IMG/VR virus record: IMGVR_UViG_3300030104_006563
Coordinates: 1 to 50,321 of that record
From: a virus
Lineage: Duplodnaviria; Caudoviricetes
Strand: one strand, 5' to 3'
DNA length: 50,321 nt
Shown here: positions 1 through 50,321 of the stretch, in pieces
Layout of the letters: each line of letters starts with the position of its first letter
How positions within the stretch are numbered: the first letter of the stretch is position 1
Notes under the pieces: generated by a model
The model's database searches: none
The model's input: the letters and a program-made list of their open reading frames with translations, nothing else
What the model was told of the DNA's origin: nothing
Program-made: the position numbers and the translations under genes

Positions 1-100
1 TGAGGCTGTAGCATTAATACAAAAAAGGAATGGATAATGGCTGATATATTTGATGATATAAATGAAAAAGGGCTTAATAAGAGAGATAGTCTTATAAAGG
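1..100. repeat. Terminal direct repeat (circular assembly overlap), copy 1
   Basis: Identical to 50222-50321 except position 99 (G vs A; AAG/AAA, both Lys). Confidence 0.97.
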
Positions 101-1701
101 ATATTAATAGTCAGTTATGGAAGCTTGATCCACAAAGCTTAAAAAACCAAGAAAGACAGGCTAGAAAAGATGAGCTTAAAAAGAAGAAAGACTTATATAA
201 TGCTGGTCAGCTTGTAGATGCTAACTCTGGTAGCTATATTGAAACAGTAAGTGAAGATGGCAGAACAAATAAAACTTTATGGGATGAGACAGATGAAGGC
301 AGAAATGCTTACAAGGTTCTAGGCAGAGATTTTTACACAGAGCAGTTGAATAAAGACAAGGTTGATACAGCTTGGGCAAATCGTGATAGAAATAAAGCTT
401 TAGCTGACTTTGAAGGTAGCCAGAAGATTTGGGAGACTAAGAATAAGAATAATTTAGCACTACTTACAAGTTATGATGATGATCTTAAGACCCTTATGAA
501 ACTACATGGTAAAACAGATAACGATGGTGTAAAGGCAGATTACTCAGATGAAATGTCTGAGCTTAGAACTAAGATGAACACATTAAGGTCTAAGGTATAT
601 AGCGATGCACCTGAATGGACATTTGACAATACTCAATCATCGACACCTCCTTCAAATTATAAAAGCAATCCATTTGGGACTTATGACAATACTCAGGTTA
701 CTGATTCTGGCGAAGACCCTGTAAATGAAAGTGTAGCAGTTGATCCAATAGATACAGAGGTTCAAGAAATTCCAAAAGAGACTGAGAAACCTTTTTACGA
801 TCCTAAATCTCCTAGAACAGCTAGGATGAAAACAAGGTTAATGAAAAAATATGAGTTTAAAGATCAGGGTGAATATGATGGTTTGCTTCAAAATTGGGAA
901 AATTCAAGAAAAAGCCCTGAGTTTAAAGAGCAGTATCCAACCTTTGAATCTATGTTAAAAGCTAGAGCCTCTGAAAAGCTTAATGTAAAAAATGAAGAAG
1001 CTTTAAAAAAGTTTAGGGCTGAAGATAAGGCTAGTAAAGATTTGAATGTAAAAATGGAAAAGACACGAAAAGAACAGGATGCTGAAAATAGGGCTAAAGA
1101 GAAAGCTGAAGAGGAAGCTAAAAAGGAAGCTAGTAAGAATTTGAATGTAGAAATGGAAAAAACACGAAAAGAACAGGATGTTAAAGATAAGGAAAATGAA
1201 GAGTTCTGGTCTGATCCTGAAATGGATGATGCAGACAAAAGGAGCACCCCTCAGAGAATAGAGCAAAACAAGGCGAAGATCAGGGCTAAGATGAAGGCTC
1301 AAAAAGAAGAAGGTGAAGCTGATAAGGTTAGACTTGCAAAAGAGGATGAGACTCGCACCAGAATGAATAAGCAGAAAAAAGAACAAGCTCAAAAATATGG
1401 ATTGCTTAGTCCTGAAGATACTATTGATCAGATAAAAAGTTTCAAATTCTCAGATACAGAAGCAGATGCAGTTGCAAAGATGTATGAAGAGCATAAAAGC
1501 AAAATGAAGGACAAGTCTTTACCTTTAAAAGAGTGGGTGGGACAAAATATTGATAGTGGAGATATAAAAAAGTATCTTAAAAAATACAAAGCAGACAAAC
1601 TCTCAGGATCGTATAAGATGAGAGAAAGGTTACTTGGTTCAAAGCTAAATCCTATGGAAGAAGCTAAAGCAAAGTTTCTACAAAAGAAGATAGGGAAATA
1701 A
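37..1701 (+). CDS. Putative internal virion/ejection protein, highly charged and helical
   Basis: Lies between a pilot-like gene (49623) and the giant gene, which is the usual podovirus ejection-protein position; K/E-rich coiled coil; function inferred from position. Confidence 0.6.
   Translation: MADIFDDINEKGLNKRDSLIKDINSQLWKLDPQSLKNQERQARKDELKKKKDLYNAGQLVDANSGSYIETVSEDGRTNKTLWDETDEGRNAYKVLGRDFYTEQLNKDKVDTAWANRDRNKALADFEGSQKIWETKNKNNLALLTSYDDDLKTLMKLHGKTDNDGVKADYSDEMSELRTKMNTLRSKVYSDAPEWTFDNTQSSTPPSNYKSNPFGTYDNTQVTDSGEDPVNESVAVDPIDTEVQEIPKETEKPFYDPKSPRTARMKTRLMKKYEFKDQGEYDGLLQNWENSRKSPEFKEQYPTFESMLKARASEKLNVKNEEALKKFRAEDKASKDLNVKMEKTRKEQDAENRAKEKAEEEAKKEASKNLNVEMEKTRKEQDVKDKENEEFWSDPEMDDADKRSTPQRIEQNKAKIRAKMKAQKEEGEADKVRLAKEDETRTRMNKQKKEQAQKYGLLSPEDTIDQIKSFKFSDTEADAVAKMYEEHKSKMKDKSLPLKEWVGQNIDSGDIKKYLKKYKADKLSGSYKMRERLLGSKLNPMEEAKAKFLQKKIGK
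1030..1180 (+). repeat. Intragenic ~52-bp imperfect direct repeat, 99 bp apart (ASKxLNVxMEKTRKEQD)
   Basis: GCTAGTAA...ACACGAAAAGAACAGGATG at 1030-1081 and 1129-1180. Confidence 0.9.
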
Positions 1702-1704
1702 TTA

Positions 1705-4700
1705 ATGAATAAAAACCTGATTGAAGTCCTTCATGGGAATTTGTCCTCTGATGGGTATCAGCTACCTGACATTGAAGAATTTAAAATTAACTTGCAAGAT
1801 GAGAATCTTAGACAATCTTTTTACAATAATTTAACCTCTGATGGTTACGATTTTGGTAGCTACGAAGATTTTAGTAACACAGTCGCACCCTCCTCACAAC
1901 CCACTAAACCCCTCCTACCATCTTCTGGGCAAGGGAATTTAGGTAGCTCTAATTCAAGCGAGGGGACTTTAAAATCCCCTCCTAACTTGTGGGAAGGTGT
2001 TAAAGAGTTTGGTAAAACAATTGGGTTTGGAATAGAAAGAGAGTCAGAAGACCCTTATAATTTTGAAACAGCCTACGAATATTATAATGCATTGCCAGAC
2101 TTTGTTAAAGAAGAACTTAAAGAGACAAGGTATGGTGCAGATACTTTAGGTGCTGGAGCTGGTACTGAAAGAGGGATGTCTGTAAGTTTTGGGGACAATG
2201 CTATAAGCTTTGCAAGTGCATTTGATCTACTTGGAGAAAAAGAACAGCCTGTACTTTTAGCTAATATAAATACATATATAAACGATAATACTCCTGTTGA
2301 TGTTAATAATCTAGATGACATTCTAGATGCATCTTATAACAAGGTTAAAAACTTGAGAAGCTCACAAGTAGCAATAGACCTCTTGGAAAAAAATAAAGCT
2401 TACCATGAAGAGCTAATGGATGGTAACATAAATAGATATGCTGTAAAGTCTCCAGATGGTAGCATGATTACAGATAAAGACATTGTTAAAAAGATGTTTA
2501 AGCAAGAGCTTACCGATGATGGCTTAAGTCCTTCTAGATGGGAAGAGTTTGAAGAAAAGGGTTTTAGAAAGTACGACCTGTCAACAGGTAAAACAATTAC
2601 ACCAGAAAAGTCAAATCCTATAAAAGCTGTATTCAAAGGTATTAGTAATTGGTACAATGCAGACGAGATTATTACAGAAAAAAAATTAACACTACAAAAT
2701 GACATTGCTGAATATAAAAGAATGCTTGATGCTGGTGAGCCTGTTAGCGATGCTATAGTTCAGGGTCTTGTCAATAGAGAAAAGGAACTTAGCGAAAAAG
2801 ATAATGCTGTAGATGTAAATGATGATATTAGAGATGATCTGTACAATAAGGGTGCTATAATAGAAGAAAATGGACAGGAATATGCCTTTTACAACAAAAA
2901 TACAGGAACTTGGTTCTATGATAACCTTGAAGAATTAAACAACCCTAAAGTCCCATTTTCAAAGGAATATAAAAGACCTCATTATATTCAAAAAATTAAC
3001 TTAACTGATAATCATATCGCAGAAGAAGATAGATTGTCTGCTGGTGAATTTTATACCAAAACACTTCCATCAAAAGAAGGTGCAAAGCTGATACCATTTG
3101 CTGGTCAAGGGTTTGAGCTTAGTGATGCTTATAAATTATATGATGTATCCATGAAGCTAAAGAATGATCAGGATATTGATGAAGAGGACTTGGTATGGGC
3201 TAAAGAATATGTAGATAAGTTAAATAGAGATAATAGTTTTGGATATGATTTCTGGAAAGGGGTAGCATCTTCAGGGCAGTTTATGGCAGAGCTATATTTT
3301 ACTGCTGGAGCATTTACTGCAACTAAAGAAGTTACAGAAGCTGGTTTAAAACAAGCTTTTGCTAAATGGCTTAAAGAGTCAGCAGAAGATCAAATTAATG
3401 TCAGATTGGCTAAACTTGGTGGAAAAACTTTTGCCTCATCATTAGGATTACTATCACAGACAACTGTAATGGGTGCTGGAAGATCAGTTTCAAAGACTCT
3501 TGGAAGACAGACTCCAGATGCAATAATTCAGGGCGATAGCGAAGAATATGAGATTGTTGTAGATGCAGATAGTGAAATAGAACCTTTATTTACATCTATA
3601 TGGAAAGGGTATGGTGAGCAATTAACTGAAAATCTTAGTGAAAGAGCTGGGACTAAGTTGATGCAGACATTAAAACTGCCTGTATCATTTGCTACTAAAA
3701 AGGGTCGTGCACAATCTGGATTAAAATTAAAAGAATACTTTGGCTTATTAACTAGCAAGGAAAGAGAAAAACTATCTAGAAAAGCATTAAAGAATGCTGT
3801 GCTTAAAAGCAATCCTGAACTAGGTGAAACTACAATAGAGAGTGCAACTAAGAAGTTTTTTAAGCAAAGTCAGGTTGGAACATTCTCTGAAGAATTATTA
3901 GAAGAGCAGTATGGGAAATTTATAAAAGACATCACAGGCATAGAGGAGTTTGTAGCACCTACTCCTGATGATGTTTTGCTGGAACTTTCTACCTTAGCAT
4001 TTCCACAGGCACTTAGAAAAAGTATAACTGAAGGTGGAAAAGGGTATAGGAAAGCAAAGGCTAAAAGTGATCTTATAAAAGATTTAGAACTAGACCTTGT
4101 TGATGATGCAGAGCTTATAGAGTCTATCACCATAGAAGATATTGAGCAAGGTGATCCAGCACAAGTTCAGCTTGTTCAGAATAAAAGCACAGGCAAGTGG
4201 ATCGTCTGGGTTAATGACTACAATGGAAGGCTTTTAGAAGATATTGACTTTGATACTGAAAATGATGCGAGAAAATCTTTTCAATATGCTGTAGATCAAA
4301 TATCTGAAAGTGCATTTGAACAGCAAAAGTTTAAAGAGCCTACTGAACCAAAAGCAGATAATATTGAAATAGCTATTGAAGAGCCAGATGAAGATGATTC
4401 ACCTGAGATTGAATCTGATATAGATTTTGACAAGCTAGAGGAAGAGCTTGATAATTCAGGGCTATGGGAATTAGAAGAAGAATTAACTAAAAAGTATAAA
4501 ATAGATGGCGATCTTTTTAATCAAAATACTATTTTTGAAGCAGATACTTGGGATGTTGAAAGATTTGAAGTAATAAGGGAAAATTATGACAAGCTTGATA
4601 ACAAAGACAAAGCAAGGCTTGACAAAGCATTAACTAAAGCTTCACAGGTTGAGTTAAAAGCATTTGAATCCTTTAAGAAAAATGATGAATCGCTTAAAGA

Positions 4701-7700
4701 TGTAAACTATGAAGATGCTCCAGAAATAGATGATTCTGTTGATAGTCTTGAAAACACAAGAGAATTAATTGGTGATGATGCTGAGGAAGATGCACAGCTT
4801 GTAAGAGATCAGAATATAACCAATGCAAATGCTTATAGGTTGGCTATCATAAAAGCTAATAATGGAAGTGATCCATTTGAAAGTCCTTCAGAGCATATTA
4901 AAATATTCAATGCTCTTGTTCTAGATGGTGTTACAGAAAAAGTAAAAGAAGATGAAGACCATGTTAAATTAGCAAAAATACTTTCAGATAAGGTTAATGC
5001 TCTTTATAGTATGGATGGAAATCTTCCTAATTATACTAATAACGATATAGAAGTTACCTTATCAGCTGACCTTAATACAGGAAATGTTGCTGGAGAACAA
5101 CAGCAAGGAGATGTAATGCTTGATTTTATTGGGAGCATGAAATCTGAAGGTAGAGGTAAGGGGAATGCATCTAAAGAGCTGGATAGAATTTTAGCTGAAG
5201 CAGACAAATTAGATATGTCCATGACTCTACTTGTCGATTCTGATGAAGCTACTAGAAATATATCTAAAACTGACGAAAGTGGATTTGGAAAAGGGCTCTC
5301 TGATGATGAGCTTATAACATGGTATAAGAAAAGAGGATTTCTTTTTGATCGTGGATCAAAATATGGTTACAGACCAAAAAAATCTAATAAAAAAGTTTTT
5401 GAAAAACAGTTTAATGACCATCAAAAAAACACCTCTATTACAATCCCACTTAAAGATATTGATCAAAATGATATAGAATTTTTATCTGATCCAAGTGTTT
5501 TAGACCCAAGCTTGTTAAAAGATGGGCAGATATACGAAGCTGGAAACAATAAGCTGTATTTATTTAAAGATGGATATGTAAAATTAATTACAAACCTGAA
5601 ACATGAAGTCAATATTGGAGATACTCCAGATGTTATTTCTGATGATAAAGGTAATTCTGTAAATTGGATATACCATAAAGATTCAGACAATAAAGTTATA
5701 CTAAAAGAAGGCAGTAAGGATATTTTTTACTCCATATCTCCTACAGGTGTCAAGATAGGAGGTAGCCTATTTACTCCAACTCAAAAGAAAAGATTAAATA
5801 AATTTATAGAGGAGAATCCAGAAAATCTTAAAGAGGATGGAATTTCAGATGGTAAGATGTTTTGGAAGCTTACTTTTGATGACAACACATTCTCTACAAT
5901 ACCCACCATAAGATTTAATGTTGAACGAAATAAAAAAGGAACTCCTGTTCTTACTCCTATAGAGCAATCAATTACTCCTACAGGTTTTGGATTAGTAAAT
6001 CAGGCAGATGGTACTAAGGTTGCACTTAAAGAGATTATGGATAGCCTTAAGGAGAAAGCAGATAAAAAGAAAGAGAGAGCTGAAAAGCTTGAAGCTTCCA
6101 AGCAAGAGTTGTTAGATAGATTTATAACTCCTAAAGTGAAACAGTATATTAAAGAAAATATAATGGTAACTCCTGAAGAAGCAAAAGAGGCTATTGAAGC
6201 TTGGAAAAAGAAACCTTCACCTAAAATGGGCTTGGGTGATAACGATGTAGAGATGGTAAGTCTTTTTCTTGCTCAAAATGATATCTCAGATAGCAAGTTT
6301 GACGAAGTAATAGAAAATGGCTTAGATAGTGTATATAAGCCAGAAGTTGCTGTAGAGGTTGAAAAGGTTGAGGGACAGCAGTTTGAATTAGGCACAGAAG
6401 TGTTTGGTGTTGCAAAATCAACTAAAAGCAATAAATCAGGCAAAGCTATTATTGATGGATACAATGAGGAACAGGATAAGTATTCATTCAAAGATCAGTA
6501 TTCAGGTAAGCCTATTAAGAAAAATGGAAATGTATTATGGCTCAAGGGAGATATAGTTGCAGAATCTGTTAAAGGCTTTGCTCAAAAAGAAGCTTTAAAA
6601 AAGTATAATGATAATATAAATACATTGCCAAAGGCAGTTCGGACTGATGCTAGGAAATCTGCTACAGAATTTAATGAGCTATTGCTTGAGAATGACAAGC
6701 TGGTTCTTGGCGATAACTATGATGATGTTGTATTTAAGGCTGGGAGTGATCAGTCAACATATTTGCGATATGATCTTTATTCACAGATAGCAAAGAACTT
6801 AAATTTACCTGATGATGTAGATTTAAATAATCCAGCAGAAAGATATAAAGCTCTTCCAAAACTAAAAGAGTGGATAAAGAATCCAACAGAAGTTAAAGTA
6901 GAGGATGATATTGCTTGGATGATGGATGAGCTTAATGTGGATGAAAGTGAATTAGATGATACATCAAAGTCAAGTCCTGTAATTGATAAAAAATTAAATC
7001 AAACAATTGAAGAGGTAGAGGATGAAATTGACCAAGACATTAAAGAAGAAAGTGATCAATTATCTAAAGGACAAGAAAAAGTCTCTAGCAAACAAAAGAA
7101 AGATGATAGGGATAGTCAAAAAGATGATGAAGGAAGATTAAAACAGCAGAAACCTAATAAGAAACCTCAGTTCCAGAGGGAGTTATTAAAAGATAATATA
7201 ACCATCCCCTCTAAAGGCAAGGATGGATTTGGAAGAGATATCCCTGATTGGAGAGGTGCAGAAGTATACCATTCTACCGATCTTGAAGGTTACGAGGATA
7301 TTACAAAAAATGGCTACAAGCTAGTCAGCGAAGGGTATTATGGTATGGCTGTATCATTTACCCCAAACCTACAATACTCAAAGCAATTTGGTGATAGAGT
7401 TACAGTTGGAAAACTTTCCAATGATATAAAAATATTAAACTTAAACGATCCAGCAGATTGGGAAACTTTTCAATCAATAACAGGAAGGAAAAGTGCTCAA
7501 GACTATCCTCAGCTTGTTTTGGATGCTGGTTATGATGGAGTGTATGATGTTGGTGCTGGTGACCTCTTTATCTATAACCCAAAGGTTGTAACTGCTAGGA
7601 AGACTCCACAAAAACAATACACAGTTCAAGGCAATCTTGTAGTGTTGCATAATTTTAGTTCTAGTAGGATTGAAGATGTTGAAATGCTTGGCGGACTACC

Positions 7701-10700
7701 TGTACCAAGTATTGCTATTACAGATAAAGAAATTCCTTTTAATAGTTTTGGGGATGTTACTTTGGTTGGGGACATGGATTTGATTAATCCAGAATCACCT
7801 TTAAACGAAGTATATGACTCTGATATATATTCTAAAACTGTTCCACTTAAACTATACGATGTTGATGAAAATGCTCTAAGCGATAGATTGCAAAAAATGA
7901 GAACAGCCTTTGAAACAGTAGATAGAAGGGTTAGCTCTCTTGATCCTTTAGGTGGAGCTGATCTATATAGAGTTCAAGGAGGTCTAGAGTTTTTCTTACA
8001 AGAAGCAAAATACAATAGAGGATTGCAATATCAATTCTTATTAGATCAAGGGATCAATATAAGGTTATTTAAAAGGAATGCTAGATTAATTAATCAATAT
8101 GCTGAAGCAACACCTTTAAGAAATTTTTTCCAGAAGTATCCAAACCTAACACAAAGTAATATAGAAATTGGATCAGAGGTTCATAGAGAGCTTACAGATG
8201 CAATAAAAAATTCTATAACTACATATTATACTAATAAAAATATCCAGAAAATACTTTTACAAGGGTTTAATGACAGGCTGGACAGTAAAGGGTTTTATGC
8301 AATTGGTAGTTTGGGACACTTTTTTACTGATAGTAAAAATGTAGGCAAGAAGGTTGTAGATACTGAAAGAGCTGAGAAATCTATTGAAAAGGCTTTAAAG
8401 AAAGTTGGCAACGACAAGTTCTATGGATGGGTCGAATCGACCTTTAGTCCATATTTCAGCAACCCTCATTTCAAAGATGGTAAGAGGAAAGTTGAATGGG
8501 ACATGGACAACATAGTTAACTACATGATGAAAGGGGGTACAACCTCTAGGCAAGAAGGTATGACCTACAGCTTTGGTCGAGCTAAATCTGATGCATCAAA
8601 GCGATTAAAAAGTCTTGATGAAATACGACAAGCAACTAAAAATCTAACCACAGCAAAGGGTATAAAGGATGAAAGGGAGTCTTTTAATGAACTGTTTAGT
8701 CCTGTATTTGATAGGGTAAATCCATATTATAAATGGGATAGCACTTGGGAGTCTATCGACAATTTAAATAGAGCTCTTGGTCAGTATAATAAGGGTAAAA
8801 GAAGAGGTGTAGATGCAATGAGGTCTGTGTTGAAAAGCAATGATTTTATTGATGTTCCCTCTGGTCTAATTGAAGATATAATTCCTCTTGCAGATATGAT
8901 GAGAAGATCGAAGATTCAGTATCTTGAGGCAAAACCACAAAGAGCTGTAAACCTGTCTGAGTTTAGATATGCGATTGTGCCCAAGAAAACATCAAGAAAG
9001 AAAGTTGATATACTTAGGAAAAATGGTGTTGTTGTAAAATATTACGATCCTAAAAAAGAGAATGATAGATCAAGGGTTCTCCAAAAATTAAAAAAAGTTC
9101 ATTTCCAAAAGAATAGTTATGTTGAAGATGTTACCTCCATTGCTGATAATGATTGGAACGAGAGTGCTGAGAATGTATTGACGAAGGCTGTAGGTGGTGC
9201 TAAAGTTGTTTATCTCTCAAATGAAGAGATGAATGAAGAAGTTAGGAAAAGAGAAGTTGATAGTCAAGATGATTTAGAATTGTTTCATGGTAGTCCTCAC
9301 AGATTTGATAAGTTTACATTGAACAAGATCGGAACAGGTGCTAATGAAAATGTAATGGGATGGGGATTGTATTTTACAAGTAGTGAAAGTCTTGCTAGGC
9401 ATTATGCTACCCATTTAACCAATGTGCTAGGTGGTGAAAGAAATCTATACAAGGTTACATTATATAAAGATAAAATAGCACCAGCTAAATATATTGCTCT
9501 AGGTAAAGAAGTCTTCTTAAGCAATCTTCCTAAAAATAAGCAAGATGATGATGGTAATGCATTGCCTGTTAAGAAATTTAAGTCTAAAGAAAGTGCTATA
9601 AAATGGGCAGAGAAAAACAATGAAGGTGAATACAATTGGTTGGATTCAGATAAAGCAGTAAAGAAGTTTCAATTAAAAAGACTCCAGAAGCATTGGAATA
9701 ACATAAAAGATAGCTACGATGAAATGGGTTCTGTCTTTAATGTAAATCAAATTGAGACATTAGATAAAACTTTATCTCAAACTAGCTGGAATACTCAATG
9801 GGGTTCTCGTAGCAAGTCTGGTGAAGCCTTGTACACAGAGATACAATCTGTTTTAGGATCAAGAGGAGCATCTAAGTTTTTACTTAATGCTGGTATTGAT
9901 GGAATAACTTTTATGCAATCTCAAACTTTAGACAATGCACCTAAAGGAAGGGTTTATGTAGTATTTGATGATACTGCTATCAAGATAGAAGAGAGAATAC
10001 AATTCCAAAAGACTACACCTGAAAAATTAAGGGTTGACCAAGTTGCTAAAAAGGTGGCTGGTAGAAAGGTTAGGGAGGCTGGAAGAGTTAGGGCTGGAAC
10101 AGTTCAAGGGCTATCTAATATTATGGATGTTCTTGCAGATGAGAATTTTGACTTTGAAGGCTCTTTTGAATGGTACAGGGATAAAGTATTTGGTGCTGTA
10201 GATATCGCCTCTATAGAACTACCAGAATTGCGAAACAATAGCTCTAAGCAAACTATATTTAAAGTATTAATGGGTATCACAAGTTTAGGAACAAAGGTTT
10301 CTCCTAATTATGACTACTCTGTATCTGCAATGAGATACTATTTAGATAATGGAAAGCTTGAAATTGCATTAAATGTTAATGGAAATAAAGTAATAAAGGC
10401 TAAAAATAAGTTTGACAAAGCTGTGACAGTTGGTGCTTTAAAGTCTAGTGCAGTTGGAACAAATGCATTAAAGCTTCAAAAGTTAATTGATGAGCTTGGA
10501 GAGGATGGAGCTGTTGATTGGCTAATGTCTACCCATACAGGTAAAGAGATAAATGAAAAGTTTGGTAAAAACTTTGGACATCTTAGAAAAGGGTATACTT
10601 ACTATGGAATGATGGCATTTGGTCAAAAGATAGGAAGATACATCTTAAATCTTGATGGAGTGCATGATGAAGCTGTATATGATCTTTGGTGGTCTAGGAC

Positions 10701-13700
10701 TTGGAACAGGTGGATGGGGACACCATTTAAAACAAACAAGTCTGGCAAGGTTGAAAAAGATAGTAAAGGTAGACCTGTAACTCAGGAGACTCCTAGAACT
10801 GTTGTAGAAGTTGATGTGATGGATGAGGTTGTAAACAACCTAGTTAAAGAGTTGTCTGATATGACAGGATTTAAGTGGAGTCCAGATCAGGTACAGGCAG
10901 TTCTTTGGTATTACGAAAAAGAGCTGTATATTAGGGAAGGCTCTGCACAGGAAGAAGGCACAAATTATAAAGACCAAGCAATAAGAAGAGCTAAGGAAAG
11001 GAATTATTATGAGCAGTTTACCACATCCAAAGATACTAAAGTCGCTGGAGGAACTAAAGGAGTCAGGGGTTCTGTCGAAGGAGAACAGACCCAAGATAAC
11101 AAAGGCGATCAAAAATCGGATAAAGGAACTAGAGAAGGAACAGGGCAAGAAGATTCTCAAGTAACACTATCTGGAGTACAGTTCCAAAGGCAACTATCCA
11201 AGCCTCAACAATGGGTAGATTATTTCCAAGAAACAACAGTTATCGATGACAAGGGAAACCCTCTTGTAGTTTACCATATTACAGACAATGTGTTTGATGA
11301 GTTTATTTATAAAGAAGGTGGATTCCATTTTGGTACTGAGGATATCCATGAATCTTTAAGGGCACTTAAGGGAAGTGAGCTCAATATTAAGATGGAAGGG
11401 TATTTAGATATTAGAAATCCTATTCGTTTAGATGATATGGGAAATTTTGATGCTCTAGATATAGCCAATAAACTTTTAGAGAAAAACATTCTTACTGAAG
11501 ATCAATGGTCTGATTTAGAAGGGAGATTAGTAGAGCCTTATGAATCTGATAACCCTGATTATCAAACTGAGGCGAGTAATATCTTAAATGATTTTCTATT
11601 AGATTTAGGCTATGATGGATTTGTTTATAAAAATTCTGGGGATACTTTTACCAATCAGCCAAAAATAATAGTTGATGCTAAAAACATGGTTGCATATGTA
11701 AGCACATTAAATACCCTATCTGTTATGGAAATAACTCCTAAAAAAGATGGCTCAAAAAATATGTTTGCATTCTACGATGGTTCAAATGTGTATGAGCCTG
11801 TAAAAGATTTAAGAAAAGATTTTACCAAAGAAGATTTAAAGAATATTAAAGGTTTACTTGATAATGGTTATGAGCCATTTAATCCTTATACAGGTAGCAA
11901 TCTTCCTGTTAGATATGATGATTTTGTAAATCCTAAAGCTTTAAAAGATTCTTGGATTGCATTTAAGTCTAGTCAGTTTAAGCTAACCTCAAATCAACAT
12001 CCTACTACCGATCCTAAAGTTCAATATCAAGGACAGGAAGAAGGCTCTGTGCTTGGATTCTTCGATCAGGAATCTGGAACAATATATATAAATAAAGACA
12101 AGGCTACGAAGGACACTATATTCCATGAGTTTACTCATCCATATATTAATTGGATAAGAGAGAACGATAGTGAAAGGTATAATGAGGGGATTGAACTTAT
12201 CAAGCAATCTCCCTATCTAGACATGGTGAAAATGTCCCAGCCTAGTCTTTCCCCAGCAGAGATGTTGGATGAAGCCTTAGTTCAAGCGATAGGTGAACAG
12301 GGTGCTCGTATTAAAAATGCTAAAGATAAAAACAAATTCTTAGCATGGATTAAAAAATTATTCATGCAGTTTAAAAGAGCTATTAAGAAGTTTACAGGAG
12401 AAAAGTTAACCTTAGATGAATTTACAGATAGTGTGGCTCAAAGCTTACAGGCTGGTAAAGAATTATTTGAATTAGAATCTAAAGCTGGAGATGTGCAATA
12501 TGAATCAGGGGATGCTCCTGTTTTTTACAGTTCAACTAGAACAGTTATAGCAGATAAGTTTCCAGAAAAAATGAAAAAGGTTAGTGTTAAAAATTGGTTA
12601 AAAAGAAATCAAATAAAGCAAGAGGAAATTGATTGGCTTGATCTAGATACAATATTTGATAATGATAAAAATCAATATATATCAAAAGGTGAATTGTATA
12701 GCTGGGTTACTGTAAATGAAATTAATGTTGAAACTGTTATGAAGGGTTATAACCCTAACATGGTGGAAGCTGTAGAATTATTTATGGAAAATCATGGGCA
12801 TACACTTGAGAAAATAAAGAAGTTGCAAAGAGATGATGTGAACTTTGAGCCTGTAGAAATTGGTGCAAATGGAAACCCTATATCTTATATAGATAAAAAA
12901 ACAGGTGCAGAACTTAGTGGTAGTTTCTCTAGGCAAAATTTAGAATGGGGTTGGTCAGCTTTTCGGAATCTAGTAGGGCAGAAGGTTATGTTTGATCATT
13001 TGCCTGTAAGAGAAAATATAGACAATCTTATTGAGTATCTTGAAAGTAAGAAGTTTGAGAATTTTGTGATTGGCTCAAGTGACGATCTTGATAGTGGTGC
13101 TGAATTTCTGAAAGATGATGGGGATATAATATTTCATGGTTATAATTATTATGGTGATGGAGAAAATCTAAATATAAGTCTGTCTGATTTAAAGAAAACA
13201 ATTTCTCAATATGATGAGCTAGTAGAATCTAGGAGTAAAAATCCACTATCCGTAAGAGATTCTTATTTCAATCAAATCAAGGCAGAATATAAAGAATTAA
13301 TGAGCTTCGTGTATAATGTTAAATATACTAATGTAAGAGTGAATTGGATGAGTAGAACTTGGTCTGCTGTAGTGCCTTATGTGGATAATCTGGAAGATGG
13401 TGTAATTAAGAAAACCCAAATAAGAAGTAAAATTACAAGCTTAAAGAGGGCAGAGGATGTTGTTAATGATTATTATAGAATAGGCACAAAGCTTGATAAG
13501 AGTAGTGTAGGGTCACCAAGTTCTGATTTTAGTTTACTGCTAGGGAGATATGAACCCTTTTATGATTTTAAAGATGATGCATTTATAGATGATGTTACAA
13601 ATATGGAAATAGACCTTAATTATGATATTCATAATAGGCATAGTAATCAAAAACCAAGGCATGAGGGGTATGTTCAGGGTGGTGCTAGTGATGACTATAC

Positions 13701-16700
13701 TGAGGTTCTTCTTCGTATTAGGAAAGGTGAAGAAATCTCAGGGGGAACTGATTTTGGTTATCAGGATAATGCTGGTCATTGGGAGGAAGACAATGTTATT
13801 GCTCATGCAAGGATGAATACTAGGTATGATAGCAATGGTAATAAAATTCTTTTTATTGAAGAAATTCAATCCGATTGGCATCAAGAAGGTGCTTCAGAGG
13901 GATATATAAAAAGGATACCTGAAGATATTAAAAATAAAATTGATGCATTGAATTTAAAGTACGATGCAATAAAGAGAAAGCGAAATATGTTTAAGCTTTC
14001 AGAATCAGCAGAAAAGCAAAGTGGAGAAGATCGTAAAAAATGGATAGAACTTGATGATAGAATGGAAAAGGTGTTACATGATATAGTAATACTAGAAAAA
14101 CCTTATAAGGGAGCAGTATTAGATGCACCATTTAAAAGCACAGCATGGATACGATTGATATTAAAAAGACTCATAAGACATGGTGCAGAGAATGGATATG
14201 ATGGAATATCTTGGACAACAGGTGCACAGCAGATCGACAGGTGGCAAACAAGCATGAGGCAAAATATAGATGCTTTTCATTGGAATAAGTATGAGGAAAA
14301 TGGAATAGCCTATGTGAAATTAAATGCTATTAAAAATAGATCAAGTGTTGGGAATTTCAATATACCTATAAATGGTAAAGCAGAAATTAATGGTCGACAG
14401 GTTTCTTTAGAAAGATTAGTAGGCAAAGAAACTGCAAAAGAAATTGTTGAAAGCGATACAAAGTTTGGTGTAAAAGAATCAAGCAATCTTTCTATTGGTG
14501 GTGGTATCCATAAATTGATTTATGATAAAGCTATGATAGATATTGCAAACAAGCTTGGAAAAAGATTTGGAGTAAAAGTTGCTACAAACAAAATAATTAC
14601 AGACAGTTTTAGTGGAGTGCTGTGGAGTAAAAATATTAAAGATATAGGGTACGGATTAGGTCAGAGCCCAATTGTTGTAGTTGCTTCCCCAACAGAAACG
14701 ATGTACAAGAATGATTTAAAATATTTCGATGCAAGAAATTACAACAGGATATTTTTAACTAAAAAAGGTGCTGAAAAACATATAAAAGATAATAAAAATT
14801 CAGACATAAGATATGAAATTGTTGAAGCTGGAACAGAGCATCCATATTTAGAATTAAATGAAGATTTAAAGTCTTTTGCTTTAAAGGGACAACCACTATT
14901 CCAAAAAGAAATAGATCAGCCTGTATTCCCAGATACTAAAGTTGTAGACTCTGATGGAAAGCCTTTAGTTGTATATCATGGTACTGCTTATGATTTTAAT
15001 AATCTCTCTGGTGGTAATTGGTTTGCTGAAGATGTCAGTTTTGCTAATGATTGGATGGAAAAAGATTCTGATATGGAAGGTGCTAATCCTAGAATAATAA
15101 GTGCTAATATAAATATTACAAATCCTGTTATTATACCTGAAGACCTTACAGAAATCACAAGTGTTGATGAATGGATATCTAGACTTTCTAACTTGATGAA
15201 TGTTTCTCAGGCTGATTTAGATGTTATGCCAGAAGCGATTAAAAGTGCTATAGAAGGTAGATTTTCTAGAGTTCCAAAAAAACTAACCAATTGGGAAGTT
15301 TTAGACTCTATTATATATGCTGATAATTTCATTGATTGGTTTAAAGGTTTAGGTTATGATGGTTTTGATACTTATGAAACAGGTCAAAGAACTTGGTATG
15401 CTTTTGAGTCAGATCAAATTAAAGAGCTTAAGCCTAGACAAACAAAGCCTAGACCTCAATTTAGAAAAACCTTAGTAGAATCAAAAGAGGGATTTGTAAA
15501 CAAGATGGCTAAACTTTATCAAGCTCTCTCTACATCACTTGGGAAACCAGCATCTAAAAAACAATTTATCGACTCTTTAAATGAAATGGAATACAATGAA
15601 GACTCTGTTAAAAGAGCTCAATTGTTTTATTCTCAAATTAAAAATAAATCGATTATTGAAGAAGGGGAAACTACTCCAATTGAAAAGGATGTAATAAAAC
15701 TTGAAGATAAAATTACTGATTTAGATGAGATAATTGTATCATCTGAAGACAGGAAGGTAATTAAAGAATCAAGGAAGAAGATTGTTAAGATAAGGCAAAG
15801 GATAAAGTCGCTTGTTGCTGGTGAAAGGATTGGCTCTAGGGCAACAAAAATAGAACTCCGTAAACTTAAAATGCTAATTACGAGATATGCTAAGGAAAAC
15901 CTACCAAAGTTCGGAGCAACAAGGGGACAGATATCACCTATCTTAACATCTATATCTAATGCTAAAAATGAAAAGCAATTAGAAGCAGTATTTAATAGAA
16001 TAGATAATATTAGAGAAACTGTATACACTAAGATGTATCTATCCAAGATCAAGAAAGCCTTAAAAAGTCAGAAACTTAAAAAACAAGGTGGGAAGATTAA
16101 AGGAAAGTTAACTGCTGATACTCAGGAGTATATTGAAAAGATTAAAAATATAGTTACGATGAGTCAATTGGAAGCAGATGAGCAGTTGTTCTTCTTTGCT
16201 GAACTTGAAGAGTCTGGAAAGATGGATTCTAAAAGACAGGAAGACAAGTTTCTGATCGAGGTATTTGGTGGACTTAAATCCAAGAGCCTTGAAGAGATAG
16301 AAGAAGCCTATGCAAATTTATTATCTATAATTGATTCTGGTAAAACTTTAAGACTTGCTATGGAAAGCCTTAGAAAGACTAAAAATAAACTGATGGCTGA
16401 CAGGGTTGTTTCTGTTATTCTCCCAAAGGGCAAGGAGGTGCATGGTAAGTTATCTAGAAGGACATTAGGAAGAGATACTTCAAAAACAACATCTCAGGTA
16501 TGGGATATAGTTAGAGGGGTAAATGCAAAGATTCAATCTTTTGAAACCATGCTAGACATTTTCTCTTATAATGATAGAGGGTCTATACCTTTTGATAGTT
16601 ATTTAAATAGAAAGTTTGGGAAATCTCTGAGGAATGCAGATTTAAAAGAGCAAGAAGGTGTAAGGCTTAAAGAGGTTAAGCTTATGGCTAAAGCTCAAGA

Positions 16701-18879
16701 GATATTTGGTTTATCTGGTAGGGCATTAAAGAAAAAGCTGGATAAAAATGAGATGCCTGAACTTGTAGATGTGTTTGTATTAAAAGAAGCACAGCCTGAC
16801 AGATATATGGAAATAGTAATGGAGAAAGGTGAAACCATTCAATTAAAGCTTTCTCAAAATGAATTAGCTCAATATTGGATGTGGCTACAGGATGAAACAT
16901 TACATGGTACATTTAAAAACATGGGCTTTACTCCAGATACTTTAAGCCAGATAGAAGAAGCTCTTGACCCACAGGTGCTTGAATTTGCACAATACCTTTT
17001 AGATGATTTTTATCCTAGTTATTATCCTGATATAAATAAAGTATATAGAAAAATGTTTTATGTCAATATGAATAATAATCCTAAATACTCTCATATTGTA
17101 AGAGAGCATTATGGAAGCGAGGAGGATACAGGTGAAACACTTAATACTTCTGGAGCAATCCCTACAGCTTTCTCTGGACATCTTATTGCTAGAGTGGATA
17201 ATAAAAAGCCATTACAACCCACAGACATGGTCAGGAATGTATTTCAACATATATTCCAGATGGAGCATTTTATATCTCATGCTGAAGCAATAAGAGAAAT
17301 TAGAGCTGTATTCAACAGTTCTGATGTTCAGGCTACATTAGAAGAATATTATGGAATACCTATGATGCAAGTTTTTAACAATTTGTTAGATGATGTTGCT
17401 AGAGGTGGTCTGGATAGGAATAAGATAGTAAAGGAAGTTGATTTCTTTATAAGGAATTTTGTAAGAGCAAAAATTGGATTAAAGCCTGTTATATTTTTAA
17501 AGCAGTTAGCATCTATACCAGCTAGTATGTCTGAGATACCTGTGCATTCATTTATATATGGTACAGGCAAGTTCTTTTTAAATCCGAAAAAAGCACTAGG
17601 CATATTAAGAGAATCTAGGCTTGTTAAGAGCAGAGGTAAGGGTTTTAGTAGAGATGTAAGAGAGCTTTTAAGAAAGTCTAGCTCTAAAAGATTGGCTGAC
17701 AGTAAAGGGTTTAATGAATTTTCAATGAGCCTAGCAAGGCTTGGAGATATATCTGCTATTTTAGTTGGTGGTTATGCTGTATACGACTACCATTATAATA
17801 AGCAAATAGAGTCTGGAGCAACTGAAAAAGAAGCAAAAGATTTTGCTATGGATAAATTTGAACAATCTGCTGAGAGATGGCAACAATCAGGTCAGACTAA
17901 AAACTTATCTGAATTGCAAAGAAGTGGATCGCTTATGAAATTGTTTACAATGTTCCTAAACTCTCCTATTCAATATTTCCAACAAGGTCAAACAGGTCTT
18001 AGAAATCTAATTGCTAAAAGAGGATCGAAAGCACAAAACTTAAAGAGAACTTTTATGGCATACTTTGTACTAAATGCATCCTTTCAGTTTATCTCTGCTG
18101 GATTTAAAGCAGACGATGAAGACTTTTGGAAGAGACTTTCTTTAGCATGGTCTAAAGGTATCCCTGTTTTAGGTGGTGTTGTAGAGTATTTAGCATTCAG
18201 GAAGTTTGGATATTCAATGACTCCACTTGAATCTGTAGTTCCAGATTTAGGTAGGGCTATTGATTCTGGAGAAGATATGGTAAGTGCTCTTGGTGGGAAA
18301 GAAGAATTTTCTGCTAGTGAGTATTACAAGATGGCTGATAATATCCTTGATGTTGTTGGTAGCTTCACAGGTGTTCCATACGAAGGTGTTAGTGGAACTA
18401 TAGAAGGAGTTTATGATGCTTTTGCTGGTAACACAGCCCATCCAATAAAACGATCTTTAGGATTTAGTGACTATGCATTGCATGGTACATCTAACAAATC
18501 ACAAATCTTATTTAAGGAGAGTTTAGATAAGGACTTAACTTTAGAAGAATACTTGAATAAATTGGAACTTAAATTAGAGAAAGATGGAAAGTCTGAAAAG
18601 TCTATCAAGCTAAACAAGTCTAGAATGTCAAAGAGATATAAGGCTTTAAAAGAGGCTGGTGTAGATGATAAGTGGGCTATAGGATTTATTGAGCTTAATA
18701 ATAATGATGATAAAGCAAAATACCTGAAGGGTATGCTGAATGAATTGCCATTCACAGAATTTAAAAAGTATTATGATATCTTTAATCTAAAATCAAAATT
18801 GATATCAAATGACTTGAAAAAATTACTTAGGAGTAATGGAGTGATGAGAGCCATACAGGATAGTAAAGTAAATCCTTAA
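1705..18879 (+). CDS. Giant (5,724 aa) polyvalent internal virion/ejection protein: GNAT, four ADP-ribosyltransferase-like domains, HhH-like domain, zincin metallopeptidase, other unnamed domains, helical C-terminal region
   Basis: GNAT: EGRGKGNAS..WYKKRGF. ART-like: YHST/FHGS/YHIT/YHGT each followed by G(Y/I)DG. Zincin: TIFHEFTH..DEAL. HhH-like: KIGRYILNL..DLWWSR..QAVLW. Confidence 0.85.
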   Translation: MNKNLIEVLHGNLSSDGYQLPDIEEFKINLQDENLRQSFYNNLTSDGYDFGSYEDFSNTVAPSSQPTKPLLPSSGQGNLGSSNSSEGTLKSPPNLWEGVKEFGKTIGFGIERESEDPYNFETAYEYYNALPDFVKEELKETRYGADTLGAGAGTERGMSVSFGDNAISFASAFDLLGEKEQPVLLANINTYINDNTPVDVNNLDDILDASYNKVKNLRSSQVAIDLLEKNKAYHEELMDGNINRYAVKSPDGSMITDKDIVKKMFKQELTDDGLSPSRWEEFEEKGFRKYDLSTGKTITPEKSNPIKAVFKGISNWYNADEIITEKKLTLQNDIAEYKRMLDAGEPVSDAIVQGLVNREKELSEKDNAVDVNDDIRDDLYNKGAIIEENGQEYAFYNKNTGTWFYDNLEELNNPKVPFSKEYKRPHYIQKINLTDNHIAEEDRLSAGEFYTKTLPSKEGAKLIPFAGQGFELSDAYKLYDVSMKLKNDQDIDEEDLVWAKEYVDKLNRDNSFGYDFWKGVASSGQFMAELYFTAGAFTATKEVTEAGLKQAFAKWLKESAEDQINVRLAKLGGKTFASSLGLLSQTTVMGAGRSVSKTLGRQTPDAIIQGDSEEYEIVVDADSEIEPLFTSIWKGYGEQLTENLSERAGTKLMQTLKLPVSFATKKGRAQSGLKLKEYFGLLTSKEREKLSRKALKNAVLKSNPELGETTIESATKKFFKQSQVGTFSEELLEEQYGKFIKDITGIEEFVAPTPDDVLLELSTLAFPQALRKSITEGGKGYRKAKAKSDLIKDLELDLVDDAELIESITIEDIEQGDPAQVQLVQNKSTGKWIVWVNDYNGRLLEDIDFDTENDARKSFQYAVDQISESAFEQQKFKEPTEPKADNIEIAIEEPDEDDSPEIESDIDFDKLEEELDNSGLWELEEELTKKYKIDGDLFNQNTIFEADTWDVERFEVIRENYDKLDNKDKARLDKALTKASQVELKAFESFKKNDESLKDVNYEDAPEIDDSVDSLENTRELIGDDAEEDAQLVRDQNITNANAYRLAIIKANNGSDPFESPSEHIKIFNALVLDGVTEKVKEDEDHVKLAKILSDKVNALYSMDGNLPNYTNNDIEVTLSADLNTGNVAGEQQQGDVMLDFIGSMKSEGRGKGNASKELDRILAEADKLDMSMTLLVDSDEATRNISKTDESGFGKGLSDDELITWYKKRGFLFDRGSKYGYRPKKSNKKVFEKQFNDHQKNTSITIPLKDIDQNDIEFLSDPSVLDPSLLKDGQIYEAGNNKLYLFKDGYVKLITNLKHEVNIGDTPDVISDDKGNSVNWIYHKDSDNKVILKEGSKDIFYSISPTGVKIGGSLFTPTQKKRLNKFIEENPENLKEDGISDGKMFWKLTFDDNTFSTIPTIRFNVERNKKGTPVLTPIEQSITPTGFGLVNQADGTKVALKEIMDSLKEKADKKKERAEKLEASKQELLDRFITPKVKQYIKENIMVTPEEAKEAIEAWKKKPSPKMGLGDNDVEMVSLFLAQNDISDSKFDEVIENGLDSVYKPEVAVEVEKVEGQQFELGTEVFGVAKSTKSNKSGKAIIDGYNEEQDKYSFKDQYSGKPIKKNGNVLWLKGDIVAESVKGFAQKEALKKYNDNINTLPKAVRTDARKSATEFNELLLENDKLVLGDNYDDVVFKAGSDQSTYLRYDLYSQIAKNLNLPDDVDLNNPAERYKALPKLKEWIKNPTEVKVEDDIAWMMDELNVDESELDDTSKSSPVIDKKLNQTIEEVEDEIDQDIKEESDQLSKGQEKVSSKQKKDDRDSQKDDEGRLKQQKPNKKPQFQRELLKDNITIPSKGKDGFGRDIPDWRGAEVYHSTDLEGYEDITKNGYKLVSEGYYGMAVSFTPNLQYSKQFGDRVTVGKLSNDIKILNLNDPADWETFQSITGRKSAQDYPQLVLDAGYDGVYDVGAGDLFIYNPKVVTARKTPQKQYTVQGNLVVLHNFSSSRIEDVEMLGGLPVPSIAITDKEIPFNSFGDVTLVGDMDLINPESPLNEVYDSDIYSKTVPLKLYDVDENALSDRLQKMRTAFETVDRRVSSLDPLGGADLYRVQGGLEFFLQEAKYNRGLQYQFLLDQGINIRLFKRNARLINQYAEATPLRNFFQKYPNLTQSNIEIGSEVHRELTDAIKNSITTYYTNKNIQKILLQGFNDRLDSKGFYAIGSLGHFFTDSKNVGKKVVDTERAEKSIEKALKKVGNDKFYGWVESTFSPYFSNPHFKDGKRKVEWDMDNIVNYMMKGGTTSRQEGMTYSFGRAKSDASKRLKSLDEIRQATKNLTTAKGIKDERESFNELFSPVFDRVNPYYKWDSTWESIDNLNRALGQYNKGKRRGVDAMRSVLKSNDFIDVPSGLIEDIIPLADMMRRSKIQYLEAKPQRAVNLSEFRYAIVPKKTSRKKVDILRKNGVVVKYYDPKKENDRSRVLQKLKKVHFQKNSYVEDVTSIADNDWNESAENVLTKAVGGAKVVYLSNEEMNEEVRKREVDSQDDLELFHGSPHRFDKFTLNKIGTGANENVMGWGLYFTSSESLARHYATHLTNVLGGERNLYKVTLYKDKIAPAKYIALGKEVFLSNLPKNKQDDDGNALPVKKFKSKESAIKWAEKNNEGEYNWLDSDKAVKKFQLKRLQKHWNNIKDSYDEMGSVFNVNQIETLDKTLSQTSWNTQWGSRSKSGEALYTEIQSVLGSRGASKFLLNAGIDGITFMQSQTLDNAPKGRVYVVFDDTAIKIEERIQFQKTTPEKLRVDQVAKKVAGRKVREAGRVRAGTVQGLSNIMDVLADENFDFEGSFEWYRDKVFGAVDIASIELPELRNNSSKQTIFKVLMGITSLGTKVSPNYDYSVSAMRYYLDNGKLEIALNVNGNKVIKAKNKFDKAVTVGALKSSAVGTNALKLQKLIDELGEDGAVDWLMSTHTGKEINEKFGKNFGHLRKGYTYYGMMAFGQKIGRYILNLDGVHDEAVYDLWWSRTWNRWMGTPFKTNKSGKVEKDSKGRPVTQETPRTVVEVDVMDEVVNNLVKELSDMTGFKWSPDQVQAVLWYYEKELYIREGSAQEEGTNYKDQAIRRAKERNYYEQFTTSKDTKVAGGTKGVRGSVEGEQTQDNKGDQKSDKGTREGTGQEDSQVTLSGVQFQRQLSKPQQWVDYFQETTVIDDKGNPLVVYHITDNVFDEFIYKEGGFHFGTEDIHESLRALKGSELNIKMEGYLDIRNPIRLDDMGNFDALDIANKLLEKNILTEDQWSDLEGRLVEPYESDNPDYQTEASNILNDFLLDLGYDGFVYKNSGDTFTNQPKIIVDAKNMVAYVSTLNTLSVMEITPKKDGSKNMFAFYDGSNVYEPVKDLRKDFTKEDLKNIKGLLDNGYEPFNPYTGSNLPVRYDDFVNPKALKDSWIAFKSSQFKLTSNQHPTTDPKVQYQGQEEGSVLGFFDQESGTIYINKDKATKDTIFHEFTHPYINWIRENDSERYNEGIELIKQSPYLDMVKMSQPSLSPAEMLDEALVQAIGEQGARIKNAKDKNKFLAWIKKLFMQFKRAIKKFTGEKLTLDEFTDSVAQSLQAGKELFELESKAGDVQYESGDAPVFYSSTRTVIADKFPEKMKKVSVKNWLKRNQIKQEEIDWLDLDTIFDNDKNQYISKGELYSWVTVNEINVETVMKGYNPNMVEAVELFMENHGHTLEKIKKLQRDDVNFEPVEIGANGNPISYIDKKTGAELSGSFSRQNLEWGWSAFRNLVGQKVMFDHLPVRENIDNLIEYLESKKFENFVIGSSDDLDSGAEFLKDDGDIIFHGYNYYGDGENLNISLSDLKKTISQYDELVESRSKNPLSVRDSYFNQIKAEYKELMSFVYNVKYTNVRVNWMSRTWSAVVPYVDNLEDGVIKKTQIRSKITSLKRAEDVVNDYYRIGTKLDKSSVGSPSSDFSLLLGRYEPFYDFKDDAFIDDVTNMEIDLNYDIHNRHSNQKPRHEGYVQGGASDDYTEVLLRIRKGEEISGGTDFGYQDNAGHWEEDNVIAHARMNTRYDSNGNKILFIEEIQSDWHQEGASEGYIKRIPEDIKNKIDALNLKYDAIKRKRNMFKLSESAEKQSGEDRKKWIELDDRMEKVLHDIVILEKPYKGAVLDAPFKSTAWIRLILKRLIRHGAENGYDGISWTTGAQQIDRWQTSMRQNIDAFHWNKYEENGIAYVKLNAIKNRSSVGNFNIPINGKAEINGRQVSLERLVGKETAKEIVESDTKFGVKESSNLSIGGGIHKLIYDKAMIDIANKLGKRFGVKVATNKIITDSFSGVLWSKNIKDIGYGLGQSPIVVVASPTETMYKNDLKYFDARNYNRIFLTKKGAEKHIKDNKNSDIRYEIVEAGTEHPYLELNEDLKSFALKGQPLFQKEIDQPVFPDTKVVDSDGKPLVVYHGTAYDFNNLSGGNWFAEDVSFANDWMEKDSDMEGANPRIISANINITNPVIIPEDLTEITSVDEWISRLSNLMNVSQADLDVMPEAIKSAIEGRFSRVPKKLTNWEVLDSIIYADNFIDWFKGLGYDGFDTYETGQRTWYAFESDQIKELKPRQTKPRPQFRKTLVESKEGFVNKMAKLYQALSTSLGKPASKKQFIDSLNEMEYNEDSVKRAQLFYSQIKNKSIIEEGETTPIEKDVIKLEDKITDLDEIIVSSEDRKVIKESRKKIVKIRQRIKSLVAGERIGSRATKIELRKLKMLITRYAKENLPKFGATRGQISPILTSISNAKNEKQLEAVFNRIDNIRETVYTKMYLSKIKKALKSQKLKKQGGKIKGKLTADTQEYIEKIKNIVTMSQLEADEQLFFFAELEESGKMDSKRQEDKFLIEVFGGLKSKSLEEIEEAYANLLSIIDSGKTLRLAMESLRKTKNKLMADRVVSVILPKGKEVHGKLSRRTLGRDTSKTTSQVWDIVRGVNAKIQSFETMLDIFSYNDRGSIPFDSYLNRKFGKSLRNADLKEQEGVRLKEVKLMAKAQEIFGLSGRALKKKLDKNEMPELVDVFVLKEAQPDRYMEIVMEKGETIQLKLSQNELAQYWMWLQDETLHGTFKNMGFTPDTLSQIEEALDPQVLEFAQYLLDDFYPSYYPDINKVYRKMFYVNMNNNPKYSHIVREHYGSEEDTGETLNTSGAIPTAFSGHLIARVDNKKPLQPTDMVRNVFQHIFQMEHFISHAEAIREIRAVFNSSDVQATLEEYYGIPMMQVFNNLLDDVARGGLDRNKIVKEVDFFIRNFVRAKIGLKPVIFLKQLASIPASMSEIPVHSFIYGTGKFFLNPKKALGILRESRLVKSRGKGFSRDVRELLRKSSSKRLADSKGFNEFSMSLARLGDISAILVGGYAVYDYHYNKQIESGATEKEAKDFAMDKFEQSAERWQQSGQTKNLSELQRSGSLMKLFTMFLNSPIQYFQQGQTGLRNLIAKRGSKAQNLKRTFMAYFVLNASFQFISAGFKADDEDFWKRLSLAWSKGIPVLGGVVEYLAFRKFGYSMTPLESVVPDLGRAIDSGEDMVSALGGKEEFSASEYYKMADNILDVVGSFTGVPYEGVSGTIEGVYDAFAGNTAHPIKRSLGFSDYALHGTSNKSQILFKESLDKDLTLEEYLNKLELKLEKDGKSEKSIKLNKSRMSKRYKALKEAGVDDKWAIGFIELNNNDDKAKYLKGMLNELPFTEFKKYYDIFNLKSKLISNDLKKLLRSNGVMRAIQDSKVNP

Positions 18880-18899
18880 GGCTAAAGAATAATTATATA
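18876..18899 (+). promoter_or_regulatory. Late-gene motif TTAAGSCTAAA-N6-TTATAT, copy 1
   Basis: Same bipartite motif with the same spacing at 35595 and 39843. Confidence 0.65.
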
Positions 18900-18940
18900 C
18901 CTCAAATTATTAAGGTAATATAACGGAATATTTGAAAAAC

Positions 18941-18980
18941 AAAGACCGATTATAGTGTATTATGCTGTATCGGTTTTTTA
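18941..18980 (+). terminator. Intrinsic terminator-like hairpin
   Basis: ACCGAT...ATCGGT stem followed by a T run, downstream of the giant gene. Confidence 0.65.
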
Positions 18981-18996
18981 ATATTAGGAGATTAAA

Positions 18997-19314
18997 GTGG
19001 CACAATTAACATCAAAAGATTTAGCACCTCATATTATGTCAACATCAGTTGTAACAGTCACAACCTCTGGTACAAGAGTTCAACTTGCTAGTGATAAGTG
19101 CCGAATGGTTAGGGTTGTAAATAATAATGAATCTTATAAAATAATTGTAGGGGATGATACAGTAGCTAAGGCTGGGCTCTCAGACCCAGCTATAGGTCAG
19201 GTTTTAGGAAGATTTGAAAGTATTGTGATTCCTGTTACAAATGCTAATGAACTTTACCTTGATTCAGATACAGATGGTGCTAAAGCATATGTTGAGATAT
19301 TAGGAGATAGATAG
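18997..19314 (+). CDS. Small beta-rich putative virion structural protein
   Basis: GTG start with AGGAG Shine-Dalgarno; beta-sandwich-like pattern. Confidence 0.5.
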   Translation: MAQLTSKDLAPHIMSTSVVTVTTSGTRVQLASDKCRMVRVVNNNESYKIIVGDDTVAKAGLSDPAIGQVLGRFESIVIPVTNANELYLDSDTDGAKAYVEILGDR

Positions 19315-19316
19315 TA

Positions 19317-19712
19317 TTGAAGCCTATCAATAATAGGCGAGAGCATATTGTAAAGCCTAAAAATGTTTCAAGTCAAAAAAGAAGGCTGAAAGCAGAAAGA
19401 ACTACTCTTGAGGATTATGAGATCAAGCTTAAAGAAATTCAGGATACTATTAAATACTATCAGTCCATAGAAGAAACTATTAAGCAAGATATTCACAATG
19501 AAAGAGAGTTGGAAAAGTCGAGGAACAATCCAAAGCCAGAGCCTAAACCTGAACCTAAAAAGGTAACTATTCAAGTAGCTACTGAGGTAGAGGGGGTTAT
19601 GAGATCGATACAGGTAGCTGAAGAAAGTGCTAATATCATTAAAGCTCAAAGGGAAAAGCAAAAGAAAAAGAAAATAATGCTTAAAGACTTAGGCATAAAG
19701 ACGAAAGGATGA
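19317..19712 (+). CDS. Hypothetical coiled-coil protein with PKPEPKPEPK linker
   Basis: Tightly packed ORF in the operon. Confidence 0.6.
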   Translation: MKPINNRREHIVKPKNVSSQKRRLKAERTTLEDYEIKLKEIQDTIKYYQSIEETIKQDIHNERELEKSRNNPKPEPKPEPKKVTIQVATEVEGVMRSIQVAEESANIIKAQREKQKKKKIMLKDLGIKTKG

Positions 19713-19713
19713 A

Positions 19714-20202
19714 ATGATTGATTTTGTTGGTCTAACAAGAAAGTCTGGTAAGGATAAATTTAAAAACTTTGGGAGAGTATTTAAACCTTCTGAGGGTACA
19801 GAGATGTTGATAGTGTCTGGAGAAAATATTGGTGATTTTGATGTCTCAGCAGATATAAGTGAATGGTCTTTTTTCAGGGCTTCAGGTTCGCATATAACTG
19901 GTGGTGGGTGTGAAATATCTTTTGTGAGCTCTGCTGGTCGCATGTCTTTTCAATTTGATATTGAAAGTGGGAAGACTTATACCATAAAAAGCACACTTGG
20001 AAGTAGTGCTTTAACAAGTCCTGTAGTCAAGGTTGGTTCAAATCTAATGGGTGGGCAAGGTTCATATATTGATCAGACAGTAACTACTACTGATTCCGAA
20101 TATAGTTTTACACCTAGCACAACAGGGTCAGCCTATCTTCAATATAAAAATTCAGCTTCTGGAACAACTTTTGTTTATAGTGCGAGTGTTATAGAAGAAT
20201 GA
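19714..20202 (+). CDS. Hypothetical Ser/Thr/Gly-rich beta protein (possibly virion-associated or carbohydrate-binding)
   Basis: AAAGGA Shine-Dalgarno; composition only. Confidence 0.5.
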   Translation: MIDFVGLTRKSGKDKFKNFGRVFKPSEGTEMLIVSGENIGDFDVSADISEWSFFRASGSHITGGGCEISFVSSAGRMSFQFDIESGKTYTIKSTLGSSALTSPVVKVGSNLMGGQGSYIDQTVTTTDSEYSFTPSTTGSAYLQYKNSASGTTFVYSASVIEE

Positions 20203-20651
20203 GAATGGTAAAAACAATTAGAGAAATTGCAGAAGAAGTCTGTGATAGAATGGGTTACAATTCTCCAGAGGTTATAGATTTAATTATAGAAACAGGCTGG
20301 GCAGAATCAGGCTACAGGCATCTAGAACAGGTTAGGGGAGATGCTGTTGGGTTTTTCCAGATAGAGCCTTGGGTTATTGGCGATTGCTGGGACAACTTTA
20401 TAATATATAGAAAAAATTTGATCGAAATAATGTACGAACTAGGGTATCGTGAAAAGTATCCTGTATTTTCCGTACTTACAAATCTTGCTTTACAAATTGC
20501 TTTTTGCAGAATATGTTATAGGAGAAGACCAGAGTCTATTCCAAAGACAATGAAGAAAAGAGCAGAATTGTGGAAGAAGGGGTATAATACAGTTTTAGGG
20601 AAAGGAACAGTTGAACATTATATGAATGCGAATAGAAACAATGGAAAATGA
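20199..20651 (+). CDS. Putative endolysin, lysozyme/lytic-transglycosylase-like fold
   Basis: AESG...AVGFFQIEP...WKKGYNT motifs; neighbours are membrane proteins. Confidence 0.7.
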   Translation: MRMVKTIREIAEEVCDRMGYNSPEVIDLIIETGWAESGYRHLEQVRGDAVGFFQIEPWVIGDCWDNFIIYRKNLIEIMYELGYREKYPVFSVLTNLALQIAFCRICYRRRPESIPKTMKKRAELWKKGYNTVLGKGTVEHYMNANRNNGK

Positions 20652-20868
20652 ATCTGTTAAAGGTTATTTCTGGGGAGCAGTAACTACTACTGTTCTTTTA
20701 GTGCTTACCTACTTAATAGCACCATTATCTGGGAGTGTTGATGAAAATAAGTCCAGCATTGTTTTGCATGAGACAAGGCTTTCTGTCTTGGAGAGTGAAG
20801 TTCAAAATGCCTTTCGTAGGATTGAAAAGAAACTAGATCAAATAGACAAAAGGTTAAATGGTAAATAA
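20641..20868 (+). CDS. Single-TM plus coiled-coil protein (lysis accessory/holin-like)
   Basis: Hydrophobic stretch YFWGAVTTTVLLVLTYLIAPL followed by a heptad pattern; start at 20641 or 20626. Confidence 0.55.
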   Translation: MENESVKGYFWGAVTTTVLLVLTYLIAPLSGSVDENKSSIVLHETRLSVLESEVQNAFRRIEKKLDQIDKRLNGK

Positions 20869-22162
20869 ATCAGCTTGTAAACATTGTGGATCACAAAACA
20901 CTAAAAAAAATGGATATGGGAAAAATGGTAGAAAGGGACAGAGATACTTTTGCAAAGATTGTTCCAGAGAACAGATTGATCTCTCACCAAATATTGTATC
21001 TAATGCCAAGAAGAAGGATCAGTCTCTTATTGAGGAAGATGGCAATCAGGCTACTTTTATTAGTCCTTCTTCTAAAGAAGTTCCTGATCTTGATTCTCTC
21101 CTTAAACTATTTAAAGTAGATAGAAAAATTTGGAAAGTTGATAGGTGGAGGATCAATACATGGTCTACACCCATGAAGCAAAAAAATCCCAAGACAGGAA
21201 AAGTTAAGGTTATAAAAGTCCCTAACTATCAGGCAAAAGCAAATCTTATAAGAAAGCAACCTATTAAGCATGATTGGTTTCCTATAGTAGGTGCTAAGGT
21301 CAAGATGAAGAAAAAGATTTTGGCTAAAAGAAAGTCTGGAGATTTTAAAAAGGCGATCATAGTTCCAGATATGCAAGTTGGATATAAGAGAGATTTTAAT
21401 TCAAACACTATTGATCCATTGCACGATATAAGGGCATGTAATATTGTTGCTCAAGCAATAAAAGATATAGAGCCTGATGTTGTTGTAATGCTTGGAGACA
21501 ATCTGGATTTACCTGATTGGAGTACAAAGTTTCTACATAGTCCAGAGTTCTCTTATACAACACAGCCATCATTGGATTATCTTGCATCTTTTATAGCAGA
21601 TACAAGACCATATGTTAAAGATGAATATGTATATATTGCTGGGAATCACGAGAAAAGAATGAATGATAATATTATAACCAATTCTCTTCATGCTTATGGT
21701 GTTAGGGAAGCTAATAAGCCAGAATCTAAACCTGTAATGTCTGTGCCATTCTTATTAGGATTAGATGAAATGGGGGTGCAGTACATGGACAATTATCCAA
21801 GAGGTGAATATTGGATTAATGATAATCTACTATGTGAGCATGGATATAAGGTTGGTGCAAAGAGTGGTCAGAGTGTAATGAAATATTTAGAGGATGCTAG
21901 GTGTAGTGTAATTTTTGGGCATACTCATAGAATGGAGTCTGCTAATAAAACAGTATATAGTAGGCATAAGACAGTTGTTTATGGTGCTTACAATATGGGA
22001 ACACTTGCTAGGACAGATGGTTCAGTTCCTTCTAATGCAAGGAGAGAGAATTGGCAACAAGGTTTTGGAGTGGTAACATATGATGATGTCCATTTCCATG
22101 TAAATCAAATTAATATATTTGATGGTGTTGCAATGTTTAACAACAAGGTTTATAAAGGTTAA
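20858..22162 (+). CDS. Calcineurin-like metallophosphoesterase with N-terminal Zn ribbon
   Basis: PDMQ, GDNLD, GNHE, HG and GHTH motifs; CKHC..KNG..QRYFCKDC at the N-terminus. Confidence 0.85.
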   Translation: MVNKSACKHCGSQNTKKNGYGKNGRKGQRYFCKDCSREQIDLSPNIVSNAKKKDQSLIEEDGNQATFISPSSKEVPDLDSLLKLFKVDRKIWKVDRWRINTWSTPMKQKNPKTGKVKVIKVPNYQAKANLIRKQPIKHDWFPIVGAKVKMKKKILAKRKSGDFKKAIIVPDMQVGYKRDFNSNTIDPLHDIRACNIVAQAIKDIEPDVVVMLGDNLDLPDWSTKFLHSPEFSYTTQPSLDYLASFIADTRPYVKDEYVYIAGNHEKRMNDNIITNSLHAYGVREANKPESKPVMSVPFLLGLDEMGVQYMDNYPRGEYWINDNLLCEHGYKVGAKSGQSVMKYLEDARCSVIFGHTHRMESANKTVYSRHKTVVYGAYNMGTLARTDGSVPSNARRENWQQGFGVVTYDDVHFHVNQINIFDGVAMFNNKVYKG

Positions 22163-22182
22163 TAAAATATAATAAGGAGTTA

Positions 22183-22470
22183 TTGATGTTTTTGAAGAAG
22201 TTAATAAAAAAGGGTGTTCAAACTGCTGGTAATGTTGGAATAGCAAAAAATGTTACAGGTCTATTTATAGGTGAAGATTCTAAGAAAAGACAGATGGGTC
22301 TTATTGCTGTAGCTGTTGCATCTGTTGGATACATGGTGGATTATATTGATTACCCAACATATGAAAACATATTAGGCTTACTTGCAATGTGGCTGGGAGT
22401 AGCTTTCAGCTCAAAGCTGACAAAGTTAGGAACTGCTATGAAGGGATTGAAATCAAAGAAAGGGATGTAG
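22183..22470 (+). CDS. Putative holin (2 TM segments, basic C-terminus)
   Basis: AAGGAG Shine-Dalgarno; two hydrophobic helices. Confidence 0.55.
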   Translation: MMFLKKLIKKGVQTAGNVGIAKNVTGLFIGEDSKKRQMGLIAVAVASVGYMVDYIDYPTYENILGLLAMWLGVAFSSKLTKLGTAMKGLKSKKGM

Positions 22471-22629
22471 ATAAATATCCTCTTGTTGATTGTCCTATTA
22501 ATGTGGATGGAGAAGAAACTTTGCTATTAATAATGAAAATTAATGAGAAGGTTTGGGAACTGAGTCGTAGCTTCTACAATATATATTGGGGAACTGCATA
22601 ATGAAATAAATGTAATAAAGGGTAATGAT

Positions 22630-22821
22630 ATGACAAATTGGGTACAGGATTTAGGTGTGGTTGGAGTCCTATCGTTTGCATTGATATTTGTACTTAAGTA
22701 TGTTACAAAAACAATGTCTTGGGAAATCAAAAACATTCACGATATGATTGTTAAGCTAATTGATAAAACTAATAACTTAAAAGAGACAGTAGATAGATTG
22801 TTTAATCGGAATGGCAAATGA
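22630..22821 (+). CDS. BhlA/UviB-like small membrane protein (holin-like)
   Basis: One TM (LGVVGVLSFALIFVL) followed by a coiled coil. Confidence 0.5.
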   Translation: MTNWVQDLGVVGVLSFALIFVLKYVTKTMSWEIKNIHDMIVKLIDKTNNLKETVDRLFNRNGK

Positions 22822-22961
22822 TTAAGACTATTGTTTTATGTTTATTTATTAACACAGGCGAACTTAGTCCCTACTACCTACCTGTTTCTCGTATTGAGTT
22901 TAGGAGAAAAAGAGGCAAAGGCAATAAAGGTAGAAAAAGAGGTGGATCAGGGCTTAGGTAA
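22818..22961 (+). CDS. 47-aa peptide with hydrophobic N-terminus and Arg/Lys/Gly-rich tail (not in ORF track)
   Basis: ATGA overlap with the previous stop; MIKTIVLCLFINTGELSPYYLPVSRIEFRRKRGKGNKGRKRGGSGLR. Confidence 0.55.
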   Translation: MIKTIVLCLFINTGELSPYYLPVSRIEFRRKRGKGNKGRKRGGSGLR

Positions 22962-23050
22962 AATAGCAAAATTTCAAATAAATGTCTATTAAATGTCTAC
23001 CTTATATAAAATTAAATTGATTTTATAGAGGAGAAAAGGGCAAATAGTCT

Positions 23051-23098
23051 TCGGGCTCATAACCCGAAGGTCGGAGGTTCAAATCCTTCTCCCGCTAC
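23051..23098 (+). other. attP core = 3' portion of an initiator tRNA-Met(CAT) gene
   Basis: TCGGGCTCATAACCCGAAGGTCGGAGGTTCAAATCCTTCTCCCGCTAC: anticodon arm with GGG/CCC pairs and T arm; no 5' acceptor strand or D arm; adjacent to the integrase. Confidence 0.9.
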
Positions 23099-23106
23099 TT
23101 TGAAAG

Positions 23107-23155
23107 AAACCCTCAGTAAAATGACTTTATCGTCAAGAATGCTGGGGGTTTTTTT
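23107..23155 (+). terminator. Terminator-like hairpin after the tRNA fragment
   Basis: AAACCCTCAG...CTGGGGGTTT followed by a T run. Confidence 0.65.
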
Positions 23156-23332
23156 ATTCCGACAAGGCTGATTCATACTTAGGTTTAGTATGGATTAGTA
23201 TGGTTTAGTAGGGATTAACATGTCTACTAAATGTCTACTAGGGTAGACATAAAAACTCGCAGACGATTTCAAAATGTCTACTAAATGTCTACTCACGAAG
23301 AGAAGAAAACTCGCAGACGATTACATTCTCCT

Positions 23333-24307
23333 CTAGAGCTTATCTATGTATTTCTTTAACAGCTTTACATCTGGATCAGTATAAGCTTGAGTTTGTTTAT
23401 CCTTTGTGTGACCCAAAGCTTTTTGCACAAATCTATGATCAGCACCAGCTTCAAGTACATGGGTTGCCATACTATGCCTTAAGCTATGTAAATCTGCTTT
23501 CATATTGTGATTGTTTTTAAGAAGTCTTTGAAATCTCTTTCTTGATACTGATCTCAAATTTACTTTTGGACATGCATTAAAAAGTCTACCATCATTTTTA
23601 TATTTTATTAAAACTTTATGCATTGGTATAGCTACAGCATTTCCTGTCTTTTGCATTCTAGATAAAACAATTGTATTATTTTTAACATCTTCTTCTTTTA
23701 ACTCTCCAGCATCTCCAGCCCTTAAGCCTGTATAATATAAAATATTCCAATACACTTTATCTCTAGGTTGAGCTTTTTCTATACAATCTTTAATTATTTT
23801 AGCTGGTAAGGATTTTCTGGGATGTGTAATTCTGTTTTTGGGTGATTCAACAGATTCTGCTGGGCTTTCAAATATATATTTATTTTGAACAGCATAGTTT
23901 AGAAAGCTTTTGATTGCAACAAATTGATCACGAATTGTTTTAGTAGCTAAACCAACCTCCATTCTTTCTAAAAGAAATTGATTTAACATTTTAGGAGTGA
24001 TTTTTTGAACCATGTATAATCCATATGTATATATAAATGGATCAAAGTATTGCCTAAGCCTTTTAGCCCATGATTCTTTTTTAGTTGAGATTATTAGCTT
24101 GTCGTACTCTCGGTAGAGTTCTTGAATTGTTATTTCACTTTCACCTAGCTTATACTTTGTTCTTAAAAGCTCTTCATCCCACTTAGTCTGGATTGCACTA
24201 GCTAGTTTTTTATTTGGAGTCCCTGTTGACTTTTTTATCCTTTCAACACCTGTACCACTTGAGTAGTACCAATTCTTTTTCCCCTTTATTTTGAATAGTG
24301 TGCTGAT
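23333..24307 (-). CDS. int: Tyrosine integrase (324 aa if started at ATC 24307; the ORF track gives only 23333-24013)
   Basis: TGLRAGD, HSLRH, LGH and TQAY catalytic motifs; the frame stays open upstream and encodes an arm-binding-like N-terminus (WYY..KSTGTPNKKLA). Confidence 0.92.
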   Translation of the reverse strand: MSTLFKIKGKKNWYYSSGTGVERIKKSTGTPNKKLASAIQTKWDEELLRTKYKLGESEITIQELYREYDKLIISTKKESWAKRLRQYFDPFIYTYGLYMVQKITPKMLNQFLLERMEVGLATKTIRDQFVAIKSFLNYAVQNKYIFESPAESVESPKNRITHPRKSLPAKIIKDCIEKAQPRDKVYWNILYYTGLRAGDAGELKEEDVKNNTIVLSRMQKTGNAVAIPMHKVLIKYKNDGRLFNACPKVNLRSVSRKRFQRLLKNNHNMKADLHSLRHSMATHVLEAGADHRFVQKALGHTKDKQTQAYTDPDVKLLKKYIDKL

Positions 24308-24330
24308 AGGTCACCTCTTGAGCCCTATTT

Positions 24331-25191
24331 TTAATTTAATACCTTATTTTCAAAGGCTCTATACCATTTGTTAGACTTCTCCCAAGCCTCTTCTGTTGAT
24401 AATTTAGCATCTACTTTTTTCAATATACCTTCTTTATCTAAAGGCAAAGTAATAGTCTCTACATAAGATTCTTTGTCATCCTTATCAGGATTTAGCTTTG
24501 ATGCTTGAAGTTTCCAAGTGTTTCGTTTTTCTTGCTCTAAAGGTGTTTGAGTTGCTATTATTGGAAATCTCCAGACATCGTCAGGGTGAACTAAATGAGA
24601 CCATTGAGCATTTTTAATGATATCAAAAGCATTTTTATCAAAAAGGTCTGCATATAATTGAGTGCAAGAAACATATTCTTGTGTCTCCATATTTACAATA
24701 AACTGCATTCTAGAGTTATCTAGATTCATGTTAGGCTTAGACACCATCATTGACTCTAAATCTTTAATTTTTATATCTTTACTTTTAAGAGCCTGATCTT
24801 TATTCTTTATCTGCTCAAGTAAAAGTTTGTTAGTTGAAGTTAAGGTGTCTATTAAATTTCTTGTAGTATTATTACTTTCGTTCATAAATGGCTCATCCTC
24901 TAAGTCTTTATCTTCGATTGGGATTGGTGCATCAAGGTCACCCTTAATAAAAATACTATCGCTTGAATCCCAATCAATAGAATATCCAAGTGCTTTAGCT
25001 ACAGCAAACAGGTTAGAGTTTCTTACTTTCTTAACCTTTCCTGTTCGCCATCTATAGACCATGCCTCTAGTAATATTAACCATTTCACCAATCTCTGCAT
25101 CCGAGTACACAGACTCGGACAAAAGCTTAGATAGATCAGATAAGTAACTGTCTTTCATGGCAGATAAATTAGAATCAAATTGGTTATGCAT
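24331..25191 (-). CDS. Putative immunity repressor: XRE-type HTH, coiled coil, PAS-like domain
   Basis: DAEIGEMVNITRGMVYRWRTG HTH; WSHLVHPDD PAS-like motif; transcribed divergently from the early operon and upstream of int. Confidence 0.75.
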   Translation of the reverse strand: MHNQFDSNLSAMKDSYLSDLSKLLSESVYSDAEIGEMVNITRGMVYRWRTGKVKKVRNSNLFAVAKALGYSIDWDSSDSIFIKGDLDAPIPIEDKDLEDEPFMNESNNTTRNLIDTLTSTNKLLLEQIKNKDQALKSKDIKIKDLESMMVSKPNMNLDNSRMQFIVNMETQEYVSCTQLYADLFDKNAFDIIKNAQWSHLVHPDDVWRFPIIATQTPLEQEKRNTWKLQASKLNPDKDDKESYVETITLPLDKEGILKKVDAKLSTEEAWEKSNKWYRAFENKVLN

Positions 25192-25213
25192 AGCTGTATA
25201 ATATAGTAGTTTA

Positions 25214-25268
25214 TTTGTACATTAAAAAAGAAATAGTTTGTACATTAATTGTATATTATTGTAGATTT
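25214..25268. promoter_or_regulatory. Candidate operators in the divergent switch region
   Basis: TTTGTACATTAA at 25214 and 25237; variants TTGTATATT (25249) and TTGTAGATT (25259). Confidence 0.55.
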
Positions 25269-25322
25269 GAATTGATGATAATAGTGTTTTTTTAGGACTT
25301 TTAATTAAATAACGAGGCAATT

Positions 25323-25520
25323 ATGAAGGTGAATATAGCAGAAAAAAAGACTTTAAAGTTCAATATAGGCGATAAAGTTAAGATTGAAAATTCAAGTGTT
25401 ATATTCTCAATAAATGAAGTACAAAGAAATACATTAATACTGTCCCCACTAATCGATGGTGCTCTTAATTCATCGATGGTATTGACTGCTCCACTATCTA
25501 AATGTACAGCAATAGACTGA
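25323..25520 (+). CDS. Hypothetical protein, first gene of the early operon
   Basis: GAGG Shine-Dalgarno; small beta-barrel-like FNIGDKVKI pattern. Confidence 0.6.
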   Translation: MKVNIAEKKTLKFNIGDKVKIENSSVIFSINEVQRNTLILSPLIDGALNSSMVLTAPLSKCTAID

Positions 25521-25711
25521 TGGAAAAGTTTTTAACTCCAAAACAAATATGTGATTCGTTAAATGTGAGCCCTGAGCTTGTATATAATGAAATCAAGTTA
25601 GGTCATCTACCAGCGATAAAAATTGGTAAACAATATAGAGTATCGCAAAAGAATTTCAGAGAATATCTGGATAGAATGAAAGTGCAATCTATAGGGAGAA
25701 GGTGTGCTTAA
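25520..25711 (+). CDS. xis: Excisionase-like MerR-type HTH protein
   Basis: FLTPKQICDSLNVS..VY..IK.G.LPAIKIGKQYRV. Confidence 0.85.
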   Translation: MEKFLTPKQICDSLNVSPELVYNEIKLGHLPAIKIGKQYRVSQKNFREYLDRMKVQSIGRRCA

Positions 25712-26156
25712 GATAGTAACAGACACATACCAGCTTCATAAGAAGGTTCACCCCATTCCATTAAAAGAGAGCTTTGCAACAGCACAAAACATGTTGCTCT
25801 GGCTCTTACAAAATCAAAGTAATAGATCAGCAAGGACTATTGGTTTGGCTAGTAATCAGCTTGGACTTAAGGGAAGAGTTATTTCAGTTAGAAGGGGTCA
25901 TAAATGGCATATGATGATCAATCCAAGTATTTACAGCACATCAGAAGAAACAGCAGAGGGTATGGAAGGATGTCTATCTGTTGATGGTCTATATAAGATT
26001 GAGAGATCAACCTCTGTAACTGTTGAGTATTACGACATAAAGCAGAAGGCTTTGATGAGAACAAGACTAGATGAGCTAGATGCTAGAGTCGTACAGCATG
26101 AGATAGATCATCTTGATGGCAAATTAATAAGTGATAATTATAGAGGGGTAAAATAG
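25704..26156 (+). CDS. def: Peptide deformylase
   Basis: GLASNQLG, EGCLS and QHEIDHLDG motifs. Confidence 0.95.
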   Translation: MLKIVTDTYQLHKKVHPIPLKESFATAQNMLLWLLQNQSNRSARTIGLASNQLGLKGRVISVRRGHKWHMMINPSIYSTSEETAEGMEGCLSVDGLYKIERSTSVTVEYYDIKQKALMRTRLDELDARVVQHEIDHLDGKLISDNYRGVK

Positions 26157-26241
26157 AAGATGTTGTGCCTAAGTGTATACATAAAATCATACTTTTATTT
26201 TCCCCTACCCCTCTATATAATAAAATAGAAAGGAAATCTTC

Positions 26242-27180
26242 ATGGAATCAATAACAACGAAAAACATGTCAAAAAGGGAATGGCTAACTAATCGCCAGAA
26301 GGGTATTGGTGGTAGTGATGTAGCTAAAATTTTAGGACTATCAAAATATGGAACACCTTTATCTGTGTATGAGGAGAAGATATCGAGTGAGCCTATTGAA
26401 ATTCCTGATAATGATGCAATGCGATTTGGTAGAGAAGCTGAATCTATTGTTGCAAAGTTTTATACAGAGGATACAGGTGAGAAGCTCAGGATAGATAATA
26501 AAATGAGACTGCATCCTGAATATCCTTTTTTAATGGCTAATGTTGACAGGACTATTGTGGCTAACAGCGAACATGGTGCTGGAATATTTGAAGCTAAAAC
26601 AACATCAGGAATGTATGCAAAGCATTGGGAAAGAGATATCCCAGCAGAATACTACTTGCAGTTGCAACATTATTTAAATGTTACAGGTTATAGCTGGGGA
26701 GTGGTTGCTATGCTGATTGATAAAAAGTTTGAGTACAGGAAATTTGATAGGAACGATGAGTTGATATCTAAAATGAATCAAAGGCTTTCTGATTTTTGGA
26801 TAAACCATGTTGAGGTCAATGTTCCACCAGCACCTATTAATGAAGCTGATGTATTGAAGTTATATCCATCACCTGTAGAGGGCAAGGTGTGTATTGCTGA
26901 TGATAACATAAAGCTTACCTATGATGCTCTTTATTCGAATAAAAGGAAGGTAAGTGAGCTTAATAAAAGAATTAAGGAGCTTGAGGGAGAAATCAAGCTA
27001 AGTATGGAAGACAGCGAGGTGCTTGAGCATAATGGTACTGTTATTGCTACATGGAAGCAGTCCAAGTCTTCAAAGATGTTTGACAAAAAGAGATTTAAGC
27101 TGGAACATCAAGAGCTTTATGATGAGTTTGAGGTTGAGTCAAGTGGTAGTCGCAGATTCTTAGTTAAGGAGGCATCGTAA
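26242..27180 (+). CDS. YqaJ-like (lambda Exo family) exonuclease
   Basis: WL..RQKGIGGSD, ANVDR, EAKT, YYLQLQHYL. Confidence 0.92.
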   Translation: MESITTKNMSKREWLTNRQKGIGGSDVAKILGLSKYGTPLSVYEEKISSEPIEIPDNDAMRFGREAESIVAKFYTEDTGEKLRIDNKMRLHPEYPFLMANVDRTIVANSEHGAGIFEAKTTSGMYAKHWERDIPAEYYLQLQHYLNVTGYSWGVVAMLIDKKFEYRKFDRNDELISKMNQRLSDFWINHVEVNVPPAPINEADVLKLYPSPVEGKVCIADDNIKLTYDALYSNKRKVSELNKRIKELEGEIKLSMEDSEVLEHNGTVIATWKQSKSSKMFDKKRFKLEHQELYDEFEVESSGSRRFLVKEAS

Positions 27181-27659
27181 TGGGAGGTGTAAAAGAAATG
27201 GAAATTATGCTGGATGAGTCTATTGGCAAGAAAGATGATGCTGTGACTGTTGTTAGAAATGAAAATAAAGAAAAAAATAAAATGTTAAGTGATGAGTTTG
27301 GTTTAGATGCATCTCTGCACTATTACAAACTAGAAGATGGGATGTGGATAGTAACATGGGCTGGTATCTTAAAGATAGCTAATTGCTTAGACATTGATTT
27401 TCAGTACCCAGAGATTACTTTTATAGAAGGTGGTGTGTATATGTGTGGACATGCAACCATGAAGATGAAGGATGATCTTGGTGAGGAAAAAACTATTTGG
27501 TCAACAGGTGAAGCCACAACAGACAATTGTGCTTTTAGTTACAGATTAAATATGGCAGAAAAAAGGCTAAAAACAAGACTCACTTTGATGTTGGCAGACC
27601 TGTATCACGATACAAAGGGTGAGGATGAAGCTGATGATTTTAAAAGGGAGGGTAAGTAA
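27180..27659 (+). CDS. Putative single-strand annealing protein
   Basis: Follows the exonuclease; STGEA..N..MAEKR..R..GEDEADDFK pattern; family is inferred. Confidence 0.5.
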   Translation: MGGVKEMEIMLDESIGKKDDAVTVVRNENKEKNKMLSDEFGLDASLHYYKLEDGMWIVTWAGILKIANCLDIDFQYPEITFIEGGVYMCGHATMKMKDDLGEEKTIWSTGEATTDNCAFSYRLNMAEKRLKTRLTLMLADLYHDTKGEDEADDFKREGK

Positions 27660-28231
27660 TGGCAGTTAAAAAAAGTCTAATAATGGATGCAAATATAGAA
27701 AATGATGTAGAGTTTCTTTATGGCGATTTTAGGGATGCATCTTTATCCAAATATGAAACTTTTGGGTATACTATTAAGTGTAGCAGTCAGCCTGATGCTG
27801 AATATTTAAATGCAACAGGCTATCTTCACGATACAATTCAAACTTACTTTAGTAGGAACAATATTCCTCAAAAAGGTGCGAAGATAAAGTTATTAAAAGC
27901 TCAGTCTGGCAAGAAGGTAGAGTGGAAGATAAATGGGATGACTCAGAAGGAAATGTGTAGTACAGCTCCACCTGTTAAGACCCAAGCACCATTAAACACC
28001 AATGGTGCAACACCTGTTGTCAGTCAACCTCAATCTCGTGTTCAGGGTGCTGGTAGTAGTTCGCATAAAGTAAGTAAAGCTGAAGCCTCAAAGGGTCTAG
28101 AAACCATTTATAGTGTTATTTATGATAACAACTTAAGGCTACAGAGAATTGAAGAGAATCAGAATAAACTATTATCTTTATATCTTAGTGGGAACAAGGT
28201 TGTAGGCAATGATGAGGAGATGCCATTCTAA
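27659..28231 (+). CDS. Hypothetical protein, possibly SSB-like
   Basis: Acidic C-terminal tail DEEMPF; located in the recombination module. Confidence 0.45.
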   Translation: MAVKKSLIMDANIENDVEFLYGDFRDASLSKYETFGYTIKCSSQPDAEYLNATGYLHDTIQTYFSRNNIPQKGAKIKLLKAQSGKKVEWKINGMTQKEMCSTAPPVKTQAPLNTNGATPVVSQPQSRVQGAGSSSHKVSKAEASKGLETIYSVIYDNNLRLQRIEENQNKLLSLYLSGNKVVGNDEEMPF

Positions 28232-28539
28232 TGAGTTATTATAATACAAATGGTCTTTTACCTCAAGAAAAGAGGAATGCTAACAAAACTATAGGTAGGC
28301 AAGAATATAAGATTCTAAGCCTTTTTAGATCAAATACGAGTGATGGGTTTACACCAGATGAAATACTTCGTATATCAGGTCTTAAATGTCCTATAACATC
28401 CATTCGCAGAGCATTCTCCGATCTTACTAAAAAAGGGTTTCTTGAAAAGACTACTAGAATGAGAATGGGCATGTATGGAAAACCTGTACATGTATGGAAA
28501 CTCCCAACTAAAGTAAATGAAAATATGGAGCTATTTTGA
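28231..28539 (+). CDS. Winged-helix DNA-binding protein
   Basis: FTPDEI..SIRRAFSDLTKKGFLEKT..GKPVHVW. Confidence 0.65.
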   Translation: MSYYNTNGLLPQEKRNANKTIGRQEYKILSLFRSNTSDGFTPDEILRISGLKCPITSIRRAFSDLTKKGFLEKTTRMRMGMYGKPVHVWKLPTKVNENMELF

Positions 28540-29348
28540 TAGGGTATATAAAGCTCCATAGGAAGTTTGTTAACAATCCAATCTTTGCATCTAAGGAAAA
28601 GGCTACTAGGAGGGATGCATGGATTAACTTACTGATGAGGGCTAATTGGCAAGACAACAGGATAATGTTTGATGGCAATATGATAGATGTTGAAAGAGGA
28701 TCATTCATATCATCTGAGGTCAAATTAGCTGAAGAATGGCTATGGAGTCGTACCAAGACAAGGAAGTTTTTAAGGGTACTAGAACAGGAAGGAATGTTGA
28801 CTAAAAAAAGAACAGGCAATGGAACAACATTTAGTATAGCTAATTACCGAGAGTATCAGGGTGATTTTGATACAGCTCAAGATACAGCTAAAAAGACAGC
28901 CAAAATGCATCCCAATGGACAGCTTAAAAACACAGATAAAGAAGTTAAGAATATTAAGAATATAAATAATAAAAAGGAAGATGCATCAAATAAAATTGAT
29001 GCGAACCTTAAATCATTTATTATTAATTGGTATGAGTCTAGAGTTAAGGGTCAAAGGGCTATAGACTATCTAAAGAATCCAAAAGCTCTTATAGTTAAGA
29101 GTGCTGATACTATAGAAAAGCTGGTACGAATTGATGGGTATTCTATGGAAGATGTTCTTGGCACTTTGACATGGGCAAAAGATGATGATTTCTGGGGTAA
29201 GAATGTTATCTCAATAGCAAGTGCTAGGAATAAAACTAGAAGTGGCTCTATGAAGTTTGAGTCAGTATTTGCTGAGTTTTATAAATCTAAGGATGAAAGT
29301 CCTGAAGCCTTTAAAGAGAGAATGAGAAGGGAGACTAGCATTGGATAG
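28536..29348 (+). CDS. Replication initiator (replisome organizer, O-like)
   Basis: GYIKLHRK..AWINLLMRANW..ERGSFISS..LAEEW.WSR; central iteron-like repeats. Confidence 0.8.
   Translation: MIGYIKLHRKFVNNPIFASKEKATRRDAWINLLMRANWQDNRIMFDGNMIDVERGSFISSEVKLAEEWLWSRTKTRKFLRVLEQEGMLTKKRTGNGTTFSIANYREYQGDFDTAQDTAKKTAKMHPNGQLKNTDKEVKNIKNINNKKEDASNKIDANLKSFIINWYESRVKGQRAIDYLKNPKALIVKSADTIEKLVRIDGYSMEDVLGTLTWAKDDDFWGKNVISIASARNKTRSGSMKFESVFAEFYKSKDESPEAFKERMRRETSIG
28869..28975. other. Putative replication origin (iterons plus AT-rich tract) inside the initiator gene
   Basis: ACAGC at 28872, 28884, 28896, 28919 and ACAGA at 28932 (~12-bp period), followed by an AT-rich stretch. Confidence 0.6.
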
Positions 29349-29853
29349 AGTAGATATAATACATGAGTTTTTCTTAGACTTTAATAAGAAGCCTTTTGCA
29401 AATGAAGAGCTGGTAAAACATTTTATTTCTAGAACAAGTGATTTTGAGGACAATGTTTTAAAAGTGGCTTGTCAGGAGCTTTCTGGGTCAGATGGTAATA
29501 TGCCAAAGGTACAGCAGTTGGTATCTGTGTGTCGTAAATATTCTCAAAGCATGAGCACTTTTCAAGCTGAAGATTGTGATATATGTGGTGGCTCTGGATT
29601 GGTTAAGATGGTTGAGTATAGAAATCTAGAGGGTGGAAAGTCTTCTGTTTATTCAATGAACTTTAAGCCTGAAAAGGGACAGATGTTTTATTCAACAGTT
29701 AAGGGTAGATGTAAATGTTTAAATGGAGAGCAATATCCAGCATATCCTTTCTTTGAACCTCCAAGTTTTATAATGATAGAAGCTATAAAACAAGGTATTA
29801 CAGGGAACTATCTAGTTGACAACCATTGTAGGGAGTTGAATGAAATATCTTAA
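29341..29853 (+). CDS. Putative helicase loader/replication accessory protein with Zn site
   Basis: Directly follows the initiator; CDICGGSG...CKC. Confidence 0.5.
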   Translation: MDRVDIIHEFFLDFNKKPFANEELVKHFISRTSDFEDNVLKVACQELSGSDGNMPKVQQLVSVCRKYSQSMSTFQAEDCDICGGSGLVKMVEYRNLEGGKSSVYSMNFKPEKGQMFYSTVKGRCKCLNGEQYPAYPFFEPPSFIMIEAIKQGITGNYLVDNHCRELNEIS

Positions 29854-30070
29854 TGGAAGACTCATAGAGTTGAGAAAAGATGATGAGACTGTGAGGAAGG
29901 ATGACTCGGAGCTGGAGGAGGATATTCTGAATCCAGCTTGGGTTATAAAGGAAGATGCTGAATGGGGTAGTGATTGCTGTAGAGATATGATAACTAGGAA
30001 AGAGGGAAAGTACACCTGTTCTTCTTGTGAGGACTTGTGTTTTATTCAAGGATCATTTTTATGGAATTAA
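29840..30070 (+). CDS. Small Cys-containing hypothetical protein
   Basis: SDCC..CSSC; overlaps the previous stop. Confidence 0.5.
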   Translation: MKYLNGRLIELRKDDETVRKDDSELEEDILNPAWVIKEDAEWGSDCCRDMITRKEGKYTCSSCEDLCFIQGSFLWN

Positions 30071-30131
30071 TTGCTGTTTGTGATGATTTATTTTGGGGAT
30101 CAGAATGGACAATTGGAGGCAATTATAAAAG

Positions 30132-30158
30132 GGGAGCTATAGTGCTCCCTATTTTTTT
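30132..30158 (+). terminator. Intrinsic terminator-like hairpin
   Basis: GGGAGC-TATAGT-GCTCCC followed by a T run. Confidence 0.65.
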
Positions 30159-30161
30159 AGT

Positions 30162-30320
30162 ATGAAGGTTTGTACAAGGTGCAAGGAGGAGAAGTCTGAA
30201 GATCAGTTCTACAGACAGAATATACAAAAGCATTCTATGTGCGATCCCTGTAGGAAAGAGTATGGTAGGGAAAGGTATAAGAGATTAAAAAAGGGCACTA
30301 ATACGAAAGGTTGGTATTAG
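30162..30320 (+). CDS. 52-aa Zn-finger protein (not in ORF track)
   Basis: MKVCTRCKEEK...F...SMCDPCRKEY. Confidence 0.7.
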   Translation: MKVCTRCKEEKSEDQFYRQNIQKHSMCDPCRKEYGRERYKRLKKGTNTKGWY

Positions 30321-30323
30321 GGC

Positions 30324-30734
30324 ATGAGATTTAAAGATGGAGGTCTTAAAGTAAAATTAGTTAAACCTTATTATGGACATGGTAATTGGAGGGGTGTCAA
30401 TAATCCTATAAAAGTTGGAAAGGTTCTAGACTTTAGTGCTAATCGAGAAAGAGGGTTAGCACTTATTAAAGATGGTATAGCAATCGAATACAAAAAGAAA
30501 AAAGGAGAAAAAATGGCGAACCTCGAAATGGACAAGATGATAGAAAGATTTGATGATACTTGTAATAAGTATGATGAAGAGATAGAAAGGCTTAACAATC
30601 AGAATGACCAAATGTCACTAGAGCTGGAGAAGAAGAATAATCATATTCTTGCATTGAGAAGAATTGAGAAGGAACTTAGAAGGGATATAAGAGAATTAAG
30701 TATAAAGCTATCGGTATTTGAAAGGGTTAATTGA
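30324..30734 (+). CDS. Hypothetical protein with a likely internal in-frame start at 30513 (coiled coil)
   Basis: Strong AAAGGAG Shine-Dalgarno before ATG 30513. Confidence 0.55.
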   Translation: MRFKDGGLKVKLVKPYYGHGNWRGVNNPIKVGKVLDFSANRERGLALIKDGIAIEYKKKKGEKMANLEMDKMIERFDDTCNKYDEEIERLNNQNDQMSLELEKKNNHILALRRIEKELRRDIRELSIKLSVFERVN

Positions 30735-31079
30735 TTGCCTAGAACTGAATATGATGAGTGTGTTGCTCTGGTGAAGTATATGGATTTATTACAGCAGACA
30801 GGGATACCTATTGTGTATTCCCATATAGCACAATCAACATGGACTCCATCTTTTAAACAAAAGAGTAGAAATAAAGCTATGGGTGTAAGGCAAGGTGTCC
30901 CAGACTATCTTGTTCTTATAAATGGGAAGACATTATTTATTGAGATGAAGAGAGAAAAGGGTGGTGTGGTTTCAAAGTATCAGAAGGATTGGATTGAGAA
31001 GCTAAATGCATCTGGTGTAAAGGCAGTTGTTTGTAGGGGTTTTGATCAAGCAAAGGAAGTAATAGATGCTCTCGCATGA
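30735..31079 (+). CDS. VRR-NUC family nuclease (putative Holliday junction resolvase)
   Basis: MGVRQGVPD..FIEMK..G.VS..QK.W. Confidence 0.9.
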   Translation: MPRTEYDECVALVKYMDLLQQTGIPIVYSHIAQSTWTPSFKQKSRNKAMGVRQGVPDYLVLINGKTLFIEMKREKGGVVSKYQKDWIEKLNASGVKAVVCRGFDQAKEVIDALA

Positions 31080-31123
31080 ACTACACATAATATGGATTAC
31101 AAGTGATGGGAAGAAATTTATAG

Positions 31124-31432
31124 ATGAAAAAGAAGCCAGACAATGGGAAGGAATACTTGGTATGGTTAAGAACTCAGCCTTGCCGAATATGTATGAAAGT
31201 TCCCTCAGAAGCAGATCATCTAAAAGCAATAGGAAGAGGAAACAATCGAAAAAAGAAGACTTGGAAAGATTGGACAGCAGTATCGTTGTGTACAGAGCAC
31301 CACAGAGAAAGGCACGACCATGGCATACTCGGATTAGAAAAAAAATACAGCAGATTCAGGTTAAGCTTATGGAGAGATGCGATGATGCAATTACTAGAAT
31401 ATTTAGAATTGAGGGATAAGGATGACAGGTGA
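31124..31432 (+). CDS. DUF968-like HNH/Zn-binding protein
   Basis: YL.WLRTQPCRIC..ADHL..SLCTEHHRERH..G..EKKY. Confidence 0.75.
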   Translation: MKKKPDNGKEYLVWLRTQPCRICMKVPSEADHLKAIGRGNNRKKKTWKDWTAVSLCTEHHRERHDHGILGLEKKYSRFRLSLWRDAMMQLLEYLELRDKDDR

Positions 31433-31781
31433 AAGTTATAATGAGGTAGATGGTTTTGGTATAACTGAAACTATAAGGACTATAGTTTTTACATTAAGAA
31501 AAGCATTAGATGATCTTCCTGATCTGGGTAAAGATATGTGTGATGCTGAGAATAGATATGAAATAGCAAAAGCTAAAAAGGTTTTTGAGTTTAAGGAAAA
31601 AGGTATATCTGTTACACTTATTAAAGAGGTGTGCAATGGGAGTGAGGGTGTACATGGAGAGCTTTATAGGAAAAATTTAGCTAAGGTTCTTTATGATTCG
31701 CAAAAGGCGAAGATAAAAGGATTAGAGCAAGAGCTCTCTGCAATGCAGACTTTATATAAAACAGAAATTAAGGGATATTAA
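31422..31781 (+). CDS. Hypothetical helical protein
   Basis: GAGGG Shine-Dalgarno; coiled-coil pattern. Confidence 0.6.
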   Translation: MTGESYNEVDGFGITETIRTIVFTLRKALDDLPDLGKDMCDAENRYEIAKAKKVFEFKEKGISVTLIKEVCNGSEGVHGELYRKNLAKVLYDSQKAKIKGLEQELSAMQTLYKTEIKGY

Positions 31782-32095
31782 TGGCTAAAGGTGAAAAGGC
31801 TAATATATTAAAATATTGCGACAAGGGATGTGACTATGTCTGGGAGACTAGCACAAACTTTATGTATCCATATAAATACACCAAACAACAGATGCCTACA
31901 TATGGACTAACTAAAAGTTTATGTCCCCCCTGTCAGTTTAAAAAACATGAACCAGAGATAATTGCAATGTGGAAAGGGTTGATGTGTGCTGACATTGGAG
32001 ATGTAGAGAGATTAAAGGTGTTGAAGGAAAATTATAATTACAGGACAAACCATTTTGTAGCCTTGCTTAAAAAGAAGCTGGGATATGAAATATAA
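31781..32095 (+). CDS. Hypothetical Cys-containing protein
   Basis: CDKGC..VWE..CPPC; TAATG coupling to the previous gene. Confidence 0.6.
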   Translation: MAKGEKANILKYCDKGCDYVWETSTNFMYPYKYTKQQMPTYGLTKSLCPPCQFKKHEPEIIAMWKGLMCADIGDVERLKVLKENYNYRTNHFVALLKKKLGYEI

Positions 32096-32112
32096 TTAAC
32101 AATGGAGGAAGT

Positions 32113-32457
32113 ATGAAGGTAGTAGAAATGAGAACAGGAAGCTGGGGAAAGATAAGAGCATTCTTTCAACTTGAAACAGCAGAGGGCTTTACCATTAAAA
32201 ACTTTAAGCTGGTAGAAGGTATTAATGGACTGTTTGTTGGGTTTCCAAGTGAAAAAGGTAAAGATGATGAATACCATGATACAGTATGGGCTGATAAAGA
32301 CCTTAAGGACAAGGTTATAGGTATTGCTGTAGATGAGTATAAAAAGAAAATGGGAGATGCTTTTACAGATGATGTTCCAGAGATGTCTCTAGATCAGGTT
32401 TCTAATGATCCCCATTTTAATAAAGCTCCATTCCCAGAAGGTGAGAGTGCAGTTTAG
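32113..32457 (+). CDS. SpoVG-family nucleic-acid-binding protein
   Basis: IRAFF..GFTIKNFKLVEGINGLFVGFPS.K..DEYHD; GGAGG Shine-Dalgarno. Confidence 0.85.
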   Translation: MKVVEMRTGSWGKIRAFFQLETAEGFTIKNFKLVEGINGLFVGFPSEKGKDDEYHDTVWADKDLKDKVIGIAVDEYKKKMGDAFTDDVPEMSLDQVSNDPHFNKAPFPEGESAV

Positions 32458-32707
32458 GTTTTCGTTGTTGAAGTCGATATGGAGATGGTTTTCTCGTGGA
32501 TGGGTTTCCATCTCCTATCACTTTAGAATGGATAGGCTTATACCATATCATTGTGATGGATGCCTTCGTAGGATGTGTTGGAAGGGAGATGATATGTATT
32601 CAGACTCTGGAATGGATGGCGAAGGTGTTATAAGTACCTATTGCTGTCTGTATGATGATTGTCAGACTGAGTCTGTGGTTATTTATCAAAGGTATGATGG
32701 GGAGTAG
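32405..32707 (+). CDS. Hypothetical Cys-rich protein (start uncertain)
   Basis: CDGC..W.GD..C..C pattern. Confidence 0.45.
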   Translation: MIPILIKLHSQKVRVQFRFSLLKSIWRWFSRGWVSISYHFRMDRLIPYHCDGCLRRMCWKGDDMYSDSGMDGEGVISTYCCLYDDCQTESVVIYQRYDGE

Positions 32708-32864
32708 TGATTGTATGGTTTGTGGTAAATGTGCAGTTATATCGGAAGATAACAATTTGTATTGTGTAAGGTGTTATAAGGCTCTTAAAAAGATCAATTT
32801 GCCCAAAGGAGGTTTGGGAGTTGGTTTTGCCCATAAAGATTATAAGCATAGGAAAAAGAGATGA
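32652..32864 (+). CDS. Small Zn-finger protein (start probably ~32694)
   Basis: CMVCG..YCVRC. Confidence 0.45.
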   Translation: MMIVRLSLWLFIKGMMGSSDCMVCGKCAVISEDNNLYCVRCYKALKKINLPKGGLGVGFAHKDYKHRKKR

Positions 32865-33181
32865 AAGAGGTTGATATGTCTGGTGCAAGATCGTATAAGG
32901 GTCAGGTAATTGGTGACTCTATGGCGATTACAATAAATTTTAAATGGCTATTACAAATAATAGGGATAACATCTGTTATTGTATATAGTTTCTGGAAGTT
33001 AGAGTCTAGGATTGTAGAACTTGAAAGGAATATGGAAATAGCACTAGATGAAATAGAATTACATGAAGCTGAGAGATTGGCATCACAACAATCCCATGTC
33101 CAAGAAATGGAGGAAAGGATGAAGTGGTATGAAAGCGAGTTAAACCTAAATCCATTTAGTTGGGGGAATAAAAAGAAATAA
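32861..33181 (+). CDS. Single-TM plus coiled-coil protein
   Basis: WLLQIIGITSVIVYSFW followed by a heptad pattern. Confidence 0.6.
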   Translation: MKEVDMSGARSYKGQVIGDSMAITINFKWLLQIIGITSVIVYSFWKLESRIVELERNMEIALDEIELHEAERLASQQSHVQEMEERMKWYESELNLNPFSWGNKKK

Positions 33182-33381
33182 TGAAAGACAAATCGGAGTT
33201 TGAAGAATTGAGTAAGCTTTTAAAAAAAGACTTAGTTGCATATTTAGAAGATATGCTTGTATTGATATCATTGATACATATTGAAATAGATAAGAATGGG
33301 TTTATAGATTTACACATGCTGTCCAAGCTAGAGAAAGAGATGGATTTGGATGTGTCAGAAGTTCCTAAAGCCCAAGCATAA
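33181..33381 (+). CDS. Hypothetical protein
   Basis: TAATG coupling; last gene before the terminator. Confidence 0.5.
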   Translation: MKDKSEFEELSKLLKKDLVAYLEDMLVLISLIHIEIDKNGFIDLHMLSKLEKEMDLDVSEVPKAQA

Positions 33382-33432
33382 ATTATACCCATACTGCCAA
33401 CAGGTTTCCATGAAGAACCTGTAATGGGTCAA

Positions 33433-33472
33433 AGTCCTCTGTATTCTTACCCTGTATGGAGGACTATTTTTT
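33433..33472 (+). terminator. Intrinsic terminator ending the early operon
   Basis: AGTCCTC...GAGGACT followed by a T run. Confidence 0.65.
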
Positions 33473-33485
33473 AGATTTAAAATAT

Positions 33486-33544
33486 TAGTATGCTATGTAT
33501 AACTTTCTATTGCATCTAATAGTATGCTATGTATAACTTATAAT
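33486..33544 (+). promoter_or_regulatory. Sigma70-like promoter overlapped by two identical 20-bp operators
   Basis: TAGTATGCTATGTATAACTT at 33486 and 33520; TTGCAT (33510) and TATAAC (33532). Confidence 0.75.
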
Positions 33545-33552
33545 AATTAATT

Positions 33553-34008
33553 ATGAAAGGAATATGTATGGAAGAAGTTAAAAAGGAAAAAGTAAGTATT
33601 GAGAAGTTTGAAGATAGCTCTGAGTTTATTTCACCTAGATTAATATCTTTTGGCGATAAAGAGACTATTGATCTTTCTAGTGAATCGTTGTGGAATAATG
33701 ATAAAGCTTGGAAAACTGTTCAAATACAACTACCTAATGGACTATCTTTATACCTTAGAACAGATGTTAATGATGATTGCTATGAAAGAGATGAAACATC
33801 TAATACCCATGTATCTGTTTGGGTTGGTGATTCTAAGACAGATAGGGTTGAACATGTTATGCATTTAGATCAAACTGAGGTTAGGGGTGAGGGTGATAGA
33901 GAGAAGTATAGATATAACACAGTTGGGTTTAATATTGTAAATGGTAGAGGGGATGATGTTTATAAAACTATAATATGTGAAAATGAATATGGGGAGGGAG
34001 AAAAGTAA
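33553..34008 (+). CDS. Acidic hypothetical protein (accessory operon gene 1)
   Basis: Downstream of the promoter; start at 33553 or 33568. Confidence 0.7.
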   Translation: MKGICMEEVKKEKVSIEKFEDSSEFISPRLISFGDKETIDLSSESLWNNDKAWKTVQIQLPNGLSLYLRTDVNDDCYERDETSNTHVSVWVGDSKTDRVEHVMHLDQTEVRGEGDREKYRYNTVGFNIVNGRGDDVYKTIICENEYGEGEK

Positions 34009-34808
34009 TGAGTAGTCAAGGGTATTATTACATGGGTCTTGGAGGTGATAATAAGATATACACCTTAAGATTTGTCCATGATGATGGATCGTATCATATT
34101 CAAAATTTGGCAGTAGATTATGATACAGCATTAACAAAAGCAAAAAGAATGTGTGGGGATATTCCATTTGAAGCGATTGACAGGGCAGAACTTAATGATT
34201 TTAAAAGTAGATGCGATAACTATCAATGGGATGGAAAAACCTTATGTTATGGTAGAAGGTATCTAGGTTGGTTGATTTCTGATATTATTAAAACTGATCG
34301 TGGTATAGAGTATCTAGCTGAAGGTTATGGTTTAGGTGACAGACAGGCTGATAAAGATTGCCATGCATATGTTTTAACCATTCCTGAAGTTGATCTATAT
34401 AGGACTATAAAAGAATCAGCTGAGGTTGAAAGGGAAATTGAATTAGCTGATTTACAGCTTAAGGCATCATTATCTCAATGGCTAGACGATCGTGAAGGTA
34501 GTGAGGTTGAGCTGGAAGTTCAAATCATTGATGCTTTTCAGTTTGAAGGTAGCTTTGGATGGACAAAATGTATTAAGGCAGAAACAAAGGATGGTAAGAG
34601 GATCGTATGGTTCTCTGGTGCTAAGTGGTTAAACAAATTCTTTGATTGGGATGGGTTTAATAAAAGTGAAGTGTTTAATGTTAAGATAAAAGGTATTGTA
34701 AAAGATTACCAGATGAAAGAGGAATCAGTAGAATTATCTGATAAGACTTATAATACAATTCGTAATGTAAAATCAACAATATTAAAAAGGGTAAAGGAAA
34801 TAAAATGA
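34008..34808 (+). CDS. Hypothetical protein with probable C-terminal OB-fold-like region
   Basis: GGAG Shine-Dalgarno; G.EVELEV.I..FEG.FG..DG..IVWF..VKIKGIVK pattern. Confidence 0.65.
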   Translation: MSSQGYYYMGLGGDNKIYTLRFVHDDGSYHIQNLAVDYDTALTKAKRMCGDIPFEAIDRAELNDFKSRCDNYQWDGKTLCYGRRYLGWLISDIIKTDRGIEYLAEGYGLGDRQADKDCHAYVLTIPEVDLYRTIKESAEVEREIELADLQLKASLSQWLDDREGSEVELEVQIIDAFQFEGSFGWTKCIKAETKDGKRIVWFSGAKWLNKFFDWDGFNKSEVFNVKIKGIVKDYQMKEESVELSDKTYNTIRNVKSTILKRVKEIK

Positions 34809-35089
34809 AATATAATGTAAATGAACTACCACAAGAATGTTATACTGTTAGACCTATCCATAAAGGTTTATTAAAGGTTAATGAAGAAGTTCCTGTAACA
34901 ATAGTTAGCAAGGCATGTACAGGTTATTATCCAACTAATCTATATGTTAGTTCTGTTGAGCAGTTAAAAGAAATGAACATGGTTTCCTTCGGAATATCAG
35001 ATGACAATGTTCGTCAGATTATGCAAGATTATTCTGTTATGGGTAATTGGGGATTGTTAAATTTCTTAAATAAAAAGGAGGTTGCATAA
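34805..35089 (+). CDS. Hypothetical protein
   Basis: AAGGA Shine-Dalgarno; ATGA overlap. Confidence 0.7.
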   Translation: MKYNVNELPQECYTVRPIHKGLLKVNEEVPVTIVSKACTGYYPTNLYVSSVEQLKEMNMVSFGISDDNVRQIMQDYSVMGNWGLLNFLNKKEVA

Positions 35090-35332
35090 GTGGAATCATA
35101 TTATTGGATTATTACAAAAGACAGAATCTCTAATGGTGAAGAGAAAGGTGTGTGCAATGGAGATGAACTTATAAAGTATAATGGTAAGAGATTCCAGATG
35201 TATGATGATGATGACATTTGTTATTATGAGGGAATGATCTATGGTGACTATGATGGTCTTGAACCTCTTGATGATTTCGGAATGCCTAATGCTGGTTGTA
35301 CATATATTAAAGTTAATGGAGAGGTTATATAA
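35090..35332 (+). CDS. Small acidic hypothetical protein
   Basis: AAGGAGG Shine-Dalgarno with GTG start; FQMYDDDD.CYYEG..PLDDFG.P.AGC. Confidence 0.7.
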   Translation: MESYYWIITKDRISNGEEKGVCNGDELIKYNGKRFQMYDDDDICYYEGMIYGDYDGLEPLDDFGMPNAGCTYIKVNGEVI

Positions 35333-35518
35333 ATGGCTAGAAGACTTGTTGACTTAAGAAAAAGAATGGGAATATCCCAAGATGAAATGGCTAGGTATAT
35401 GGGGTATAGTAATAGAACTCATATTAGTGCTATCGAGTCAGGTCAAAAAAAGATGAGTAATGTAGCTATTAAATGTATGAGCTATCTTGAGAAGTTATAT
35501 GATAATGGCATGATATAA
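35333..35518 (+). CDS. XRE-family HTH regulator
   Basis: LRKRMGISQDEMARYMG..ISAIESG. Confidence 0.9.
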   Translation: MARRLVDLRKRMGISQDEMARYMGYSNRTHISAIESGQKKMSNVAIKCMSYLEKLYDNGMI

Positions 35519-35545
35519 TACTCAGCTATATAATCATTGATAAAG

Positions 35546-35573
35546 AACCTCTGGTATATCTGGAGGTTTTTTT
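35546..35573 (+). terminator. Intrinsic terminator
   Basis: AACCTC...GAGGTT followed by a T run. Confidence 0.7.
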
Positions 35574-35594
35574 ATTTCCATAGAATCTCAGGTC

Positions 35595-35618
35595 TTAAGC
35601 CTAAAAGCCTTTTATATA
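35595..35618 (+). promoter_or_regulatory. Late-gene motif, copy 2 (upstream of terS)
   Basis: TTAAGCCTAAA-AGCCTT-TTATATA. Confidence 0.65.
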
Positions 35619-35633
35619 TAATATAATAGCGAT

Positions 35634-36059
35634 ATGGATAATAGAAAATTAACAACTAAACAACAAAGATTTGTGGATTTCTATGATGGGAATGGGGTTG
35701 ATGCTTGTCGTAAGGCTGGGTACAAAGGTAACGATGATACCCTGAGATCAATAGCTAGTGAAAACCTAACAAAACCTAACATTGTGAAAGCAATACAAAC
35801 CAGAGAACAGCAGAGTAAAGAATCCCTGATATTAGACAGGGAAGCTCTGCAAACATTCTGGTCTTCATCAGTTCTGAGCGAGACATTGGACATGAGTACA
35901 AGACTTAGAGCAAGTGAACTACTTGGTAAGAGTCAAGGTGTATTCATTGACAGACACGAGCATTCAGGTAATATTGAAATAGATAAATATAAAGAGCAAT
36001 TAAAAAGTGAAGTAGATGCCCACATCCTATCAATATACGGATCAGAAGCAGTTAATTAA
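35634..36059 (+). CDS. terS: Terminase small subunit
   Basis: LTTKQQRFV..GNG..A..AGY..ASENLTKPNI..RLRASELLGK. Confidence 0.9.
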   Translation: MDNRKLTTKQQRFVDFYDGNGVDACRKAGYKGNDDTLRSIASENLTKPNIVKAIQTREQQSKESLILDREALQTFWSSSVLSETLDMSTRLRASELLGKSQGVFIDRHEHSGNIEIDKYKEQLKSEVDAHILSIYGSEAVN

Positions 36060-37626
36060 GCTCCCTAGACAGCTCTGGCAGTCTTACAATGATATGCCCA
36101 GAGAAGTTTATACAGAGCTTGAGATTGCATCTAAGCTAATGCCATTGAACTATTTTTGTCCCAATGGTGCTCAGGAAATGTACATCAATACTGTAGCTAA
36201 AAGTATGGAGGAAAGTAAGATACCTGTGGTGCTTTGCACCTTTGCGAATGGTGTTGGTAAAACATGGAGCACATTGCACATTATCCTAAACTTTATATAT
36301 GGACAGCAGAATGGCTGGTTTAAGCATGATGTCTTTAAGCAGTTTCCATTTCCTAAGAAGATTTGGTACTGCTCTACTGCTGATACTATAAGAGATACCA
36401 TAATACCATGCTTGGATGGGTTATTGCTAGATAATACCTATATTGAGGAAAAGGCTGGTAAACATTATACATCAAGAATTGAATTTAAAAATGGATGGGA
36501 GCTATTCTTTAAAACTTATGACCAAGACCCAAAAACATATGAGTCTGCAACTGTGGGGATAGTAGTCGCTGATGAACCGATGCCAGAGCATTTATGGAAG
36601 GCAGTTAAGTCTAGGCGAAGAATGGGGTGTGTTGTCCTCCTCCCAATGACCCCATTATACTGTCCCCCATATGTTATTGATGAAGTACAGGAGTCTGCTG
36701 ATCAGAACAGGGCTGGGTATTACCATATTAAAGGACATTTGCATGAAGCTTGTAAAGATAGAGGTACAAGAGGACATTTAGAGCCAGATATCGTAGATGC
36801 TATGATTGAAGACTATGATCCTGAAGAAAGAAAGGCTAGGGTTGAAGGTGAGCCAATGTACTTTAGTGGAAGAATCTTTACTACCTTAGAACGAGATCGG
36901 CACTTTGTTGACCCAAGTGAATTTCCAATTACACCTGATATGAGGGTTATACAGATCGTTGACCCTCACGAGAATCGATTATCTGCATGTATATGGATGG
37001 CGATTGCAAAGAATGGCAGGAAAATCATCTTCATGGAGTATCCAGAGGATAAATCGTTACCATTCTGGGAGTTTAAGCAAACAACAAGTGTATCTGATGA
37101 AGTGGCTATCTGGAAAAAGATGGAAGAGAGTAGGAATATCTTTAGTCCTGAAAGAATTATTGATAAGAGGTTTGGATTTCAAACAAGAGGTCAAACCAAT
37201 CTAGCAACATTGTATGCACAGGAGGGAATAAAGCAAGGTATTCCAATGGGATTCCAGAAGTCTTATGATGTACCAACATCTGAGGGTGAACTTGCATATG
37301 GACATGAGAAGATACGAGAGTCCTTAAAAGATATGCCTGATGGTAGTCCAGCACTTGTTATATACAACACTTGTTACCATACATGGAATGGGATGTCTCA
37401 TTATATCAGGAAACATGAAGTAACTGCATCTGCTGGTGACAGAGCAAGTGCAGATGGTAAGATTGTAGAAAAGTTTAAAGACTTTGTGGATGTGGTCAGG
37501 TATGGTGTTTGCTGTGAGATAGGTGCAAAGCCAGAGATGGAAAAGAAATCATATGCTCAAATATTAATTGAAAAAAAGCAGAAGGAAAAATTGAAGAAAG
37601 GGAGAAACATAAGATATGCCAGATAA
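36016..37626 (+). CDS. terL: Terminase large subunit
   Basis: Walker A-like ANGVGKT, Walker B VVADE, TP coupling motif, RNase H-like VDPH..D..D; lies between terS and portal. Confidence 0.9.
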   Translation: MPTSYQYTDQKQLIKLPRQLWQSYNDMPREVYTELEIASKLMPLNYFCPNGAQEMYINTVAKSMEESKIPVVLCTFANGVGKTWSTLHIILNFIYGQQNGWFKHDVFKQFPFPKKIWYCSTADTIRDTIIPCLDGLLLDNTYIEEKAGKHYTSRIEFKNGWELFFKTYDQDPKTYESATVGIVVADEPMPEHLWKAVKSRRRMGCVVLLPMTPLYCPPYVIDEVQESADQNRAGYYHIKGHLHEACKDRGTRGHLEPDIVDAMIEDYDPEERKARVEGEPMYFSGRIFTTLERDRHFVDPSEFPITPDMRVIQIVDPHENRLSACIWMAIAKNGRKIIFMEYPEDKSLPFWEFKQTTSVSDEVAIWKKMEESRNIFSPERIIDKRFGFQTRGQTNLATLYAQEGIKQGIPMGFQKSYDVPTSEGELAYGHEKIRESLKDMPDGSPALVIYNTCYHTWNGMSHYIRKHEVTASAGDRASADGKIVEKFKDFVDVVRYGVCCEIGAKPEMEKKSYAQILIEKKQKEKLKKGRNIRYAR

Positions 37627-39616
37627 GAAAGTTAAAAAGGATAAGAAGCGATTTGAACTGATTATGAACAGGTTTGAAAGAGATAAGGACTACAAAGATA
37701 GCTGTAATCTCCCAGAACTATGGAACGAATATGAGAGAGCATATCAGAACAAGTATTACGATCAAAAGAAGTTAAAAGAGATTGATAACTTGGGATATCT
37801 TCCAACAGTAAACTTATTCGCTGAAGCTGTAAGGGTTATATCTGCTGTAATGACCTCATCTCCACCAAAGCCAAATGTTAAGGCTGAGTTGTTTGACATT
37901 GATCTAACTCAGGATAACTCTGCTGTAATGGAGGAATCTTCTGTATATGCACAACAAATCCAGAGAGAAGCTGTTAAGGTTTGGCATGAGACTATGATGC
38001 AAGAAAGACTAGAGCAGACAAGTAAATCATCATTAAAGCATGGAGCTGGGATGATTAAGGTTTGCTATGATCGTAAGTATGGCTGGATGAATAAGGTTAG
38101 ACCACTTGAAAACATGTTTCCAGATAGGGATGCTGGAACAATGGATGATTGCAAGTTAAGTCACTTTTCTGATGCTGAGTATATGAGTGTAGACAAGATC
38201 GAAAGGGTCTATGGTGTAAGGGTTAAAGCTGAAGGTAATTTGGAAAAGGATGGTATATTCATTCCTTATAAGACTCCAAAGGAAGATTTATCTGGACATG
38301 GTTATGCACTTGTGATAGAGCATTACGATTGGGATGATTCAATGACCAGCCATGAAGAAGCTGAACTTACTGAGAATGGTCAAAGAGTTATAGACAATGA
38401 GGGCACAATTGTTACAAGGGAAACTGAGGTGCAAAAATATCCTAATGGAAGAATAACAACTATCATTCGCTCACTAGAGAATGCAATTGTAAGAGATGTA
38501 CCTTCAAGTTATGATAGATTGCCTTATTTCCTTATTAAGCATGATGCTCAGGATTATTGGTTTTGGGGAACATCTACATATGAAGATGTAAGAGAATTGC
38601 TATGGGACTTGTTTCAGACTCTAGGGGATATTACAGAGAATGTAAAGCTTAGAGGTAATCCACCTGTAGTTAAAAACCATGCAGAGAAATTAGCTGAAGG
38701 CGATGAAGCTGGAATGGATAGAGTTAGAGCTGGTGATGAGGTGATTGAAAAGATACCTAATTCAAGAAGATATATGACTCCACCAGATATTGCATCAGGA
38801 TTCAAGCATGTTGAATTATTGCAAAGCTATATAGACCTGTTAATGGGTAATAGTGATGCACTTAGAGGGCTTGGTAGTTCATCTGGTCAATCAGGAGCTC
38901 ATTTAAGACAATTAATTGAACAAGCTACAGGTAAACTCGCACCAGATGTAAAAGCTGTATCCAAACTAGCTATAGACATTTTTAGGCATATTATATACAT
39001 CATCCAGACTCAGTATGAAGATACTATCATACAAAGAGTAGAGGATAAAGAAGATGGTGATGGAATGGAATATGAACAGTTTGAGCCTAAAGCTGGTAGA
39101 ATGGTTGATGAGATGGGCAAGATTGTACCAAGATTTAAACTAGAGGTTTCTGGTGGAGATATGGACTTGCTACCTGTTAATAGGGTTGAGGAGTATCAAA
39201 TTGCATCCACTTTAAACCAGCAAGGCAAACTATCGGATAGTCAGCTTATAGACATCTCACCTGTAAGGAATAAACAACAGGCAAAGAACCATGCTGTGCT
39301 CCATAATCAGCAAGTACAGGCGATGCAACAGTTACAGGCAGAGAATGAACAACTTGTTAATATGGTGAAAGAGATGCAAAAAGGACAGCCTAGCCAACAG
39401 GTTGAAGCACCAGCAAATGAACCACCTCCAATGACAGAAAAGGAAAGAGAGATATATGCTCAAGGTGGAACAGATGCACAGATGATTGAACTTGCCCATG
39501 AGAGTCCAATGGAGTTTCTTGAGCTTATAAATCAGAAGCCTGAGATGTATATGCAAAACAGTACCATACAAGCTATAATGGAGTCAATGCCAGAACTTGA
39601 ACAACAAATACGATAA
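37616..39616 (+). CDS. Portal protein
   Basis: Follows terL; 666 aa; G.G.IKV.YD, LPYF..FWG and ALRG..SG motifs; Q-rich C-terminal helix typical of P22-like portals. Confidence 0.8.
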   Translation: MPDKKVKKDKKRFELIMNRFERDKDYKDSCNLPELWNEYERAYQNKYYDQKKLKEIDNLGYLPTVNLFAEAVRVISAVMTSSPPKPNVKAELFDIDLTQDNSAVMEESSVYAQQIQREAVKVWHETMMQERLEQTSKSSLKHGAGMIKVCYDRKYGWMNKVRPLENMFPDRDAGTMDDCKLSHFSDAEYMSVDKIERVYGVRVKAEGNLEKDGIFIPYKTPKEDLSGHGYALVIEHYDWDDSMTSHEEAELTENGQRVIDNEGTIVTRETEVQKYPNGRITTIIRSLENAIVRDVPSSYDRLPYFLIKHDAQDYWFWGTSTYEDVRELLWDLFQTLGDITENVKLRGNPPVVKNHAEKLAEGDEAGMDRVRAGDEVIEKIPNSRRYMTPPDIASGFKHVELLQSYIDLLMGNSDALRGLGSSSGQSGAHLRQLIEQATGKLAPDVKAVSKLAIDIFRHIIYIIQTQYEDTIIQRVEDKEDGDGMEYEQFEPKAGRMVDEMGKIVPRFKLEVSGGDMDLLPVNRVEEYQIASTLNQQGKLSDSQLIDISPVRNKQQAKNHAVLHNQQVQAMQQLQAENEQLVNMVKEMQKGQPSQQVEAPANEPPPMTEKEREIYAQGGTDAQMIELAHESPMEFLELINQKPEMYMQNSTIQAIMESMPELEQQIR

Positions 39617-39839
39617 AGAAACAGCCATAAAGAAACTTAAACAAGTAACCACAAAAGGTTACTTTGGAACAGTTGTTATTGATACATCTGAAGAACCTTA
39701 CTCATCTTACGAGAGTCGATCTCATAAGTGGAATATGGAAGAACTTATAAAGGCTCTAAACACCGAGTCTGGTAAGTACAGAATAGGTATTCAGAATGGT
39801 AAAATATGCTCAGTTCATGTAGAGCAGAAATTATTTTAA
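39597..39839 (+). CDS. Small hypothetical protein (DUF2292/YezD-like pattern)
   Basis: GYFGTVVI..IGIQNGKI..V. Confidence 0.45.
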   Translation: MNNKYDKETAIKKLKQVTTKGYFGTVVIDTSEEPYSSYESRSHKWNMEELIKALNTESGKYRIGIQNGKICSVHVEQKLF

Positions 39840-39842
39840 GTT

Positions 39843-39866
39843 TTAAGGCTAAACATATTTTATATG
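39843..39866 (+). promoter_or_regulatory. Late-gene motif, copy 3 (upstream of scaffold/capsid)
   Basis: TTAAGGCTAAA-CATATT-TTATATG. Confidence 0.65.
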
Positions 39867-40031
39867 AAATAATTTAATTCATGTGTAATGGATTAATATT
39901 ACATGCTAGACCTACCAGAAGCAATTTAAAAGGCTTTGTGGGGGTATCATCAAGTTAACCGAACAATGGTACTTTGGAGTTTTGAGTGCCATTTTTTTCA
40001 ATAGTGTCGAAAGACCAACTACGGAGAAAAT

Positions 40032-41051
40032 ATGTCAGAAGAGATAACAAAAGATGCACCTGTGAGTACAGATACTACTGAGGTATCTGGACAGCCTGAG
40101 CTTAAAAAAGGCTTACCCTCAACTATGTCTAGTGAGGATGCTCAAAGTTTGAGAGATAGTATGCTAAAAGGTAGGGATAAAAATTTCAATATCATAGACC
40201 CTGATAAAGGCAACGATGGTAAAGATAAGGAGGGTTCGTCAAGTACCTCGACTAAGAAAGCTGAAAGTGAAGAGTCCTCTGCTGATGCAGAGCAACCAAG
40301 TAGCGACACAGCAAGTGACGATGCAGTAGAGTTCGACTTCTCTACTTTAAAAGGTGAAGATAAGACTAATGCCGAGAATTGGCAGAAGAGTCTTACCGAA
40401 AAAAGTCAGGCTCTAGCTAACGAGAAGAAGGAATTTGAAGCACTTCTTAGTAAGCATGGGGATGATGTAAAGCTCGGTCTTGAAAAAGAAAGGGAAGAAT
40501 TTGAAGCTGAAAAGTCTAGGTATGACTTTGAAGGCTTGAGAGCTATCGTAGGTGATCAGGGTAGTGTTGAATTGTTGAAGGAAGTTGTGGAATTATACAA
40601 CGAAGACCATCCAGACTCTAAGATAGAAGGAAACCCTTTTGATAACTTGCTTAATCCTGAAATGTCAGAGAAAGAAAAGCAGTTAATGGAAGAACAGGCG
40701 AAATTAACAGTAGATAGGGAAGAGATGGAACTTTCAAAGTTAGACTCTAAATATGCAAAGGATGAGAAGAAGGTGGCTAAGCTATGGCAATATGCTATAG
40801 ACAATAAGTTGCCTGATCTTAAATCTGCATACAAACTAGAGAGCTATGATAATATGACCAATGAGTTGAAAGATGCTCGTAATGAGGTCAAAGAACTCAA
40901 AGCTAGACTAGATAAAGATGCTGTCCCAACTCTTGGTACTAAGAGCATTACTCCTCAATCTGAAAAGATAGATGTAACAAAGCTGACTCCTCAACAGCGA
41001 TCTGATAGAGCACTTGAACAATATAATAATCTAATACAAAATAAGAGGTAA
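40032..41051 (+). CDS. Capsid scaffolding protein
   Basis: Acidic disordered N-terminus, coiled coil (TEKSQALANEKK), immediately before the capsid gene. Confidence 0.75.
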   Translation: MSEEITKDAPVSTDTTEVSGQPELKKGLPSTMSSEDAQSLRDSMLKGRDKNFNIIDPDKGNDGKDKEGSSSTSTKKAESEESSADAEQPSSDTASDDAVEFDFSTLKGEDKTNAENWQKSLTEKSQALANEKKEFEALLSKHGDDVKLGLEKEREEFEAEKSRYDFEGLRAIVGDQGSVELLKEVVELYNEDHPDSKIEGNPFDNLLNPEMSEKEKQLMEEQAKLTVDREEMELSKLDSKYAKDEKKVAKLWQYAIDNKLPDLKSAYKLESYDNMTNELKDARNEVKELKARLDKDAVPTLGTKSITPQSEKIDVTKLTPQQRSDRALEQYNNLIQNKR

Positions 41052-41057
41052 ATAGAT

Positions 41058-42098
41058 ATGCCAGAACCTAATGCTAATTGGGATGAAATAACTGCTGTGG
41101 TAAGGGAGAATTTCCTACCAGGGTATGAACAAAATGTGTTTGAAGGAAACTTTCTTTTAAATGAACTAGCTAAGAAAAAGAAAACTTATGATGGTGGTTC
41201 TAAAATAGAAGAAAGACTAGTGTATGGTACTCATACTTCAAATTGGATGGCTGAATTTGGTCAGAGATTTGGAGATGGTACACCTGAAAACACTCGTATA
41301 ATGACTGTTGCTGAGTATGAACCTGTAACAGCTCAGGCTGATGTTGTAATCAGTTTAAAGGATGATGCATCAGTTCGTGGTGCAGGAAAAATGCTTGACC
41401 TTATAGAAGCTAAACTTGAAAATGCAAAAGAGAGTATGCAACAGTTCTTCTCTGAGCATATTCTGGGTGAAGGTTCTACAAATGTGGCTAACTCCTGTAA
41501 CTCAATGTATGACCTTATAGAGGTTGATGATGCAACTGTTGGTGGAATCGATGCAAGTGCTGTAGGCAATACTTGGTGGAAATCTCAGAACCTTTTGGCT
41601 GGGAATGATGCTGGTAATGGTAATGCTTTATTCGCACTTACAGGTGATGATGCTTACACTTTAGACAAGTTGTCTGATCCAACATCTGAGTGGACAATCC
41701 GTAAGGTCTTAGCTAAGATCGATTCAATGTGTAAGTTCGGTGTGAAGACTCCAGACTTGTATGTAGTTCCTCAGAATATCTGGGACTGTTATGAACAGTA
41801 TCTTACTGAGAAACAGGCTCTTGAGCAAAACCAAATGGGATTTGATGGTTTTGATGTTCTTAAGTTCCGTTCTAATGCAAAAGTGATCGCTGATCCTAAT
41901 GCACAAGATGGAAAGATTCTTGCTCTTAACACTAATTATTTAAAGCTAAGACCTCATCAGGACTTTGACTTTGTAATGGGTGACTTTGAGAAAGTATCTG
42001 GTTACAATGCTCGTTCAGCTGATTTAACATGGATCGGCAATGTGACATGTAACAATCGTAGAACTCAAGGTATTGTAACAGGAATGCCTACATCGTAA
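41058..42098 (+). CDS. Major capsid protein
   Basis: 346 aa; GGSKIEE.L.YG, VGGID..WWK, LNTNYL and GNVTCNNRR.QG motifs; position after the scaffold. Confidence 0.85.
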   Translation: MPEPNANWDEITAVVRENFLPGYEQNVFEGNFLLNELAKKKKTYDGGSKIEERLVYGTHTSNWMAEFGQRFGDGTPENTRIMTVAEYEPVTAQADVVISLKDDASVRGAGKMLDLIEAKLENAKESMQQFFSEHILGEGSTNVANSCNSMYDLIEVDDATVGGIDASAVGNTWWKSQNLLAGNDAGNGNALFALTGDDAYTLDKLSDPTSEWTIRKVLAKIDSMCKFGVKTPDLYVVPQNIWDCYEQYLTEKQALEQNQMGFDGFDVLKFRSNAKVIADPNAQDGKILALNTNYLKLRPHQDFDFVMGDFEKVSGYNARSADLTWIGNVTCNNRRTQGIVTGMPTS

Positions 42099-42120
42099 AG
42101 TTGTAGTTTAATATTCAGAT

Positions 42121-42151
42121 TCCCTCCTTGTGCTTTTTGCATAGGGAGGGA
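42121..42151 (+). terminator. Strong hairpin after the capsid gene (partial terminator or stabiliser)
   Basis: TCCCTCCTTGTGC / GCATAGGGAGGGA stem; no T tail. Confidence 0.5.
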
Positions 42152-42174
42152 TGACGATTAATCAGGAGATATTA

Positions 42175-42849
42175 ATGACAGGTAATAATTTAATTGATGC
42201 ATTAGGACTAAGGCTGGATGATCCTTCTGCAACTATGTTCACAGATACAGCTAGAATGGATGCTATTAATATTGCACAGAAAACTGTGGTTAATATGATT
42301 GATAATGCTTATTTGCAAGAACTTGAAACTGTTGTAACAGGTGTGAGTGTTTATGATACTGATCCTGATCCAGATGAGCTTTTAGGGTATGTAACATTTA
42401 CTGATGCTTTTAGTACAGCACTTCCTATAAGGAATGGTATTGTGGCTATCAAAGATGTTACTGCTCAAAAATTTTGCACAATTATAGAGCCAAAAGATGC
42501 TAAAAGACTTGAAAATTCATATTTGTCTGGTAGTGCTACTAATCCTATTGCTTACACTTTTGATCAGAAGGTGTATTTAGAATCAGGAACAGCACCTACA
42601 GGTGGAATAGATATATGGTACTTAGTTGCTCCAACTGACTTCACTTCTAGCACACTTACTGCTGAATGTGTACTAAATCCTTCATTGCATGAAACTGTTT
42701 TAGACTTTGCTGAGTCACAGCTTTGGAAGATGGATGGTAAAGCAGATCGTGGTCAAAGTGCTTATCAAAGTGCTCTTGGTACAATTAAGGTTTTAAATGA
42801 TCGTTATGCGATAGAGAAGCCACAAGGTATAGGTGGAAAGACTAGATGA
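42175..42849 (+). CDS. Head-tail adaptor/ring protein
   Basis: AGGAG Shine-Dalgarno before ATG 42175; RLDD..F..INIAQ..Y..P..LHE.VLDFA. Confidence 0.65.
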   Translation: MTGNNLIDALGLRLDDPSATMFTDTARMDAINIAQKTVVNMIDNAYLQELETVVTGVSVYDTDPDPDELLGYVTFTDAFSTALPIRNGIVAIKDVTAQKFCTIIEPKDAKRLENSYLSGSATNPIAYTFDQKVYLESGTAPTGGIDIWYLVAPTDFTSSTLTAECVLNPSLHETVLDFAESQLWKMDGKADRGQSAYQSALGTIKVLNDRYAIEKPQGIGGKTR

Positions 42850-43112
42850 TCGTAAAAGTATCCTTAGAGACAGGTCAGGATACTCAGAGTAACCCAGAGT
42901 CTTTAGGGACAGAAAGGGCTACTCAGATTAAGCAATTTGAGACAACTAGGGCTGGGATTTTAAGTAAAATGCCTGTTCCAGCTCAAGTGTCTTTAATTCC
43001 AAGCTCTCAAATAACAACACTTAAAAGATGGAATCCTTCAAATGGAGATGCTCTCTGGGTCGGATTCGATAAGACATCCAAACAGGTAATAACCCTCAAA
43101 TCAATAGTGTAA
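42846..43112 (+). CDS. Probable N-terminal fragment of the tail nozzle protein
   Basis: TGQDTQSNPESL..A....F....G.L.K resembles the start of podovirus nozzle/stabilization proteins. Confidence 0.5.
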   Translation: MIVKVSLETGQDTQSNPESLGTERATQIKQFETTRAGILSKMPVPAQVSLIPSSQITTLKRWNPSNGDALWVGFDKTSKQVITLKSIV

Positions 43113-43119
43113 GGAATAT

Positions 43120-44544
43120 ATGAATTATAAATACAAGCCAACATGGACAAATACACCAGCAAGTTCACTAGCTTCAACAGGTGATCTTTATTTATCAAAA
43201 GGAGCACCCATAAGACAGGGAGATGTTTTTATTATTACAGATTATGTGGGCTATAATGATCCACCATCTTCAATAATTGGGAGTACAGCAGAAATCTTTA
43301 TGGATGCCAAGCAAGGGGAAATAAAAGTTGGTGACATATTTATAACCCTATGGGCTAGTTCTGATAATATGGGTGTGCTATACTTAGGTAGAAATATGTA
43401 CCTAAAAGATAATCACTTGAGATTTTCAGGCAGTACCCAAAACCTTCCTTATCATATAAAAACATCTGATCAAATGAGCTTTGATTGGACTAAGCCTTCA
43501 AATGTTGCTTATGATGAGATTGTAATAGGTATGTTCACAATAGGTGCAAAAGCTACAAATGGTGGTCTTTTTGGTCACCTTCAAAATGCTGGTGATATGA
43601 AGCTAGGTGTGAATACTATGGCTAACAATTTTGCAACTATACATAATGAACAAAACAATCTAAATCTTGAAACAAAATCTTGGAAAGGGACTCAGAATGA
43701 ATTTTCTGGTGGTGGTGAATTTGATGGAACTACCTTAATAACTCCTGTCTTGGTAGGTGTTTTTTATTATAATAATGGAGAGATTGTTTCTTGCTCTGTA
43801 AATGGAAGTGTTACACTAAGGGATGGTACGAGATCGAGCCAGACCTATGGTACTGTCTCTGGATACTTACAATCAACCTTCTCTGGTAATATAGATGAGT
43901 TCACAGTAGATAATGCTAATTCTCCTCCACAGGATCAAACCTTAGAAGCTAGATATAATTATCTTATGGATGAAGATATAGCTATTCTCGCTTCAGGTGA
44001 AAATATAGATGGTACAGTTTTACTTACATCAGAGTTCTCATGGGTTAATGATGATTCTGTAGGTATAGGCATTATGTCTGGTTTTACAGGAAGAGTGAAT
44101 CTTTCTACATGTGCTGGTACAGGGTTAACACTTATCGAAATAGGTGTTGATGATTCATTTAAAGTGACAATACTTAATACTTCTGGTGAAAATATGGTAG
44201 CCCAGCCTTGGGAGATTGTCTTTAGGTCAACATCAAATGGTCAGGATACAGTTGTTGGAGATTCAGGTGCTAATTCAGAAACTATAGTGCCATACAATAA
44301 TACAGTTGGAAATTGGCTATGTTTAGAATGTGACCTTACAGGCAGTTCAACTCCACAGGATACATATGAAATTTGGGTAAAAAGAACAAGTGCTTCTCAG
44401 GTTACTTGGTCTAATACAGGCTGTACTGCTGAAGTTCATGCGACCTTGACAGATATATACATTATAAATCCATCGGCTGGTGCAAACCTTGCTGTAGATG
44501 AAGAGGTTTCTGTTACATGGGGTAACATAGTAGATACTGAATAA
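43120..44544 (+). CDS. Beta-rich tail/receptor-binding-like protein
   Basis: T/S/G/N-rich, located in the tail module. Confidence 0.6.
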   Translation: MNYKYKPTWTNTPASSLASTGDLYLSKGAPIRQGDVFIITDYVGYNDPPSSIIGSTAEIFMDAKQGEIKVGDIFITLWASSDNMGVLYLGRNMYLKDNHLRFSGSTQNLPYHIKTSDQMSFDWTKPSNVAYDEIVIGMFTIGAKATNGGLFGHLQNAGDMKLGVNTMANNFATIHNEQNNLNLETKSWKGTQNEFSGGGEFDGTTLITPVLVGVFYYNNGEIVSCSVNGSVTLRDGTRSSQTYGTVSGYLQSTFSGNIDEFTVDNANSPPQDQTLEARYNYLMDEDIAILASGENIDGTVLLTSEFSWVNDDSVGIGIMSGFTGRVNLSTCAGTGLTLIEIGVDDSFKVTILNTSGENMVAQPWEIVFRSTSNGQDTVVGDSGANSETIVPYNNTVGNWLCLECDLTGSSTPQDTYEIWVKRTSASQVTWSNTGCTAEVHATLTDIYIINPSAGANLAVDEEVSVTWGNIVDTE

Positions 44545-44546
44545 GG

Positions 44547-45341
44547 TTGGAGTTTAATACTGAAATAACTTCCATTCCTACCTTCCAGACTCGACCCCAG
44601 AAGTCTGGGGATGATGCTCCTTATCAAATAGCTGTAAGAGGTGAAAAGTGGAGAACAGGTGGTGCTCTTAATGGGACTACTGTAAAGCTCTATCTCGTAA
44701 GAGAGAATGCCGAATGGAACAATATTGATGGAGAAGGCTGGTATGGGACTGACTCAAACAATACAGCATTAAGTATAACTAATGTTTCTCAAGGGACTTA
44801 CACAGGAGGCTTTACATTGCATTCTAGTGTTCCACCTTGGGGAGTTTTTTACCTTGTGGCTGTAGATGTGAATGAAGGAATAAATAGAATAGGAATGCTC
44901 CAAATGCGAGATGCGACTTTATCAGCGATTTATTTACTGACACCTGACCCAAACGATATATGGAGCTTAGATTATAATTATTCTGTTATGTGGGGGAATA
45001 TAGATGATGGAGCAAGAATTTTTTATAGTCTGGGAGTAGGTATTTATATAACAGGATTTTACATGGTTCAAAAAGCAAATATGTCCCTCCAGACATGGAC
45101 TGTTTTATTGCTTTATTGTTCTGTCAGTTGTGCATCTAAAGTTAGGGTTATGGGCACTACAGGTGGTGTTGTAGAGGCAGAGCTTAATACATCGAATCCT
45201 CCACAATATCAATTCTGGGAAAACTTTGGCGATATATCTTTGCAAATAAAGGTTTTGGCAAATACTTGGACAGGCAATCCAGAATCTCCTTATCAAGATG
45301 CTTTTTTATGGTTTGATAATGGTAATGAGGATTGGAGTTAA
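44547..45341 (+). CDS. Beta-rich tail-associated protein
   Basis: TTG start; shares the TL..IY...P.....SV.WGNI motif with the previous ORF. Confidence 0.55.
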   Translation: MEFNTEITSIPTFQTRPQKSGDDAPYQIAVRGEKWRTGGALNGTTVKLYLVRENAEWNNIDGEGWYGTDSNNTALSITNVSQGTYTGGFTLHSSVPPWGVFYLVAVDVNEGINRIGMLQMRDATLSAIYLLTPDPNDIWSLDYNYSVMWGNIDDGARIFYSLGVGIYITGFYMVQKANMSLQTWTVLLLYCSVSCASKVRVMGTTGGVVEAELNTSNPPQYQFWENFGDISLQIKVLANTWTGNPESPYQDAFLWFDNGNEDWS

Positions 45342-48300
45342 ATGCAGATTAATTTATTAAAAAAATCTGGTGATGCTAATTTTTCTGTAGATAGAATCAT
45401 TGCACAAAATATTGACAATCAAGGCTCAGGAGGAACTTATGATTGGTCAGTTCCAACTGATTTGGAAAGCCATGATCCTTTAGGAGCTCAGTACACATAT
45501 CAAATTCAAATTGTTGATTCTGATTGGGAAGGCAATACTGTAACAGGCGAATCAAACTTTTTACTTATTGACATTGATGGCGATGGTGTAGAGACTCAGC
45601 CTTCATTGAATACTGAAAATGTCCGTATACACAATTATGGAGATCAGCTCAGATTCTCAAATGGGCTTGAAGAAAAACCAAAGATTATGCAGTATATTGA
45701 CAGAGATTTGTTCTGGGGAGAATCTACAGAATTTTCACATGCCTATACCACTCAGACTAATGGAACAGCGACCACAACGACTGTGACCAACGATGCAGAT
45801 GGGACTTACAAAGTTTATCATGTAGATGATTATAGCTCTTATCTCAACTATGTTTGCTCAGGTCAAGTTGTTACAGGTATTAAGCTGGTTGAATATTATG
45901 ATACAGCTACATCCACATGGAAAGATATAAGCACAGATAGTAATCTTCATTGGACTCATATAACAGAAAATTTAGGTGGTGTTTATGGTGATGAGCTTGG
46001 CTTTAGATCAAATGATACAAGCCATCATACAACTGTTAAAGTCTGGAAAGATGATCTTGGTTTAAATGGATTGCAATTTAGAATAACATATTTTAGAAGC
46101 GACACTTATGGATACAAGGGACTGCACTATGATACAAGCTATCCGAGACTCGAAGATACAGATTTTAACTTTTCTATAAGTGAAGATACAACAGGTGATG
46201 ATCTTGGTATGAATCTTGGTTCTAGTTCTACACATACCTCTTATTATTACAAAATGTCTCCTGTATTTGATGGTAACCAAGAAGGTGCTATTACTAAAAA
46301 TTTCCATGCAGATACATCGCTTTTTACTTCAAATGCTCATTCAGTTAATCTTGATATTCAATTTAATGGATCAGTAAATCCTAGACTTACAAGTTTTAAG
46401 CTGTACAGGGCTAAAGTTAATCCTAAAGGTATATATGAGCAGATTGCAAATATATCAACAGGAGGTAGGTTAGACGATGGTACAATTGAATTTTCTACTG
46501 ATTTTGTACAGCTAACTAACAAGCTTTATACACCACAGCCTGTTTTAGAATCAGTAAATGCAACATCAGGACTTACCCCAGCAGTAGGGGATTATATAGT
46601 ATTTTCAGCAAGTGCTTATAAGGGATGGGGATATGATGATACAGAGACTGAAATAACAACTATTACAGATGCAAATAGAATAGAGCTTACTCATTCTAGC
46701 ACTATATGGGCAATGGTTAGAGATATAGTAAGGTTTGATAATAATAAAGGGGTTGATTTTCCTTTTAACTTTAACGAGTCTAGTGGCTGGGTTACTCAAG
46801 ATGCAACAGGTTTTACTGAGGACATGAACAATGATGGTGGAACTCTCAGGGCTAAATGGACAACTGCTGATAATGAATTTGGTGCTATAACTTTTAAAAC
46901 AAATTCTCCAAATATAACTGTAACTGCTGGGAAATCATACTATATCGATATTCAAGAAATGCATTATTATCTTGATACTGTAGGTACAGGAGCTAATTGG
47001 ATGAAGGCATATGTAAAGGATGGCAGTAACACGACTCAGATTGGAGATACCCTTACAGGTGTTGGTTCAGACGGATTATCAGCAGAAGAAGATAGGCAAA
47101 TGACCTATACTCCTGTTACAGGAACTATAACAATTGAGTTATGGGTTCATAGTGCTGGTGGTATTAGTGGTGGTGGTGAGGTAAATGCAAAAGCAGATAA
47201 TGTAAGGGTTGGTCAAATTGGAACAGTAGTAGTTCCAGATATAGATTGGTTTGGTGGTGATAGAGCAATTTACTTTCCTACCAATACTTTTGGCAATCAA
47301 GATTCTCAGGTTAATAAGCAATTATTAATTAGTGAAAATGGTGAAATAGATACAGCAACAGTAAGTCAAAATGTAGATGCAAATATTAGAAGTGTTCTTA
47401 GAGTTCCAACTGCCATATCTTCTAATGCAACCCACTTATACTTGGTGGGTGACTACTATTGGGAGAAGACATCTTTAGGTAGCACTTTAAAGTTTCAGGA
47501 TAAATTTATTACACCTACAACAGAGCATCCTTTTGGTGATGTTCCCTTAACATTGAACTACAGCGATTCATTCTACATGAATGGTAGAAACTTTGTTACT
47601 AAGGGCAAGATGATAAACAATGCTGTTGAGGAAGATCACAAGAATTGGGTTTGGTTTTCAGAACTTGGTCAGCCAGATGTTATTCCTATTACCAATTATA
47701 TACAAATTAAAGACAGGCAAGGTGGCGATACTACAGCACTTATTGGACTACTTGGGAATCTAGCTGTATTCTCAGAAAGAGGTATATTCAATTTAAACAT
47801 ACCATCGGCAGACCCAACAGCTTGGACAATGGATGAAGCTGAACCTAATCTTGGAACTAAATCTGCTGATAGTATAGTTGAATATAAAGGTGGAGCTTTC
47901 TTCTGTACCAATAGTGGTATCTATTACCTGAGTCCAAATTTTGAAGTTACTGAACTATCTAAGGCTATTAGCGATGAGTATAAGTCAATATATAGTGAAG
48001 GGAATGCTCATTCTACAATTGATGTTTTAAAGAATAGGCTTTGTGTACTGCCTAGCAAAGGTGATTCTATAGAGTATATCTTGGATTTAAATACACTTAA
48101 CAGTCCTAAATGGCATACTAGGGGTAGCTCATCTGCTAATGTGTTAACTAAGGATGAAGATAATAAGATTTATTCTATAAGGCAAAATGGAAGCAGTTCA
48201 ATTATATATGATATGGAATCTGAATCTTATGGATTTACTCAACTTGGAGAGCAAGAAGCAGTTTTTAAAACAGGCTGGATATCTACAAGCGAACTAGGTC

Positions 48301-48878
48301 GAAGAGAGAATTTGAAAAAGATATCATTAAAGTATGTAGCTGTAGGCAATTTTAAAATTGATGTGTATTCTCGTAATGCACAGAATGAATTATTTGCAAC
48401 TGTGGATGATGTAGGTATTTTTACAGGTGCTAATAGCTATTTCACAACAACCAATGCAACTACAGGCAGGGTCTTTGAAAGGCTTTCTAAAATGAAATAC
48501 CTGTCTATACAGGGCACGACATATAATGATACTGTTTTTAGTGAAATTAGTACACCTGATGCTGAAATAACAGGTTTTCAGATAGTTCAAACTCAAGATG
48601 CAAATCTGGGTACAATAGATAATTACACTTTAATCTTTAAGTATGAAGCTTTTACAGGTAATAATGAAGCTAATGTAAATGGTGTGAACTTAGTTGGAAG
48701 GATTACAAGCGAAAAGACACCTATTAAATCCTTTGATCTTCCTGTATCCCCAATCCATCCATCTTCTGTTTCGTTAAGACTAGGAGCTAGGGGAGAGGCT
48801 TTTATGATAGAAGTATCTCAGGATACCACCTCAAAAGGAAAATTGGAAATACACAATATGGAGCTTGAAATTGAGTAG
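45342..48878 (+). CDS. Tail nozzle/stabilization protein (main part) with inserted beta domains
   Basis: VWFSELGQPD..GG..TAL..L.VF.E.GI..LGT.SADSI..KTGW..KISLKY pattern of beta-propeller nozzle proteins. Confidence 0.7.
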   Translation: MQINLLKKSGDANFSVDRIIAQNIDNQGSGGTYDWSVPTDLESHDPLGAQYTYQIQIVDSDWEGNTVTGESNFLLIDIDGDGVETQPSLNTENVRIHNYGDQLRFSNGLEEKPKIMQYIDRDLFWGESTEFSHAYTTQTNGTATTTTVTNDADGTYKVYHVDDYSSYLNYVCSGQVVTGIKLVEYYDTATSTWKDISTDSNLHWTHITENLGGVYGDELGFRSNDTSHHTTVKVWKDDLGLNGLQFRITYFRSDTYGYKGLHYDTSYPRLEDTDFNFSISEDTTGDDLGMNLGSSSTHTSYYYKMSPVFDGNQEGAITKNFHADTSLFTSNAHSVNLDIQFNGSVNPRLTSFKLYRAKVNPKGIYEQIANISTGGRLDDGTIEFSTDFVQLTNKLYTPQPVLESVNATSGLTPAVGDYIVFSASAYKGWGYDDTETEITTITDANRIELTHSSTIWAMVRDIVRFDNNKGVDFPFNFNESSGWVTQDATGFTEDMNNDGGTLRAKWTTADNEFGAITFKTNSPNITVTAGKSYYIDIQEMHYYLDTVGTGANWMKAYVKDGSNTTQIGDTLTGVGSDGLSAEEDRQMTYTPVTGTITIELWVHSAGGISGGGEVNAKADNVRVGQIGTVVVPDIDWFGGDRAIYFPTNTFGNQDSQVNKQLLISENGEIDTATVSQNVDANIRSVLRVPTAISSNATHLYLVGDYYWEKTSLGSTLKFQDKFITPTTEHPFGDVPLTLNYSDSFYMNGRNFVTKGKMINNAVEEDHKNWVWFSELGQPDVIPITNYIQIKDRQGGDTTALIGLLGNLAVFSERGIFNLNIPSADPTAWTMDEAEPNLGTKSADSIVEYKGGAFFCTNSGIYYLSPNFEVTELSKAISDEYKSIYSEGNAHSTIDVLKNRLCVLPSKGDSIEYILDLNTLNSPKWHTRGSSSANVLTKDEDNKIYSIRQNGSSSIIYDMESESYGFTQLGEQEAVFKTGWISTSELGRRENLKKISLKYVAVGNFKIDVYSRNAQNELFATVDDVGIFTGANSYFTTTNATTGRVFERLSKMKYLSIQGTTYNDTVFSEISTPDAEITGFQIVQTQDANLGTIDNYTLIFKYEAFTGNNEANVNGVNLVGRITSEKTPIKSFDLPVSPIHPSSVSLRLGARGEAFMIEVSQDTTSKGKLEIHNMELEIE

Positions 48879-49026
48879 CACATATTCAAAAAGTAAGGAT
48901 AGATCAGAAACTATTGCTTATAGGAAGATAGGCAATGAAATAGCAAGGTTAAATGCAAGTATTCAAAAATTATCGGCAGAGCTTGAAGCTGTTAGGGTCA
49001 GGCTTACTGCATTGGAAACATCATAG
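48871..49026 (+). CDS. 51-aa coiled-coil protein (not in ORF track)
   Basis: GGAG Shine-Dalgarno with TTG start; IARLNASIQKLSAELEAVRVRLTALE. Confidence 0.6.
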   Translation: MSSTYSKSKDRSETIAYRKIGNEIARLNASIQKLSAELEAVRVRLTALETS

Positions 49027-49035
49027 GGAGAAGTT

Positions 49036-49611
49036 ATGAATTGGAATGACATGGTAGATAGAGTTTTATATGTAAGTCCAAATGAGGATGCAACTGCTGT
49101 ACAGCAATTGTTATATGAAGCAGAGATGGAGATGTGTGATAGAGGTCTTGCATTAAAGGAAATAGATACAACTTTGACCTTTACTGATGGCGAGATGTCT
49201 ATACCAAATACATTTGTTAAAATGATATCTTTAAAAGTTTCACAACGAAAGTTAGATCCGATTTTAATTAAGGACATTTATTACGATGAGAACAATGAAT
49301 TAGTTTCTGGAGAGCCTACAGGCTATGTGGTTACATCTTCAAAGATTATTTTAAATAAAAAGAAATCTTCTGGAGCTCACATGACATTCTATGCTAGACC
49401 GTCAACATTAGATCAGCTGTCAAGCACTAAGCCTTCGATCCCAGCGAAATTCCATCTGCAATTGATAGACTATGTGCTTTCAATTCTTCCAAGCAATATA
49501 CAAGATAGATATTATGCTAAATGGGAAAAGGCACTTTATGATGCAAGTTTTGAAAATAGTGAAAAGGTTGGAAAACAAAGAAAACCAAACGGAAACGATA
49601 TTGAGATTTAA
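49036..49611 (+). CDS. Second adaptor/ring-like tail protein
   Basis: GEPTGY..FYARP..PSIPAKFHLQLIDYV, similar in pattern to the protein at 42175. Confidence 0.6.
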   Translation: MNWNDMVDRVLYVSPNEDATAVQQLLYEAEMEMCDRGLALKEIDTTLTFTDGEMSIPNTFVKMISLKVSQRKLDPILIKDIYYDENNELVSGEPTGYVVTSSKIILNKKKSSGAHMTFYARPSTLDQLSSTKPSIPAKFHLQLIDYVLSILPSNIQDRYYAKWEKALYDASFENSEKVGKQRKPNGNDIEI

Positions 49612-49622
49612 GGAGTAGTATT

Positions 49623-50258
49623 ATGGCAATACCAATTATGGCAATTATGGCTGGTGCAAATCTTTTAAAAGGAGCATATGATCTGTATCAAGCAAAGAAA
49701 AACCCAATTCAAGCACAGCAATATAAGATGTCTCCAGATGAGATAGCTTATAATAATGAAATTAGAAAAAGAGCTGAACAGGGTCAATATAATGTAAATG
49801 AAAAGGTTGCTATAGATACTCGAAATATATCTGCTCAAGCTGATAACACTAGAACTGTAAACAGGGGTAATATCATAGGTCAAGGCTTGGAAAACTCTAT
49901 GATAGCAAATCTTGTAAACAAGGATGTGGATAAAAATGTTTTAAGGGAGGTTAGAAACTCTACTGAGTATTGGGAGCAGAAAAATGAGGACTCTAAGACA
50001 CAAGCTTTTGAAAAGTTGGCTGGTATAGGTCAAAGAAAATCTCAGATGGATTTCCAAAATGAACAACTTAGAATGAATGCCGATCTTCAAAACAAGCAAT
50101 TGGTTGGTGATGCTATAGGTGGGATTATAAGAGGTGGTGTTGGAATATATCAAGGTTTCGACACATCTCAATTAGAAAACATAAATATGCTCTTAAAGTC
50201 TGGTAGAGATGAGGATGTTGCTGAGGCTGTAGCATTAATACAAAAAAGGAATGGATAA
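49623..50258 (+). CDS. Putative ejection/pilot protein
   Basis: Hydrophobic Gly/Ala N-terminus, Q/N-rich helix, Gly-rich hydrophobic C-terminal segment. Confidence 0.6.
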   Translation: MAIPIMAIMAGANLLKGAYDLYQAKKNPIQAQQYKMSPDEIAYNNEIRKRAEQGQYNVNEKVAIDTRNISAQADNTRTVNRGNIIGQGLENSMIANLVNKDVDKNVLREVRNSTEYWEQKNEDSKTQAFEKLAGIGQRKSQMDFQNEQLRMNADLQNKQLVGDAIGGIIRGGVGIYQGFDTSQLENINMLLKSGRDEDVAEAVALIQKRNG

Positions 50259-50321
50259 TGGCTGATATATTTGATGATATAAATGAAAAAGGGCTTAATA
50301 AGAGAGATAGTCTTATAAAAG
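50222..50321. repeat. Terminal direct repeat, copy 2
   Basis: Matches 1-100 with one mismatch. Confidence 0.97.

Follow-up and report, generated by a model that had tools for sequence, protein, structure and literature searches.

A conserved peptide at the cassette junctions of a giant phage polyvalent protein and its possible role as a processing signal

The phage DNA analysed here (the window; 50,321 nucleotides) contains a giant ORF whose product is a phage-type polyvalent protein, and a short peptide recurs at the joints between its modules. Judged from sequence, it is a local version of a peptide, hydrophobic-[FY]-[SQ]-[KR] (LFSR, LFQK, MFSR), that stands at junctions across the family. 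Relatives keep this peptide at the same joints, and it is therefore probably a "cut here" signal. The reading that we favour, although tentatively, is that the peptide may be a processing signal read by a putative zincin built into the same chain. The junction peptide would most likely mark the cut points that release the individual enzymes from the chain, with the HExxH zincin of that chain as its most likely reader; the cleavage, its scissile bond, its timing (in the capsid or after ejection) and catalysis by the zincin are all what we infer.

Architecture of the giant protein

The single giant ORF (1705..18879, + strand; 5724 aa) occupies 34% of the record, which is complete and podovirus-like (50.3 kb) and encodes terminase, a major head protein and an SU10-type adaptor. 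Its product would be a virion-delivered polyvalent protein, itself presumably packaged, with an N-terminal region, a central array of eight cassettes and a C-terminal region common to relatives. The cassettes would comprise four ART-like modules, a PBECR5 RNase-like module, one unknown module, the putative zincin and a large EEIQSDWHQ module, and each appears to be preceded by the junction peptide x-[FY]-Q/x-[KR]/x. The features are as follows.

1705..7167 (+), N-terminal region, aa 1-1821; without family match or FQ[KR]
7168..7179 (+), junction J1, QFQR (CAGTTCCAGAGG), aa 1822; preceded by a Lys/Pro/Gln-rich linker
7180..7614 (+), ART1-like module; the 125 aa following J1 group with ART modules in BLAST
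7615..7626 (+), junction J2, QYTV, aa 1971; loose variant
7627..9099 (+), PBECR5 RNase-like domain (aa 1975-2185, E 3.9e-22) and conserved C-terminal part
9100..9111 (+), junction J3, HFQK, aa 2466
9274..9765 (+), ART2; ART-PolyVal, 36.4 bits, above cut-off
10000..10011 (+), junction J4, QFQK, aa 2766; closes the ART2 tail
10012..11178 (+), module M4; homologous to aa 745-937 of relative P0125
11179..11190 (+), junction J5, QFQR, aa 3159; preceded by a Gly/Gln/Asp/Ser-rich linker
11245..11643 (+), ART3; ART-PolyVal, 25-29 bits, below cut-off (28.7 vs 31.2)
12022..12033 (+), junction J6, QYQG, aa 3440; loose variant
12022..12495 (+), putative zincin module, aa 3440-3597; HEFTH at 12124-12138
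12496..12507 (+), junction J7, QYES, aa 3598; loose variant
12508..14895 (+), module M7; conserved start at aa 3604-3681, GQP end adjoining J8
14896..14907 (+), junction J8, LFQK, aa 4398; GQP directly before
14947..15429 (+), ART4; ART-PolyVal, 43-44.5 bits, above cut-off
15457..15468 (+), junction J9, QFRK, aa 4585; loose variant, TTT codon
15469..18876 (+), C-terminal region; also in P0125, P0126 and Gundel_1 gp74

A preliminary description of this DNA had placed one recognisable module in each interval, which Pfam supported for PBECR5, ART2 and ART4, and the interval after J2, described there as HN-PSIA, was assigned to PBECR5. No Pfam match was obtained for the ART1-like module, for M4 (previously called HhH-like) or for the EEIQSDWHQ module, the core of which lies in M7 (aa 4022-4300, 13768-14604) and has 9648 relatives. 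The only family match of the zincin was DUF4932 (22.6-23 bits, below cut-off), and its structural model (pLDDT 54) gave no Foldseek match. None of the 119 giant relatives has a homologue of the N-terminal region, and the C-terminal region shows distant similarity to large podovirus proteins (BPP-1 Bbp10 and proteins of Caulobacter phages).

The junction peptide in the window and in relatives

The nine motifs named in the preliminary description all lie in frame in the giant ORF at the positions it gave. FQ[KR], a definition chosen post hoc, occurs six times in this ORF, whereas shuffled sequences hold 1.37 on average and reach six in 5 of 2000 cases; the 22 other ORFs (7405 aa) together hold one (GFQK) against 1.23 expected. 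All six copies are confined to the central array (aa 1801-4600; 0.68 expected), and FQ[KR] is absent from the N-terminal 1800 aa (0.34 expected) and the C-terminal 1124 aa (0.37 expected).

That these sites reflect chance and over-reading, with FQ[KR] and loose Q-[FY]-x-x sites picked after the fact, is very improbable. Such a view would draw on the four loose variants among the nine sites (QYTV, QYQG, QYES, QFRK), on the count of 11 against 4.5 expected for the loose pattern [QHL][FY][QRET][KRGSV] in the giant ORF, on the exact FQ[KR] not being enriched in relatives (107 vs 102 expected), and on two look-alikes, FFQK2141 and QYQF2108, which fall inside the PBECR5 domain and not at junctions. 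It is opposed by [QHL]FQ[KR], also defined post hoc, which occurs five times against 0.19 expected with 0 of 2000 shuffles reaching five, by the equivalent motif at aligned positions of relatives, and by the enrichment of the ordered motif in two independent protein sets, which is missing in permuted controls.

When the ends of BLAST alignments were mapped on the giant protein, 209 of 756 fell in the nine 36-aa windows around the sites, compared with a random mean of 83.6 (371 of 20000 random sets reach 209). Homology to the 119 giant relatives starts or stops at least five times in seven of the nine windows, with 38 ends at J2, most of which are beginnings of the module that follows (positions -13 to +7), and 31 at J5. 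Peaks of alignment ends without a motif were also found near aa 2061, 3316, 3688, 4020 and 4295, and the claim that the motif stands at nearly every domain boundary was therefore overstated, although seven of the nine sites do lie at homology edges.

In the relatives, two sets of polyvalent proteins showed a 3.5- to 4.5-fold excess of [LM]F[SQ][RK]. The 110 non-redundant giant relatives contain it 93 times where 20.7 are expected (reversed motif, 32 vs 20.7), and an independent search supplied 132 more proteins, which contain it 54 times where 15.6 are expected (permuted controls 13, 16 and 17); kinship among the proteins was controlled only through the ART tree and a redundancy filter on 6-mers. 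The enrichment was weaker in 80 IMG/VR loci (16 vs 6.2 expected; controls 8, 11 and 8). All-against-all BLAST of 111 proteins gave a peak of 17.3 alignment ends per site 0-9 residues past the start of the motif; neighbouring positions have about 1-3 and the reversed motif has 0.12. At least three nearby alignment ends or starts were found at 27 of 27 sites preceded by "QP", at 57 of 109 other sites and at 22% of random positions; the 84 sites supported in this way fall into 14 clusters by upstream and 40 by downstream sequence.

The motif is present in aligned relatives at J2-J9, and the alignment of no relative extends to J1. The equivalents of J3 are LFQK, LFSK, LFSR, MFSR or LFQR and those of J4 are RFRI, LFQG, MFEP or QYRI, while J8 aligns with GQP-LFSR, LFQK, LFRR or MFSR in dozens of relatives. 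J7 is TYRL in P0125 and P0130, followed in all three proteins by a module start x-P-x-F-Y-S, and J9, where homology of the C-terminal region begins, is KFQK in P0126 and ISFR[ML] in the AT-rich relatives L001-L003. As a marker of module joints the motif is thus borne out both in the window and in its relatives.

A chain that stays uncut would carry the same motif if the aromatic residue and its neighbours capped the modules as a structural boundary element (a C-terminal cap, a last strand or a folding insulator), which we consider unlikely but the most serious of the alternatives. In the ART tails the motif is preceded by a long conserved stretch, N-R-G-T-F-D-P-x-x-P-x-I (147 regex matches), and 12 terminal EEIQSDWHQ modules from IMG/VR loci keep GQPLF and a tail of 23-43 aa with no module after it; the motif therefore belongs in part to the domain. 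Furthermore, the N4 virion RNA polymerase is packaged unprocessed, according to the part of Iyer 2017 (PMC5512222) available. However, the same tetrapeptide ends unrelated folds (ART, a PBECR5-linked module, EEIQSDWHQ and low-complexity linkers), and the sequence before three window sites is plainly linker-like; at six of the nine sites the preceding 12 residues are at least 67% polar, charged, Pro or Gly (array average 61%). In the predicted structure of aa 3990-4416 the helix stops at aa 4394, and Phe4399 is the first residue of a stretch with confidence below 50, which sets in at the J8 motif and not past it. A pure cap would also not be expected to share a Q/S dialect across modules or to track a zincin cluster.

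The putative zincin, Q/S dialects and cassette exchange

Of 111 proteins, 84 contain HExxH, with 112 occurrences in total where 8.5 are expected; outside the giant ORF the window has a single HExxH, in a 153-aa frame at 26097. The Tyr of J6 (QYQG) lies 33 residues ahead of the HExxH His of the window zincin. In the cluster of this zincin, 41 of 59 members have [FY][QS] 26-48 residues before HExxH (chance about 15%), most of them as LFQ[GKPS] with a peak at 30-36 residues, and in the other zincin clusters 1-5 such sites were found in 4/23, 0/18, 0/17, 1/10 and 0/10 members.

Residue 3 of the motif (S or Q) was identical in 613 of 919 site pairs within proteins (permutation mean 484; 0 of 5000 reach 613). 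With the zincin-adjacent site and the window's own protein left out, the Q:S ratio of ART tails was 13:0 in the main zincin group and 2:0 in the window-like group, against 7:40 in proteins without the cluster (p = 1.5e-8), and that of the strict motif was 15:11 with the zincin cluster vs 44:122 without; Q and S account for the same share in both protein sets. When a tree was built from 61 ART domains with the tails removed, Q was found in 15 of 15 ARTs accompanying this zincin cluster and S in 39 of 46 elsewhere, and tail type needed 16 changes compared with a shuffled mean of 18.2, so the Q tails are not one ART clade. This covariation of Q and S with the zincin cluster is what a protease-site pair predicts. 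It is strong in the 48-member main group and thin in the nine-member subgroup of the window zincin (ART tails 2:0, strict motif 7:8), which a single protein bridges to the main group. The idea of self-processing by the zincin is thus favoured by the dialects and weakened by this distant, single-bridge kinship and by Gundel_1 gp74, which has the zincin type without an array.

The same cleavage signal could instead be read by a host protease or an unrecognised phage protein, which is still less likely than an uncut, capped chain. Five relatives (P0021, P0004, P0039, P0041 and P0068) hold 3-5 motif sites without HExxH, motif density is independent of HExxH (0.266 with vs 0.321 without per 1000 aa, p = 0.41), and the array-free Gundel_1 gp74 fits as well. 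This is countered by the Q/S dialect following one zincin cluster, and by family scans of the larger ORFs of the complete 50-kb record, in which no second protease besides the putative zincin was recognised.

In two relatives, cassettes are exchanged or missing exactly between motifs. In place of the GQP-LFQK-[ART4]-QFRK of the window, P0126 has GQP-LFQS-[MuF_C domain]-KFQK, with homology extending to the motifs on either side of the swapped cassette; ART3 and the zincin, situated from J5 to J7 in the window, are missing from P0125, in which one TYRL joins the M4-like module to the M7 start. These exchanges support the cassette part of the earlier proposal that the motif is a scar of cassette swaps, and its DNA part is weak.

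That the peptide has no role and is a by-product of DNA microhomology in such swaps is improbable. Besides the cassettes that differ exactly between motifs, it could be argued from CANTTCCARARG, which occurs four times in the window, every time at a junction (0.12 expected), and from the codons, with TTC in 5 of 6 junction Phe codons in the window (QFRK has TTT) and 5 of 6 in L001-L003. The flanking DNA, however, shares nothing past a 12-mer, itself degenerate and a reflection of the peptide; the 20 largest direct-repeat families (at least 14 nt) all lie away from the junctions; and conservation is at the peptide level, spanning relatives of 25-40% identity (about 30%) and, where DNA was read, GC from below 0.42 to above 0.55. 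The background of TTC is 48 of 256 Phe codons in the giant gene and 54 of 262 in other ORFs, rising to 13/29 and 10/30 before a codon starting with C and to 4/9 and 4/12 in other F-Q pairs; sequence context explains part of the bias reported earlier, and at 28 junction codons of other phages TTC was not favoured (19 vs 15.7 expected).

Comparison with known systems

The processing reading has parallels in several systems. In MARTX-type multi-effector toxins, the effectors are freed by a built-in cysteine protease at short linker sites. The window protein is alike in having swappable effector cassettes in one giant chain of which the protease is a part, but those are secreted bacterial toxins with a cysteine protease, whereas the window protein is a predicted component of a phage virion, with a putative zinc protease and a different site. 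The internal proteins and Alt of T4 are trimmed at a short consensus by the prohead protease, and they too are packaged and injected effectors, including an ART, with a short protease recognition motif. Unlike in T4, no prohead protease was recognised in the larger ORFs of the window record, and its motif lies between the cassettes of one chain, whereas the T4 site follows an N-terminal targeting peptide. Viral polyproteins are cut by an embedded protease, as by picornavirus 3C at Gln-Gly, and share with the window a short motif repeated at domain borders whose reader would be one of the domains; the window belongs to a DNA phage with a zincin rather than a chymotrypsin-like protease, and its products would be accessory effectors and not replication proteins.

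Gp74 of the cultured Tenacibaculum phage Gundel_1 (MT732474.1; 2482 aa, annotated as "structural protein") has a zincin of the window type (36% identity over aa 3460-3587) and the C-terminal region (aa 4685-5593, 22% identity), but neither an effector array nor a clear junction motif. By these alignments it resembles the zincin and C-terminal region of the window protein minus the cassettes, and the zincin may therefore serve another purpose. The podovirus protein gp47 of phi24B, likened to the window protein by description and not by sequence, is a large polyvalent protein (2811 aa) with LPD and MuF-C domains that was found in virions by mass spectrometry and proposed as an ejection protein; the available part of that preprint reports no processing (bioRxiv 10.64898/2026.04.10.717836).

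Processing of polyvalent proteins by their peptidases has already been proposed by Iyer, Burroughs, Anand, de Souza and Aravind (2017; PMC5512222). In the accessible portion of that paper, the polyvalent proteins, like that of the window, combine ART-PolyVal, PBECR5 and HExxH modules in one polypeptide encoded at the end of the virion gene module, and the N4 virion RNA polymerase, ArdC and TraC1 are delivered uncut although they carry such peptidase domains. No motif for cleavage or for junctions is named in that portion (0 occurrences of "linker" and "boundar", one of "cleavage site"), and no published description of such a motif was found in the literature searched. What the present analysis adds to that paper is a tetrapeptide conserved at junctions, together with its Q/S dialects and the link between these and one zincin cluster.

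A giant polyvalent protein and its junction peptides

The record of 50,321 bases, with completeness rated at 100%, contains terminase, major head protein and SU10-type adaptor genes, and the phage was therefore considered short-tailed. The giant gene comes after the tail genes in circular order. One third of the genome is devoted to this one polyvalent chain. The features referred to in the text are as follows:

1705..18879, + strand: giant ORF of 5,724 residues, 34% of the genome
aa 1975-2185: PBECR5 (Pfam, E 3.9e-22)
aa 2524-2687: ART-PolyVal (Pfam, above cut-off)
near aa 3181-3313: third copy of ART-PolyVal (Pfam, below cut-off)
about aa 4415-4575: ART-PolyVal (Pfam, above cut-off)
7171, 9103, 10003, 11182 and 14899: TTC codons of junction Phe residues
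36016: terminase
41058: major head protein
42151: SU10-type adaptor

Because Pfam found PBECR5 and the ART-PolyVal copies, the product was classed as a new member of the phage-type polyvalent proteins described by Iyer et al (2017; PMC5512222). It joins several disparate activities (PBECR5, ART-PolyVal and a HExxH module) in one polypeptide, is encoded among late or virion genes (terminase, head, adaptor and tail genes), and is homologous to other proteins through shared and shuffled modules. A search limited to giant proteins gave 473 relatives at E ≤ 0.001, and among the 120 matches listed most carry ART-PolyVal, PBECR5 or LPD families in varying sets. The head and tail region of the window had no megablast match in cultured phages. 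For the first 1821 residues, there was neither a family match nor a homologous stretch in the 119 giant relatives. The C-terminal region (window 15457-18876) is ~21-22% identical over 400-730 residues to large podovirus proteins of BPP-1 (Bbp10) and Caulobacter phages, annotated there as “lysis protein”; this similarity would fit an internal or ejection protein.

The nine junction tetrapeptides (J1-J9: QFQR, QYTV, HFQK, QFQK, QFQR, QYQG, QYES, LFQK and QFRK) were all in frame where the preliminary description had placed them, alternating with an ART1-like module, PBECR5, ART2, the M4 module, ART3, a putative zincin, the M7 module with its EEIQSDWHQ core, ART4 and the C-terminal region. FQ[KR] occurs six times in the protein against 1.37 in shuffles (at least six in 5 of 2000), and [QHL]FQ[KR] five times against 0.19 expected, none of 2000 shuffles having as many as five. 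All six FQ[KR] lie within aa 1801-4600 (expected 0.68), the N-terminal and C-terminal regions contain none, and the 7405 residues of the other ORFs of the window contain one. When the protein was compared with 119 relatives by BLAST, 378 alignments with 756 ends were obtained. Of these, 209 fell in the nine 36-residue windows around the junctions; random sets had 83.6 on average, and 371 of 20,000 came to 209. Seven of the nine windows held at least five. A short motif thus recurs at domain borders, but the claim that it marks nearly every boundary was too strong because further peaks of alignment ends exist without it. The PBECR5 domain itself contains two look-alikes, QYQF2108 and FFQK2141. 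These look-alikes, and the loose variants that make up four of the nine sites, are what a motif arisen by chance might look like; set against the shuffled counts, such an origin appears very improbable.

At the aligned positions of J2-J9 an equivalent peptide is present in relatives, and J1 was reached by no relative's alignment. After the EEIQSDWHQ module the relatives have GQP-LFSR, LFQK, LFRR or MFSR, and after the PBECR5-linked module LFSR, LFQK or MFSR. The ART tail, the conserved stretch that follows the ART domain and ends in the junction, reads N-R-G-T-F-D-P-x-x-P-x-I-[LRM]-[FY]-[SQ]. In the 119 relatives, FQ[KR] (107 against 102 expected) and Q[FY]Q (53 against 68) were rejected as family-wide motifs, and among the forms tried the enrichment was limited to the wider ordered motif [LM]F[SQ][RK]. 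This was found 93 times against 20.7 expected in 110 relatives (reversed motif, 32). In 132 proteins that came from an independent search of the full library the count was 54 (15.6 expected; permuted controls, 13, 16 and 17), and in 80 IMG/VR loci the excess was weaker, 16 against 6.2 (controls, 8, 11 and 8). When 111 proteins were compared with one another by BLAST, alignment ends 0-9 residues past the motif start numbered 17.3 per site; the bins nearby had ~1-3, and the reversed motif had 0.12. At least three nearby alignment ends or starts were seen at all 27 sites preceded by QP, at 57 of the 109 others and at 22% of random positions; before the 84 supported sites there are 14 upstream sequence clusters and after them 40 downstream clusters. 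The motif gave no signal at protein termini (three N-terminal and one C-terminal against 2.5 expected), and a search for stand-alone ART relatives of 118-378 aa found none. In some relatives (P0022, P0023 and P0046-P0053), several of the ART tails end in aromatic-free junctions; P0022 has four copies of DITRRA[LM], and the Pseudomonas aeruginosa proteins have IL[LH]xQA. These appear to be further dialects overlooked by the [FY] pattern.

Module exchange and DNA at the junctions

The homologues were compared for modules gained or lost at the motif, as would be expected of the cassettes proposed earlier. In the giant relative P0126 (1925 aa), homology to the window protein reaches GQP-LFQ on one side and resumes on the other from P-x-F-x-K (KFQK against QFRK in the window), and between the two lies a MuF_C domain in P0126 and ART4 in the window. 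A second giant relative, P0125 (2994 aa), is colinear with window aa 4023 to 5587, LFQK and QFRK of the window being TFRA and SFRM there. In P0125 one TYRL connects the M4-like module to the start of M7, and ART3 and the zincin, which are located between J5 and J7 in the window, are missing. Modules are thus swapped in P0126 and missing in P0125 exactly between motifs. The IMG/VR loci L001-L003 are of this lineage too.

Such exchange is what a recombination scar, or the microhomology suggested in the preliminary description, could produce, and the DNA does not bear this out. The sequence CANTTCCARARG has four copies in the window, each at a junction (expected 0.12), and is a degenerate 12-mer that merely mirrors the junction peptide. 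In the window, the 20 largest families of direct repeats of at least 14 nt all lie away from the junctions, and no conserved DNA repeat was found at every cassette border. We consider a scar very improbable.

The codon bias noted earlier held in the window but not in other phages. Of the six Phe codons at junctions, five are TTC, against a background of 19-21%; Phe before a codon starting with C is TTC in 13 of 29 and 10 of 30 cases, and other F-Q pairs have it in 8 of 21. At that last rate, the five of five TTC at junction FQ[KR] would have a probability of ~0.008 by our own arithmetic. The AT-rich relatives L001-L003 have TTC at five of six junction Phe codons, there before AGA, and the junctions of other phages show no preference for TTC (19 of 28, with 15.7 expected). 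That conserved Phe is under selection for accurate translation was rejected as the cause, conserved Phe positions of this gene having TTC in 9 of 48 cases against 15 of 73. There remains in the window and L001-L003 a small trend at few sites, unaccounted for by context, conservation or a general phage trend.

The putative zincin and the Q/S dialect

The HEFTH of the window protein is at aa 3474 and lies on a predicted helix (45-63 of the model). Across 12 sequences that are 12-24% identical (alignment A3), both His and the Glu of the motif never vary; Glu residues that might supply a third metal ligand follow downstream (…EALVQAIGEQ…), with no invariant downstream Glu column in this alignment. 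The model, a poor one (mean pLDDT 54) in which two strands precede the HExxH helix, gave no Foldseek match and has the flanking motifs on both sides in low-confidence stretches. The best PDB profile match was “putative metalloprotease II” (E 0.22), the only curated family to appear was DUF4932, whose 22.6-23 bits fall below its cut-off of 28.7, and the other 11 members of A3 matched no Pfam family. Solved structures yielded no match by sequence, and a protein atlas search found unnamed clusters only. The assignment as a putative zincin was made from the invariant H-E-x-x-H. The only other HExxH in open frames of at least 80 aa of the window is at 26097 and reads QHEIDHLDG, in a 150-aa ORF (25704-26156) that presumably resembles peptide deformylase.

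Among the 111 proteins, HExxH occurs 112 times against 8.5 expected and is present in 84, and the motif density is independent of its presence. The third residue of the junction peptide, Q or S, defines what we call its dialect. It was identical in 613 of 919 within-protein pairs, where permutations gave 484 on average and none of 5000 came to 613, and F versus Y at junction-like sites showed no within-protein uniformity in the same test. The window has Q at this residue in six of its nine junctions and S in none. When 213 HExxH segments from 245 proteins were clustered, that of the window fell in a cluster of 59 members. The main group accounts for 48 of them, and nine form a window-like group that is linked to the cluster through the single protein P0202; the last two form a group of their own. 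An [FY][QS] lies 26-48 residues upstream of HExxH in 41 of the 59 (chance ~15%), nearly always as LFQ[GKPS] and with a peak at 30-36 residues; QYQG of the window is 33 residues before HExxH. In five other zincin clusters, the upstream [FY][QS] was found in 4/23, 0/18, 0/17, 1/10 and 0/10.

The dialect was found to follow this cluster. Omitting the zincin-adjacent site and the window protein itself, the Q:S count of ART tails was 13:0 for proteins with a main-group zincin, 2:0 for those with a window-like zincin and 7:40 where the cluster was absent (p = 1.5e-8), and the strict motif was 15:11 with the cluster and 44:122 without (p = 0.0025); the Q and S content of the two protein sets is equal. 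Q tails are in 15 of 15 ARTs beside this zincin cluster and S tails in 39 of 46 elsewhere. A tree of these 61 ART domains, tails excluded, required the tail type to change 16 times (18.2 with shuffled labels), and the Q tails are therefore not a single ART clade, on a tree that may be poorly resolved and is the sole control for host-protein lineage. The dialect, a candidate site specificity, co-varies with the zincin cluster, and support is thin for the zincin subgroup of the window, which jackhmmer found in 4 of 111 proteins and a database search in four more. A dialect link to window-type zincins alone was rejected, the proteins being too few (phi-[FY]Q:phi-[FY]S 34:30 against 458:653, p = 0.07); in a post hoc selection of five, Q:S was 15:6 (p = 0.007). 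Recognition by a protease other than the built-in zincin would suit a motif density that ignores HExxH and sits poorly with a dialect that tracks one zincin cluster; we regard it as distinctly unlikely.

Junctions as possible processing signals and known systems

Polyvalent proteins occur widely: for the EEIQSDWHQ module by itself (aa 4022-4300, window 13768-14604), a search of 1.84 billion representatives gave 9648 proteins at E ≤ 0.001. His, Asn, Arg and E-x-Q-S-D-W residues of the module do not vary, and it may be an uncharacterised enzyme. Pfam matches in 13 aligned members were limited to ART-PolyVal, MuF_C, RadC and DUF3990, the window's own segment had none, and the fold had no Foldseek match, a wide structural search matching its helical hairpin only. 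An IMG/VR scan gave nothing with a single-protein query and matches with an alignment-based one. In 12 of the loci, many of them mutually close kin (L009, L017, L032, L042, L052, L064-L067, L069, L072 and L076), the module comes last and ends in GQPLF, then A or S, then A, V or G, with a tail of 23-43 residues and never [SQ][RK].

The observation of the preliminary description is confirmed, and its interpretation is partly supported. Our best reading, to which we give somewhat less than an even chance, is that the junction is a processing signal recognised by the built-in putative zincin; cleavage itself we infer from sequence. The junction peptide would be the site where the chain is cut into separate enzymes, and the HExxH zincin would be its reader. 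Counted against cleavage were the GQPLF retained by the 12 terminal EEIQSDWHQ modules, the thin covariation in the window's own subgroup, the occurrence of a window-type zincin and C-terminal region without the array in Gundel_1 gp74, a protein of a cultured Tenacibaculum phage, and the delivery uncut of N4 virion RNA polymerase, ArdC and TraC1, as given in the accessible text of Iyer et al (2017; PMC5512222). A structural boundary element at module ends, in place of a cleavage signal, is an unlikely explanation. The GQPLF kept by the terminal modules would suit it. A dialect that varies with the zincin cluster sits less well with it, as does the model of aa 3990-4416 (13-sequence alignment, mean pLDDT 71), where the last helix stops at aa 4394 and pLDDT is <50 from Phe4399 on.

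If the junction is a processing signal, polyvalent proteins might share a portable cut signal, hydrophobic-[FY]-[SQ]-[KR], at each cassette joint, with residue 3 co-evolving with the resident zincin family, a view we hold only tentatively. A junction-bearing cassette could then be inserted in any chain and still be released, and Q-F-Q-K/R of the window would be one dialect. Bacteria treat N-terminal Phe or Tyr as a degradation signal, and we speculate that a cut before the aromatic residue would make the injected enzymes short-lived. To our knowledge, cutting of polyvalent proteins by their own peptidases has been assumed since 2017 and the cut positions are known to nobody. A junction peptide with protease-linked dialects would show precisely which residues to mutate and where fragments should end; if the reading is true, module borders of unknown phage effectors could be read from sequence, an aid to finding new anti-defence enzymes.

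Processing of polyvalent proteins by built-in zincins was already proposed, as the accessible part of Iyer et al (2017; PMC5512222) states. We found no paper on a junction or cleavage motif in these proteins, in a search that stopped short of supplements, including the 2017 alignments; new here are the family-wide form of the motif, a test of its Q/S dialect and a control by the ART tree. Packaging of the window protein in the virion and its delivery with the DNA would agree with two indirect indications, the structural-protein annotation of Gundel_1 gp74 and the detection of the polyvalent protein phi24B gp47 in virions by mass spectrometry, according to the accessible part of a preprint (bioRxiv 10.64898/2026.04.10.717836). 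Gundel_1 gp74 (MT732474.1, L084 5035-12483; 2482 aa), annotated as “structural protein”, resembles the window protein in its window-type zincin (HEFGH at aa 1337) and C-terminal region and differs from it in having no effector array; being from a cultured phage, it could serve as its experimental stand-in.
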